This document shows positions 1 to 32,000 of a stretch of 32,000 nt of DNA, piece by piece. The translations under genes were made by a program, and so were the position numbers. Position 1 is the stretch's first letter. Each line of letters starts with the position of its first letter. Source of the stretch: Propionibacteriaceae bacterium. GTDB lineage: Bacteria > Actinomycetota > Actinomycetes > Propionibacteriales > Propionibacteriaceae. The stretch covers positions 1-32,000 of the forward strand of contig JAIRQE010000007.1 in NCBI GenBank assembly GCA_031256725.1, read 5' to 3'. The notes under the pieces are model-generated. The model made no database searches. It worked only from the letters and a program-made list of their open reading frames with translations, and was not told where the DNA came from.

Positions 1-935
1 CTGTCGGACATATTGATGATGCAGCAGACACAATCCGGGGTGTCACGAATACGTTGGATACTATCAAGAGTGTTGATAAAGCCAGTGACACAGCCACTGC
101 GATTAGGAATGCGGATAAGGCGGGTGAGGCGGCTACCGTGTCGAAAGTTGATACGGGTACGTCACCGTCGCAAGTCAATAGTGTGAAGCCGTCGTCGTGT
201 TTGAGGTCGTTTACGGCGGATACTCCTGTGTTGATGGGGGATGGTACCCGGAAACCGATTGGGGATATCCAGACTGGTGATAGTGTTACCGCGTTTGATC
301 CTGGTACGGGTGTTCAATCTGTTGAAACTGTGACCGCAACCTGGCCTCATGGGGACACTGTTGTCACTCTCACTTTGGGTGATGGTACGACTATTGACAC
401 CACAGCCTCACATCCGTGGTGGGTGGAAAACAAGCGGGCGTATATTCGTACAGACCATTTAGAACCAGGTGACCTGCTGCTTACAGCGGATGGGTCGACA
501 CTCACCGTTGAGAGGATGTCACGGCCTCAGGGTGAGGAATTGGTATATAACCTCACCGTCACCGGACCACATACGTACTATGTGGGTGAAGAAAGCCTGC
601 TGGTACATAATACTGCGGGTGATTGTTCGATAGTGCCAGACAATGCCGTTGTGGTTATTGGAGGTACTAAGGATGTACCTGCACCTGGAATAGTGTTTAG
701 TGGGTCTTTTGGAGCAACCTTAGATGAAGCTGCTGCGGCTGTGCCTCATGGACAACTTCGAGCTACTACAGCAGGAGAGATTAGGCAAGGTGGTGGGACT
801 GTAGTGTCCGTACCTGAACCTACGCGTAGCGGCCAAATCAATGAGTACCATGTTGATATTTGCTTAGGGGTAGGGGCGTGCCAGATTAGTGATCTTCAGG
901 CTAATCCAATACCAAAATTAGATAGGATTAGTTAA
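1..935 (+). CDS. C-terminal portion of a large polymorphic toxin (5' end outside the window): helical linker, Hint/intein-like pretoxin domain, ~107-aa unassigned C-terminal tip
   Basis: The frame is open from nt 3, with no stop before the TTG listed at 54, so the ORF enters from the left edge. Hint blocks are present: CLRSFTADTPVLMGDG (Cys codon 198-200), TASHPWW, YNLTVTGPHTYYV and LLVHN followed by T (Asn codon 609-611). Stop TAA at 933-935. Confidence 0.75.
   Translation, partial: VGHIDDAADTIRGVTNTLDTIKSVDKASDTATAIRNADKAGEAATVSKVDTGTSPSQVNSVKPSSCLRSFTADTPVLMGDGTRKPIGDIQTGDSVTAFDPGTGVQSVETVTATWPHGDTVVTLTLGDGTTIDTTASHPWWVENKRAYIRTDHLEPGDLLLTADGSTLTVERMSRPQGEELVYNLTVTGPHTYYVGEESLLVHNTAGDCSIVPDNAVVVIGGTKDVPAPGIVFSGSFGATLDEAAAAVPHGQLRATTAGEIRQGGGTVVSVPEPTRSGQINEYHVDICLGVGACQISDLQANPIPKLDRIS
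198..611 (+). other. Hint (hedgehog/intein-like, PT-HINT type) domain inside the toxin ORF
   Basis: N-terminal nucleophile Cys, a TxxH-type block (TASH), and a C-terminal HN dipeptide followed by Thr. The domain is ~138 aa, the size of mini-intein-like bacterial Hint domains. Confidence 0.75.
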
Positions 936-1252
936 TGAAATGGATTCCCATAACCTACTATGAGTTCTATGATTGTCCACGCTTATTCATCGCGGAGTGG
1001 AATGGTGCACTGTTTATATTTGACTGTCCATTCAGTGATAGTTTTGATGAATATCCTGAATACTATTCAGTCTATCGTTTATCTTTAGATGTATATTCAG
1101 TAAGTAGTCTTTCGGAAGTGTTGTCGGTAATTGTTTCTGAGGCCCCATGTTGTGAAGTGGCGGTGTGTGAGGTTGTGTTTGACGAATCCAGGCGAAGGGC
1201 CATTGGAAGAGATGTACTTCGGAGGGTATCCATCAAATGTAGTAGTATCTAA
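935..1252 (+). CDS. putative cognate immunity protein (105 aa, acidic, aromatic-rich)
   Basis: Its ATG shares one nucleotide with the toxin stop (TAATG at 933-937). It is small, sits immediately 3' of a toxin tip, and is markedly AT-rich: 42% and 33% G+C in the two 60-nt lines I counted, against 57% in a clpB line. I recognise no homology. Confidence 0.5.
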   Translation: MKWIPITYYEFYDCPRLFIAEWNGALFIFDCPFSDSFDEYPEYYSVYRLSLDVYSVSSLSEVLSVIVSEAPCCEVAVCEVVFDESRRRAIGRDVLRRVSIKCSSI

Positions 1253-1474
1253 TTTGTAGTTGTCTCCGAATTCCTGTCACGAGTCACGATCTAATGATCG
1301 GACATGCTTCTAATCAAGCCATCGTGGTGGACAGGGTCGGTGTCGGCCCCTCGTCACACTGGACATGCCGGACACAACACATATTCACGGTGAAGAGATT
1401 GGAGAGTCACACCGCAACGAGACGACCCACACCAATCCTGCCAGCCAGCCCCAGGCAAGTGAAAGGAAATCACA

Positions 1475-1735
1475 ATGGTCATACTAAGTGATGAAGAAGA
1501 AAAGAGACTATGGCGGGAGCGTTGGAATCGATCTGAGGTTCTGGTTGAGGAAGCGAGACAATATTTTGATGCGGACTCTTTGGAACAGGTTGATAGCTAT
1601 CTTTATCACGCTGGAGATACTGTAGACGCCCTATACGAATTAGTTCGCGAAATTGCATTCGAAGGTGGCGGTGGGGTCTATCGGCTAAACGGTGTAAGTG
1701 GCTCTATTTGCCCTGTTGGGCGGAAGGAGTCGTGA
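1475..1735 (+). CDS. small acidic hypothetical protein (86 aa), possibly an orphan immunity-type gene
   Basis: ATG is preceded by gaaaggaaa (AAGGA about 8 nt upstream). The predicted protein is helical and acidic, and it lies downstream of the toxin/immunity pair. No motif recognised. Confidence 0.35.
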   Translation: MVILSDEEEKRLWRERWNRSEVLVEEARQYFDADSLEQVDSYLYHAGDTVDALYELVREIAFEGGGGVYRLNGVSGSICPVGRKES

Positions 1736-1872
1736 TGACTGCAACACTTGTGGTTATGGAAACCTACTTAAAGTCCACAACTTTGGTACGGTCCTCGGGT
1801 TTCGAGCGAGTTTTATGAACTTACGTACGCGTGATGCGATAGCGGGTACGGTAGGGTTGGGTTTGGGTACTT

Positions 1873-2910
1873 ATGGCATTGGAGCCGGTACGAAAGGCAG
1901 GGATTGTGAACCCAGTACAGGATCTCGCTGAAGGTGTTTTTCAGGGTAATCGTCGACAGATTGCACGCGCAATCACCCTGGTGGAATCCATGCGAATGGA
2001 GGATCGGGTGAAGGCTCGAGAACTGCTCGGAATCCTGAGGGAACGCCCCACATCGGCAGTACGCATAGGTGTCACAGGGGTGCCAGGTGCTGGAAAATCC
2101 ACTTTCATTGACGCCATTGGGGTCAAGCTCATCGAGTTGGGGAAGAAGGTCGCTGTCCTTGCTGTAGACCCATCCTCATCCAAGACTGGCGGATCTATCT
2201 TGGGTGACCGTACCCGTATGGGGGCTCTCGCTGTTTCCGATGATGCCTTCATTCGCCCCTCGCCCTCGGGAAATCATCTCGGCGGTGTCGCCAGAGCCAC
2301 CCGCGAATCCATGCTCGTCGTTGAAGCAGCAGGTTATGATGTCGTCCTCGTCGAAACTGTAGGTGTCGGCCAATCCGAGGTCGCTGTTGCTGGGATGGTC
2401 GATACTTTCCTCCTCGTCACGCTTGCCCGAGCAGGTGATCAACTCCAGGGGATCAAGAAGGGGATCCTGGAGATGGCCGACATCATCACTGTCAATAAAG
2501 CCGATGGTGACAATGAAGCAGCCGCCAGGGTTGCCGCCCGTGAACTCACCACAGCCATGAAGCTCATTACTGCTGACCCTAAAGCCCGTCGCCCACCCGT
2601 TCTCACGTCCTCCTCCTACACTGGCATGGGTCTCATGGATCTGTGGGCTGCCATCCTCGACCATCGCGAGTACCTTCAAAGTACAGGCGGACTCAACGCA
2701 AGAAGGGCGCGCCAACAACGCGACTGGATGTGGTCCCTGGTCGATGATGAACTCCTGGAATCTGTACGTCAAACCCAGGCTGTCAAGGTATTACGCCATG
2801 AATTAGAGCAGCAAGTCATGGACGGTACCACCTCTGCCATGGAAGCCGCCCAGGAGGTACTCACGACCTTCGCCGCCAATCTCCCACCTACCTGGATGGA
2901 TGAGGATTAG
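1873..2910 (+). CDS. meaB: methylmalonyl-CoA mutase-associated GTPase MeaB/ArgK
   Basis: P-loop GVTGVPGAGKST, plus VLAVDPSSSKTGGSILGDRTRM, ETVGVGQSE and the NKAD G4 motif. It is colinear with mycobacterial MeaB as I remember it. The start is uncertain: ATG 1873 or in-frame GTG 1906. Confidence 0.9.
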   Translation: MALEPVRKAGIVNPVQDLAEGVFQGNRRQIARAITLVESMRMEDRVKARELLGILRERPTSAVRIGVTGVPGAGKSTFIDAIGVKLIELGKKVAVLAVDPSSSKTGGSILGDRTRMGALAVSDDAFIRPSPSGNHLGGVARATRESMLVVEAAGYDVVLVETVGVGQSEVAVAGMVDTFLLVTLARAGDQLQGIKKGILEMADIITVNKADGDNEAAARVAARELTTAMKLITADPKARRPPVLTSSSYTGMGLMDLWAAILDHREYLQSTGGLNARRARQQRDWMWSLVDDELLESVRQTQAVKVLRHELEQQVMDGTTSAMEAAQEVLTTFAANLPPTWMDED

Positions 2911-2934
2911 CCCCCTGATTTTCCCCTGAGGGGA

Positions 2935-2963
2935 GTGGTGTCTGTGGACACTCTTGTTCACTC
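2935..2963. repeat. copy 1 of a 29-nt exact repeat (gtggtgtctgtggacactcttgttcactc)
   Basis: Base-for-base identical to 29065-29093 by direct comparison. The flanks diverge on both sides. Confidence 0.9.
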
Positions 2964-2971
2964 GTACTAAA

Positions 2972-2992
2972 CTTGAGTCTAGTACGCTCAAC
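2972..2992. promoter_or_regulatory. HAIR-like (HspR-associated inverted repeat) operator upstream of clpB
   Basis: The sequence CTTGAGT-ctagtac-GCTCAAC compares with the consensus CTTGAGT-N7-ACTCAAG. The left half is perfect and the right half matches 5 of 7. It lies 25 nt upstream of the clpB ATG and is nested in a perfect 7-bp inverted repeat, CGTACTA (2963-2969) / TAGTACG (2980-2986). Confidence 0.5.
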
Positions 2993-3016
2993 TTTTGGAC
3001 ACATTCAAGGAGTGAC

Positions 3017-5596
3017 ATGGATACCGAAAAGCTCACCGCGATGAGCCGGGATGCCTATAGTGCGGCAACGAGGATTGCTTTGACGAATGGGAACCCGGCT
3101 GTTGAACCTGCGCACCTACTCTCGGCGCTGCTCTTGATTCCAGACAATACGGTCACCCCACTCCTGGCTAGCCTCGGCGGGGATCCGGAAGAGATCGGGA
3201 ACCAGGCCAAGCAGATGATCGCCAAACTTCCCTCAGCATCTGGGTCCTCTGTGGCACAACCAACCCTGTCAGGTGGTCTAGCTAGAGCGATGGCCGAGGC
3301 TGAGACCCAGGCCCAGAAGATGGCTGATCAGTACGTCGCGACTGAGCATCTTCTCATTGGTCTAGCAGCAACCCAATCACCAGTACAACAAATCCTCGCC
3401 GAGCGCGGTATCACCGCCGAGAAGCTGATTGAATCATTCAACGAGAAACGCGGTGGCAAGAGGGTCACCTCGGCTGCTTCAGAGGGTGGGGAATCGGCCC
3501 TCGACAAGTACTCAGTCGATCTCACTGAACAAGCCCGAGACGGCAAACTTGACCCAGTTATTGGTCGTGACGCCGAGATCCGTCGTATCGTACAGGTCCT
3601 TGCGCGTCGTACCAAAAACAATCCGGTGATCATTGGTGAACCTGGGGTGGGGAAGACCGCTGTCGTGGATGGGTTAGCTCAAAGGATCGTTGCGGGGGAC
3701 GTACCTGACTCTCTCAAAGGCCGACGCCTGGTTGCGCTAGACCTGGCATCCATGGTGGCGGGAGCCAAATTCCGCGGAGAATTCGAGGAGAGGTTCAAGG
3801 CTGTACTCAATGAGATTCGCGAGGGCGAAGGCCAGGTCATCACCTTCATTGATGAGCTTCACACCCTCGTCGGAACGGGCGCATCCGGGGATTCAGCCAT
3901 GGATGCCGGAAATATGATCAAGCCCATGTTGGCCCGCGGCGAACTGCGAATGATTGGCGCCACAACTCTTGATGAATACCGTGAACACATCGAAAAAGAC
4001 CCTGCGCTTGAGCGCCGTTTTCAACAGGTATACGTCGGGGAGCCCTCCGTTGAGGACACTATCGCGATCCTGCGTGGGCTAAGGGAGAGGTACGAAGCCC
4101 ATCACAAGGTACGTATCACCGACTCTGCTCTCGTTGCCGCAGCAACCCTCTCTCATAGGTACATCACCTCAAGACAACTGCCTGACAAGGCCATTGACCT
4201 CGTTGATGAGGCTGCCTCACGGCTACGCATGGAGATCGATTCCTCCCCAGAGGACATCGACGAATTGCGTCGACAGGTGGACAGAATGACCATGCAGCAG
4301 TTCGCCTTGGAGAAGGAGGATGACCCGAGTTCCATCGAAAGGCTTCACCGACTCCAGTCAGATCTGGCCGATCATAAGGAGAAGCTGCGTGCTCTCGAAA
4401 CTAAATGGGAGGCAGAAAAGTCGGGCCTCAACGAGGTGGGTGACGTCAAGGAAACCATCGATCGTGTACGCATTGAAGCCGACAGGGCTCAACGTGAAGG
4501 CGACCTCACCAGGGCATCCGAGTTGCTGTACTCCGAACTGCCGAAACTTGAGGCACGATTGGCTGCTGCTGCCGAAGCCAAGAGCAGCTACACCATGGTT
4601 TCTGAGGAGGTCGGATCCCATGACATCGCTGAGGTGGTCTCTGCGTGGACAGGGATCCCTGTGGGCAAGATGCTTCAAGGTGAATCCGAGAAACTCCTCG
4701 ATATGGAGGCCGTGATCGGCAAACGCCTCATAGGTCAAGATTCCGCTGTGGCTACGATTGCTGATGCGGTACGAAGGGCCCGAGCTGGTATTTCTGACCC
4801 GAATCGGCCCACCGGCTCCTTTCTGTTTCTGGGTCCGACTGGCGTGGGGAAGACAGAGTTGGCTAAGTCTTTGGCAGAGTTCCTCTTTGATGATGAGCAC
4901 GCCATGATCCGCATCGATATGAGTGAGTACTCAGAGAAACACTCGGTGTCGCGTTTGGTGGGTGCCCCTCCTGGGTATGTCGGATATGACCAGGGTGGTC
5001 AACTTACTGAGGCAGTACGACGTCGCCCCTATTCCGTGGTGCTCCTAGATGAGGTTGAGAAGGCGAATCCTGAGGTCTTCAACATCCTCTTGCAGGTCCT
5101 TGATGATGGTCGCCTGACCGATGGACAGGGTCGTACTGTTGACTTCCGCAACACCATTCTGATTATGACCAGCAATATTGGTTCACAGTTCCTTACCGAG
5201 TTGACCCTTGAACCTGAGGAGCAACGCGAATCTGTGATGACTGCGGTACGAATGATTTTCAAACCGGAGTTTCTCAACAGGCTTGATGACATCGTTATGT
5301 TTGAGCCGCTGACGAGGGAGGATCTCGCGAAGATCGTTGTCATTAACCTGACTCGTCTCAATAAGCGCCTTGCTGATCGCAGGATCACAGTTGAGGTGAC
5401 TGGTGCTGCTCGCGAATGGTTGGGGACAACCGGGTTCGATCCGATCTATGGCGCTAGACCGCTGCGTCGTCTCATCCAGACAGTGATCGAAGATCCCTTG
5501 GCGCGGATGGTACTTTCGGGTGAAGTGACTGATTCCCAGACCGTACTCTTCGATGTGAATGAATCCGGTGACGGGTTGGACATCCTTGAAGATTAG
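3017..5596 (+). CDS. clpB: ATP-dependent chaperone/disaggregase ClpB
   Basis: Two AAA+ modules (GEPGVGKT and GPTGVGKT Walker A), a long coiled-coil middle domain, and a Clp N-domain. I chose ATG 3017 because AAGGAG lies at 3007-3012. The track start at 2954 adds 21 non-conserved residues. Confidence 0.97.
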
Positions 5597-5622
5597 AGAA
5601 CTGGGAACGTGACATATGACGG

Positions 5623-5712
5623 TGTCAGGGGACGTATCTCTTGACACATCATCTTTCATTATTCAAGGAATTCTCGGATCTGAAAATGTGTCAAGAGATA
5701 CGTCCCCTGACA
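5623..5712. repeat. 27-bp perfect inverted repeat with a 36-nt AT-rich spacer
   Basis: Arm 5623-5649 (tgtcaggggacgtatctcttgacacat) is the exact reverse complement of arm 5686-5712. It lies in the clpB-asd intergenic region. Confidence 0.9.
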
Positions 5713-5796
5713 TCGACAGACAACCCCTGACACCCGACACGTCCTGGTGTCATGTCGACCGTCCTTGACCCAAGTGGTACTGATTCTGGAAGGTGA

Positions 5797-7658
<1,862 letters not shown>

Positions 7659-7774
7659 AGGTATGCTGCTATCCGCGTTTGGATCATGCACTGCTTCACG
7701 ATAGGATCAGAAGTCGGTCGGCGCAAGGTCGGTCGCATTAACGTGTGTGGGTTCTCCCTCGAGGAAGGTCAACA

Positions 7775-7876
7775 GTGGGTTCGGTCATCAAAAAGCGCCG
7801 TAAGCGCATGGCGAAGAAGAAGCACCGCAAACTGCTGAAGAAGACGCGTATCCAGCGTCGTCGAGCAGGTCGCTAA
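7775..7876 (+). CDS. 30S ribosomal protein bS22 (33 aa, highly basic; mycobacterial Rv0500B-type)
   Basis: It is not in the ORF track because it is too short. GTG at 7775 follows gaggaagg (7761-7768). Translation is [33 protein letters not shown], with stop TAA at 7874-7876. Its position just downstream of proC matches mycobacterial synteny as I recall it. Confidence 0.85.
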
Positions 7877-7914
7877 TTACAGCGGCAGAACGCGAGAGCG
7901 CCATAGGGGGTCCT

Positions 7915-8550
7915 ATGTCCATCGTTCATGTTATGCGCCACGGGCAGGTAGATAACCCCCAAGGTGTCCTCTACGAACGTCTCCCCGATTTCCATCTCAG
8001 CGAACTCGGACGCCAAATGGCGGTTCAGTCGTCCGCTTTCTTTGCTGAGCTTCCGATCACGCATCTGCGTTGCTCGCCCCTGGAACGTACGAGGGAAACC
8101 ATGAAACCCGTGGCAGCACTCTTCCCCAAACTTGAGGTTGTCATCGACCCCCAGGTCATTGAGGCTGGCAACAAGTTCGTTGGCCAGATCATGGGATCCA
8201 CTGGCCAGGCAGCCAAAAATCCCAAGAACTGGCCGATGCTTCTCAACCCCTTCCGCCCAAGCTGGGGTGAGGCGTACGCTGCGATAGCCGACCGCATGAC
8301 GACAGCCATCCTGGAGGCTGCGGAAGTCGTCGGCGAGAATGGTCAAGCGGTCATTGTCTCCCATCAACTCCCTATTTGGGTTGCCCGCCAACGCGCCGAA
8401 GGCAAGAAACTGTGGCATGATCCCCGCAAGCGGCAATGCACTCTGGCGTCGATCACGAGCTTCTACATCACCGATGGTCAGATCACCAAAGTTGAGTATG
8501 CTGAACCCTCAGCCGATCTGCTTCCTCAGGGTCCCAAATTCGGATTCTAG
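7915..8550 (+). CDS. histidine phosphatase family protein (phosphoglycerate mutase-like)
   Basis: N-terminal VMRHGQ catalytic RHG motif, SPLERTRET, and a distal SHQ histidine. Confidence 0.85.
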   Translation: MSIVHVMRHGQVDNPQGVLYERLPDFHLSELGRQMAVQSSAFFAELPITHLRCSPLERTRETMKPVAALFPKLEVVIDPQVIEAGNKFVGQIMGSTGQAAKNPKNWPMLLNPFRPSWGEAYAAIADRMTTAILEAAEVVGENGQAVIVSHQLPIWVARQRAEGKKLWHDPRKRQCTLASITSFYITDGQITKVEYAEPSADLLPQGPKFGF

Positions 8551-8589
8551 AGTTTTGTTCACAGCCCTCCATAGGGAAAACTAGTACCA

Positions 8590-9207
8590 ATGACTGAGCC
8601 GATTCTACGAAGGCGGATGACCGCTGCTGAACGCCGAGACCAACTCATCGGTGTGGCCCTCACATGTTTTGCCGAAAAAGGATTCGACGGTACCTCTATC
8701 GAAGAGATCGCCGCGAGGGCAGAAGTCTCCAAACCAGTCATCTACGAACACTTCGGTGGGAAAGAGGGGCTGTATGCTGTCGTCGTCGACCGTGAAGTAA
8801 ACACACTTCTCAAGGTACTGCGCGGAGCCGTCATCGACCCTGATCTTGGGTCCCGCCGCCTGATAGAACTTGGTACCCTTGCCCTGCTTGACTATATTGA
8901 AGCATCCCCTGAAGGATTCCAGATCATCATGAGGGACTCCTCCGAACTTGGTGGATCCGGGTTCGCTTCCATTTTGAATGATGTGATCGTACGCGTTGAA
9001 GGGTTGCTGATTCCCAAGTTTGAGAAAATGGGATTCGAGGCTAAGGCAGTGCCCTTGATCGCTCAAGCGTTGACTGGGCTTGTGGCTATGACTGGGCAAT
9101 GGTGGTTAGATAACCCTGAGTACTCCAAGGAGGAGGTGGTGTCCTATCTTGTCAACATGGCATGGAACGGGATGCATCACCTTGAGACTGACTTCCATCT
9201 GTCCTGA
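8590..9207 (+). CDS. TetR/AcrR family transcriptional regulator
   Basis: N-terminal HTH region RRDQLIGVALTCFAEKGFDGTSIEEIAARAEVSKPVIYEHFGGKEGLY. Confidence 0.9.
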   Translation: MTEPILRRRMTAAERRDQLIGVALTCFAEKGFDGTSIEEIAARAEVSKPVIYEHFGGKEGLYAVVVDREVNTLLKVLRGAVIDPDLGSRRLIELGTLALLDYIEASPEGFQIIMRDSSELGGSGFASILNDVIVRVEGLLIPKFEKMGFEAKAVPLIAQALTGLVAMTGQWWLDNPEYSKEEVVSYLVNMAWNGMHHLETDFHLS

Positions 9208-9270
9208 ATTACGTCATCAGTTTGTGTGAAGTCGCAGAATCCAGTACGCATTTATGTGAAATAGGTAGAG

Positions 9271-9293
9271 GGCGGAGTGCATTCACCGCCTTT
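9271..9293 (+). terminator. candidate intrinsic terminator after the TetR gene
   Basis: GGCGG (9271-9275) pairs with CCGCC (9286-9290), followed by TTT. The stem is short and the U-tract weak. Confidence 0.3.
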
Positions 9294-9336
9294 ACCAATA
9301 CTGAAGCAGAAACCATCTACTATGATATTCATGACA

Positions 9337-9360
9337 GCGTTCTAGCAGAAGCTAGAACGC
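9337..9360. repeat. perfect 10-bp stem with a 4-nt loop (gcgttctagc-agaa-gctagaacgc)
   Basis: Read directly from the sequence. No U-tract follows, so its function is unknown. Confidence 0.8.
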
Positions 9361-9708
9361 AACACTAAACACTCTCCGGACTTGCCGGGGGATTCAGATC
9401 TCCGCAGGATGGTTGATAGTGGGTTCGCTCCATTTTAGTGCCACCCATTTTAATGTAGATGCCACTAAAACGGTACTGGATGCTGTGAAGCGGAGATTCA
9501 TGGAAATCCTGATGAGATAAGAACAGGGTTCAACTGGGAATGTAAAGGTGTCTTTCCAAAGGTTCGAGTATCAAGAAATGCAGCGAGTTCTAGATGTGAT
9601 TGCGGTATATCTGGAGGATCTCTAAAACTTCCTCGACTTATTTGTGCTTATGGGTATACTTTATCTTCATAAGGTATACTAATCCGCACAAAGTGAGTGG
9701 AGAGGGTG

Positions 9709-11031
9709 ATGGCAACCTTTGAGAAGTGGATGATCGATCCAGACTGGACTTCGCCCTATTCGGAGGAGCGCCGAGGTGGGATGGTACGTCGCTATCGTCC
9801 TGATTTTTTATGTGAAGTACACAATGTCCCCTCGGTTGCCATTGCAGAATTGGCGGGGGATGTCGCATCACGTATAACGGCTTTTGGGGCCAATCTTGGG
9901 AGTCGAAACTTGGGTCTGCTGTATGCGACATTACTCAAATCTGAGTCAATTTCATCCTCCCAGATTGAGGGGTACAAGACTCCACCAAGTGAAGTGGTGC
10001 TGGCTGAGTTTGCACCTGAGATTGCCACTACAACTGCCCTCACCATTCGCAAAAACGTGTTGGCTTTACAAGAATCCCTTCGGCGGTTGAATGGCTTGTG
10101 GACTTCAGAAGCTATCCATCAGATCCTGGTAACGCTGCTTCCGAACCACCCGGAAGGGTATCGGTCCACGCAAGTGCGAATCGGGGGACGCTCACTGTTC
10201 AGAGCCGCTTTCGTACCTCCTCCTGCTGAGGATGTATCAATGCTGATGGACGATCTTATTGATTATGCAAATAGGGGTCCAGAATCCATCGTCACCAAGG
10301 CTGGTGTCGTACATGCTCAGTTTGAGACTATTCACCCCTATAACGATGGGAATGGTCGTACTGGTCGTGCTTTGGTACATGCATTGTTTGCCCGAGCAGG
10401 ATTGCTGCCAGGGGCTGTACTGCCCGTATCAACCGTGTTGAGGGTTCGCTCGGAGCAATATATTGGCGCGTTGACTCAGTATCGCTACGACAGTGAGGCC
10501 GGGCAAAGCCGCCAAGATGCAGTCGATGCATTTGTGCAAATCTTCGCCGAGGCGCTCAATGATTCAGTCACCTTAGCTCAACTGGTTGCTGAGGATGTCG
10601 CTACTATCGAAGCCGAGTGGTCGCAAAAAACCGCAGGTTTTCGCGCAGACTCCACTGCTATCTGGGCTTTGCGGTCCTTAGTGAACCTACCCGCACTCAC
10701 CATCGAATCATTGGCTGCAGAAACCGCAGTGACGAAGAGAGCTGCGAGTCGTGCTATCTCAAAGCTCGTCAATGTTGGCATCCTCGTCGAAGCCACAGGG
10801 AAGTACAAGAAAGCATCTATATTTCTAGCCTCACAGGTTTTGGATCTTCTCACGCAGTGCGAGCGCCGCGCAGCCAGCCCAGACTTTGACACCAAACTCT
10901 CTCAGCCCGCGATCCCAGCACCTTTGCCCGTCACCCCACTAGTGATTCTCTGTAGTGAACCTATGCCCCGCGCTGGTACGACTTGTGTACTTAATAAAGG
11001 TCATATGGGACGCCATAGAAGTCAACGCTAG
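9709..11031 (+). CDS. Fic family protein (class II, auto-inhibited AMPylase type) with C-terminal winged-helix region
   Basis: Fic motif HPYNDGNGRTGR at 10333-10368. N-terminal inhibitory-helix motif SSQIEG at 9955-9972, which fits (S/T)xxxE(G/N). I prefer ATG 9709 because ggagagg lies at 9700-9706. The track lists GTG 9697. Confidence 0.9.
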   Translation: MATFEKWMIDPDWTSPYSEERRGGMVRRYRPDFLCEVHNVPSVAIAELAGDVASRITAFGANLGSRNLGLLYATLLKSESISSSQIEGYKTPPSEVVLAEFAPEIATTTALTIRKNVLALQESLRRLNGLWTSEAIHQILVTLLPNHPEGYRSTQVRIGGRSLFRAAFVPPPAEDVSMLMDDLIDYANRGPESIVTKAGVVHAQFETIHPYNDGNGRTGRALVHALFARAGLLPGAVLPVSTVLRVRSEQYIGALTQYRYDSEAGQSRQDAVDAFVQIFAEALNDSVTLAQLVAEDVATIEAEWSQKTAGFRADSTAIWALRSLVNLPALTIESLAAETAVTKRAASRAISKLVNVGILVEATGKYKKASIFLASQVLDLLTQCERRAASPDFDTKLSQPAIPAPLPVTPLVILCSEPMPRAGTTCVLNKGHMGRHRSQR

Positions 11032-11098
11032 TAAATATCGGCGACTCCTGAGGAGGATATCGCCCTAATTGGTAGTTTGGGGATAGACTTTTAGTGCT

Positions 11099-13552
11099 AT
11101 GACTACTGAGGATGTGCCTCTACAGCCGATCTCGGAAGAGTTGGGGGTGGGCATTCAGGATAAGCCGACACAGATGGTACGCAACCCGTCCGATCTTGTC
11201 GGTGTGATCGGGTGTGCCCTGGGGATCGTGTTGGTATGTCTGACGGTGGTCTATGCCCATAATACGACCGAGGGGATTTCGGAGGATGTCCAGGGGTTCG
11301 CGGTACTTCTGCAGAGATTGCTGTTTGTACCCGTGGCGGTACTCGACACCATAGTGATCCTATTCCCGCCTATCGCAGTGGGAATCGACCTTCTCGTGCG
11401 ACGGTACCCTATCGTGGCTCTTCGGGGACTGTTTGGTGCGATCGGGGGGATCATCCTCACGGTTGTGATGGTCTTCCTGTTGAACCTGGTCGCCCCCATT
11501 TCTCTCGTCTCAGGGCTATCTGTGCGCTTGGGCGGGTCTGATGTGATGACGATCCCACCCTATGTGGCGGCGATCACGGCTCTGCTCACGGCGGTGGCGA
11601 CTCCTGCCAGTCGTCGCTCAATCACATGGTCATGGAACTTCTTGTGGATGGCGGTGGTTGTGGCTGTGGTAACCACGACAGCAGCCCTTCCGGGGATGGC
11701 GATTGCGTTGCTGATTGGGCGTCTGGCCGGGTATGCGATTCGCTACGGAATGGGTGTTGCCTCGCAGAGGGCCTATGGGCAAGCACTTGTGGATGGGGTA
11801 CGCCGCGCAGGCTTTTCTCCTGTGATCCTTGATCGGGTTTCCACCATTGGTGTCAGGGAGACGGGCGAATCTATTCAGGGGGTACAAACCCCTCAATTCT
11901 TCTCGGACCATCGACTCTATGTGATGGAGACTGACGAGAAGAAGATGTACAACGTCATCGTTCTTGATGGGGATCGTCAGATGATGAGCATCCTCACTCG
12001 TGTATGGCGCTACCTTCGATCCAAAGCCATTCAGGGTGGTACGACATTGTCACTACGGCAAACAGCCGAACGTACTGCGCTCATCTCCTATGCTGTGAGA
12101 TCCTGTGGGGTCTCGACCCCGAATGTACTCGCTATTGCTGAGGCTGATGATTCGATGCTGATCATTCGCGAAGCGACCAAGGCATCGGTGTCTTTCGTGG
12201 ATCTGGATTCCGATCAGGTCAGTGATGAACTCCTGGATAGGATGTGGAATCAGATACTCAAGGCTCATCGGTGTGGGGTGGCCCACCGCTCGCTGACTCC
12301 CGAGTGTTTCAGAGTTTCCGCTGACCAAAAGGTGAGTGTACTTGGGTGGGAGTCTGGTGATGTTGCCTCCTCTGAACTGGCGGCCAGGATCGATCTGACC
12401 CAACTCATGGCAGTGATGGCAACCAAGGTGACCCCTGAGCGTGTACTGGCGTCAGCGGGCCGGGCTTTGGAGGAACAGGAGCTTGGGGAACTTGGTCCCC
12501 TCCTGCAGATTCCCGCGGTACCCAAGCAGACACGTGACAATCTTGGGGATGTGAAAGAGGTCTTGGCCCAATTGCGTACCCAACTCCTCTCGCACCTGCC
12601 TGACGCGGAGGTTGAGCCGGAGCAGATTGCTCGTGTGGGGGCGCGTACTGTTTTGATGATCGTTCTTGTAACGGTCGCCATCATCGTTGTTTTAACCTCC
12701 TTCAACCTCGCCGAGGTCGTGGATGCCATCCGGCATTCGGATTGGCGTTGGGCGGTGGGTGCCTTCGTGATGGGACTCATGGGTTTCGTGGGAGCATCCC
12801 TGACTCTCATGGCATTTTCCCCTGTCAAGCTGAGGTTCTGGCGGGCTGTCATGTGTCAGATCTCTGCCGCTTTCGTTGCTGTGGCTGCACCTGTGGGCCT
12901 TGGGCCTGCTGCCGTCAACGTCCGAGTCCTCACAAAGAAGCAAGTACCAACACCTGTTGCTGCGGCAACTGTGGCTCTCACCCAGGTCTCCAATATCGTG
13001 GTGACTGTTCTGCTTCTTGTCGTTTTGACCGCCATCACGGGTACAAGTCAACTCACCTCCTTTGAGGTTACACCGGGTGTACTCGTGGGCTTGATCGTCA
13101 TCGCAGCCGTCATCTCGGGGCTCCTGATTGTTCCCAAATCACGAACATGGCTCCTCGCAAGGCTGACCCCCATGCTCAAGCAAACATGGCCTCGATTAGT
13201 CGAACTCTTCTCCAACCCCTATCGGTTGGGTCTGGGACTCCTTGGCAACCTCATTGTGATCGTCTCCTATGTCACAGCTCTTCAGTGGGCAGTCTTCGCC
13301 TTCGGTCGAGATATCTCCTTCCTGGGTGCTGCGCTGGTCTATGTCATCGGTACGGCCGCAGGATCAGTGGTACCAACCCCTGGTGGTATGGGCCCCATCG
13401 AAGTTGCCGAATCAGCCGCCTTGGTATCCCTTGGAATCAACCCTGGTGTTGCTGCTTCGATAGTACTTCTCTTCCGCTTCGTCACCTATTGGATTCGAAT
13501 CCCCTTAGGCTGGGTTGCCTACAAGTCCGCCCAGAAACTAGGGGAATTGTAG
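11099..13552 (+). CDS. polytopic membrane protein: N-terminal TM bundle, central degenerate kinase-like domain, C-terminal LPG-synthase-TM/UPF0104 (MprF flippase-like) domain
   Basis: Hydrophobic segments cover roughly aa 30-225 and 525-817. The C-terminal part carries the PTPGGMGPIEVAE hallmark. The central segment has a kinase-like layout but reads AHRCGVAHRSLTPECFRV, with HRS at 12284-12292. Confidence 0.8.
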   Translation: MTTEDVPLQPISEELGVGIQDKPTQMVRNPSDLVGVIGCALGIVLVCLTVVYAHNTTEGISEDVQGFAVLLQRLLFVPVAVLDTIVILFPPIAVGIDLLVRRYPIVALRGLFGAIGGIILTVVMVFLLNLVAPISLVSGLSVRLGGSDVMTIPPYVAAITALLTAVATPASRRSITWSWNFLWMAVVVAVVTTTAALPGMAIALLIGRLAGYAIRYGMGVASQRAYGQALVDGVRRAGFSPVILDRVSTIGVRETGESIQGVQTPQFFSDHRLYVMETDEKKMYNVIVLDGDRQMMSILTRVWRYLRSKAIQGGTTLSLRQTAERTALISYAVRSCGVSTPNVLAIAEADDSMLIIREATKASVSFVDLDSDQVSDELLDRMWNQILKAHRCGVAHRSLTPECFRVSADQKVSVLGWESGDVASSELAARIDLTQLMAVMATKVTPERVLASAGRALEEQELGELGPLLQIPAVPKQTRDNLGDVKEVLAQLRTQLLSHLPDAEVEPEQIARVGARTVLMIVLVTVAIIVVLTSFNLAEVVDAIRHSDWRWAVGAFVMGLMGFVGASLTLMAFSPVKLRFWRAVMCQISAAFVAVAAPVGLGPAAVNVRVLTKKQVPTPVAAATVALTQVSNIVVTVLLLVVLTAITGTSQLTSFEVTPGVLVGLIVIAAVISGLLIVPKSRTWLLARLTPMLKQTWPRLVELFSNPYRLGLGLLGNLIVIVSYVTALQWAVFAFGRDISFLGAALVYVIGTAAGSVVPTPGGMGPIEVAESAALVSLGINPGVAASIVLLFRFVTYWIRIPLGWVAYKSAQKLGEL

Positions 13553-13637
13553 GGGCGGTTCGGGAATTGACACGTTCTTGGGGTCTGCAACCGGGGTCTG
13601 GACCTCTAGATCCCGCTCGACATGAGACACTGTAGAT

Positions 13638-15677
13638 ATGGATTTCCTCAACGTCTATGACCAAGGGTTTGTACGGGTAGCAGCGCGCGTACTCCCTATT
13701 CATCTTGCTCAGCCTCATAAGAATGCTGAGGCACTGATTAACGACATTCGGGCTATGGATGCCGAAGGTGTGGCTTTGGTTGCCTATCCTGAACTGTGTA
13801 TTACGGGTTATTCATGTGAGGACCTCTTTCTTCAGCAAACCCTCCTGGATTCAGCCGAGGAAGCCATTGGTACCCTTGTGGAGGCTTCGGAAAACCTACG
13901 TCCCTATATCGTCGTGGGCGCCCCCATCCGCTACCAAAGTCGACTGTACAACTGTGCTGTAGTGATCCAAGGTGGGGAACTGGTCGGTATAGTACCCAAG
14001 AGCTATCTGCCTAATTATCGAGAGTTCTATGAGCGTCGATGGTTCGCTCCAGGTGATGACATCTGGGGAGTAATTGAGGTTGCGGGTCGCTCAACCATGA
14101 TTGACCCGAATGCGATCTGGGGGATTGAGGCAAGCGAGGGGTTCGCCTTCCATGTCGAGGTCTGTGAGGACATGTGGGTGCCAGTCACCCCCAGCGCCCA
14201 GGCGGCTCTCCACGGCGCAACAGTCTTGGTCAACATCTCGGGGTCGCCGATCACGATTGGTAAGGCTGATGATCGTAAACTCTTGGCCCAATCCACATCG
14301 GCTCGATGCAATGCAGCCTATGTTTTCACTGCTGCTGGGCCAGGGGAGTCTTCCACGGATCTGAGCTGGGATGGGCAGACCTTCATCTATGAGGCAGGGG
14401 AATTGTTGGGTGAATCTGAACGTTTCCCAAGTACAGCTTCAGGGACCATCGTTGATCTTGATTGTCGCCGCTTAGTACAGGAGAGGTACCGCCAGGGTTC
14501 CTTTGATGACAACCGTCGTACCAACTCTGATGAGGGCTTTTCTATTGACCATCGCGAGATTGAGCTTCCTGCAGGTGAGATTGGGTTCAGGAGGGAGTTG
14601 GATCGTTTCCCCTATGTTCCAGATGACCCAGCGCGTTTGGCCCAGGATTGCTACGAGGCTTACAACATCCAGGTGTACGGCCTTGTCCAGCGTATGAAAG
14701 CTATTGGATCACCCAAGCTCATTATTGGGGTTTCGGGTGGTCTTGACTCCACGCATGCCCTGATCGTCTGCGCCAAAGCCATGGATCTTCTGGGGCGACC
14801 ACGCTCGGATATTCTTGCCTTCACGATGCCTGGGTTTGCGACCTCGGATCAGACGAAGAGCTCGGCTTTGGCATTGATGGAGGCCATGGGTACGACTTAC
14901 GAAACCATCGATATTCGACCTGCAGCAACTCAGATGCTCGCCGATATGGGGCACGGTTTCGCTCACGGTGAGGAACTCTACGATGTGACCTTCGAGAATG
15001 TACAGGCGGGGTTACGTACCGACTACCTCTTCCGGCTCGCCAACCAACGAGGTGGAATCGTTGTGGGAACAGGGGATCTTTCCGAGTTGGCCTTGGGGTG
15101 GTGTACCTATGGTGTGGGGGACCACATGTGCCATTATGCGGTCAACACAGGTGTACCCAAAACACTGATTCAATACCTTATTCGATGGGTGATGGATGAA
15201 GGGCTCTTCAACCAGGCCACCAATGAGATTCTCAACACTATCCTCAACCAGGAGATCTCGCCAGAACTCGTACCAGCCAAAGAGGACGAAGGTCTACAAT
15301 CCACCGAGTCGATCATCGGCCCATACGCGCTCAATGACTTCTTCCTCTACCATTTCCTGCGACGAGGTGAAACCCCAACAAGGATCGCCTATTTGGCATG
15401 GAACGCCTGGAGGGACTCCACAACGGGTACATGGCCCACTTCATGGCCTGAGACTCGCAAGGTAGACTATAGTCTTGAAAGCATTCGGGGATGGCTTGAA
15501 CTCTTCTTGAAAAGATTCTTCGCGAACCAATTCAAGAGGTCTGCCCTTCCCAATGGTCCGAAGGTGAGTGCTGGTGGAACACTGTCACCACGTGGGGACT
15601 GGAGAATGCCTTCTGATGTGAGTGAGGCCACCTGGCTGCGCGAACTCAACAAGAACCTACCAAGCGAGGCAATGTGA
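13638..15677 (+). CDS. nadE: glutamine-dependent NAD+ synthetase (large, nitrilase-domain fused form)
   Basis: An N-terminal CN-hydrolase domain plus the PP-loop GVSGGLDSTHAL. At 679 aa it is colinear with mycobacterial NadE as I remember it. Confidence 0.96.
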   Translation: MDFLNVYDQGFVRVAARVLPIHLAQPHKNAEALINDIRAMDAEGVALVAYPELCITGYSCEDLFLQQTLLDSAEEAIGTLVEASENLRPYIVVGAPIRYQSRLYNCAVVIQGGELVGIVPKSYLPNYREFYERRWFAPGDDIWGVIEVAGRSTMIDPNAIWGIEASEGFAFHVEVCEDMWVPVTPSAQAALHGATVLVNISGSPITIGKADDRKLLAQSTSARCNAAYVFTAAGPGESSTDLSWDGQTFIYEAGELLGESERFPSTASGTIVDLDCRRLVQERYRQGSFDDNRRTNSDEGFSIDHREIELPAGEIGFRRELDRFPYVPDDPARLAQDCYEAYNIQVYGLVQRMKAIGSPKLIIGVSGGLDSTHALIVCAKAMDLLGRPRSDILAFTMPGFATSDQTKSSALALMEAMGTTYETIDIRPAATQMLADMGHGFAHGEELYDVTFENVQAGLRTDYLFRLANQRGGIVVGTGDLSELALGWCTYGVGDHMCHYAVNTGVPKTLIQYLIRWVMDEGLFNQATNEILNTILNQEISPELVPAKEDEGLQSTESIIGPYALNDFFLYHFLRRGETPTRIAYLAWNAWRDSTTGTWPTSWPETRKVDYSLESIRGWLELFLKRFFANQFKRSALPNGPKVSAGGTLSPRGDWRMPSDVSEATWLRELNKNLPSEAM

Positions 15678-17539
15678 TTGAACAGACGGGGTCGCCGTTT
15701 CAGGTAGATCTGCGTGGAATCGTGGATCTGCTGGCTCGGCATCTCTATTCGGGCCCCAATGTATACCTGCGTGAACTCCTTCAAAATGGTGTTGACGCGA
15801 TCACGGCACGCCGTAGTATCGATCCCAGTTTCGTGGGTGAGATCCGCATACGGTCCTGGGGTGGGAACGGTTTAGAGATCACTGACAACGGGATCGGGTT
15901 AACAACTGATGAGGCTCGAGAACTACTCGCCACAGTTGGCCATTCCTCAAAAAGGGACCTTGATTTGGGAATGGGCCGCGAGGAGTTCCTGGGACAGTTC
16001 GGGATCGGGTTGCTCTCAGGGTTCATGGTTGCGGACACTATTGAGTTGGTCTCACGATCTGCCAGGGATCTTACTGCTCCGGCAGTGAAGTGGACGGGTC
16101 ACGATAATGGACATTACGACCTCAGTGAGCTTGAACGCGCGAAGGAGGATCCAGCCGGTTCAGTGGTTCGTATCCTTCCTCGACGGGGGATGGAACACTG
16201 GCTCCTTATCGACACGGTTGTTTCCCTGGCTGTCGAGTTTGGTTCCTTGCTACCAGTGAACGTCATGATCGAGGTACCACTTGACAGCCCAGAAGGTGAG
16301 TCTATGACCCATGTCTGGCGTCGAGTATCTGAGGAAAAGATGCCCTGGGTGAAGGAGTACCAACATGAGATCGCACGCCGTGAGGCTTTGGGTCGCTTCT
16401 GTGAGAACACCATGGGTTTCACACCTATGGCGGTCATTGATCTTGATGTAGCGCTCACAGGACTCACCGGTGTGGCCTTCATCATCCCCGACGCGGTACC
16501 TCCAGGGTCAGGTGGATTCCATCGGGTCTACCTCAAACAGATGCTCCTGGGTTCCCGGGTTGCGGGCCTTGTACCCGAGTGGGCCTTCTTCGTGCGCTGT
16601 GCCATCAATGCCACAGGCTTGGCCCCAACAGCATCGCGTGAGCAGCTGTACAACGATGACGCTCTTCTTGCGGCTCAAGAAGCTTTGGCAGAACAGGTAC
16701 GGGCGTGGGTCGTGGAAACATTGACCACCCAATCCCCGCTGGCCAAGGAATTTGTACACACCCATCACCTGGCTTTGCGTTCCTTGTCACTCACCGATGA
16801 TGTTGTCCTTGATCTTGCTGCAGAGGTACTTCCCTTCGAGACGACTGAGGGGATCCACACTCTACGTGAGGTGATGGATCAACAGTCCGAGGTTGTCTAC
16901 ACCGAGTCCTTGGAGGAGTACCGTCGTGTCGGGGCGGTAGCCAGAGCCCAGGGGATTCTCCTTGTCAATGCTGGATATGTCTATGATGCTGAACTTATGG
17001 CGAAGCTGGCTACCCGTGAACAATTCAAGGTACGCCCGCTGTCCTCAAGCGACATCACCCAGGTTCTCAGCGAGATTCAGCCGGTACGAGAACTGGAGAT
17101 CCTTGAACAGGTGACAGCAGCCTCCGAGATACTGGAATCCTTGGATATTCAGCCGGTGATACGCTGTTTTGAACCTGAGGGTCTGCCTGCGATGATCCTT
17201 GATGATCCGGGTACAGATTTGGGTCATCAAGGTTCCGAATCCCTGATAGGCGATGAGGACATTTGGTCCGATGTCTTGGCTGAGTTCGCTGAATCGAATG
17301 ACCGTTCTCGTCAGATCATCTTCAATGACACCAATCCGACTGTACGGCGTTGGCTCTCACTCGATCCTCATACTGACTTCTTCAAGGCCGGGCTCCAGTC
17401 GATGTACGTCTCTGCCATGTTGCTCAGTGGGGAACCTCTGCGTCCACGCGAGGCTGAGATGATGAACGACTCCCTGGAAACATTCCTAAAATGGGGCCTT
17501 CCTCCGGAGGGAGGCGGACATGACGAGGTCCGTTCCTGA
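15674..17539 (+). CDS. HSP90 family protein (non-canonical HtpG paralog, GHKL ATPase)
   Basis: Bergerat-fold motifs LRELLQNGVDA, TDNGIGL and GQFGIGLLSGF. The length (621 aa) is HtpG-like. Its GTG start overlaps the nadE stop (GTGA at 15674-15677). Confidence 0.85.
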   Translation: MIEQTGSPFQVDLRGIVDLLARHLYSGPNVYLRELLQNGVDAITARRSIDPSFVGEIRIRSWGGNGLEITDNGIGLTTDEARELLATVGHSSKRDLDLGMGREEFLGQFGIGLLSGFMVADTIELVSRSARDLTAPAVKWTGHDNGHYDLSELERAKEDPAGSVVRILPRRGMEHWLLIDTVVSLAVEFGSLLPVNVMIEVPLDSPEGESMTHVWRRVSEEKMPWVKEYQHEIARREALGRFCENTMGFTPMAVIDLDVALTGLTGVAFIIPDAVPPGSGGFHRVYLKQMLLGSRVAGLVPEWAFFVRCAINATGLAPTASREQLYNDDALLAAQEALAEQVRAWVVETLTTQSPLAKEFVHTHHLALRSLSLTDDVVLDLAAEVLPFETTEGIHTLREVMDQQSEVVYTESLEEYRRVGAVARAQGILLVNAGYVYDAELMAKLATREQFKVRPLSSSDITQVLSEIQPVRELEILEQVTAASEILESLDIQPVIRCFEPEGLPAMILDDPGTDLGHQGSESLIGDEDIWSDVLAEFAESNDRSRQIIFNDTNPTVRRWLSLDPHTDFFKAGLQSMYVSAMLLSGEPLRPREAEMMNDSLETFLKWGLPPEGGGHDEVRS

Positions 17540-19457
17540 AGCAACCATCGCCATTGGGCGAGTTCGAGCGATGCCCTTTGGGCGCTCCCGTACAGAGGCT
17601 GCTGCTCGACAGGTACGCATTATCGAAGCCGAGGGGCCCGATGAGGTACGCGCCTATGCCCTTGAATCCCTCGTTGAAGCGCTCACGTGGGCTGGCGAGG
17701 CTGAGAAGGCATTGGTACCTTTCGTCAAACTGTTGCGGTGGTGGGATCTCCATCCCGAACACTTCGATTCAGGCGACCAAAATATCTTGTTCTGGGAGTT
17801 TGGTTGGATCGTAAACGACCTCAGTCGTACCCCCACTGTTTCTGTAGAGAAAGTGGATCGTGTCCTTGAGGACATGGAGAAACGCTTCTCCCTCGCCAAT
17901 CGGGGAATGGAAAGGGTCTGGTGTTCACGCTTGGAATGGGCACTGCTGCGCCGCTCAGAGGATTTGGAGAAGACCTTCACAACCTGGCTCACGATGCCCT
18001 TGGATGATGAGGATTCCTGTGTGGCATGCCATAAGGAGTACCACGCGGGGTACCTCTTGGAAATCGGTGATATTCACGGGGCGGTCGCCATCTTGGAGGC
18101 TGGGATCGTCGCTGAACTGAGTTGTTCGCGAGAGCCAGCATCCATGCTGTCGGTACTTGCGTGGTGTTACCTCGAACTGGAGCGCCTCGAAGATGCCGAA
18201 AAGGTACTTCCCACAGCGCTAGGAGAGTTGAAGTCTGCGACCTCGATGAGTGTACTCATCGCCTATGCGCGACTCTTTGAGGTCTTCGCTCGCGGACACG
18301 ATAAGACGCGGGCCCTAGAGTTAATCGCCAAGATCGCGGAGTCGATCGAAACCGCATCAGCCTATGTACGACTGGAGACTCTACGTCACCTCATCGCCGG
18401 GATGAGATGCCTAAGCGAGCAGGGGTATGCGCAGGAGACAATCACTTTTGGGTCCGACGAAGACACTATCGCTCATCTGGTTGACTCCTTCGACACCCAA
18501 GCCACTGAGCTATCCGAAGCCTTCGATCATCGCCACGGTAATACTGTTCAAGCAGACCGCTTGGCTCGATCACGCAAAGTTCACTCCACATCCAGGCCTC
18601 TTGTGTTCGTACAACCAGAGAGACCCAGTTTCGTGGCAGGTACAACCTCAGCCAGTCATGATGTGACCTGGAACCGCGACCGTGCTTATCTGGATCAAGC
18701 CGAGGATGCCTACCAGGATGGGGACCACACCCAGGCCGCCGACCTCTACCGTATTGCTGCCGAACAGGCCCAAAGTGAGGGCCTCCTTTTGGAGGCAGGA
18801 TGGTGCTGGGCAGAGGCGGCGCGCAATGCCCAAGAGATCTCGCAATTCGATGTGGCAGCCCATGATTACATGGAAGCCCAAACGAGACTCAAAGCCGCTG
18901 GGGCAACCCTGGAAGAGATCACCCCCATGTTTATTGCCTGGGCACCCGTGGTACAAGAAAACCACTACCGCAAATATGTGGATATGGCCCTCTACGACTA
19001 CCCAACCCCAGCGCGCGCCCATGGTACAGACAAGATCGAGGAGATACTTCCGATCGTCTTCCAGTCATCGATGGTGAATACTCCGTTGATTAAGAAGTAC
19101 GTCCTAGCGCGTGCGGAACTCAGGGATTCGGTGGCCCGGGTTCTTGCAACCTGGGGAAGCCTTGAGGATAAGATTGAAGCCATCGACATGGTGGAGGAAT
19201 CAGCCACACGCTTCACCCTTCTGGGGCGTTCAGATGCCGCAGCCCACAGTTGGTGGCTGGCCGCCCGATTGGCAGCGGAAGTCAACCCGGCCCTAGTCAC
19301 CCCGAATTACAGCAAAGCACTCCAAGAATTCAAAGCAGTAGGCCAACGCGGGCGAGTCTTTGGGGCTCAGGTTGCGGGCGACTATGGCGAGTATTTGAGG
19401 ACCCTCGGACGCTACGATGAAGCCTCCAAAGTCGAAGAATCCTGGAAGGACGAGTGA
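17520..19457 (+). CDS. 645-aa alpha-helical repeat (TPR-like) protein of unknown function
   Basis: ATG 17520 follows GGAGGGAGG (17506-17514) and overlaps the HSP90-paralog 3' end by 20 nt. The sequence is helix-rich, with TPR-like stretches such as AEDAYQDGDHTQAADLYRIAAEQAQ. Confidence 0.7.
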   Translation: MTRSVPEATIAIGRVRAMPFGRSRTEAAARQVRIIEAEGPDEVRAYALESLVEALTWAGEAEKALVPFVKLLRWWDLHPEHFDSGDQNILFWEFGWIVNDLSRTPTVSVEKVDRVLEDMEKRFSLANRGMERVWCSRLEWALLRRSEDLEKTFTTWLTMPLDDEDSCVACHKEYHAGYLLEIGDIHGAVAILEAGIVAELSCSREPASMLSVLAWCYLELERLEDAEKVLPTALGELKSATSMSVLIAYARLFEVFARGHDKTRALELIAKIAESIETASAYVRLETLRHLIAGMRCLSEQGYAQETITFGSDEDTIAHLVDSFDTQATELSEAFDHRHGNTVQADRLARSRKVHSTSRPLVFVQPERPSFVAGTTSASHDVTWNRDRAYLDQAEDAYQDGDHTQAADLYRIAAEQAQSEGLLLEAGWCWAEAARNAQEISQFDVAAHDYMEAQTRLKAAGATLEEITPMFIAWAPVVQENHYRKYVDMALYDYPTPARAHGTDKIEEILPIVFQSSMVNTPLIKKYVLARAELRDSVARVLATWGSLEDKIEAIDMVEESATRFTLLGRSDAAAHSWWLAARLAAEVNPALVTPNYSKALQEFKAVGQRGRVFGAQVAGDYGEYLRTLGRYDEASKVEESWKDE

Positions 19458-19918
19458 TGGGATATTTCACCAGACCTGAGGGTCTCACCTCTGATTTAGC
19501 CCCACTGACAACGGGCCGGGTCACTGCCTGCTTGGATTCCCACCAATGGCATTACGAGGTTGCTGACGAGGGGGATGTCGGCGGCTGGTGGGACGGGTAC
19601 TGGTTCGTCTTCTCATTTCGTGGAAAATCCAAGGAGATCTTCTTCGCCCATGCGATCTGGAACCGAGGGGTACCGGCATCTGAGTTCAACCAGGCTGTCC
19701 TCTATGCCAACGAGTGGAATTCTGAACACCTGTGGCCCATGATGAGTGTACGTGAGAGGGATGACACCATCGTTGTACTCACCGACTTCTCAGTCGATTA
19801 TGGTTTCGGTCTCACTGATGAGCAGCTTGATCTCCACATCCGTTGTGCCATCGACACCATGGTTTCTGCCCTCACCTGGATGGATTCCAAGTACCCTGAC
19901 TACGTCGACAACAAGTAG
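19454..19918 (+). CDS. YbjN-domain-like protein (secretion-chaperone-like fold family)
   Basis: About 150 aa and acidic, with W/F-rich blocks WWDGYWFVFSF and ANEWNSEHLWP that I associate with actinobacterial YbjN-family proteins. GTG 19454 or ATG 19457 overlaps the upstream stop. Confidence 0.65.
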   Translation: MMGYFTRPEGLTSDLAPLTTGRVTACLDSHQWHYEVADEGDVGGWWDGYWFVFSFRGKSKEIFFAHAIWNRGVPASEFNQAVLYANEWNSEHLWPMMSVRERDDTIVVLTDFSVDYGFGLTDEQLDLHIRCAIDTMVSALTWMDSKYPDYVDNK

Positions 19919-20135
19919 AAAATGGGTGTACGAAGTCGCCCATTTCCCTGGATTGAAGCTAAGCCCAATCTACAAGGTGATGTTAAATTACAGGCGAAAT
20001 GAAGGTTTCGTGTTGTATTAGTACACAGTATGTTATTATGAAAAAGAATATTCAGAAATTGAAGGAACCTATTCAGTTTCTATTAAATCAGTGATTCAGT
20101 TCTCGTGGATCCCCATGAGGTGTTTTGTTTGATGA

Positions 20136-21026
20136 ATGCAGGCTTATAGTATGGTGTTGACTTTGTCGAATCGTATCGTGATTTTTTGTATGATTATGAC
20201 GACGGCGTTTTCGCTTTGTGCTTGCTCTTTTTCGTCGTCACCTGTGAATGAGTCTTCTGATATACCTGCGGTTCCTTCTGCGGTGCTTGATTGGTCTAGG
20301 TCAACGATCGTCTTGCCATTGGATAGATATGGCATGAGTATTGCTGAAGAGCAGGTGGTTCTTACTGCTCAGGTTATTGTTCTTTGGGGGTGTCTTGTGC
20401 CAGGTGTTGACCTGTCGGAGGAAGCGCTTCGACAAGCAAGAAAAATGCTTACGGTCGATGATTCGGTCAACAATTGGTTGTACGGGGCATGGAATGCCAG
20501 CTATATTGCGAGTCATGGTGTCCGTGGATCGGAGATCTCTGCGTGGCCATCTTTCCCGAATGTTGATGACGACACATATTACTCCTGTATTAGTGAACGT
20601 GCATTTTTAGACATGGCTGTAGTGAATGGAACTAGGTATCCAGGTGAGGCAAATACAGTGACATTGGCCCTCATTCGCTACTCGGTCGAGGCTCACGATA
20701 ATACGCTTGCTGACCCGCGCTTCATCGAGTTGGTGCAGACTCGTTCACAATGCGTTCGCGACCAAGGTTACACGGTTTACGAGGATGAACTTGGGGGTAT
20801 TGATCTGGGGTCTTCGTCGACAGAAGAGCAGTTTCTCGCGGCTATGCTTGCCGAAGCAACGTGTAGTGATCAGATGAGTTTTACCCAGCGGGCGGCTGAC
20901 ATCAATGTTGAGTATGAGATGCAGATTATCCGTGAACACGAAGCTGAGCTAGTGACTATCAAACATATCGCGGACGAGCGTGTCGCTAGAGCTACTCAGA
21001 TTTTGGAAGAGGTTGGGGTTCTGTAG
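20136..21026 (+). CDS. putative secreted lipoprotein, unknown function
   Basis: N-terminal hydrophobic segment ending in LCAC, followed by a Ser-rich linker (lipobox-like). G+C is lower than neighbours, at 40% and 48% in the two lines I counted. The start is uncertain. Confidence 0.55.
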   Translation: MQAYSMVLTLSNRIVIFCMIMTTAFSLCACSFSSSPVNESSDIPAVPSAVLDWSRSTIVLPLDRYGMSIAEEQVVLTAQVIVLWGCLVPGVDLSEEALRQARKMLTVDDSVNNWLYGAWNASYIASHGVRGSEISAWPSFPNVDDDTYYSCISERAFLDMAVVNGTRYPGEANTVTLALIRYSVEAHDNTLADPRFIELVQTRSQCVRDQGYTVYEDELGGIDLGSSSTEEQFLAAMLAEATCSDQMSFTQRAADINVEYEMQIIREHEAELVTIKHIADERVARATQILEEVGVL

Positions 21027-21050
21027 TGGAAGTGCTGCGGAATATGATTT

Positions 21051-21548
21051 ATGAGTAAAAGATCTGTTGCGATACTTGCTGCTGTTGTTGGGGTGCTGAT
21101 AGGTGCTTTAAGCGGCTCTTTGGTGGTAGCTTGGTTGTATCCACCAGTTGACACGGGTCCAATTGACAATGCGACAAAGGCCTTGCTAGTGACTGGAGTT
21201 CTTACTCTCTCATCGTTAACAGCAGGAACAACAATGTTTCTCTCGGTCCAACATCGCTCCGCTGAGATCGCACTCAGACGTGCAATGGGTGCTTCCAGGG
21301 GTTCAGTATTCCGACTCTTCGCTGTGGAAGGAATAGCCATCGGCATCGCCGGTGGTATCCTCGGAACAGCCCTTGGCATCGGGTTAACGATGTCGATAAC
21401 CTACCTCAACCACTGGCCTCTTGCATTGGGACTGGACATTGTTGCTCAAGGGGTTTTGGTTGGTCTCCTCGCGGGAACGATCGCCTCAATTGTCCCAGCA
21501 ACGTACGCCTCACGTCGCGATCCCGCCCAAATCCTGCGGGCAGTGTAA
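21051..21548 (+). CDS. minimal FtsX-domain membrane protein (4 TM, essentially no extracytoplasmic domain)
   Basis: TM1 (SVAILAAVVGVLIGALSGSLVVAWLY), a loop of only ~13 aa, then the FtsX core with EIALRRAMGASRGSVFRLFAVEG and two further TMs. Total length is 165 aa. Confidence 0.7.
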   Translation: MSKRSVAILAAVVGVLIGALSGSLVVAWLYPPVDTGPIDNATKALLVTGVLTLSSLTAGTTMFLSVQHRSAEIALRRAMGASRGSVFRLFAVEGIAIGIAGGILGTALGIGLTMSITYLNHWPLALGLDIVAQGVLVGLLAGTIASIVPATYASRRDPAQILRAV

Positions 21549-21638
21549 TCTCTTACCTTCTGAAGTCATAGTGAATGGGTGATACATCAGGGGTGGACTG
21601 TTTCATACTCGGAACGTGGATGCGAGAGAATTGTCCTT

Positions 21639-22289
21639 ATGGCTAAAGCACGTACCCCTATTCTCAAGGTCTCCAAGCTACAGAAGGCTTACGGGGACCA
21701 TGTTATTGTTTCCGACTTCTCTATGGACCTCTGGCCTGGGGATGCTGTGGCATTGACGGGGCGTAACGGTGCTGGAAAGTCCACGATCCTGCGATGCTTG
21801 GTTGGGGCCGAGGCCGCTGATGATGGAACCATCGAAATCGATGGGCTGCCTTTGAGGGAGGCTGATGCACGGGTACGAGCAGCCATGGCAACCGTCATTG
21901 ATGACTTGGATTTCTTCCCAGATCTGTCAGTGGTCGAACACCTCGACTTGCTAGCCCGTGCCTATGGGTTGCCTGATCCTGAGGTTGCTGTGGATGCGAT
22001 CTTGGGGGAGGTGCTCCTAGTACCCCAATCAGGTCAGCTACCCGGAACACTATCGTCGGGGCAGCGTCGACGCTTAGCCTTGGCCACTGCTTTCATTCGT
22101 CCCCGCAAGGTACTCGTCCTTGATGAACCTGAGCAGAGACTTGATGTTGAGGGCGTGGAGTGGCTAGCCAACAGGCTCAAAGAGGAGCGAGACCAGGGAT
22201 TGGCGATCATTATGGCAAGTCATGAGCCCAAACTGGTCGAAACTGTGTCCACCCGTACTATCCATGTGGGCGGTGCGCGTAATGGCTAA
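21639..22289 (+). CDS. ABC transporter ATP-binding protein
   Basis: Walker A GRNGAGKST, signature LSSGQRRR, Walker B VLVLDEPE and H-loop SHEP. I prefer ATG 21639 (MAKARTPILKV) over the track start at 21579. Confidence 0.9.
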   Translation: MAKARTPILKVSKLQKAYGDHVIVSDFSMDLWPGDAVALTGRNGAGKSTILRCLVGAEAADDGTIEIDGLPLREADARVRAAMATVIDDLDFFPDLSVVEHLDLLARAYGLPDPEVAVDAILGEVLLVPQSGQLPGTLSSGQRRRLALATAFIRPRKVLVLDEPEQRLDVEGVEWLANRLKEERDQGLAIIMASHEPKLVETVSTRTIHVGGARNG

Positions 22290-24090
22290 GAAGCGCAAGC
22301 CTCAAGGGTACAAAGCCCAACCGGTTGAGAAACCCGAGGCCGTCGAAGAAGTCGTGGTCGAAGAGGTGGTTGAGACCATTAATGAGACCGAACCGCCTGT
22401 GGAATTCCCGAAATGGGAGCATTCTCTCATTGATCTGGAGCCGGAACCCGTCTATGAACGGGATCTAAGGAATCTTGTACGCGACTGGCGGCGTGGACGT
22501 GCTACGAAGACCCTGCGCCAGGTGCTTGCCGATGGCTATGTCACAGTCTTTGCCATCATCATGATTGTTGCGATGCTGGGAAGTGGTGTGTGGACAGCCC
22601 AAGGGGCTGCGGCCGCATGTGAAACCGGGTCATGCCAGGTGGGACGTACCCTACTCCCGTGGGTGGCGACTGCAGCTGCCTTCTGTTTGACGGCCATGGC
22701 TTCTCGAATCTTCGGCCCTGTTGTGGCTTCTGCTGCTGAGGGATTCTGGTTGATGGATGCCCCAATTCGTCGAGGCCGCTTGCTGTGGAAGCGCCTGGTG
22801 GGAGTCGTTCTGGCTGTGGCTGGGATCGCTGCTGCGTTGGGTGGACTCATGGCTGCGTTGACTGGGTACCAGATCGATGACATCTGGCGCTGGGCGATCG
22901 CTATGGGTGTGGGTGCCGCAGGTATCACTGCCCTTGCTGCTGCTGAGCAGACCTGGGGGCGTACATGGGTCATCTCCTTGATTCAGTGGGTTTTCGGCCT
23001 CGGGGCAGTCTCGGTTTTGTTTGTCGTTGTGAGCTATGCGGCCGGGTGGTTCGGGGTAACTATTCCCCAGATCTCAGAAACAACTACTGTTGTTTGGGTT
23101 GCGTTGGGTGGGGGCGTACTCCTGCTCATTGGGGGCTTCATTGCACTCCAGCGCTTGGGGAGGATCCATCGGGCCCGTCTGGTCTCCGGTGGTACCCTCG
23201 TCTCCGGGATGCAGGGCGCAGCCTTCGCTATGGACTTCGGTTTGATGAGGGACATCCTTGTCGAACGTGATGCGATACGTCGAGGCCATGTACGTCCGGC
23301 GCGCGGTTCCGGTTCGGGTGCGAATGCTCTCGTGTGGCGTGAAGTGCAACGACTGTGGCGCTATCCAAAGAGGATCATGCTCATTGTGGTTTCAGTGGTC
23401 GTACCCTATGCAGTGGCTGCCCTCGGATTCCACACCTTCAATCCCTTCATTTCATCCCTGATCCTGCTTATCGGGTTCGTACCCATGCTTGGATCCATGA
23501 GGATCATGACTCGTACCAAGGGCCTAGCGCGCACCCTTCCGCTCTCCAATCCCCAGATCCGCAAAGCCATGGCAACCGTCCCAACAATCTTTGCCGTGTT
23601 GTGGGCCGCAGCAACAACCTGGGCCTTCTGGGGAATGGGGAACCATGGTACCCAAACACTCATGCAGGCCTTCGTCACCGCAGGGCTCACCGCCGCTGCT
23701 GGTCTGCTAGCCGCTATTCGATGGGTGACTGCCAAGTCGGCCAACTACCAGATGCCCATGATGCAGACAGGCTTTGGGGCCATGCCTCCGGGCTTGATCT
23801 TCAACCTTTTCCGCGGCATAGACATCGTCGTGATCGTAACTGGACCACTCCTTCTTGGTTGGTCGCCATGGATCTCAGGGGTCATCGCCGTCATCTGCAC
23901 TTTCGCCCTGTCGGGGCAGTACTCCATGGAAGAGATGCAAGCCATGCAGAAAGAAATGGAAAAAGAGAAAGCACGCTCTGGAGGTACGGGCACAGGCCTC
24001 TTCGGTGGCGGTAGAGCCCCCGCAGCTCCGGTCACCAAGCAGAAGATTGCTCCCCCCAAGGGATACCGCAGCCCACCAGTTGTGAAATAG
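22282..24090 (+). CDS. large polytopic membrane protein partnered with the ABC ATPase (DUF-type; possibly DUF6297-like)
   Basis: ATG 22282 overlaps the ATPase stop by 8 nt. It has an acidic VEE-rich N-terminus, about 12 hydrophobic segments, and a Lys/Pro-rich tail. Confidence 0.75.
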   Translation: MAKKRKPQGYKAQPVEKPEAVEEVVVEEVVETINETEPPVEFPKWEHSLIDLEPEPVYERDLRNLVRDWRRGRATKTLRQVLADGYVTVFAIIMIVAMLGSGVWTAQGAAAACETGSCQVGRTLLPWVATAAAFCLTAMASRIFGPVVASAAEGFWLMDAPIRRGRLLWKRLVGVVLAVAGIAAALGGLMAALTGYQIDDIWRWAIAMGVGAAGITALAAAEQTWGRTWVISLIQWVFGLGAVSVLFVVVSYAAGWFGVTIPQISETTTVVWVALGGGVLLLIGGFIALQRLGRIHRARLVSGGTLVSGMQGAAFAMDFGLMRDILVERDAIRRGHVRPARGSGSGANALVWREVQRLWRYPKRIMLIVVSVVVPYAVAALGFHTFNPFISSLILLIGFVPMLGSMRIMTRTKGLARTLPLSNPQIRKAMATVPTIFAVLWAAATTWAFWGMGNHGTQTLMQAFVTAGLTAAAGLLAAIRWVTAKSANYQMPMMQTGFGAMPPGLIFNLFRGIDIVVIVTGPLLLGWSPWISGVIAVICTFALSGQYSMEEMQAMQKEMEKEKARSGGTGTGLFGGGRAPAAPVTKQKIAPPKGYRSPPVVK

Positions 24091-24402
24091 GTTTTCGGGC
24101 GCCAATTCCCTGCGGGCACAATCATTGGATGACCCGCTGATCCTGTCATGGAGATAACTTCGCAATCTCGTCACAATGAGAGCCATCCCGAGGATGATTG
24201 TGAACTTTGTACCAAATCTGAAGCAATCCGGCCACCCTAACTTCCCGAATCTGGAAGAGGGGGATCTCAGTGGGTTGGGTTTGAGAAGTTGTGTGCTGAA
24301 TACATGGATCGGCGATGTCATGCTGTGCACTGCGACTTCACGCAACACGGGCCTCATCGCAGCATCCAGACATCATGACCCCAATCGAACTAGACTCTAG
24401 TC

Positions 24403-25449
24403 ATGGCCCGACCTCATTCCCATCGACTCGGTATTATCGCCGGGTTGACCTCGGCTGTGCTCTTCGGGGCGGGTACGCCCATCGCTAAGGTACTGCTCAA
24501 TTCGGTGAGCCCCTGGCTATTGGCGGGGTTGCTGTACACAGGCTCGGGTCTTGGGTTGGGGCTTTATCGTGCACTGCGCCGCTCACCTAGAGTACGCATT
24601 CCCCCGACGGAGATCCCTCCTCTGATCGGAGCCATCTTTTTTGGAGGGATTCTTGCGCCGGTACTTCTCATGTTTGGGCTGTCGGAGCTACCAGCATCGG
24701 GGGCTTCGCTGTTGTTGAATGCTGAGGCTGTGTTGACAGCATTGCTTGCGTGGTTTGTGTTCAAAGAGAATGTGGATCGACGGGTTGGCCTGGGGATGCT
24801 CGCTATCGTGGTTGGTGCGATCATCGTATCCATACCGGGTGGAGTTGAATGGGGATCCTTGTGGCCGTCACTAGCAATAGTGGGTGCCTGCCTATGCTGG
24901 GGGATCGATAATAATCTCACGCGCAGGGTTTCCCTCAATGATGCTGTGTGGTTGGCTGCACTCAAAGGGGGAGTGGCTGGGCCTGTGAATCTGAGTCTCG
25001 CCTTTGTGATAGGTGCGATCCTGCCCCCACTGATGAATATTGCTGCTTCTATGGGGGTCGGGCTTCTTGCGTACGGGGTAAGCCTGGTGTTGTTCATTGT
25101 GGCCTTGCGTCACCTGGGTACGGCGCGGGCCAGTGCCTATTATTCTGTGGGGCCCTTCTTCGGTGCGGCAGTAGCCTTGGCGATGGGGGAGTCACTCACC
25201 TGGTGGCTGGCTATCGCAGGGGTACTCATGGCTGTCGGGGTGTGGCTGCATCTAAGCGAAAACCATACCCATGAACACACCCATCGTGGGGAAACCCATG
25301 ACCACTGGCATCGCCATACCGATGATCATCACGACCACACCCATGAGGACCTACCTCCCGGTACATGGCATCGCCACGAACATGTACACGCGTCAGTGAC
25401 CCACTCCCATTCACATTATCCCGACTCTGAGCATCGACATACCCATTAA
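24403..25449 (+). CDS. DMT/EamA-type transporter with a histidine-rich C-terminal tail
   Basis: About 10 TM segments in an EamA-like arrangement. The last 66 residues (25249-25446) contain 23 His in HxH-type spacing. Confidence 0.75.
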   Translation: MARPHSHRLGIIAGLTSAVLFGAGTPIAKVLLNSVSPWLLAGLLYTGSGLGLGLYRALRRSPRVRIPPTEIPPLIGAIFFGGILAPVLLMFGLSELPASGASLLLNAEAVLTALLAWFVFKENVDRRVGLGMLAIVVGAIIVSIPGGVEWGSLWPSLAIVGACLCWGIDNNLTRRVSLNDAVWLAALKGGVAGPVNLSLAFVIGAILPPLMNIAASMGVGLLAYGVSLVLFIVALRHLGTARASAYYSVGPFFGAAVALAMGESLTWWLAIAGVLMAVGVWLHLSENHTHEHTHRGETHDHWHRHTDDHHDHTHEDLPPGTWHRHEHVHASVTHSHSHYPDSEHRHTH

Positions 25450-25657
25450 GTACCGTGTTGTCATTTCTGTACTGTGACCTCATGCAGCACAGGATCTATA
25501 CCTTGACCGTACAACCTTGAGTATCCTCCCAGAGATGGGCGATATATCACTCTTAAGGATGAGAGGGTTGTGGATGACCCTGACCCTTGTACTGACTCAC
25601 CCCTGAATTGGGGATTTTCGCTTGAATACCAAAATTTCTGCACGTAGGGTCGAAGTT

Positions 25658-26410
25658 ATGACAGCAGTTGAATACTCCTCGGTACAGCCCATCGTCTCGG
25701 CTACGAATCTCGTCAAGGTCTATGGTGAAGGTGACACCCTAGTACGCGCACTTGATGGGGTCAGTGCATCCTTTGCCTCCGGTACCTTCACAGCAATCAT
25801 GGGTCCTTCGGGCTCTGGAAAATCCACACTCATGCACTGTTTGGCTGGGCTTGATGAGTCAACATCGGGCCATATCGCCATCAATGGTACGGCCGTGGAA
25901 TCCCTCAATGACAATGAGCTCACCAAGCTGCGTCGAGACCAGATCGGATTCATCTTCCAGTCGTTCAACCTTCTTCCCACACACACAGCTAAGGAGAATA
26001 TCCTTCTCCCACTCGAATTGGCGGGGACTCAAGCAGACCAGAATCTACTGTCTCATCTTGTGAAGTCTCTAGGACTCGAAGGACGAATGGGCCACCTGCC
26101 CTCGCAGCTTTCGGGTGGTGAACAGCAGCGTGTAGCCGTCATTCGAGCACTCATCTCCCATCCTTCTGTTGTCTTTGCTGACGAACCGACTGGCGCACTC
26201 GACACTCGCAACTCCAAGCATCTGTTGTCCTATCTGTGTTCTGCGAGTCAGGAACTGGGGCAAACCATCATCATGGTTACTCATGATCCGAAAGCCGCTC
26301 GCTATGTGGATCGGGCCATCATCCTCTCCGACGGCCAGGTACGTCATGATATGGACGAACCCACCGAGGAGACCGTGATCGAGGCCATGCGTCACCTTGG
26401 AGGTGAGTAA
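25658..26410 (+). CDS. ABC transporter ATP-binding protein, MacB/LolD/FtsE-like
   Basis: GPSGSGKST, LSGGEQQRVAVIRAL, VVFADEPTGALD and VTHD. I prefer ATG 25658. Confidence 0.92.
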   Translation: MTAVEYSSVQPIVSATNLVKVYGEGDTLVRALDGVSASFASGTFTAIMGPSGSGKSTLMHCLAGLDESTSGHIAINGTAVESLNDNELTKLRRDQIGFIFQSFNLLPTHTAKENILLPLELAGTQADQNLLSHLVKSLGLEGRMGHLPSQLSGGEQQRVAVIRALISHPSVVFADEPTGALDTRNSKHLLSYLCSASQELGQTIIMVTHDPKAARYVDRAIILSDGQVRHDMDEPTEETVIEAMRHLGGE

Positions 26411-28902
26411 TGGCATCCCCCATGTTCAAAGCAGCGCTCAAGGAGTTGAAGTTCCATCCAGCGCGGTACCTCGCAACTATCGTTGCCATTGCCATTTCGG
26501 TGGGATTTGTGGCAGCCTCATCCATGGTGACCTCCACTGAAGGTACCGCCTCTGCTCGACAGCTTTCTGCTCCCTATGCACGAGCCGATCTTGTGATGAC
26601 ACTCACGCCAGCATCCACCGTGACGACCACTCAGGCAGAGGTACGTGAGGCAGTACTCACGACTCCAGGTGTGGATACTGGAGAGCCTCTGATCAACCAA
26701 ACGCTGCTGTTGTCGAAGGGCAACCTCGTAGGGTTGGCTTCGGTCACCGTACTCCCATCAAGCCAGTTCCTGTGGACCGAACTTCGCGAAGGTACCTGGC
26801 CCGCAAGCGGAGAGATCGCCCTCAACTCTGCTCTCGCTAAGGCTCTAGAAGTCGGTATAGGTGACCAGATTGACCATGACGACACGTCTTTAACCGTGTC
26901 CGGGATCACGACCGAACCCGTCAGTACCTTTATAGGTACCAACACTGCGATCATCGGACCAGATGAATCTCCCACAGATGAATGGGTGCACTTCGGAAAC
27001 TGGGTGCTGACACTCAACGACACCGTCAGTATCACTCAGGTCATCTCTGATCTGGAAGCCGCTATTGGCGCATTGGGACTGCCTGTTGAGGTCGTTGCTG
27101 GTGAGGACTATGTCAAGGAGGTGGCTCGCAGTGTCACTGGTGATATTGACACCTTCAAGTATCTCCTATGGATCTTCGCTGCTATTGCTGTTGTGGTGGG
27201 GTTGATCACCATTTCTAACACCTTCACGATCCTTTTGGCTCAACGCCAACGCCATATTGGTCTCCTGCGCAGCATTGGTACCTCTGGGAAGCAGATCCGC
27301 CGATCAGTGTGGGTTGAAGCGCTTTTTCTTGGTTTGATCGGTGGCCTGATCGGTGTGGGTTTGGCCTGCGGATTAACCGCTGTATTAGGCATATTCACTG
27401 GATCGATTCATTACGGCATTCACGTACCTCTCGTGGAGACTGCTCTAGCACTCGGACTTGGAATGGTTATCACACTGGTGGCCTCCATTGTTCCCGCTCG
27501 TCGATCCTCCAAGGTGCCTCCCCTTCAAGCCCTCCAACCTGTTGCGATGGGCGTACATGTCAAGCGAGTATCAATCGTCAGAACAGTGATCTGCGGACTC
27601 ATGATCGCAGCCGGTTTTGCGGGAGCCTTGTACTCTGTAACAATCACGGACAATGCCTTGCTTGTTGCTGTACTGAGTTCGGGTGTCCTTGCTGTTGGTG
27701 TTCTTTTTGGTGCCCGCCTGTTCGTACCCTCTCTGCTCAGGGCAGTCGGGTTTTTGGTGCGCGGTCTTGGACCTGAGGGTTCGGCTGCTGCAAAGAATGT
27801 CATACGAGATCCCGCTCGGGCCTCAGCGACTGCGACTGCACTCATGCTTGCTGTGGGGCTGATCATCACCTTGCAGATTGGGGCAGCCTCAATGAGTATC
27901 TCTGTCCAGAATAAGGTTGCTGAGGAATACCCGATCGACTTGTTTGTGAGCTCGCGTATGGATGGCGATGGTCGACTTGATCTTCCAGCGGCGATGAGCA
28001 GGAGCCTCAATGAGATCTCTGGAATTGGTCGGGTTCTCTCCATTGCCTGCAAGGATCAAGAATCGGTTGCTGAGGGGGAGACCAGCAGTTTCGACCGAGT
28101 GTGTAGTTACACTCCAGAACTGGCGGCCTTTGCTCCACGACTTCCCCAAGCAGTTCCCGATGACCAAATCTTCATCTGGGAGTCAGGTTGGGGTCTTACG
28201 GAGGGGGCTACCGTTGAACTGAATGCGGGTGGTATCCCCATGAAGGTGACGACGAAGTTTGAGCCCATTGTCATGGACTCTTATTCCTTCGTATCCCCCA
28301 AGGTCTATGCCACACTGGCAGGAGAATCCTATGACAATGCCCTCATCTTCATGAAGGTGTCCGAGGAGTCAAACCTTATGCCAGTGGTACAAGCAGTCGA
28401 AGAGGTTGTGGGTGAACACTTAAGGTTTGCTCAACTTGATGGTTCCATCTTCCAGAAGACCATGATTGAGCAGGCCATGGATATCGTCGTTAGCATAGTC
28501 TCTGCTTTGCTGGCGGTGGCCGTACTCATCGCCCTGGTTGGCGTGGGGAACACTCTCACCCTGTCAGTGATTGAACGTCAACGCGAGAATGCCATCTTTA
28601 GGGCCCTCGGATTCCTCAAACGTCAATTGAAGATCATGCTCCTCATTGAAGCAGCCCTGCTCACCCTCATTGGTGGAGTGGTTGGCTTAGTCTTCGGTGG
28701 ATTCTTCGGTTGGATTGGCGCCAAGGCTGCAGCCGCCCAGTTCGTCACGGACGGAGTGGTACTACCGGTCACCTTTGCCATCGACTGGCCCATGACCCTG
28801 GGTCTATTGGGTGTACTCCTTGTGGCTTCCATCTTGGCTTCACTCCTCCCAGGCCGCCGAGCCGCCAAAGCCAGCCCCGTGGAAGCCCTAGCCGAAATCT
28901 AG
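26410..28902 (+). CDS. ABC transporter permease with two FtsX domains (MacB-type, 830 aa)
   Basis: Two FtsX cores (RQRHIGLLRSIGTSGKQI and RQRENAIFRALGFLKRQL), each preceded by a large extracytoplasmic region. Its start overlaps the ATPase stop (TAATG). Confidence 0.9.
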   Translation: MASPMFKAALKELKFHPARYLATIVAIAISVGFVAASSMVTSTEGTASARQLSAPYARADLVMTLTPASTVTTTQAEVREAVLTTPGVDTGEPLINQTLLLSKGNLVGLASVTVLPSSQFLWTELREGTWPASGEIALNSALAKALEVGIGDQIDHDDTSLTVSGITTEPVSTFIGTNTAIIGPDESPTDEWVHFGNWVLTLNDTVSITQVISDLEAAIGALGLPVEVVAGEDYVKEVARSVTGDIDTFKYLLWIFAAIAVVVGLITISNTFTILLAQRQRHIGLLRSIGTSGKQIRRSVWVEALFLGLIGGLIGVGLACGLTAVLGIFTGSIHYGIHVPLVETALALGLGMVITLVASIVPARRSSKVPPLQALQPVAMGVHVKRVSIVRTVICGLMIAAGFAGALYSVTITDNALLVAVLSSGVLAVGVLFGARLFVPSLLRAVGFLVRGLGPEGSAAAKNVIRDPARASATATALMLAVGLIITLQIGAASMSISVQNKVAEEYPIDLFVSSRMDGDGRLDLPAAMSRSLNEISGIGRVLSIACKDQESVAEGETSSFDRVCSYTPELAAFAPRLPQAVPDDQIFIWESGWGLTEGATVELNAGGIPMKVTTKFEPIVMDSYSFVSPKVYATLAGESYDNALIFMKVSEESNLMPVVQAVEEVVGEHLRFAQLDGSIFQKTMIEQAMDIVVSIVSALLAVAVLIALVGVGNTLTLSVIERQRENAIFRALGFLKRQLKIMLLIEAALLTLIGGVVGLVFGGFFGWIGAKAAAAQFVTDGVVLPVTFAIDWPMTLGLLGVLLVASILASLLPGRRAAKASPVEALAEI

Positions 28903-29064
28903 ATGGCTTTAAAGGCCATCAAAATAGCAGGATTAAGAATCTGTGTACCAGGGATCTGTGCTGTTTGACTATGGCTGAGAAGGGCAGTATCAACTGCTTC
29001 ATCCCAGTGGTTCCCATCCTGCAGTACGGCAAGGGTCGATATCGTAGGCTGGCGATAGTAGAAG

Positions 29065-29093
29065 GTGGTGTCTGTGGACACTCTTGTTCACTC
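29065..29093. repeat. copy 2 of the 29-nt exact repeat, here part of a perfect hairpin
   Basis: Identical to 2935-2963. In this copy TCTGTGGA (29071-29078) pairs with TCCACAGA (29092-29099) across a 13-nt loop. Confidence 0.9.
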
Positions 29094-29336
29094 CACAGAT
29101 GCGCGCTCAATACAATGCCAAGACTTCGTGCTTAACCTTTGGGGTACCACCGTCGCTTGATGTACCACATTTGGCGATCCACCCTCCGCTCTGATCGTCG
29201 ATGAGAGCCACTTTGGGTCGTGCGCCACCAATGCTTGTCCCATGGATGAGAGCTGACTCGAGTGCAGGCGCGAGGGGAGCGCCACAGGTTCATAGGAACC
29301 GGAGAGCCAGATCCAGACACATTGCTCAGAAGTCAT
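29088..29336 (-). CDS. HipA N-terminal subdomain-like small protein (HipS-like) or a truncated hipA remnant
   Basis: Its start overlaps the hipB-like stop. VWIWLSGSYEPVAL and AHDPKWLSS resemble the HipA coupling-domain pattern (WLxGxxVGxL ... YDPxWL). It is only 82 codons long and no kinase domain follows. Confidence 0.45.
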   Translation of the reverse strand: MTSEQCVWIWLSGSYEPVALPSRLHSSQLSSMGQALVAHDPKWLSSTIRAEGGSPNVVHQATVVPQRLSTKSWHCIERASVE

Positions 29337-29658
29337 TGGATGGCTCCACTTTTGGCATCACCCGGTTGGGCATTAACCTCACAATTTCACGCTGGCTACG
29401 AGTTAGTCGCGCCAGTTCCTCTCTGTCAGGTAGATAGAGAGGAATGTTCAGGGCAGCGCAAACATTGAGTACATGTCCAAAAGCAACGGTTGGTTTCCCA
29501 TGTTCAATGGCAGCGATGGTGTACCGCGAACAACCAGATCGTGAAGCCAACTCTTCGGTCGTCCATCGACGATTAATGCGCTCGGTACGCACATTGGCCG
29601 CCATGAGGAGCACAGCGTCTTGCGCATAGGGCACCATGTCAATAGCCCCTCGACCCAT
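29326..29658 (-). CDS. XRE-family HTH protein, HipB-like
   Basis: HTH region WTTEELASRSGCSRYTIAAIEHGKPTVAFGHVLNVCAALN. I chose ATG 29658 because AAGGAG lies 5 nt upstream on the minus strand. The track start at 29697 lacks an SD sequence. Confidence 0.8.
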   Translation of the reverse strand: MGRGAIDMVPYAQDAVLLMAANVRTERINRRWTTEELASRSGCSRYTIAAIEHGKPTVAFGHVLNVCAALNIPLYLPDREELARLTRSQREIVRLMPNRVMPKVEPSNDF

Positions 29659-29675
29659 ACTGTCTCCTTGTATAG

Positions 29676-29700
29676 TTTCGACATATACTTTCGACATATA
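29676..29700. promoter_or_regulatory. tandem 12-nt direct repeat (tttcgacatata x2, 13-nt register) upstream of the hipB-like gene
   Basis: Repeats at 29676-29687 and 29689-29700 are identical. They lie just 5' of the hipB RBS on the minus strand. Confidence 0.4.
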
Positions 29701-30046
29701 GACCTATACGCTAAAACTATTCAACGTGAAAAGAAGTTGCAGTGGATGAAAAATCTCAAGGTGACACAGAATTGAGTGGAATAAATTTGCGCCTGAACCC
29801 CAAACTATGGCAAGATTGCGGAGTTGCTCCGACGAGCGAGGATTGGTTGCGTGCTCAGCCGCGATCGTGATTGCTCACCGGTTCCCGATCTTGTATCGGA
29901 TACCACCCACTAGGAAAAAACAGGACGAGTGCGGATAAAACCCGCGACACGCCCGACCTCGGGGGTCGGAGGACAGCATCGCTCGACGTGAGGGATGTAG
30001 AGCGACAGCCAGGGGCAATCCTTGGTCAAGCAGAGAGGAACTAGCA

Positions 30047-30358
30047 GTGGCCGGACAAAAAATCCGAATAAGGCTTCGAGCCTATGACCACGAAGTCATC
30101 GATTCGTCGGCGCGCAAGATCGTCGAGACCGTGACGCGCACTGGTGCTCAGGTTGCCGGCCCTGTGCCGTTACCCACTGAGAAGAACGTGTTCTGCGTGA
30201 TCCGTTCTCCCCACAAATATAAGGATTCTCGGGAACACTTCGAGATGCGGACCCACAAGCGTTTGATCGACATCCTTGATCCCACGCCTAAGACTGTGGA
30301 TTCCCTCATGCGCCTCGATCTTCCCGCAGGTGTTGACATCGAGATCAAGCTTCCCTGA
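30047..30358 (+). CDS. rpsJ: 30S ribosomal protein S10
   Basis: [29 protein letters not shown] with a GTG start. This is the canonical first gene of the S10 operon. Confidence 0.98.
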
Positions 30359-30366
30359 GGTCAGTA

Positions 30367-31053
30367 ATGAATAAAGAACGAAAAATCAAAGGTATCATCG
30401 GGCGCAAGCTCGGGATGACTCAAATGTGGGATGAGAACAACAAGGTCATCCCTGTAACAGTGATCGAGGCTGGACCCTGTGTTGTTACACAGATCCGCAC
30501 TCTTGATCGCGATGGCTATTCCGCCGTACAGCTCGGGTTCGGAGAACTCCCCAACAAGATCAAGAAGAAGGGGGACAAGATCGTTCGTCGTTCCATCTCC
30601 CTGCCGGTCAAGGGGCACTTCGATAAGGCTGGTGTGAGTCCTCGCCGCCACCTGATGGAGATCCGTACCACAGACGCCGATCAGTACGAATTGGGTTCCG
30701 ATGTCACCGCTGAGGTCTTCGCTGAAGCCGAGGTGGTTGACGTAATTGGTGTGACCAAGGGTAAGGGTACAGCTGGTGTCATGAAGCGCCACGGCTTCCG
30801 CGGTCTCGGTGCCGGCCACGGTGTTCACCGCAAGCACCGTTCCCCAGGTTCCATCGGCCAGTGCGCCACCCCTTCCCGCATTTTCAAGGGTACGAGGATG
30901 GCTGGTCATATGGGTGTTGTACGCAGGACCATCCAGAATCTCACCATTGCCAAGGTTGATGCTGAGCGCGGTTTGATCCTGGTTAAGGGTGCGATCCCAG
31001 GTCCGAAGAACGGCCTCGTCTTTGTACGAAGTGCTGCGAAGAAGGGTGCGTGA
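30367..31053 (+). CDS. rplC: 50S ribosomal protein L3
   Basis: [24 protein letters not shown] and [11 protein letters not shown]. Confidence 0.97.
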
Positions 31054-31054
31054 G

Positions 31055-32000
31055 ATGTCAGAGATTTCAGTAGCTATCCTGGGTGGAGACAAGAAGACTG
31101 GCAAAGTTGATTTGCCAAGCAACGTCTTCGGTTGCGAGGTGAACGTCCCCTTGATCCATCAGGTCGTCGTTGCACAGTTGGCAGCCGCCCGCCAGGGAAC
31201 CCATGCCACCAAGACTCGCGGAGATGTTCGCGGTGGTGGCGCAAAGCCGTGGAGACAAAAGGGTACAGGCCGCGCACGTCACGGGTCCCGTCGTGCACCC
31301 CAGTGGACCGGAGGTGGTACAGTCCACGGACCGCAGCCCCGCTCGTACGCTCAAAGAACTCCTAAGAAGATGATCGCCGCGGCTCTGCGCTCTGCTTTGT
31401 CCGAGCGTTATGCTGATGGAAAGCTCTTCGTGATCGAGAATCTCGCTAGTGAAACCCCATCAACCCGTCAGGCGCTGCAAGCTTTGAGTGTGGTGGGTGA
31501 CTACAAGTCCGCTGTTGTGGTTCTTCACCGTGATGAAGATAGTGCGTGGCTCTCCTTGCGTAATGTGGTGAATGTTCACGCCATCGCAGTCGATCAGTTG
31601 AATACCTATGATGTTGTCGCCAACGAGGTTGTGGTCTTCACCAAAGACGCCATGGATGACTTCATCGCGCGTACTACTTCCGCAACGGAATCGAAGCCAG
31701 TCATCGTACCAGCCGCGAAGAAGAAGGCCGTCAAGGAAACCAAGGTGAAGCCTGCAAAGGTTGCTAAGGCTCCTGTCGAAGAGGTTGCTCCACCAGCTCC
31801 GGTTGTGGAAGAAGTACCAGCCCCTGTTGAAGAGATCGTCGAAGCTGTGGTGGAAGCCCCAGTCGTTGAAGAACCAGTTCTCGAAGAACCAGTGGTTGAG
31901 GCCCCGATTGAGGAAACCCCCGAGGTGGTTGAGGTTGTCGAAGAGGTAGCCGAAGTCACCAAGCCTGCGGCAAAGACCGCTAAGGCTGTCAAGGCCGAGG
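31055..32000 (+). CDS. rplD: 50S ribosomal protein L4 with a long acidic C-terminal extension (3' end outside the window)
   Basis: It is not in the ORF track because there is no stop in the window. ATG 31055 follows the L3 stop by 1 nt. My translation gives [11 protein letters not shown]...[19 protein letters not shown]...; the frame is still open at nt 32000. Confidence 0.95.

Follow-up and report, generated by a model that had tools for sequence, protein, structure and literature searches.

Polymorphic toxins that combine Rhs/YD repeats with a PT-HINT pre-toxin domain include the WapA-type Rhs toxins of Gram-positive bacteria. In the study that defined this class (Zhang et al. 2012, Biol Direct 7:18; PMC3482391), a HINT domain that immediately precedes the toxin is presumed to act as a releasing autopeptidase, and it occurs together with general secretion (T2SS), T5SS, T7SS and TcdB/TcaC export, not with T6SS. 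Two further collections concern the toxins themselves: PT1-PT9, short tips with PIM immunity proteins that were found computationally (bioRxiv 10.1101/2021.10.19.465003), and Tox1-Tox24 of the W10XG proteins, which comprise 24 new tip families (PMC13483458).

The locus described here shares with the Rhs/PT-HINT toxins the order of a pre-toxin Hint domain, a short variable C-terminal toxin and a small immunity gene directly downstream, and its cassette is likewise poor in G+C. It lies at the left end of the window, that is, the whole 32,000-nt stretch of DNA that was analysed, which is part of a metagenome-assembled genome (MAG) of a member of the Propionibacteriaceae (Actinomycetota). In contrast to complete Rhs toxins, the window holds only the 3' part of the toxin gene, and any Rhs/YD repeats and secretion signal would fall outside it. 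We read nucleotides 1-1252 as the cassette at the 3' end of a polymorphic toxin system, with a probability of roughly 0.87, and assign the following features:

3..206, plus strand: pre-toxin linker (aa 1-68, from translation), within the 3' portion of a toxin gene whose frame stays open to the left window edge.
207..611, plus strand: PT-HINT (pretoxin Hint) autoproteolytic domain, S69-N203, from Pfam PF07591 and NCBIfam intein_Cterm.
612..935, plus strand: toxin tip, T204-S310, 107 aa (nt 612-932), followed by the TAA stop at 933-935, assigned by profile family membership.
924..927, plus strand: Shine-Dalgarno-like AGGA within the end of the toxin gene, 7 nt 5' of the immunity ATG, by resemblance to the consensus only.
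935..1252, plus strand: probable cognate immunity gene, an ORF of 105 codons whose ATG (935-937) overlaps the toxin stop (TAATG) and whose product belongs to an uncurated family.

A preliminary description, made from the sequence alone, had proposed the same arrangement of PT-HINT, variable toxin and overlapping immunity gene on a low-GC cassette, and this reading is now supported by domain matches, scaffold swapping, co-variation and base composition. Its account of the reading frames also proved accurate: in frame 3, 310 codons without a stop lead from nt 3, at the window edge, to the TAA at 933-935 and encode a linker, a complete Hint domain and a tail of about 107 residues, and the ATG of the 105-codon ORF at 935-1252 does share a base with the toxin stop. 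The linker is rich in Ala, Asp, Thr and Lys and has no Pfam domain match; specifically, neither YD/RHS repeats nor an RHS core were detected by Pfam among the 68 residues 5' of the Hint domain inside the window.

The Hint domain itself is matched by Pfam PF07591 with E=2.5e-16 and 60.6 bits (cut-off 27.7), profile positions 9-136 of 137 falling on aa 84-203. Other Hint and intein models detect block A starting at aa 66-70, and NCBIfam intein_Cterm matches aa 181-204 with 24.5 bits against a cut-off of 15.6; combining these matches sets the extent of the domain at S69-N203 (nt 207-611). Its sequence features include block A (SFTADTPVL), a TxxH-like 'TASH' motif and a C-terminal LVHN followed by T, and with PT-HINT above the Pfam cut-off, a pre-toxin/releasing-peptidase module is present directly 5' of the toxin domain. 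Of the carriers of this tip, 13 with a Hint domain keep the junction after LVHN, and in them the tip begins 5-15 aa past this motif.

In a profile search by full HMMER scan, the family of the 107-aa tip comprises at least 317 clusters (50% identity) at a threshold of E<=1e-3 and 243 at E<=1e-10. A leave-one-out profile, built without the window sequences, recovers the window tip with 145 bits (E=2e-37 for a database of 5.8e9 sequences), and the corresponding profile for the small ORF recovers the window copy with 89 bits (E=6e-20, same database size). The small-ORF family comprises at least 243 clusters (90% identity) in an alignment-based search, all of about 100-125 aa and annotated as 'hypothetical'. 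A word-indexed single-sequence search had returned five relatives for the tip and none for the small ORF, counts held down by the limited sensitivity of the index; hundreds emerged afterwards from the full HMMER scan and an alignment query. Neither the tip nor the small-ORF product has a match in Pfam, NCBIfam, PADLOC or the PDB sequences, the last searched with single sequences as well as profiles, and Pfam, NCBIfam and PADLOC provided no name for either protein when applied to the window sequences and to 75 + 70 + 19 family members. As such, the earlier statement that the two proteins fall into no nameable family stands for curated libraries and fails beyond them, where both are members of sizeable conserved families. 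Membership of the tail in a housekeeping family, which had been named as evidence against a toxin, can be set aside because of this same lack of Pfam, NCBIfam, PADLOC and PDB matches.

That the tail is a variable C-terminal toxin, as had been proposed, is borne out by its position and by its partners. In 97% of the 153 representatives examined, at most 15 residues separate the end of the tip domain from the C-terminus, and the domain is fused to differing scaffolds: among 70 long carriers, RHS_repeat was detected in 25, an RHS core in 7, PT-HINT in 9 and SpvB/TcdB in 1, and PT-TG occurs in one of 75 short carriers. Pfam assigns no domain to the N-terminal regions of mid-size carriers, and some copies of the tip stand alone. 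Carriers from genomes and metagenomes span Actinomycetota, Planctomycetota, Nitrospirota and Myxococcota and include Rhs proteins of 1572-3270 aa. The window tip recurs on Rhs scaffolds in five loci, and a Rhs/YD part is seen in relatives L005, L008, L015, L018, L019, P0123 and P0058; in L019 the order is RHS, PT-HINT and tip, the last two arranged as in the window. Several other relatives with a Hint domain are fragmentary and show hydrophobic stretches rich in Gly and Ala in place of Rhs repeats. Across the family, G20, N80 and H83 are invariant (numbering on nt 603-932), and S33, H49, R53, T56, R61, E72, N101, P102, K105 and R108 are nearly so.

The assignment of the small ORF as an immunity gene, likewise made in the preliminary description, was examined through its co-variation with the tip in 23 loci chosen by the tip alone. 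A homologue of the small ORF lies directly 3' of the tip on the same strand in 20 of them, and the three exceptions (L004, L008, L019) all carry one tip subtype, marked by a C-terminal 'RFGxPxYPY' extension, and share a different downstream protein of 167-180 aa, an alternative immunity family in which no Pfam domain was found. Starting reciprocally from homologues of the small ORF, a tip stands directly 5' in four of five genes, the fifth being an orphan (L028). The product of 935-1252 is an acidic protein of 105 aa (pI 4.5) that lacks a signal peptide and transmembrane segment, and the family as a whole has a median pI of 4.7 and no hydrophobic segments, features that suggest action in the cytoplasm.

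The drop in G+C reported over the small ORF is confirmed. The G+C fraction of 200-nt segments is 0.435 at 801-1000, 0.340 at 901-1100 and 0.405 at 1001-1200. The tip has a G+C of 0.480 with a GC3 of 0.29 and the small ORF 0.406 with a GC3 of 0.37, as against 0.566 for MeaB and 0.549 for ClpB, neighbouring housekeeping genes with a GC3 of 0.57-0.59 (about 0.58). Only 0.7% of the 318-nt segments in nt 1873-32000 are as poor in G+C as the small ORF.

Among the competing explanations, the one that survives best, though it is quite improbable, is that the cassette is decaying or orphaned: a silent remnant that is either a former 3' end now displaced or an orphan module no longer expressed within a functional exported toxin. 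The window copy does deviate from its families at near-invariant positions. At position 19 the tip has Ile, whereas the residue is Arg in 127 of 146 relatives and Lys in 13; at position 95 it again has Ile, where 128 relatives have Phe; and the immunity protein differs from its family at about seven near-invariant positions, among them a conserved Trp. Elsewhere, degraded tips lie beside intact immunity genes (a frameshift in L022, an in-frame stop in L014, a 33-aa remnant in L025), and orphan immunity genes such as that of L028 occur. However, both ORFs of the window are intact, the frame stays open for 203 codons upstream of the tip, through the complete Hint domain and the linker to the window edge, and neither the stop/start overlap nor the AGGA has been lost. 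The tip retains every other near-invariant residue, and the Arg at position 19 is also missing in P0154 (Ile) and P0069 (Leu). The window pair could be drifting or have shifted in specificity.

A role inside the producer, in which the pair would be a toxin-antitoxin-like module (for example in phage defence or addiction) instead of an exported weapon, appears very unlikely. Such a role would fit the stand-alone pairs, in which a tip of about 126 aa starting with 'MFPxxCG' is accompanied by an immunity gene (L021 and L024 are among them), and which in Planctomycetota-type contigs occupy a fixed chromosomal site between cysS and ruvC, in one case duplicated in tandem. The window tip, however, is fused behind a Hint releasing domain in an ORF that continues upstream, in the style of an exported polymorphic toxin, and the long carriers are often Rhs proteins (RHS_repeat in 25 of 70, RHS core in 7 of 70). 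PADLOC gave no match, and an anti-phage defence gene was rejected as a reading. Lastly, a genuine splicing intein inside a housekeeping protein, with the 107-aa tail as C-extein and not a toxin, has a C-terminal splicing motif (HN then Thr), a Ser at Hint position 1 and weak NCBIfam matches to intein-containing radical SAM and DnaB models in its favour, but was rejected as extremely improbable: these host matches reach 25-33 bits against cut-offs of 700-780 and cover the Hint region only, the best-matching model is PT-HINT, the supposed C-extein shares homology with the C-termini of Rhs proteins and belongs to the toxin-tip family, with the same small gene downstream in 20 of 23 loci, and 5 of 13 Hint carriers have D or E at +1, which rules out splicing there.

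For the polymorphic toxin reading, the features suggest a model in which a large exported protein ends in the linker, PT-HINT and the 107-aa tip, its N-terminal trafficking part lying to the left of the window and most likely consisting of a putative Rhs/YD-repeat stalk. After secretion, the Hint domain would cleave between LVHN and T by cyclising the terminal Asn, as its family membership suggests, thereby freeing the tip, which would then enter a competitor cell and exert its toxicity on a cytoplasmic target. In the producer, the 105-aa acidic and presumably cytoplasmic protein encoded by 935-1252, probably translationally coupled to the toxin, would neutralise the tip by binding and blocking it. 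Tip and immunity gene would move together as a G+C-poor cassette.

What the tip does to its target is a matter of more tentative proposals. The domain, AlphaFold and Foldseek analysis that had been suggested for the tip and the small ORF delivered confident models (pLDDT 92.6 for the tip and 90.2 for the immunity protein), and no significant domain or fold match: a PDB fold search with both models returned none at E<=1e-3, and a BFVD fold search with the tip model gave no match. The top PDB fold match of the tip is 1S21 (HopF1/AvrPphF), a weak one with a Foldseek E of 0.44, a probability of 0.41 and a TM of 0.37, in which 70 columns align at 4.6 Å. HopF1/AvrPphF is an effector resembling ADP-ribosyltransferases (ARTs), and HopF2 is an active mono-ART (PMC3384090). 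In our own reading, R19 (strand 1), F-S33-G-S (strand 2) and E72 (start of a strand) of the tip resemble the R-S-E order of the ART superfamily, with 39 residues separating S33 and E72. There are differences, however. The tip measures about 100 aa, whereas known ART domains have at least 150; its Arg and Ser are 14 residues apart, compared with about 40 or more in known ARTs; and it has just one Glu, with neither an ExE nor a QxE motif present. The R-S-E or H-Y-E catalytic motif of ARTs is absent, there being one conserved Glu and, in the window copy, an Ile at the candidate Arg position; the likeness concerns the order and strand positions of the family's conserved Arg/Lys19, Ser33 and Glu72. 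Even with the threshold relaxed to E<=10, none of 75 members matches an ART family of Pfam, and the solved Rhs ART toxins in the PDB are not among the fold matches of the tip model.

An NAD+-using enzyme of the ADP-ribosyltransferase type may serve as a best guess for the tip, a doubtful one; a metal-independent RNase is about equally likely, and what remains falls to an activity without current structural precedent. The most far-reaching proposal is that the tip combines a toxin fold without a solved relative with an activity new to polymorphic toxins, is paired with two equally unprecedented alternative immunity folds, extends over at least four phyla and, in Planctomycetota-type genomes, has become a domesticated, stand-alone pair of genes fixed between cysS and ruvC; taken as a whole, this appears unlikely.

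In relation to the catalogues of short tips, the window tip resembles PT1-PT9 and Tox1-Tox24 in being a short C-terminal domain without a prior family, known by its position, scaffold swapping and downstream immunity gene, and several of those tips, too, have predicted or solved folds without close precedent. None of Pfam's Tox-, Ntox- and Imm- models corresponds to either the tip family or the immunity family. The structures of PT1 and PT7 have been solved and should therefore be within the PDB copies searched, where neither sequence nor fold searches gave a match to the window tip; the comparison with the other families is by description. The architecture is a textbook one, and uncharacterised tips now emerge by the dozen, as the 24 families of one study illustrate (PMC13483458). 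The system is of an ordinary kind, and its tip and immunity protein come from widespread families that are neither named nor characterised.

The findings add a well-delimited and phylogenetically broad predicted toxin-immunity pair to the catalogue of interbacterial weapons, in which both families have confident predicted structures without a solved counterpart and are covered by no curated family model. Specifically, E72, N80 and H83, together with R19, S33, H49, R53 and R61, are candidate catalytic residues, and the pairing of two tip subtypes with two unrelated immunity families constitutes a natural experiment in specificity. The pair also offers a handle on antagonism in the little-studied Propionibacteriaceae and Planctomycetota.

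Around the cassette, scans of nt 1-3000 for promoters, terminators and repeats gave nothing that exceeded the shuffled expectation, and an ORF at 1475-1735 has no counterpart in any of the related loci compared. An exact-protein look-up also retrieved two short Logan contigs, one of which (L001) corresponds to window positions 321-1299, and the other (L026) begins about 196 nt 5' of meaB.

The left end of the window (nt 1-1252) is a standard terminal cassette of a polymorphic toxin, in which a PT-HINT domain, a variable C-terminal toxin tip and an adjacent immunity gene follow one another, as the preliminary description had proposed. Its observation and its interpretation both hold as a whole, and every element it observed is real. 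Specifically, the toxin reading frame (+ strand, frame 3) is open from nt 3 to the TAA at 933-935 with no stop between; the left-open ORF, the complete Hint domain and the tail of the claimed length are all present in its 310 codons. The 105-codon ORF behind it opens, also as claimed, on an ATG that shares one base with the toxin stop (TAATG), with an AGGA 7 nt 5' of that ATG. The cassette and its neighbors are arranged as follows:

207-611, + strand: PT-HINT domain, S69 to N203 (Pfam and NCBIfam matches, own boundary placement)
612-932, + strand: toxin tip (the tail), T204-S310, 107 aa
935-1252, + strand: small ORF, the candidate immunity gene, 105 codons, ATG at 935-937
1475-1735, + strand: 86-codon ORF between the immunity gene and meaB
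1873-2910: meaB
2954-5596: clpB
5833-6855: asd

The Pfam PT-HINT model covers aa 84-203 (E=2.5e-16, 60.6 bits against a cut-off of 27.7, profile positions 9-136 of 137), general Hint/intein models stretch the match to aa 66-70, and the NCBIfam intein C-terminal motif scores above cut-off at aa 181-204. The domain carries block A (SFTADTPVL), a 'TASH' motif and LVHN at its C-terminus.

The drop in G+C described earlier for the small ORF is confirmed: it stands at 0.406 (GC3 0.37), against 0.566 in MeaB (GC3 0.57) and 0.549 in ClpB (GC3 0.59), with 0.48 (GC3 0.29) in the tip and a low of 0.34 in the 200-nt window 901-1100. Just 0.7% of the 318-nt windows across nt 1873-32000 have a G+C as low as that of the small ORF. 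The second strongest dip of the window, at about 19,850-20,300 (318-nt minimum 0.374), takes in the last part of the ORF at 19454-19918 and the beginning of a lipoprotein-like one (20136-21026).

The tip and its presumed immunity protein had been described as matching no nameable family. This stands as far as curated libraries go, but both belong to conserved, broadly distributed families. The tip has no match in Pfam, NCBIfam, PADLOC or PDB sequences, and a word-indexed protein search returned only five relatives (96-132 aa). A full HMMER scan with the alignment of those five raised this to 317 cluster representatives at E<=1e-3, 243 of them at E<=1e-10, and the window tip scores 145 bits against a profile built without it. 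In 97% of 153 representatives examined, which range from 91 to 4263 aa, no more than 15 residues separate the end of the domain from the C-terminus. By these profile matches, the tail is a member of a large, uncurated family of C-terminal toxin domains. Across 146 members, with positions counted along nt 603-932, G20, N80 and H83 are invariant, and S33, G34, G37, A43, P48, H49, G50, R53, T55, T56, R61, G64, G65, P71, E72, N101, P102, P104, K105 and R108 nearly so. The window copy has Ile at position 19 (Arg in 127 and Lys in 13 of the 146) and at position 95 (Phe in most members). The top-scoring match, P0007 (3353 aa), was left out of these statistics; it is highly repetitive, matches profile positions 18-70 in part 38 times, and seems to be an artefact of composition or repeats rather than a true relative.

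Scanning metagenome contigs and GTDB genomes with the tip alignment yielded 24 loci in Actinomycetes, Jatrophihabitantaceae, other Actinomycetota, Nitrospira, Myxococcales, Gemmataceae and other Planctomycetota, one of which, in Fodinicola (L025, 8324-8419), retains only a 33-aa remnant. The small ORF finds nothing beyond itself in a single-sequence search; the ORFs directly 3' of related tips are its visible homologues. With a local profile made from 12 of these downstream ORFs, a same-strand homologue is found right behind the tip in 20 of the 23 full-tip loci. The three others are exactly those whose tip bears a C-terminal 'RFGxPxYPY' extension, and they share a different acidic downstream protein of 167-180 aa (L004, 441-956; L008, 4716-5219; L019, 10352-10894; pI about 4.5, no Pfam domain). 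Each tip subtype thus goes with its own downstream family without exception (20/20 and 3/3). The alternative protein is a putative second immunity family, found exclusively beside extended tips; 15 database tips carry the extension ('RFGxPxYPY..W'). Reciprocally, in four long contigs picked by an immunity homologue only, a tip lies directly upstream of four of five immunity genes; in one contig the pair is duplicated in tandem, and the fifth gene is an orphan. The expected co-variation of the 935-1252 ORF with the tip is therefore observed, and by this co-occurrence test the small ORF is the predicted cognate immunity gene. Neither the tip nor the immunity gene has a second copy in the 32,000-nt window.

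Against a large database, the immunity alignment gathers 243 clusters, all of about 100-125 aa, all annotated 'hypothetical' and none with a Pfam domain. The window copy reaches 89 bits (E=6e-20) against a profile built without it, and is divergent, lacking the conserved Trp and about six more near-invariant residues. Members of the family are acidic, at a median pI of 4.7 (4.5 for the window copy), and their hydrophobic segments never exceed 8 residues, features that suggest a cytoplasmic immunity protein and hence, by the usual logic of immunity proteins, a toxin that would act in the cytoplasm.

The carriers hint at what lies to the left of nt 1. Five are Rhs proteins, 1572 to 3270 aa long, that carry DUF6531 and RHS repeats; one (L018) also has TcdB_toxin_midN and FG-GAP, and another (L019) runs RHS, PT-HINT, tip, the end architecture of the window. 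Among 70 longer representatives, RHS_repeat occurs in 25, PT-HINT in 9, the RHS core in 7 and SpvB/TcdB in 1, while 75 short carriers include two with PT-HINT and one with PT-TG, and none has a Pfam family over the tip. Because of this architecture in its relatives, the trafficking part would most probably be an Rhs/YD stalk, at even odds or somewhat better. Some Hint-bearing relatives instead have Gly/Ala-rich hydrophobic regions ahead of the Hint. LVHN closes the Hint in 13 Hint carriers, and 'VPDxxVVVRGG', the start of the tip, comes 5-15 residues later; the position after LVHN is occupied by T, C, S, D or E, a pattern in keeping with C-terminal cleavage and not with splicing. A HINT directly before a toxin is seen as an autopeptidase that releases it, and reports of such domains come from general-secretion, T5SS, T7SS and TcdB/TcaC export and not from T6SS (PMC3482391). 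We infer secretion, Hint cleavage, toxicity of the tip and its neutralization by the small-ORF product.

AlphaFold2 models are confident for the tip (pLDDT 92.6, pTM 0.84) and the immunity protein (pLDDT 90.2, pTM 0.84). Foldseek against the PDB returned nothing at E<=1e-3 for either, and the tip model has no match in BFVD. At least half of the probability for the tip goes to an activity outside the two considered here, an ADP-ribosyltransferase (ART) or other NAD+-using enzyme and an RNase, which we regard as equally likely and each, taken alone, as less likely than not. For the former, the best PDB match of the tip is, weakly, 1S21 (HopF1/AvrPphF ORF2; E=0.44, probability 0.41, TM 0.37), which has an ART-like fold and a paralogue, HopF2, with mono-ART activity (PMC3384090). 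In the model, position 19, a conserved Arg/Lys in the family, closes strand 1, F-S33-G-S falls within strand 2 and P-E72 opens a short strand (39 residues from S33 to E72), a predicted layout that loosely recalls the R-S-E of ARTs. However, the tip is only about 100 aa long, spaces Arg and Ser by 14 residues and lacks an ExE or QxE motif, no family member examined matches an ART model, and the window copy lacks the Arg. The residues E72, H83, R53, R61 and K105 would be just as apt for a metal-independent RNase. At a median of 6.1, the family's pI is near neutral and offers no pointer to nucleic-acid binding.

The cassette is no surprise to the field, since unassigned tips turn up in bulk, as PT1-PT9 (bioRxiv 10.1101/2021.10.19.465003) and 24 new families (PMC13483458) illustrate. 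As conserved, widely distributed and uncurated families without structural precedent, tip and immunity protein make a good, well-defined target for experiment.

In Planctomycetota-type contigs, stand-alone tips of about 126 aa with the N-terminus 'MFPxxCG' are paired with the immunity gene:

L027, 6725-8306: ispF and cysS, then two tandem tip/immunity pairs
L029 and L030, 7614-8309: pair flanked by cysS and ruvC
L021, 9935-10687: pair
L024, 9974-10658: pair, followed by a gene that presumably opens with a RuvC-type N-terminus

This pair looks like a fixed chromosomal two-gene module, not an Rhs tip. The gene calls of L029 and L030 lay a 172-179-aa ORF (7414-7932, - strand) over the tip gene (7614-7964, + strand), which is therefore absent from the protein sets of these assemblies. 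Degraded tips stand beside intact immunity genes in L022 (4723-5039, frameshift) and L014 (1127-1423, in-frame stop), and the immunity gene of L028 (8001-8315) is an orphan that follows a GH16 gene, without a tip.

Exact sequence matches identify the window's MeaB, ClpB and Asd as MDR0488264.1 to MDR0488266.1, on a 60,686-bp contig of a Propionibacteriaceae MAG. JGI annotates the ORF at 1475-1735, likewise G+C-poor (0.475, GC3 0.40), as 'DNA-binding ferritin-like protein (Dps family)'. Pfam, NCBIfam and PADLOC give no match for it, none of the related loci carries a counterpart, and it may be one more gene of the cassette, for instance an orphan immunity gene, or have no connection with it. 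In the Logan assembly of SRR14710887, the cassette forms its own 979-bp contig (L001), identical to window 321-1299, and the flanking core genes begin a new contig (L026) at about nt 1677, before meaB. These breakpoints, within the Hint, just 3' of the immunity gene and at about nt 1677, would be in line with variation between strains at the edges of the cassette.

Follow-up and report, generated by a model that had tools for sequence, protein, structure and literature searches.

The genes at positions 15674-19918 of this Propionibacteriaceae contig raise the question of whether a bacterial Hsp90 can have a dedicated, operon-encoded partner. To our knowledge, textbooks hold that bacterial Hsp90 works alone, and we know of no dedicated partner gene for HtpG. 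In the window (the whole stretch of 32,000 nucleotides that was analyzed), nadE, an Hsp90-family gene, a gene for a 645-aa all-helical protein (here, the partner), and a YbjN gene lie on the + strand with overlapping ends, and the earlier note had proposed that the last three encode a dedicated three-part chaperone machine chained to nadE. Our analysis suggests that the second and third genes form a pair in which a bacterial Hsp90 would have a dedicated partner, contrary to the textbook view, with a function that we infer from the features below.

13638..15677, + strand: nadE, glutamine-dependent NAD+ synthetase, 679 aa (NF002730, 1017 bits)
15674..17539, + strand: Hsp90-family ATPase of the NF010683/PRK14083 type, 621 aa, GTG start
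17506..17514, + strand: Shine-Dalgarno-like GGAGGGAGG inside the Hsp90 gene, read from the sequence letters
17520..19457, + strand: partner (helical) gene, 645 aa, ATG start
17520..18575, + strand: partner N-terminal domain, residues 1-352 (AlphaFold2 and homolog comparison)
18018..18137, + strand: partner cysteine signature, C167-V-A-C170-H171 ... C202-S-R-E205-P206 (codons checked)
18576..18683, + strand: partner linker, residues 353-388, predicted to be disordered (AlphaFold2)
18684..19457, + strand: partner C-terminal TPR-like domain, residues 389-645 (subthreshold profile matches and Foldseek)
19457..19918, + strand: YbjN-family gene, 153 aa from the ATG at 19457 (154 aa from the GTG at 19454)
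20101..20130, + strand: terminator-like hairpin with a T-run in an AT-rich spacer 3' of the YbjN gene (pattern scan)

The junctions bear out the overlapping ends of all four genes that had been described for this locus. The sequence ATGTGA at 15672-15677 lets the nadE stop and the Hsp90 start share 4 nt, and the Hsp90 stop codon (17537-17539) leaves a 20-nt overlap with the partner gene, whose ATG at 17520 stands 5 nt downstream of the Shine-Dalgarno-like element within the Hsp90 gene. The partner and YbjN genes also overlap, at GAGTGATGG (19452-19460), although by 1 nt rather than the 4 nt implied by the GTG start at 19454 that had been assumed, because the N termini of homologs (MGYFT[KR]PDG) make the ATG at 19457 the likelier start. 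The hairpin at 20101..20130 is a possible operon end, for which it counts as weak evidence because terminator-like hairpins in the region are no more numerous than in shuffled sequence.

The Hsp90-family protein passes the NCBIfam profile NF010683 ("HSP90 family protein") with 686 bits (cutoff, 455) and falls below the cutoff of the canonical HtpG profile NF003555 (133 bits versus 371), so that it is not the ordinary htpG product, the outcome that was to have counted against the proposal. The description of a gene with GHKL ATP motifs that diverges from HtpG held up: the protein contains LRELLQNGVDA, and E34, N38, D71, GQFGIG, and S321-R322-E323 do not vary among 62 homologs and align with the catalytic positions of TRAP1 and HtpG. 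Its AlphaFold2 model (pLDDT 80.7) aligns over the full length with E. coli HtpG (PDB code 2iop; E = 5e-30 in Foldseek), TRAP1, and Hsc82, and thus the protein is predicted to keep the complete three-domain (N-M-C) Hsp90 fold together with the ATPase residues. It shares with E. coli HtpG the GHKL N domain, the middle domain with its catalytic Arg loop, and the C-terminal domain, but it is only 18 to 20% identical to it and belongs to a separate family with an invariably adjacent partner gene.

The partner matched no Pfam or NCBIfam model above threshold. Its AlphaFold2 model is all-helical (mean pLDDT, 90) and indicates a two-domain TPR-like solenoid, in which an N-terminal alpha-solenoid (residues 1-352; pLDDT around 90) is followed by a linker lacking assigned helix or strand (pLDDT below 50 at residues 367-385) and a C-terminal domain with subthreshold TPR_12 and SNAP matches. 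The earlier note had treated this protein as a generic repeat scaffold, a description that does not fit what is conserved in it: residues 1-350 are the top-matching stretch in most of 1226 relatives, and on sequence comparison these N-terminal ~350 aa, with three invariant cysteines, define a family that has no Pfam or NCBIfam model. The family signature reads W..W / C-x-A-C-[E/D/H] / C-x3-P / FDxR. Within it, C167 is present in 274/274 members, C170 in 271/274, C202 in 271/271, and P206 in 268/271, while E, D, or H occupies position 171 in 198/274; the cysteine motif is the same in the partners of the window, Kitasatospora, Listeria, and Paenibacillus. The invariant residues of the N domain include R24, R122, D162, E205, R338, the three Cys, and three Trp, and the cysteine cluster might bind metal or serve in redox chemistry. 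The C-terminal domain varies: it is a repeated module in the 890- to 980-aa partners of Nocardia, Actinomadura, and Micromonosporaceae, and it is absent in Bacillota, where the N domain alone makes up lmo0941 and lmo0940 of Listeria and the partner of Paenibacillus.

The linkage of the two genes was followed in both directions. In a scan of genomes anchored on the Hsp90 gene, the partner was the next gene downstream, on the same strand, at every testable locus (72/72); these loci extend from Propionibacteriaceae as far as Nocardia, Actinomadura, and Micromonosporaceae. A reciprocal, partner-anchored scan of metagenomes found the Hsp90 gene directly upstream at 74/74 testable loci. The start and stop overlap in 61 of the 72 genome loci (-20, -4, or -1 nt), by 1 nt in Kitasatospora, and by 4 nt in the Paenibacillus pair. 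Listeria monocytogenes, in a genus that has the partner family throughout, encodes the pair as lmo0942-lmo0941-lmo0940, with lmo0942 as the Hsp90 and the partner duplicated in tandem. The two genes appear to be inherited together: across the 72 loci, the pairwise identities of the Hsp90s correlate with those of their partners (r = 0.946), with the partner evolving faster (mean identity, 0.41 versus 0.56 for the Hsp90 gene), and the divergence of the module broadly tracks taxonomy. A partner gene is found away from an Hsp90 gene in Actinomyces oris (with two YbjN genes and no Hsp90 gene within 5 kb), as a second, solitary copy at one genome locus (L002), and in one weak match (P0060). Neighboring genes in bacterial operons often overlap by a few nucleotides, and nadE linkage is lineage specific, both of which could suit an ordinary htpG whose neighbors are coincidental and whose overlaps are compact operon packing. 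This is very improbable: the gene belongs to the NF010683 family, the overlap exceeds chance because it recurs in 61 of the 72 independent genome loci and in Paenibacillus, fusions of YbjN with the partner exist, and the adjacency, far from varying freely, holds in 146/146 testable loci when the scans in both directions are added together and extends to a second phylum. The 72/72 and 74/74 counts effectively refute it.

The other two genes of the overlapping series are less constant. The YbjN protein is a clear PF10722 member (68 bits; cutoff, 22), closest (median identity, 40%, versus 34% to the class found as tandem pairs) to a class whose genes, in Micrococcales, immediately precede the Hsp90 gene, a different position from that in the window. 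The Nocardia, Actinomadura, Micromonosporaceae, and Paenibacillus loci have no YbjN gene, and neither does the operon of Listeria, in which the partner genes are followed by a gene of the SUKH (SMI1/KNR4) family. Two proteins (P0028 and P0046) carry YbjN fused to the partner, and Leucobacter and Microterricola isolates encode it fused to the partner N domain. YbjN is thus a lineage-restricted accessory and not core, and the proposed co-conserved triad gives way to a two-gene core: the idea of a dedicated association stands, by adjacency and by these fusions, and the fixed threesome does not. Nor is nadE part of the conserved module, since it adjoins the Hsp90 gene in L001-L008 only, the loci of the Propionibacteriaceae clade to which the window itself belongs; even there, a 1.7-kb gap separates the two genes in L005, and L008 has nadE on the other strand. 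The G+C content of the cluster matches the window average. Elsewhere, the neighbors of the module are housekeeping genes: fri in Listeria, and miaB/miaA/dapF/hflX in genomes of the Cellulomonas type. Divergently upstream of it in C. flavigena lies a gene with a T7SS-signal domain.

We interpret the locus, with a probability of about 0.55, as one case of a widespread, vertically inherited two-gene module, an Hsp90 with a dedicated co-chaperone or adaptor, to which lineage-specific accessories are added. The NF010683-type homolog, its catalytic residues intact, would act as a dimeric clamp driven by ATP. The translationally coupled partner would bind it in fixed stoichiometry through the N domain that carries C-x-A-C-[E/D/H] ... 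C-x3-P, the Trp and Arg residues, and FDxR, thereby regulating the ATPase cycle and/or delivering a limited range of clients. The cysteines of that domain may hold a structural zinc ion or work as a thiol redox switch. Further protein-docking surfaces would be provided by the C-terminal TPR-like domain in Actinobacteria and, in Micrococcales and Propionibacteriales, by YbjN, which would attach to the N domain. We found no description of the pair in the literature searched.

The pairing of the ATPase with a TPR-like protein recalls eukaryotic Hsp90 and its TPR co-chaperones (Hop/Sti1, PP5, Tah1, and Sgt1), and the putative Cys-based metal site recalls the CHORD proteins, which are zinc-binding Hsp90 co-chaperones; no homology of the partner to named co-chaperones was found. 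Unlike the TPR co-chaperones, the partner is operon encoded and translationally coupled, has no Pfam TPR model above cutoff and no Lys/Asn carboxylate-clamp pattern in the conserved columns of its C domain, and is conserved in a new N domain rather than a three-repeat TPR clamp. Like eukaryotic Hsp90, the window family has a flexible, often acidic tail, but no MEEVD-like motif is conserved among its homologs. Hsp33 and the actinobacterial anti-sigma factor RsrA are zinc-thiol redox switches and offer an analogy, in that the window partner is a protein with a link to proteostasis that has a few invariant cysteines, among them a CxxC at a helix start, although it has no sequence or fold relationship to them. 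The YbjN family has a fold like that of class I type III secretion chaperones, and no solved YbjN homolog was detectable by sequence. Enterobacterial YbjN/AmyR differs as a stand-alone, stress-associated gene lacking an Hsp90 link, whereas the window type shares an operon with the Hsp90 partner and is in some cases fused to it.

Strict adjacency with translational coupling is also the pattern of dedicated chaperone-substrate pairs, and so the partner might instead be the dedicated client of the Hsp90 paralog, whose chief purpose would be the folding or assembly of that single large solenoid. YbjN would then be a holdase, and the real activity would lie in the cysteine-bearing N domain, whose invariant polar and aromatic residues resemble an active or ligand site. 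The A. oris partner, which has no adjacent Hsp90 gene, and the second copy in L002 fit such a protein. We consider this unlikely: Foldseek recovered generic TPR solenoids and no enzyme-like match for the partner, TPR-like solenoids generally fold readily and usually serve as scaffolds, and a 600-aa ATPase kept across two phyla for one client would be costly, even if client and co-chaperone are not separable computationally.

Similarly doubtful is a conflict or stress-signaling module with a GHKL ATPase switch, a fast-evolving repeat sensor, and YbjN or SUKH as an immunity-like or adaptor third component. The SUKH family is known for toxin immunity, and the Listeria arrangement of a tandemly duplicated partner followed by a SUKH gene would suit this reading, as would the T7SS-signal-domain gene of C. 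flavigena; no effector domain (nuclease, protease, TIR, or pore-former) occurs in the operons inspected. The partner does diverge faster than the ATPase, but the divergence follows taxonomy, and the locus is single copy, of native G+C, and either has housekeeping neighbors or belongs to the genus core. The Hsp90 N terminus gives weak GHKL matches to restriction-enzyme and TmtA models, and its first ~130 residues share the ATP-binding fold of defense ATPases (MORC/paraMORC, BbrUII/HgiDII, and TmtA). Against such kinship, it scores 32 bits where the cutoff is 550, has the Hsp90 middle and C-terminal domains rather than a MORC/MutL-type architecture, and lacks a nuclease partner; PADLOC gave no match for either the partner or YbjN and, for the ATPase, subthreshold N-terminal GHKL matches only. 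Selection signals flagged on lmo0941 in Listeria (PMC6901971) are also compatible with a conflict role.

As to regulation, no HspR or HrcA operator was found upstream of the operon in 79 loci, which places it outside the classical heat-shock regulon. Returning to the Hsp90 of the preferred two-gene module, its family is probably the equivalent of the "Group C" HtpG of Chen et al. 2006 (PMC1525184). The C-terminal tails of its homologs are variable, loosely acidic, and flexible, and their acidity may be a by-product of the Shine-Dalgarno sequence of the next gene.

A mechanical ORF listing gives four consecutive genes at the locus, as follows.

13638-15677, forward strand, nadE (679 aa)
15674-17539, forward strand, Hsp90-family ORF (621 aa, GTG start)
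17520-19457, forward strand, helical partner (645 aa, ATG start)
19454-19918, forward strand, YbjN (154 aa)

The claim of the earlier note that all four genes have overlapping boundaries was confirmed when the junctions were reread in the sequence. The nadE and Hsp90 genes meet at ATGTGA (15672-15677) with a 4-nt overlap, and GGAGGGAGG at 17506-17514 lies 5 bases 5' of the partner ATG at 17520, with the Hsp90 stop codon at 17537-17539 giving a 20-nt overlap between the Hsp90 and partner genes. The partner and YbjN genes join at GAGTGATGG (19452-19460); an overlap is present here too, but the YbjN start is better placed at ATG 19457 than at GTG 19454, and the overlap is probably 1 nt, because YbjN homologs begin MGYFT[KR]PDG, which fits the former. 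At 0.535-0.559, G+C in the cluster is at the window average, and three patches of lower G+C lie elsewhere in the window. A pattern scan recovered a terminator-like hairpin 3' of YbjN (20101-20130), a type of match that is no commoner here than in shuffled sequence, and Rfam and tRNA scans of the window returned no Rfam families and no tRNAs.

The Hsp90 paralog belongs to the NCBIfam family NF010683 (PRK14083; "HSP90 family protein"), which it matches along residues 4-610 of 621 with 686 bits (cut-off, 455); the model for canonical HtpG (NF003555) reaches only residues 8-411 and 133 bits, against a cut-off of 371, which bears out the divergence from HtpG that had been read from its motifs. Members from other lineages score comparably with NF010683 (Listeria lmo0942, 799 bits; Paenibacillus, 710 bits; Kitasatospora, 830 bits). 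Residues 8-390 align with TRAP1 and HtpG, and the alignment places E34 (catalytic Glu), N38 (Mg binding), D71 (adenine binding), and the G107-Q-F-G-I-G112 lid at the equivalent positions of both. All of these are invariant in 62 homologs, so the full set of GHKL ATP-binding motifs previously reported for this protein is indeed there; the middle-domain arginine loop (S321-R322-E323), which aligns with SRELLQ of TRAP1, is likewise invariant in the 62. An AlphaFold2 model (pLDDT 80.7) aligns over 630 to 670 columns with full-length HtpG, TRAP1, Hsc82, Hsp90, and GRP94 (E = 1e-30 to 1e-25, TM-scores of 0.44-0.60; E. coli HtpG, E = 5e-30) and has the three-domain N-M-C architecture, including a predicted C-terminal dimerisation domain. 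Taken together, the scores with NF010683 and HtpG models, the retained catalytic residues, and the full-length fold point to a complete and probably active Hsp90-type ATPase of a lineage separate from HtpG. Chen et al. divided bacterial HtpG into groups A, B, and C, with groups A and C in Actinobacteria and Firmicutes and two copies in Streptomyces coelicolor (PMC1525184); NF010683 is probably the equivalent of their group C.

To determine how the Hsp90 and partner genes are linked in Actinobacteria, an alignment of the Hsp90 paralog was scanned against one genome per GTDB species, yielding at least 585 confirmed stretches, and 80 loci were kept. These include Propionibacteriaceae metagenome-assembled genomes (MAGs), Cellulomonas, Cellulosimicrobium, Sanguibacter, Oerskovia, Microbacterium, Bifidobacteriaceae MAGs, Nocardia, Actinomadura, Nonomuraea, and Micromonosporaceae, among others. 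Iterative profile searches on six-frame ORFs with refined start sites detected a partner homolog directly downstream of the Hsp90 gene and on the same strand in all 72 kept loci with enough sequence; nine other loci end too early to judge. Counted from the Hsp90 stop, the partner begins at -20 nt at 7 loci, -4 at 44, -1 at 10, and +2 to +63 at 11. In the reciprocal direction, a partner-anchored metagenome scan recovered the Hsp90 paralog directly upstream in 74 of the 74 loci with room for it. An ordinary htpG with chance neighbours is effectively excluded as an explanation of this arrangement. The same order is found in the gene calls of Cellulomonas flavigena DSM 20109, which list a 165-aa YbjN protein, a 622-aa Hsp90 paralog, and a 647-aa protein, with a 4-nt overlap between the Hsp90 gene and the one after it, and in Kitasatospora, where the gene of a 644-aa Hsp90 paralog (full-length identity, 39%) shares 1 nt with that of a 1022-aa partner. 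Across the 72 loci, the pairwise identities of the two proteins are strongly correlated (r = 0.946), with the partner evolving faster (mean identity, 0.41 versus 0.56 for the Hsp90 paralog). P0257, a 666-aa protein considered as an Hsp90-partner fusion, was rejected; it lacks the first ~130 Hsp90 residues, its partner portion is cut after ~130 residues, and it looks like the product of frameshifts in a metagenome contig. A Propionibacteriaceae MAG (L002) carries a complete module and, about 3 kb further downstream, a second, solitary partner copy (14805-16928; 707 aa, 603 bits) that is not accompanied by a second Hsp90 gene.

The pair extends to a second phylum. In Listeria monocytogenes NCTC7974, the gene order is fri (divergent), lmo0942 ("HSP90 family protein," 601 aa), lmo0941, and lmo0940, followed by a SUKH/SMI1-KNR4 protein and a low-molecular-weight tyrosine phosphatase. 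The 324-aa hypothetical protein lmo0941 begins 11 nt after lmo0942, and its 320-aa paralog lmo0940 begins 31 nt further on; they score 162 and 159 bits, respectively, against positions 11-350 of the actinobacterial partner profile. In Paenibacillus cellulosilyticus, the Hsp90 paralog gene overlaps that of a 353-aa partner by 4 nt. A profile built from these three Bacillota partners retrieves the family genus-wide in Listeria, as well as in Paenibacillus and Gorillibacterium, with members annotated as hypothetical or TPR proteins. A 2019 population genomics study flagged lmo0941 for selection signals and stated its function to be unknown (PMC6901971). A separate paper on SUKH contains no mention of Hsp90. 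When the partner was used in tblastn searches of plasmid and phage collections, its N-domain matched several plasmid-labelled records, which are really chromosomal pieces or chromids. The 394-kb L. monocytogenes record labelled "plasmid 2" (L165; NZ_LR134399.1) carries fri, trmL, queG, and lmo0937-lmo0942 and, given these chromosomal core genes, appears to be a mislabelled chromosome piece. A 6.6-kb record from human faeces deposited as "UNVERIFIED: Bacteriophage sp." (L167; MT837560.1, 1930-5591) encodes the Hsp90 paralog (627 bits) with the partner and probably represents bacterial, not phage, DNA deposited as a contig.

The partner itself matches no Pfam or NCBIfam model at threshold. Its AlphaFold2 model (pLDDT 90) is all-helical and divides as follows.

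Residues 1-352, domain 1
Residues 353-388, disordered linker
Residues 389-645, domain 2

Sequence and profile searches and Foldseek comparisons against solved structures recovered generic TPR, SNAP, and PPR solenoids only (TM-scores of 0.1-0.4) and no specific structural relative. Pfam likewise detected no canonical TPR domain (best match, 20.7 bits against a cut-off of 30.1); the fold is nonetheless a TPR-like solenoid by Foldseek. The conserved columns of the C-terminal domain are mostly Ala or Gly, together with E432, D536, R540, H576, and W579, and the Lys/Asn pattern of a carboxylate clamp is not seen among them. This domain is variable, being repeated in the 890- to 980-aa partners of Nocardia, Actinomadura, and Micromonosporaceae and absent in Bacillota, where the partner consists of the N-domain only. 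A search of 1.84 billion representative proteins yielded 1226 relatives (564 with E <= 1e-10), most of which match best over the N-terminal ~350 residues.

The hallmark of the N-domain is a cysteine signature. Among about 274 family members, C167 is present in 274 of 274, C170 in 271 of 274, C202 in 271 of 271, and P206 in 268 of 271, and W92, W96, W156, R122, F335, and R338 are near-invariant; Glu, Asp, or His occupies position 171 in 198 of 274. An alignment of the two Listeria proteins with the Paenibacillus, Kitasatospora, and window partners retains the W..W, W-x10-C-x-A-C, C-x3-P, and FDxR motifs, so a potential ligand set of three Cys plus Glu/Asp/His is conserved across phyla. In the model, C167 and C170 are located where helix 168-181 begins, and the loop leading into helix 207-219 contains C202, placing the cysteines in consecutive inter-repeat loops (residues 159-167 and 198-206). 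This placement is compatible with a shared site, short of proving one, and the three cysteines with the neighbouring acid or His suggest a candidate zinc or redox site.

The two remaining genes of the window cluster behave differently. The YbjN protein scores 68.3 bits with PF10722 (cut-off, 22), its residues 22-143 aligning to profile positions 4-124 of 126, and has no match among PDB sequences. In the clade of the window it lies downstream of the partner, and in Cellulomonas, Cellulosimicrobium, Sanguibacter, Microbacterium, and others it lies upstream of the Hsp90 gene, typically with a 4-nt start overlap and often with a further tandem YbjN pair nearby; the window YbjN is closest to this upstream class. 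No YbjN was found at loci L062-L080 or in Paenibacillus, and none of the proteins of the Listeria operon matches the YbjN profile. YbjN is also found joined to the partner, in two fusion proteins of 797 and 961 aa (P0028 and P0046) and in the isolates Leucobacter sp. 1207-22 and Microterricola gilva, whose 545- to 547-aa proteins combine the partner N-domain with YbjN. In Actinomyces oris (L168; NZ_CP116225.1, 3217-7934), two YbjN genes precede a partner of 1011 aa and an Hsp90 paralog is missing within 5 kb of them, a variant in which partner and YbjN are uncoupled from the ATPase. As judged from these distributions and fusions, YbjN is an accessory outside the core module that is functionally tied to the partner. 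The nadE product is a glutamine-dependent NAD+ synthetase (NF002730, 1017 bits), and its gene adjoins the module only in the Propionibacteriaceae clade of the window (L001-L008), where it is even so 1.7 kb away in L005 and on the opposite strand in L008; we ruled it out as a functional member because the linkage is clade-specific. Thus, of the nadE-chained triad proposed in the earlier note, the Hsp90-partner pair is constant, but YbjN varies in position and is missing from several lineages, and a conserved nadE linkage is not borne out. In Cellulosimicrobium, Sanguibacter, and Oerskovia, a conserved reverse-strand gene of ~210 to 270 aa sits between the partner and the tandem YbjN pair (L035, 11919-12725; L046, 11816-12451; L032, 11820-12506).

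The genes around the module are housekeeping genes and constitute a native context: nadE in the window, fri, trmL, and queG in Listeria, and miaA, dapF, hflX, and an amino-acid ABC transporter in loci of the Cellulomonas type, where they represent local synteny and were set aside as candidate module members. No credible HspR/HAIR or HrcA/CIRCE operator was found within 250 nt upstream of the operon at 79 loci, the sole HAIR-like match being one with 4 mismatches at L069 and CIRCE-like matches numbering zero. PADLOC-DB 2.0 contains no match for the partner or YbjN and matches only the N-terminal GHKL region of the Hsp90 paralog (<=28 bits). In C. flavigena alone (L081; CP001964.1, 5519-7233), a 476-aa protein with a weak T7SS_signal match (PF21725) is encoded divergently upstream of the YbjN-Hsp90-partner operon, accompanied by several small unannotated genes, and this region may be a secreted-toxin cassette.

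The explanation that we prefer, to which we assign a probability of about 0.55, is a chaperone machine of the Hsp90 type whose obligate partner is encoded in the same operon. The N-domain of the partner would act as a dedicated co-chaperone, adaptor, or regulator of the Hsp90 paralog, possibly one that senses metal or redox state, with YbjN and the C-terminal TPR-like domain as lineage-specific docking accessories. We infer binding of the partner to the Hsp90 paralog, as well as the metal site, the activity, and the client range. Such a machine would combine an Hsp90 with a helical-repeat co-chaperone, a kind of pair known from eukaryotes, but the module here has neither the MEEVD motif nor a clamp-type TPR. 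The tails of 81 Hsp90 homologs vary in length and sequence and include no conserved MEEVD-like acidic C-terminal peptide; they are loosely acidic, a property confounded by the overlapping Shine-Dalgarno sequence and start of the next gene, and we dropped the acidic tail as a MEEVD analogue, given that it is not conserved and that its last codons overlap the ribosome-binding site of that gene. The dedicated machine postulated from the sequence stands in reduced form, with the adjacency of Hsp90 and partner in both directions and in two phyla on its side, but with YbjN as an accessory and nadE as a clade-specific neighbour. A more specific version is tentative and, in our estimate, has odds of roughly one in three: the cysteine-marked N-domain protein would be the first dedicated obligate bacterial Hsp90 co-chaperone, a zinc- or redox-sensing adaptor gating the ATPase cycle or client loading of the NF010683 lineage from Actinomycetota to Listeria and Paenibacillus, with YbjN in Actinobacteria and possibly SUKH in Listeria as client-delivery accessories.

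That the partner is instead a dedicated client of the Hsp90 paralog strikes us as improbable, and we hold it similarly unlikely that the module is a conflict or stress-signalling system. Several observations would fit a role in conflict: the partner evolves faster than the ATPase, in Listeria it is duplicated in tandem next to a SUKH gene, lmo0941 carries a selection signal, and a T7SS-signal gene adjoins the C. flavigena locus. Against such a role, no effector turned up in the inspected operons, the location is in the core genome, and the Hsp90 fold is complete.

The cellular role of bacterial Hsp90 is poorly defined, and to our knowledge it is generally described as working without dedicated co-chaperones. 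Parts of the module are already known, in that NF010683 (probably Chen's group C) covers the Hsp90 subfamily and YbjN belongs to an established family. We found no paper describing the Hsp90-partner pair in the literature searched, a body of 8 million papers in which the obligate pairing, the partner family with its cysteine signature, and the YbjN link appear undescribed. A whole Hsp90 subfamily, named by NCBI yet unstudied as far as that literature shows, has a candidate partner in an invariably adjacent and usually translationally coupled gene, and this partner is a database gap, with strictly conserved cysteines and no Pfam or NCBIfam model. If it is a co-chaperone, the view of Hsp90 co-chaperones as a eukaryotic invention would need revision; should it prove to be a client or a sensor, it would still reveal what an unexplored Hsp90 lineage does. 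The pair is present in tractable organisms, namely, L. monocytogenes (lmo0942 with lmo0941/lmo0940), Cellulomonas, Nocardia, and Kitasatospora.

Several other features of the window deserve mention; the ORFs described here, clpB aside, are on the forward strand. At the window edge, an ORF in a lower-G+C stretch (54-935; G+C, 0.48-0.50) has ~100 unassigned C-terminal residues after a pretoxin HINT domain (PF07591, 61 bits) and resembles the C-terminus of a polymorphic toxin. A HAIR-like inverted repeat, CTTGAGTCTAGTACGCTCAAC, at 2972-2992 differs from the HspR consensus by 2 mismatches and precedes clpB (2954-5596), suggesting that clpB is HspR regulated and that its true start is downstream of TTG 2954. 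A Fic-domain protein with a C-terminal HTH (9697-11031; PADLOC SoFic, 205 bits) lies in a low-G+C patch (0.47) and may therefore be an acquired single-gene defence candidate. It is followed by an 817-aa membrane protein (11099-13552) with an MprF-type LPG_synthase_TM match at residues 520-804 only, which leaves ~500 N-terminal residues without assignment. The lowest-G+C kilobase of the window (0.46) holds a 296-aa ORF with a lipoprotein-like N-terminus (20136-21026; LCAC) that has no match in Pfam, NCBIfam, or PADLOC. The tight cluster at 21051-24090, which encodes a small fragment of an FtsX-like permease (165 aa), an ABC ATPase, and a DUF6297 protein of 622 aa (432 bits), appears to be an uncharacterised actinobacterial ABC-associated module. 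Finally, an EamA-family transporter (24403-25449) ends in a histidine-rich tail of ~60 residues (HTHEHTHRGETHDHWHRH...), which suggests metal binding.

Follow-up and report, generated by a model that had tools for sequence, protein, structure and literature searches.

The four genes that follow the YbjN-family gene in a 32,000-nt stretch of Propionibacteriaceae DNA (hereafter the window) pose the question of how a single ABC ATPase comes to lie between two structurally unrelated candidate membrane partners, a 165-aa FtsX-domain protein (mini-FtsX) and a polytopic protein of about 600 aa, with a putative lipoprotein gene at the head of the group. A preliminary description had offered two possible answers: an envelope ABC machine of uncharacterised type, with the lipoprotein contributing the extracytoplasmic module that mini-FtsX lacks, or two systems juxtaposed by insertion. 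All four open reading frames were confirmed, at 20136-21026, 21051-21548, 21579/21639-22289, and 22222/22282-24090. The locus very probably consists of two unrelated units side by side, one a conserved pair of ATPase and DUF6297 genes and the other an inserted, decayed cassette remnant with a chimeric mini-FtsX. The features are collected in Table 1.

Table 1. Features of the locus, in window coordinates
Feature	Position	Strand	Basis or comment
YbjN-family gene	19454..19918	+	PF10722, E=9.8e-19; left core flank of insertion site
Inserted segment, lower GC, ~1.65 kb	19919..21583	.	Absent from closest relatives; MacB-type accessory cassette remnant
AT-rich spacer, 217 nt	19919..20135	.	GC 0.369; upstream of lipoprotein gene
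Predicted lipoprotein gene, 296 aa, intact	20136..21026	+	Family without a name; homologues and invariant residues
Adaptor 5' stump (mini-FtsX residues 1-48)	21051..21194	+	Adaptor matches
Deletion junction, codon 49 +/- 2 codons, in frame	21195..21197	+	Adaptor matches stop at 21194, permease matches start at 21198
MacB_PCD/FtsX permease 3' stump (mini-FtsX residues 50-165)	21198..21548	+	PF02687; permease C-termini
Ancestral YbjN-ATPase spacer, kept right of insert	21584..21638	.	Aligns to L089 spacer
ABC ATPase, 216 aa, DUF6297 partner	21639..22289	+	ABC_tran; orthologue upstream of DUF6297 elsewhere
DUF6297 polytopic membrane protein, 602 aa	22282..24090	+	PF19814

The polytopic protein, for which DUF6297 had been suspected, matched that family (PF19814) over profile positions 1-375 of 375, with E=1.9e-129 and 432.2 bits against a gathering cut-off of 29.8. 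The first 8 nt of its gene overlap the end of the ATPase gene, as described earlier, and the identical overlap is found in the closest relative, locus L089 (78% DUF6297 identity). The ATPase matched ABC_tran (E=1.5e-26) and starts at the ATG at 21639, as in L089 and in the gene calls on the Logan assembly L110. DUF6297 homologues numbered 769 at E<=1e-10, and those with a source name were mostly from Propionibacteriaceae. An orthologue of the ATPase (62-89% identity) lay directly upstream of DUF6297 and on the same strand in 79 of 80 loci, the 80th being without upstream DNA. The ATPase and DUF6297 genes form an ABC module of two genes, coupled in translation and inherited vertically, across the sampled Propionibacteriaceae and related actinobacterial MAGs, and DUF6297 is the only conserved membrane partner of the ATPase. 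The proposal of one machine had been made to depend on all four families occurring together elsewhere; no match to the lipoprotein or to FtsX was found within 8 kb of DUF6297 in any of the 80 loci (from Propionibacteriaceae and related actinobacterial MAGs), and no DUF6297 gene was present at any of 23 lipoprotein loci, an outcome that the preliminary description had itself named as refuting it. One MAG carries both units, but on different contigs (cassette L001 and DUF6297 locus L022).

The ATPase itself falls outside the MacB/LolD clade. Its best NCBIfam matches were CcmA (113 bits), FtsE, and NodI, with L_ocin_972_ABC at 89 bits, and no MacB or LolD model was present among its top 25; the nearest PDB chains were ABCF and ABCA nucleotide-binding domains. 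A second ATPase, of the MacB clade, is encoded at 25622-26410, 4 kb downstream, and could in principle serve mini-FtsX; its identity to the ATPases of the cassette described below is 37-39%, versus 28-29% for the ATPase adjoining DUF6297. The DUF6297 protein carries a conserved N-terminal cytoplasmic segment, DWRRGRATK. Its structural model was of low confidence (pLDDT 57.8), with a best TM-score of 0.42 to 8K1O (E=0.73) and nothing at E<=0.001 in the fold search. Alignment of residues 55-335 with 336-570 by hhalign gave a probability below 1% for internal duplication, a value that speaks to detectable similarity only. From the architecture of the pair we infer an export role, whereby two copies of the ATPase would dock on one DUF6297 protein in the layout of the single-polypeptide type V exporters, and the ATPase dimer would drive export, through DUF6297, of a substrate that is probably lipophilic or an envelope component.

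Comparison with relatives located the other two genes within an insertion. The YbjN gene ends a conserved HSP90-family/TPR/YbjN block, which is kept in L009-L018. In L089 the order is YbjN, a 66-nt spacer, ATPase, and DUF6297, with no insert; elsewhere the YbjN-ATPase gap is roughly 20-90 nt (L010, L013, and L021) or about 150 nt (L012). Window 19445-19918 aligned to L089 1893-2366 with 78.7% nucleotide identity, homology broke at 19918, and the blastn match resumed at 21624. Window 21584-21642 could further be aligned to L089 2375-2436, which is nearly the whole ancestral spacer. The same site holds other cargo in L009, L011, L015, L018, and L090. GC content was 0.48 across 19919-21623 and 0.54 across the whole window. 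For the lipoprotein gene, the earlier impression of low GC was right as to the drop itself (48.4%, GC3 0.48, with 43% in the 500-nt stretch 20001-20500), but the drop is smaller than the 40-48% against about 57% given in the preliminary description would imply, the flanking genes having 54-58% GC and GC3 of 0.56-0.66. In the spacer 19919-20135 (36.9% GC), no sigma-70-type promoter was matched. The stretch between about 19919 and 21583 is a lower-GC insertion into the short spacer between the YbjN and ATPase genes.

Within this insert, the 165-codon open reading frame of mini-FtsX resolves into pieces of two genes. The earlier account of it as an FtsX protein lacking an ectodomain was accurate in layout, and its match to FtsX is real (PF02687, residues 46-158, E=5.5e-14, 52.7 bits vs a cut-off of 25.5), but the reading frame is a two-gene chimera. 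Residues 21-48 were 64% identical to residues 24-51 of the L001 adaptor (E=6e-10), residues 14-48 were 77% identical to L097, and residues 1-48 were 48% identical to L104. Residues 51-165 were 74% identical to a permease C-terminus (E=4e-57); the stump showed 74% identity to the C-termini in both L001 and L104, and 58% to residues 300-415 of 415 in L003. By tblastn, the L001 and L003 adaptors matched the window from 21060/21087 to 21194, permease matches began at 21198, and both lay in one reading frame. Where the cassette is intact, these pieces belong to different genes and are separated by 2,500 nt (L104) or 3,020 nt (L109). Adaptor codon ~48 was fused in frame to permease codon ~300 when about 2.5-3 kb were lost in an internal deletion, and with them went the body of the adaptor, the entire cognate ATPase gene, and the first transmembrane helix (TM1) and ectodomain of the permease.

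What is left of the adaptor is the start codon, the membrane anchor, and some 20 residues on the extracytoplasmic side; what is left of the permease is most of TM2 together with TM3 and TM4, the last three helices. Mini-FtsX has neither its own permease TM1 nor the MacB_PCD ectodomain present in full-length relatives, and its first ~8 TM2 residues are replaced, leaving TM2 under a hydropathy threshold that native TM2 passes. In the topology predicted for it, the anchor helix leads through a short loop on the outside to the three permease helices, which mimics an ectodomain-less four-helix FtsX bundle. In a search of 5.8 billion proteins, relatives more than 45% identical covered only the C-terminal 63-70% of mini-FtsX, and no protein reached the adaptor-derived anchor, except for the window's own gene call. 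The architecture was not conserved in orthologues, L007 being truncated differently. No cognate ATPase of the MacB/LolD/FtsE clade adjoins mini-FtsX, the neighbouring one scoring best to CcmA. Mini-FtsX is therefore an adaptor/permease deletion chimera and not a natural short member of the FtsX family, and most likely it is non-functional.

The parent of these pieces is a five-gene cassette without a name, defined here from L003, L004, L097, and L104. Its intact order (L003, L004, L097, L104, L108, and L109) is an I36/beta-gamma-crystallin-like secreted small protein, a Cys-rich lipoprotein, a peptidoglycan-binding membrane-anchored adaptor, a MacB-clade ATPase (L_ocin_972_ABC 189, MacB 184, and LolD 175 bits), and a MacB_PCD/FtsX permease. 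Intact copies were found mainly in termite-gut metagenomes and MAGs, and no intact cassette with an amino-acid identity above 74% was found. In the window only the lipoprotein is intact; adaptor and permease are stumps, the ATPase is absent, and so is the small protein, whose I36-like gene left no trace in the spacer 19919-20135 (tblastn E>0.6). Sister copies are also visibly decaying, one cut by an insertion sequence (L002) and one frameshifted (L001). The insert is a decayed remnant of this accessory cassette, not a working system, and the mini-FtsX arrangement is a product of ordinary genome decay. Of the two answers first offered, juxtaposition by insertion is the one supported, and it can be made more exact: L089 has no insert, and the inserted system has decayed.

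The first gene of the remnant is predicted to encode a bacterial lipoprotein, with a signal peptide (hydrophobic segment at residues 14-32) and a lipobox, L-C-A-C30, that aligned with LGGC, LGAC, VSGC, and LAGC of homologues. Cys30 was invariant in 22 homologues, bearing out the lipobox first noted. The 296-aa start was preferred over a 230-aa gene call because Cys30 is invariant and homologues span the N-terminus. Also invariant are P61, C86, W119, G128, C151, C206, and C243, which gives four cysteines beyond the lipobox. No Pfam or NCBIfam family was matched. Homologues in L001-L007 and L093-L108 were 30-46% identical (best tblastn segment), that of L109 was 49% identical over the 53 residues that L109 holds, and a family search returned 1,536 clusters at E<=1e-3. 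The structure search suggested earlier gave no PDB fold match to the AlphaFold2 model, which is all-helical (pLDDT 71). Lipoprotein genes also occur as tandem paralogue arrays and orphan copies, and the intact gene may still act alone, as such orphans could elsewhere.

A single envelope machine, in which one ATPase serves both mini-FtsX and DUF6297 and the lipoprotein acts as the missing extracytoplasmic module, would fit four adjacent genes on one strand with short gaps, a lipoprotein predicted to be extracytoplasmic with a conserved lipobox, and an FtsX core that keeps its coupling-helix region. It is contradicted by the absence of co-occurrence in the 80 DUF6297 and 23 lipoprotein loci and by L089, which lacks both extra genes, while mini-FtsX, as a fusion of two genes, is the product of a deletion. 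Moreover, intact cassettes pair the lipoprotein with a full-length permease bearing MacB_PCD, so no ectodomain is being replaced, and the clade of the ATPase differs from that of FtsX-type partners. This proposal is already largely refuted and we regard it as extremely improbable.

It is likewise very unlikely that the chimera has been co-opted as a minimal four-helix FtsX-type subunit acting with the lipoprotein, powered by the 25622-26410 ATPase or by none. The chimera has an unbroken reading frame and an ATG of its own, its anchor would combine with the three FtsX helices in a consistent in/out arrangement, and every residue invariant in the C-terminal domain of the family is retained; the L007/L100 lineage, too, keeps a lipoprotein with an FtsX 3' stump immediately after it. 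The L007 stump, however, begins and ends elsewhere and lacks an anchor helix, which shows that the architecture is not a conserved one, and such stumps were found with an FtsX 3'-end query and carry its ascertainment bias. The altered TM2 and the visible decay of L001 and L002 also speak against co-option, and fusion in frame has a prior of one in three. An assembly artefact, a metagenomic mis-join collapsing a full cassette, might be suggested by a window that looks like a MAG contig, by tandem arrays of paralogous cassette genes, which can mislead assemblers, and by a small contig (L091) with identical ends. This is very unlikely, since a 23.7-kb Logan contig from run SRR14710887 agrees with the window at 100% identity for 10.3 kb across the junction, the sequences fused in frame are not repeats, and synteny with relatives holds on either flank. 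As this independent assembly (L110) is 100% identical to window 16234-26548, junction included, the arrangement is not peculiar to one assembly. Two unrelated units, one of them decayed, remain the preferred reading of the locus. Its chimeric make-up, insertion, and co-occurrence counts are directly shown, and the direction of transport, the substrates, and the part played by the lipoprotein are inferences.

Among characterized systems, the ATPase and DUF6297 pair can be compared with Rv1217c-Rv1218c of M. tuberculosis (PMC11406275; PDB 8K1M/N/O). In this type V ABC exporter, both transmembrane domains are fused into a single chain, and the ATPase, encoded by its own gene, forms a homodimer. 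Each system has a single ATPase gene in translational coupling with a single gene for a polytopic protein of ~550-600 aa, and ABCA-type nucleotide-binding domains are the closest counterparts of the ATPase that adjoins DUF6297. The DUF6297 model scored highest against 8K1O/8K1P (TM-scores 0.36-0.42), although this fold match lacks significance and the model is of low confidence (pLDDT 58). Unlike Rv1217c, DUF6297 shows no detected pair of homologous transmembrane halves and has its own DWRRGRATK segment, and a PDB profile search gave no sequence similarity (0 matches at E<=1).

The parent cassette resembles YknWXYZ of Bacillus, a four-component transporter guarding against the endogenous SDP toxin (PMC4887032). 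YknWXYZ belongs to the type VII systems of MacB/FtsX type that use a membrane-fusion adaptor in Gram-positives. As there, the cassette ATPase is of the MacB clade, the permease combines MacB_PCD and FtsX domains, and a membrane-anchored adaptor is encoded with them, as is a fourth accessory component, with a secreted small protein adjoining. The accessory component is a Cys-rich lipoprotein rather than a YknW-like membrane protein, and the adaptor has a PG_binding_1-like segment that sets it apart from YknWXYZ. The window keeps just 48 adaptor and 116 permease codons, fused, and the cognate ATPase is gone.

There are also likenesses to bacteriocin loci that pair a dedicated ABC transporter with a lipoprotein immunity factor, such as the LanI-type immunity lipoproteins. 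The cassette ATPase has the lactococcin-972-type model L_ocin_972_ABC (TIGR03608) as its best NCBIfam match, at 189 bits, below the cut-off of 254.85; the cassette begins with a small signal-peptide protein, as bacteriocin loci do, although this protein is I36/beta-gamma-crystallin-like, unlike that of lactococcin 972 loci. The tandem paralogue arrays and orphan copies of the lipoprotein genes likewise recall immunity genes, which often occur in this way. Mini-FtsX itself, with its in-frame join of a 5' and a 3' end from genes two apart at a variable, lower-GC site, fits the fusion open reading frames made by deletion in accessory islands; it belongs to these deletion-made gene remnants and does not differ from them in any essential respect.

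The four open reading frames of the cluster were recovered where the preliminary description had placed them, and Pfam matches were obtained to FtsX (PF02687, E=5.5e-14, residues 46-158 of the 165-aa mini-FtsX product), ABC_tran (E=1.5e-26, third product) and DUF6297 (PF19814, 432 bits, with all 375 profile positions covered, last product), the last of which bears out the family suspected for that gene. Preferred start codons were 21639 for the ATPase and 22282 for the DUF6297 gene, and the resulting 8-nt overlap is identical in the closest relative, locus L089. No family match to the lipoprotein, the first product, was found in Pfam or NCBIfam.

Homology searches with the DUF6297 protein returned 769 homologues at E<=1e-10, those with a named source being mostly from Propionibacteriaceae. 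From 331 relatives in species-representative genomes, 80 loci were retrieved with flanks of 8 kb and examined by tblastn with all window proteins. An ATPase orthologue (62-89% identity) was situated directly upstream of DUF6297 in 79 of these, and the remaining locus comprised just 90 nt of upstream DNA. None of the 80 contained a lipoprotein or FtsX match, and DUF6297 was absent from all lipoprotein loci examined, so the proposed co-occurrence of the four families was not seen. The best NCBIfam models for the window ATPase were CcmA, FtsE and NodI (105-113 bits), among solved chains it is nearest to the nucleotide-binding domains of ABCF and ABCA, and it shares 28-29% identity with the ATPases of the parent cassette introduced below, versus 37-39% for the other ATPase of the window; by sequence, it is thus placed outside the FtsX-partner clade. 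The ATPase and DUF6297 therefore form a conserved unit, and the pairing is firm: DUF6297 is the membrane partner of an ABC ATPase in the sampled genomes of Propionibacteriaceae and related actinobacteria. Cultivable relatives with the pair include Acidipropionibacterium and Cutibacterium (L041, L057). A family with no known function, of which no mention was found in the literature searched, can hereby be tested for a role as the membrane subunit of an ABC transporter. No significant PDB structure match was obtained for the DUF6297 model (pLDDT 57.8; top TM-scores of 0.36-0.42, to 8K1O/8K1P, not significant), PDB sequences searched by profile yielded 0 matches, and no internal duplication was detectable by hhalign.

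For the mini-FtsX product, a search of 5.8 billion proteins gave nine close relatives (60-74% identity), all of which match the product over its C-terminal 63-70% only. Alignment of the longer relatives (P0007, P0009, P0011 and P0012) revealed that their upstream extension is the usual sequence of the extracytoplasmic domain in MacB-type permeases, and that none of them extends to the mini-FtsX N terminus. One relative is encoded on L001, a 146-kb contig of a Propionibacteriaceae MAG, in the gene order lipoprotein homologue, 370-aa membrane-anchored protein, ABC ATPase, FtsX permease. By BLASTP, residues 24-51 of the 370-aa protein (N-terminal stretch ...GALAGAFGLAWLNPPVDTAPIDNATRPILVT) and residues 21-48 of the mini-FtsX (corresponding stretch ...GALSGSLVVAWLYPPVDTGPIDNATKALLVT) are 64% identical (E=6e-10), and the permease C terminus shares 74% identity with mini-FtsX residues 51-165 (E=4e-57). 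When cassette proteins were compared with the window by tblastn, adaptors matched up to 21194 and permeases from 21198, in an identical frame; where the cassette is intact, these two pieces belong to separate genes and lie 2,500 nt (L104) or 3,020 nt (L109) apart. The mini-FtsX therefore consists of two gene stumps fused by an in-frame deletion and is a deletion scar. The deletion took out the adaptor body, the entire cognate ATPase and, from the permease, TM1, the ectodomain and a few initial residues of TM2. An ectodomain-less FtsX beside a lone ATPase, if real, would have meant a new ABC architecture; as it is, the mini-FtsX should not spread in annotation as a short FtsX family.

Coordinates of window features, genes of the parent cassette and cargo between the YbjN and ATPase genes at related loci
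Sequence	Coordinates	Feature	Length	Remarks
Window	54-935; 9697-11031	Two lower-GC stretches (46-50% GC) with accessory genes		One a Pretoxin-HINT domain protein (PF07591), the other a Fic/DOC-family protein
Window	15674-19918	Conserved three-gene block with overlapping stop/start codons		HSP90-family protein (NCBIfam PRK14083, 686 bits), 645-aa protein with weak TPR matches, YbjN-family protein
Window	20136-21026	Lipoprotein		
Window	21051-21548	Mini-FtsX ORF	165 aa	
Window	21639-22289	ATPase	216 aa	
Window	22282-24090	DUF6297 protein	602 aa	
Window	24403-25449	EamA/DMT-family transporter		C-terminal tail of ~60 residues, extremely His-rich (HTHEHTHRGETHDHWHRHTDDHHDHTHED...HSHSHYPDSEHRHTH)
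Window	25622-28902	Separate, apparently intact MacB-clade ABC system		262-aa ATPase (25622-26410) and 830-aa permease with duplicated FtsX modules; permease start overlaps ATPase stop
Cassette gene 1		Secreted protein	~127 aa	PF03995 Inhibitor_I36 above cut-off in 3/5 copies
Cassette gene 2		Lipoprotein		
Cassette gene 3		Adaptor	360-385 aa	One N-terminal helix, weak PG_binding_1 match
Cassette gene 4		ATPase		Best NCBIfam models L_ocin_972_ABC, MacB, FtsE, LolD
Cassette gene 5		Permease	~415 aa	MacB_PCD and FtsX domains
L009	5564-7214	Site cargo		Class-III aminotransferase
L011	4972-7358	Site cargo		Class-III aminotransferase; also an unrelated 247-aa lipoprotein
L015	4790-7358	Site cargo		Class-III aminotransferase
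L018	4774-7358	Site cargo		MacB-type permease and ATPase
L090	509-7123	Site cargo	6.6 kb	AAA_14/DUF4143 and DUF6571 genes

The parent cassette was found in its complete five-gene order in L003, L004, L097 and L104, and in L108 and L109 the lipoprotein gene is represented by its end alone, ahead of the genes for adaptor, ATPase and permease; the loci come mostly from termite-gut metagenomes and MAGs. A fourth copy of the secreted protein fell 0.3 bits short of the PF03995 cut-off, and one copy has a beta/gamma-crystallin match. In L004 the gene for the I36-like protein spans 3212-3595. Neither this protein nor the adaptor had an NCBIfam match, no remnant of the I36-like gene was found in the window, and literature searches on the I36 family returned nothing relevant to this context. 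Decay is seen elsewhere: the cassette copy of L002 is interrupted by an insertion sequence, that of L001 is frameshifted, and in L007/L100 a different FtsX stump directly follows the lipoprotein. The repeated retention of FtsX 3' stumps (L002, L007, L091) was considered as a sign of selection and rejected as ascertainment bias, because the FtsX 3' end had been the search query. Contig L091 (1.4 kb, metagenomic) has one and the same lipoprotein fragment at its two ends (positions 1-99 and 1290-1370), and in it the 5' part of a lipoprotein gene is joined to the 3' part of an FtsX gene; this reflects either a decayed cassette repeated in tandem or an artefact of cyclic assembly. An AAA_14/DUF4143 ATPase gene adjoins the cassette in two loci (L003 7922-9196, L006 227-1195) and is also present within the cargo of L090 (547-1773), which could mark one kind of mobile island or be coincidence.

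The arrival of the cassette remnant could be located by comparison with L089 (78% DUF6297 identity), in which the order is TPR protein, YbjN, 66 nt, ATPase, DUF6297. By blastn, window 19445-19918 aligns with L089 1893-2366 and window 21624-22339 with L089 2418-3133, and window 21584-21642 aligns with nearly the entire 66-nt spacer; the insert therefore follows directly on the YbjN stop and occupies about 19919-21583. Cargo is likewise lacking at this site in L010, L013 and L021 (roughly 20-90 nt) and in L012 (about 150 nt). The YbjN-ATPase spacer (window 19919-21638) is thus a variable spot, the window's cargo being one of several. The site showed neither an integrase nor clear att repeats. 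An imperfect 13-nt direct repeat near the insert borders (TAGAAAATGGGTG, 19916-19928; TAGTGAATGGGTG, 21569-21581) was set aside as marginal evidence of a mobile element (chance expectation ~0.1 by our estimate), and no other mobile-element signatures were found at the borders. A scan of 19800-21700 gave no promoter-like site, and terminator-like sites were at chance level. GC content is 36.9% in the 217-nt spacer and 48.4% in the lipoprotein gene (GC3 0.48), the neighbours having 54-58% (GC3 0.56-0.66). Over window 16234-26548, a contig of the Logan assembly for run SRR14710887 shows 100% identity, which argues against an assembly artefact.

The lipoprotein belongs to a large family, with 1,536 clusters at E<=1e-3 among 50%-identity representatives. 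Its N terminus and lipobox are kept in homologues, Cys30 being invariant in 22 sequences, and all family-invariant residues are retained in the window copy; it is probably the only cassette piece in the window that can still be functional. The AlphaFold2 model is all-helical (pLDDT 71), and the structure search proposed earlier, carried out with Foldseek against the PDB, gave no match at E<=0.001 (TM-scores at most 0.16), so no fold was assigned. In a metagenome scan with a 12-sequence alignment as query, paralogues were found both arrayed in tandem, two to four at a time and some of them frameshifted, and as orphans that lack a pump; termite-gut metagenomes account for most of these loci (L096, L098, L101, L103-L105, L107; L093, L094, L099, L102). 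This pattern is reminiscent of immunity-gene arrays.

Two explanations had been offered for the cluster, a single ABC machine of all four products or two systems juxtaposed by insertion. The former is not supported, in view of the deletion scar, the DUF6297 partnership of the ATPase, and the finding that the mini-FtsX has no ATPase, adaptor or ectodomain of its own in the window. The latter is supported, as by the insert-free L089; moreover, in MAG Gx481_bin45 the cassette (L001) and the DUF6297 pair (L022) lie on separate contigs. Novelty is accordingly low, each part being of a known kind, and the by-products are the ATPase-DUF6297 pairing and a defined cassette.

What the cassette does is a matter for more speculative readings. 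One, which we consider rather unlikely, is that it represents an undescribed actinobacterial protein-toxin system, of which the window keeps a selected orphan immunity lipoprotein after decay of the pump. The MacB-type pump, with its peptidoglycan-binding adaptor, would export the I36/beta-gamma-crystallin-like secreted protein or pump it away, and the Cys-rich lipoprotein would act as an immunity or shield factor. Selection of an orphan immunity lipoprotein would explain why it is intact amid broken neighbours here, and occurs in tandem arrays and as orphans elsewhere. PADLOC returned generic ABC and LolE-domain matches only, with no defence system. Less likely still is co-option of the fusion ORF as a minimal FtsX, for which the ATPase of the separate MacB-clade system downstream would be the nearest possible surrogate partner. 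As the cassette is recurrent and unannotated, it and the large unnamed lipoprotein family are candidates for study of toxins, immunity and export.

Several other genes of the window were recorded. The HSP90-family/TPR/YbjN block is syntenic in L009-L018, with a second TPR-like gene copy downstream of DUF6297 in L013; it may constitute a chaperone module as yet uncharacterised. The His-rich tail of the EamA/DMT-family transporter suggests metal binding. The Pretoxin-HINT protein, whose ORF as listed starts 53 nt from the window edge, is probably part of a polymorphic toxin.

Comparison with known systems suggests roles for both parts of the cluster. For Rv1217c-Rv1218c, one polypeptide with two fused transmembrane domains is combined with an ATPase homodimer (PMC11406275); the ATPase-DUF6297 pair might have this layout, in which case two ATPase copies and one polytopic DUF6297 chain would make up an exporter. 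For the cassette, analogy with bacteriocin ABC loci and with YknWXYZ, by which Bacillus is protected from its own SDP toxin (PMC4887032), leads us to infer that the MacB-type pump and adaptor may export, or protect against, the I36-like secreted protein, the lipoprotein being a putative accessory or immunity factor.
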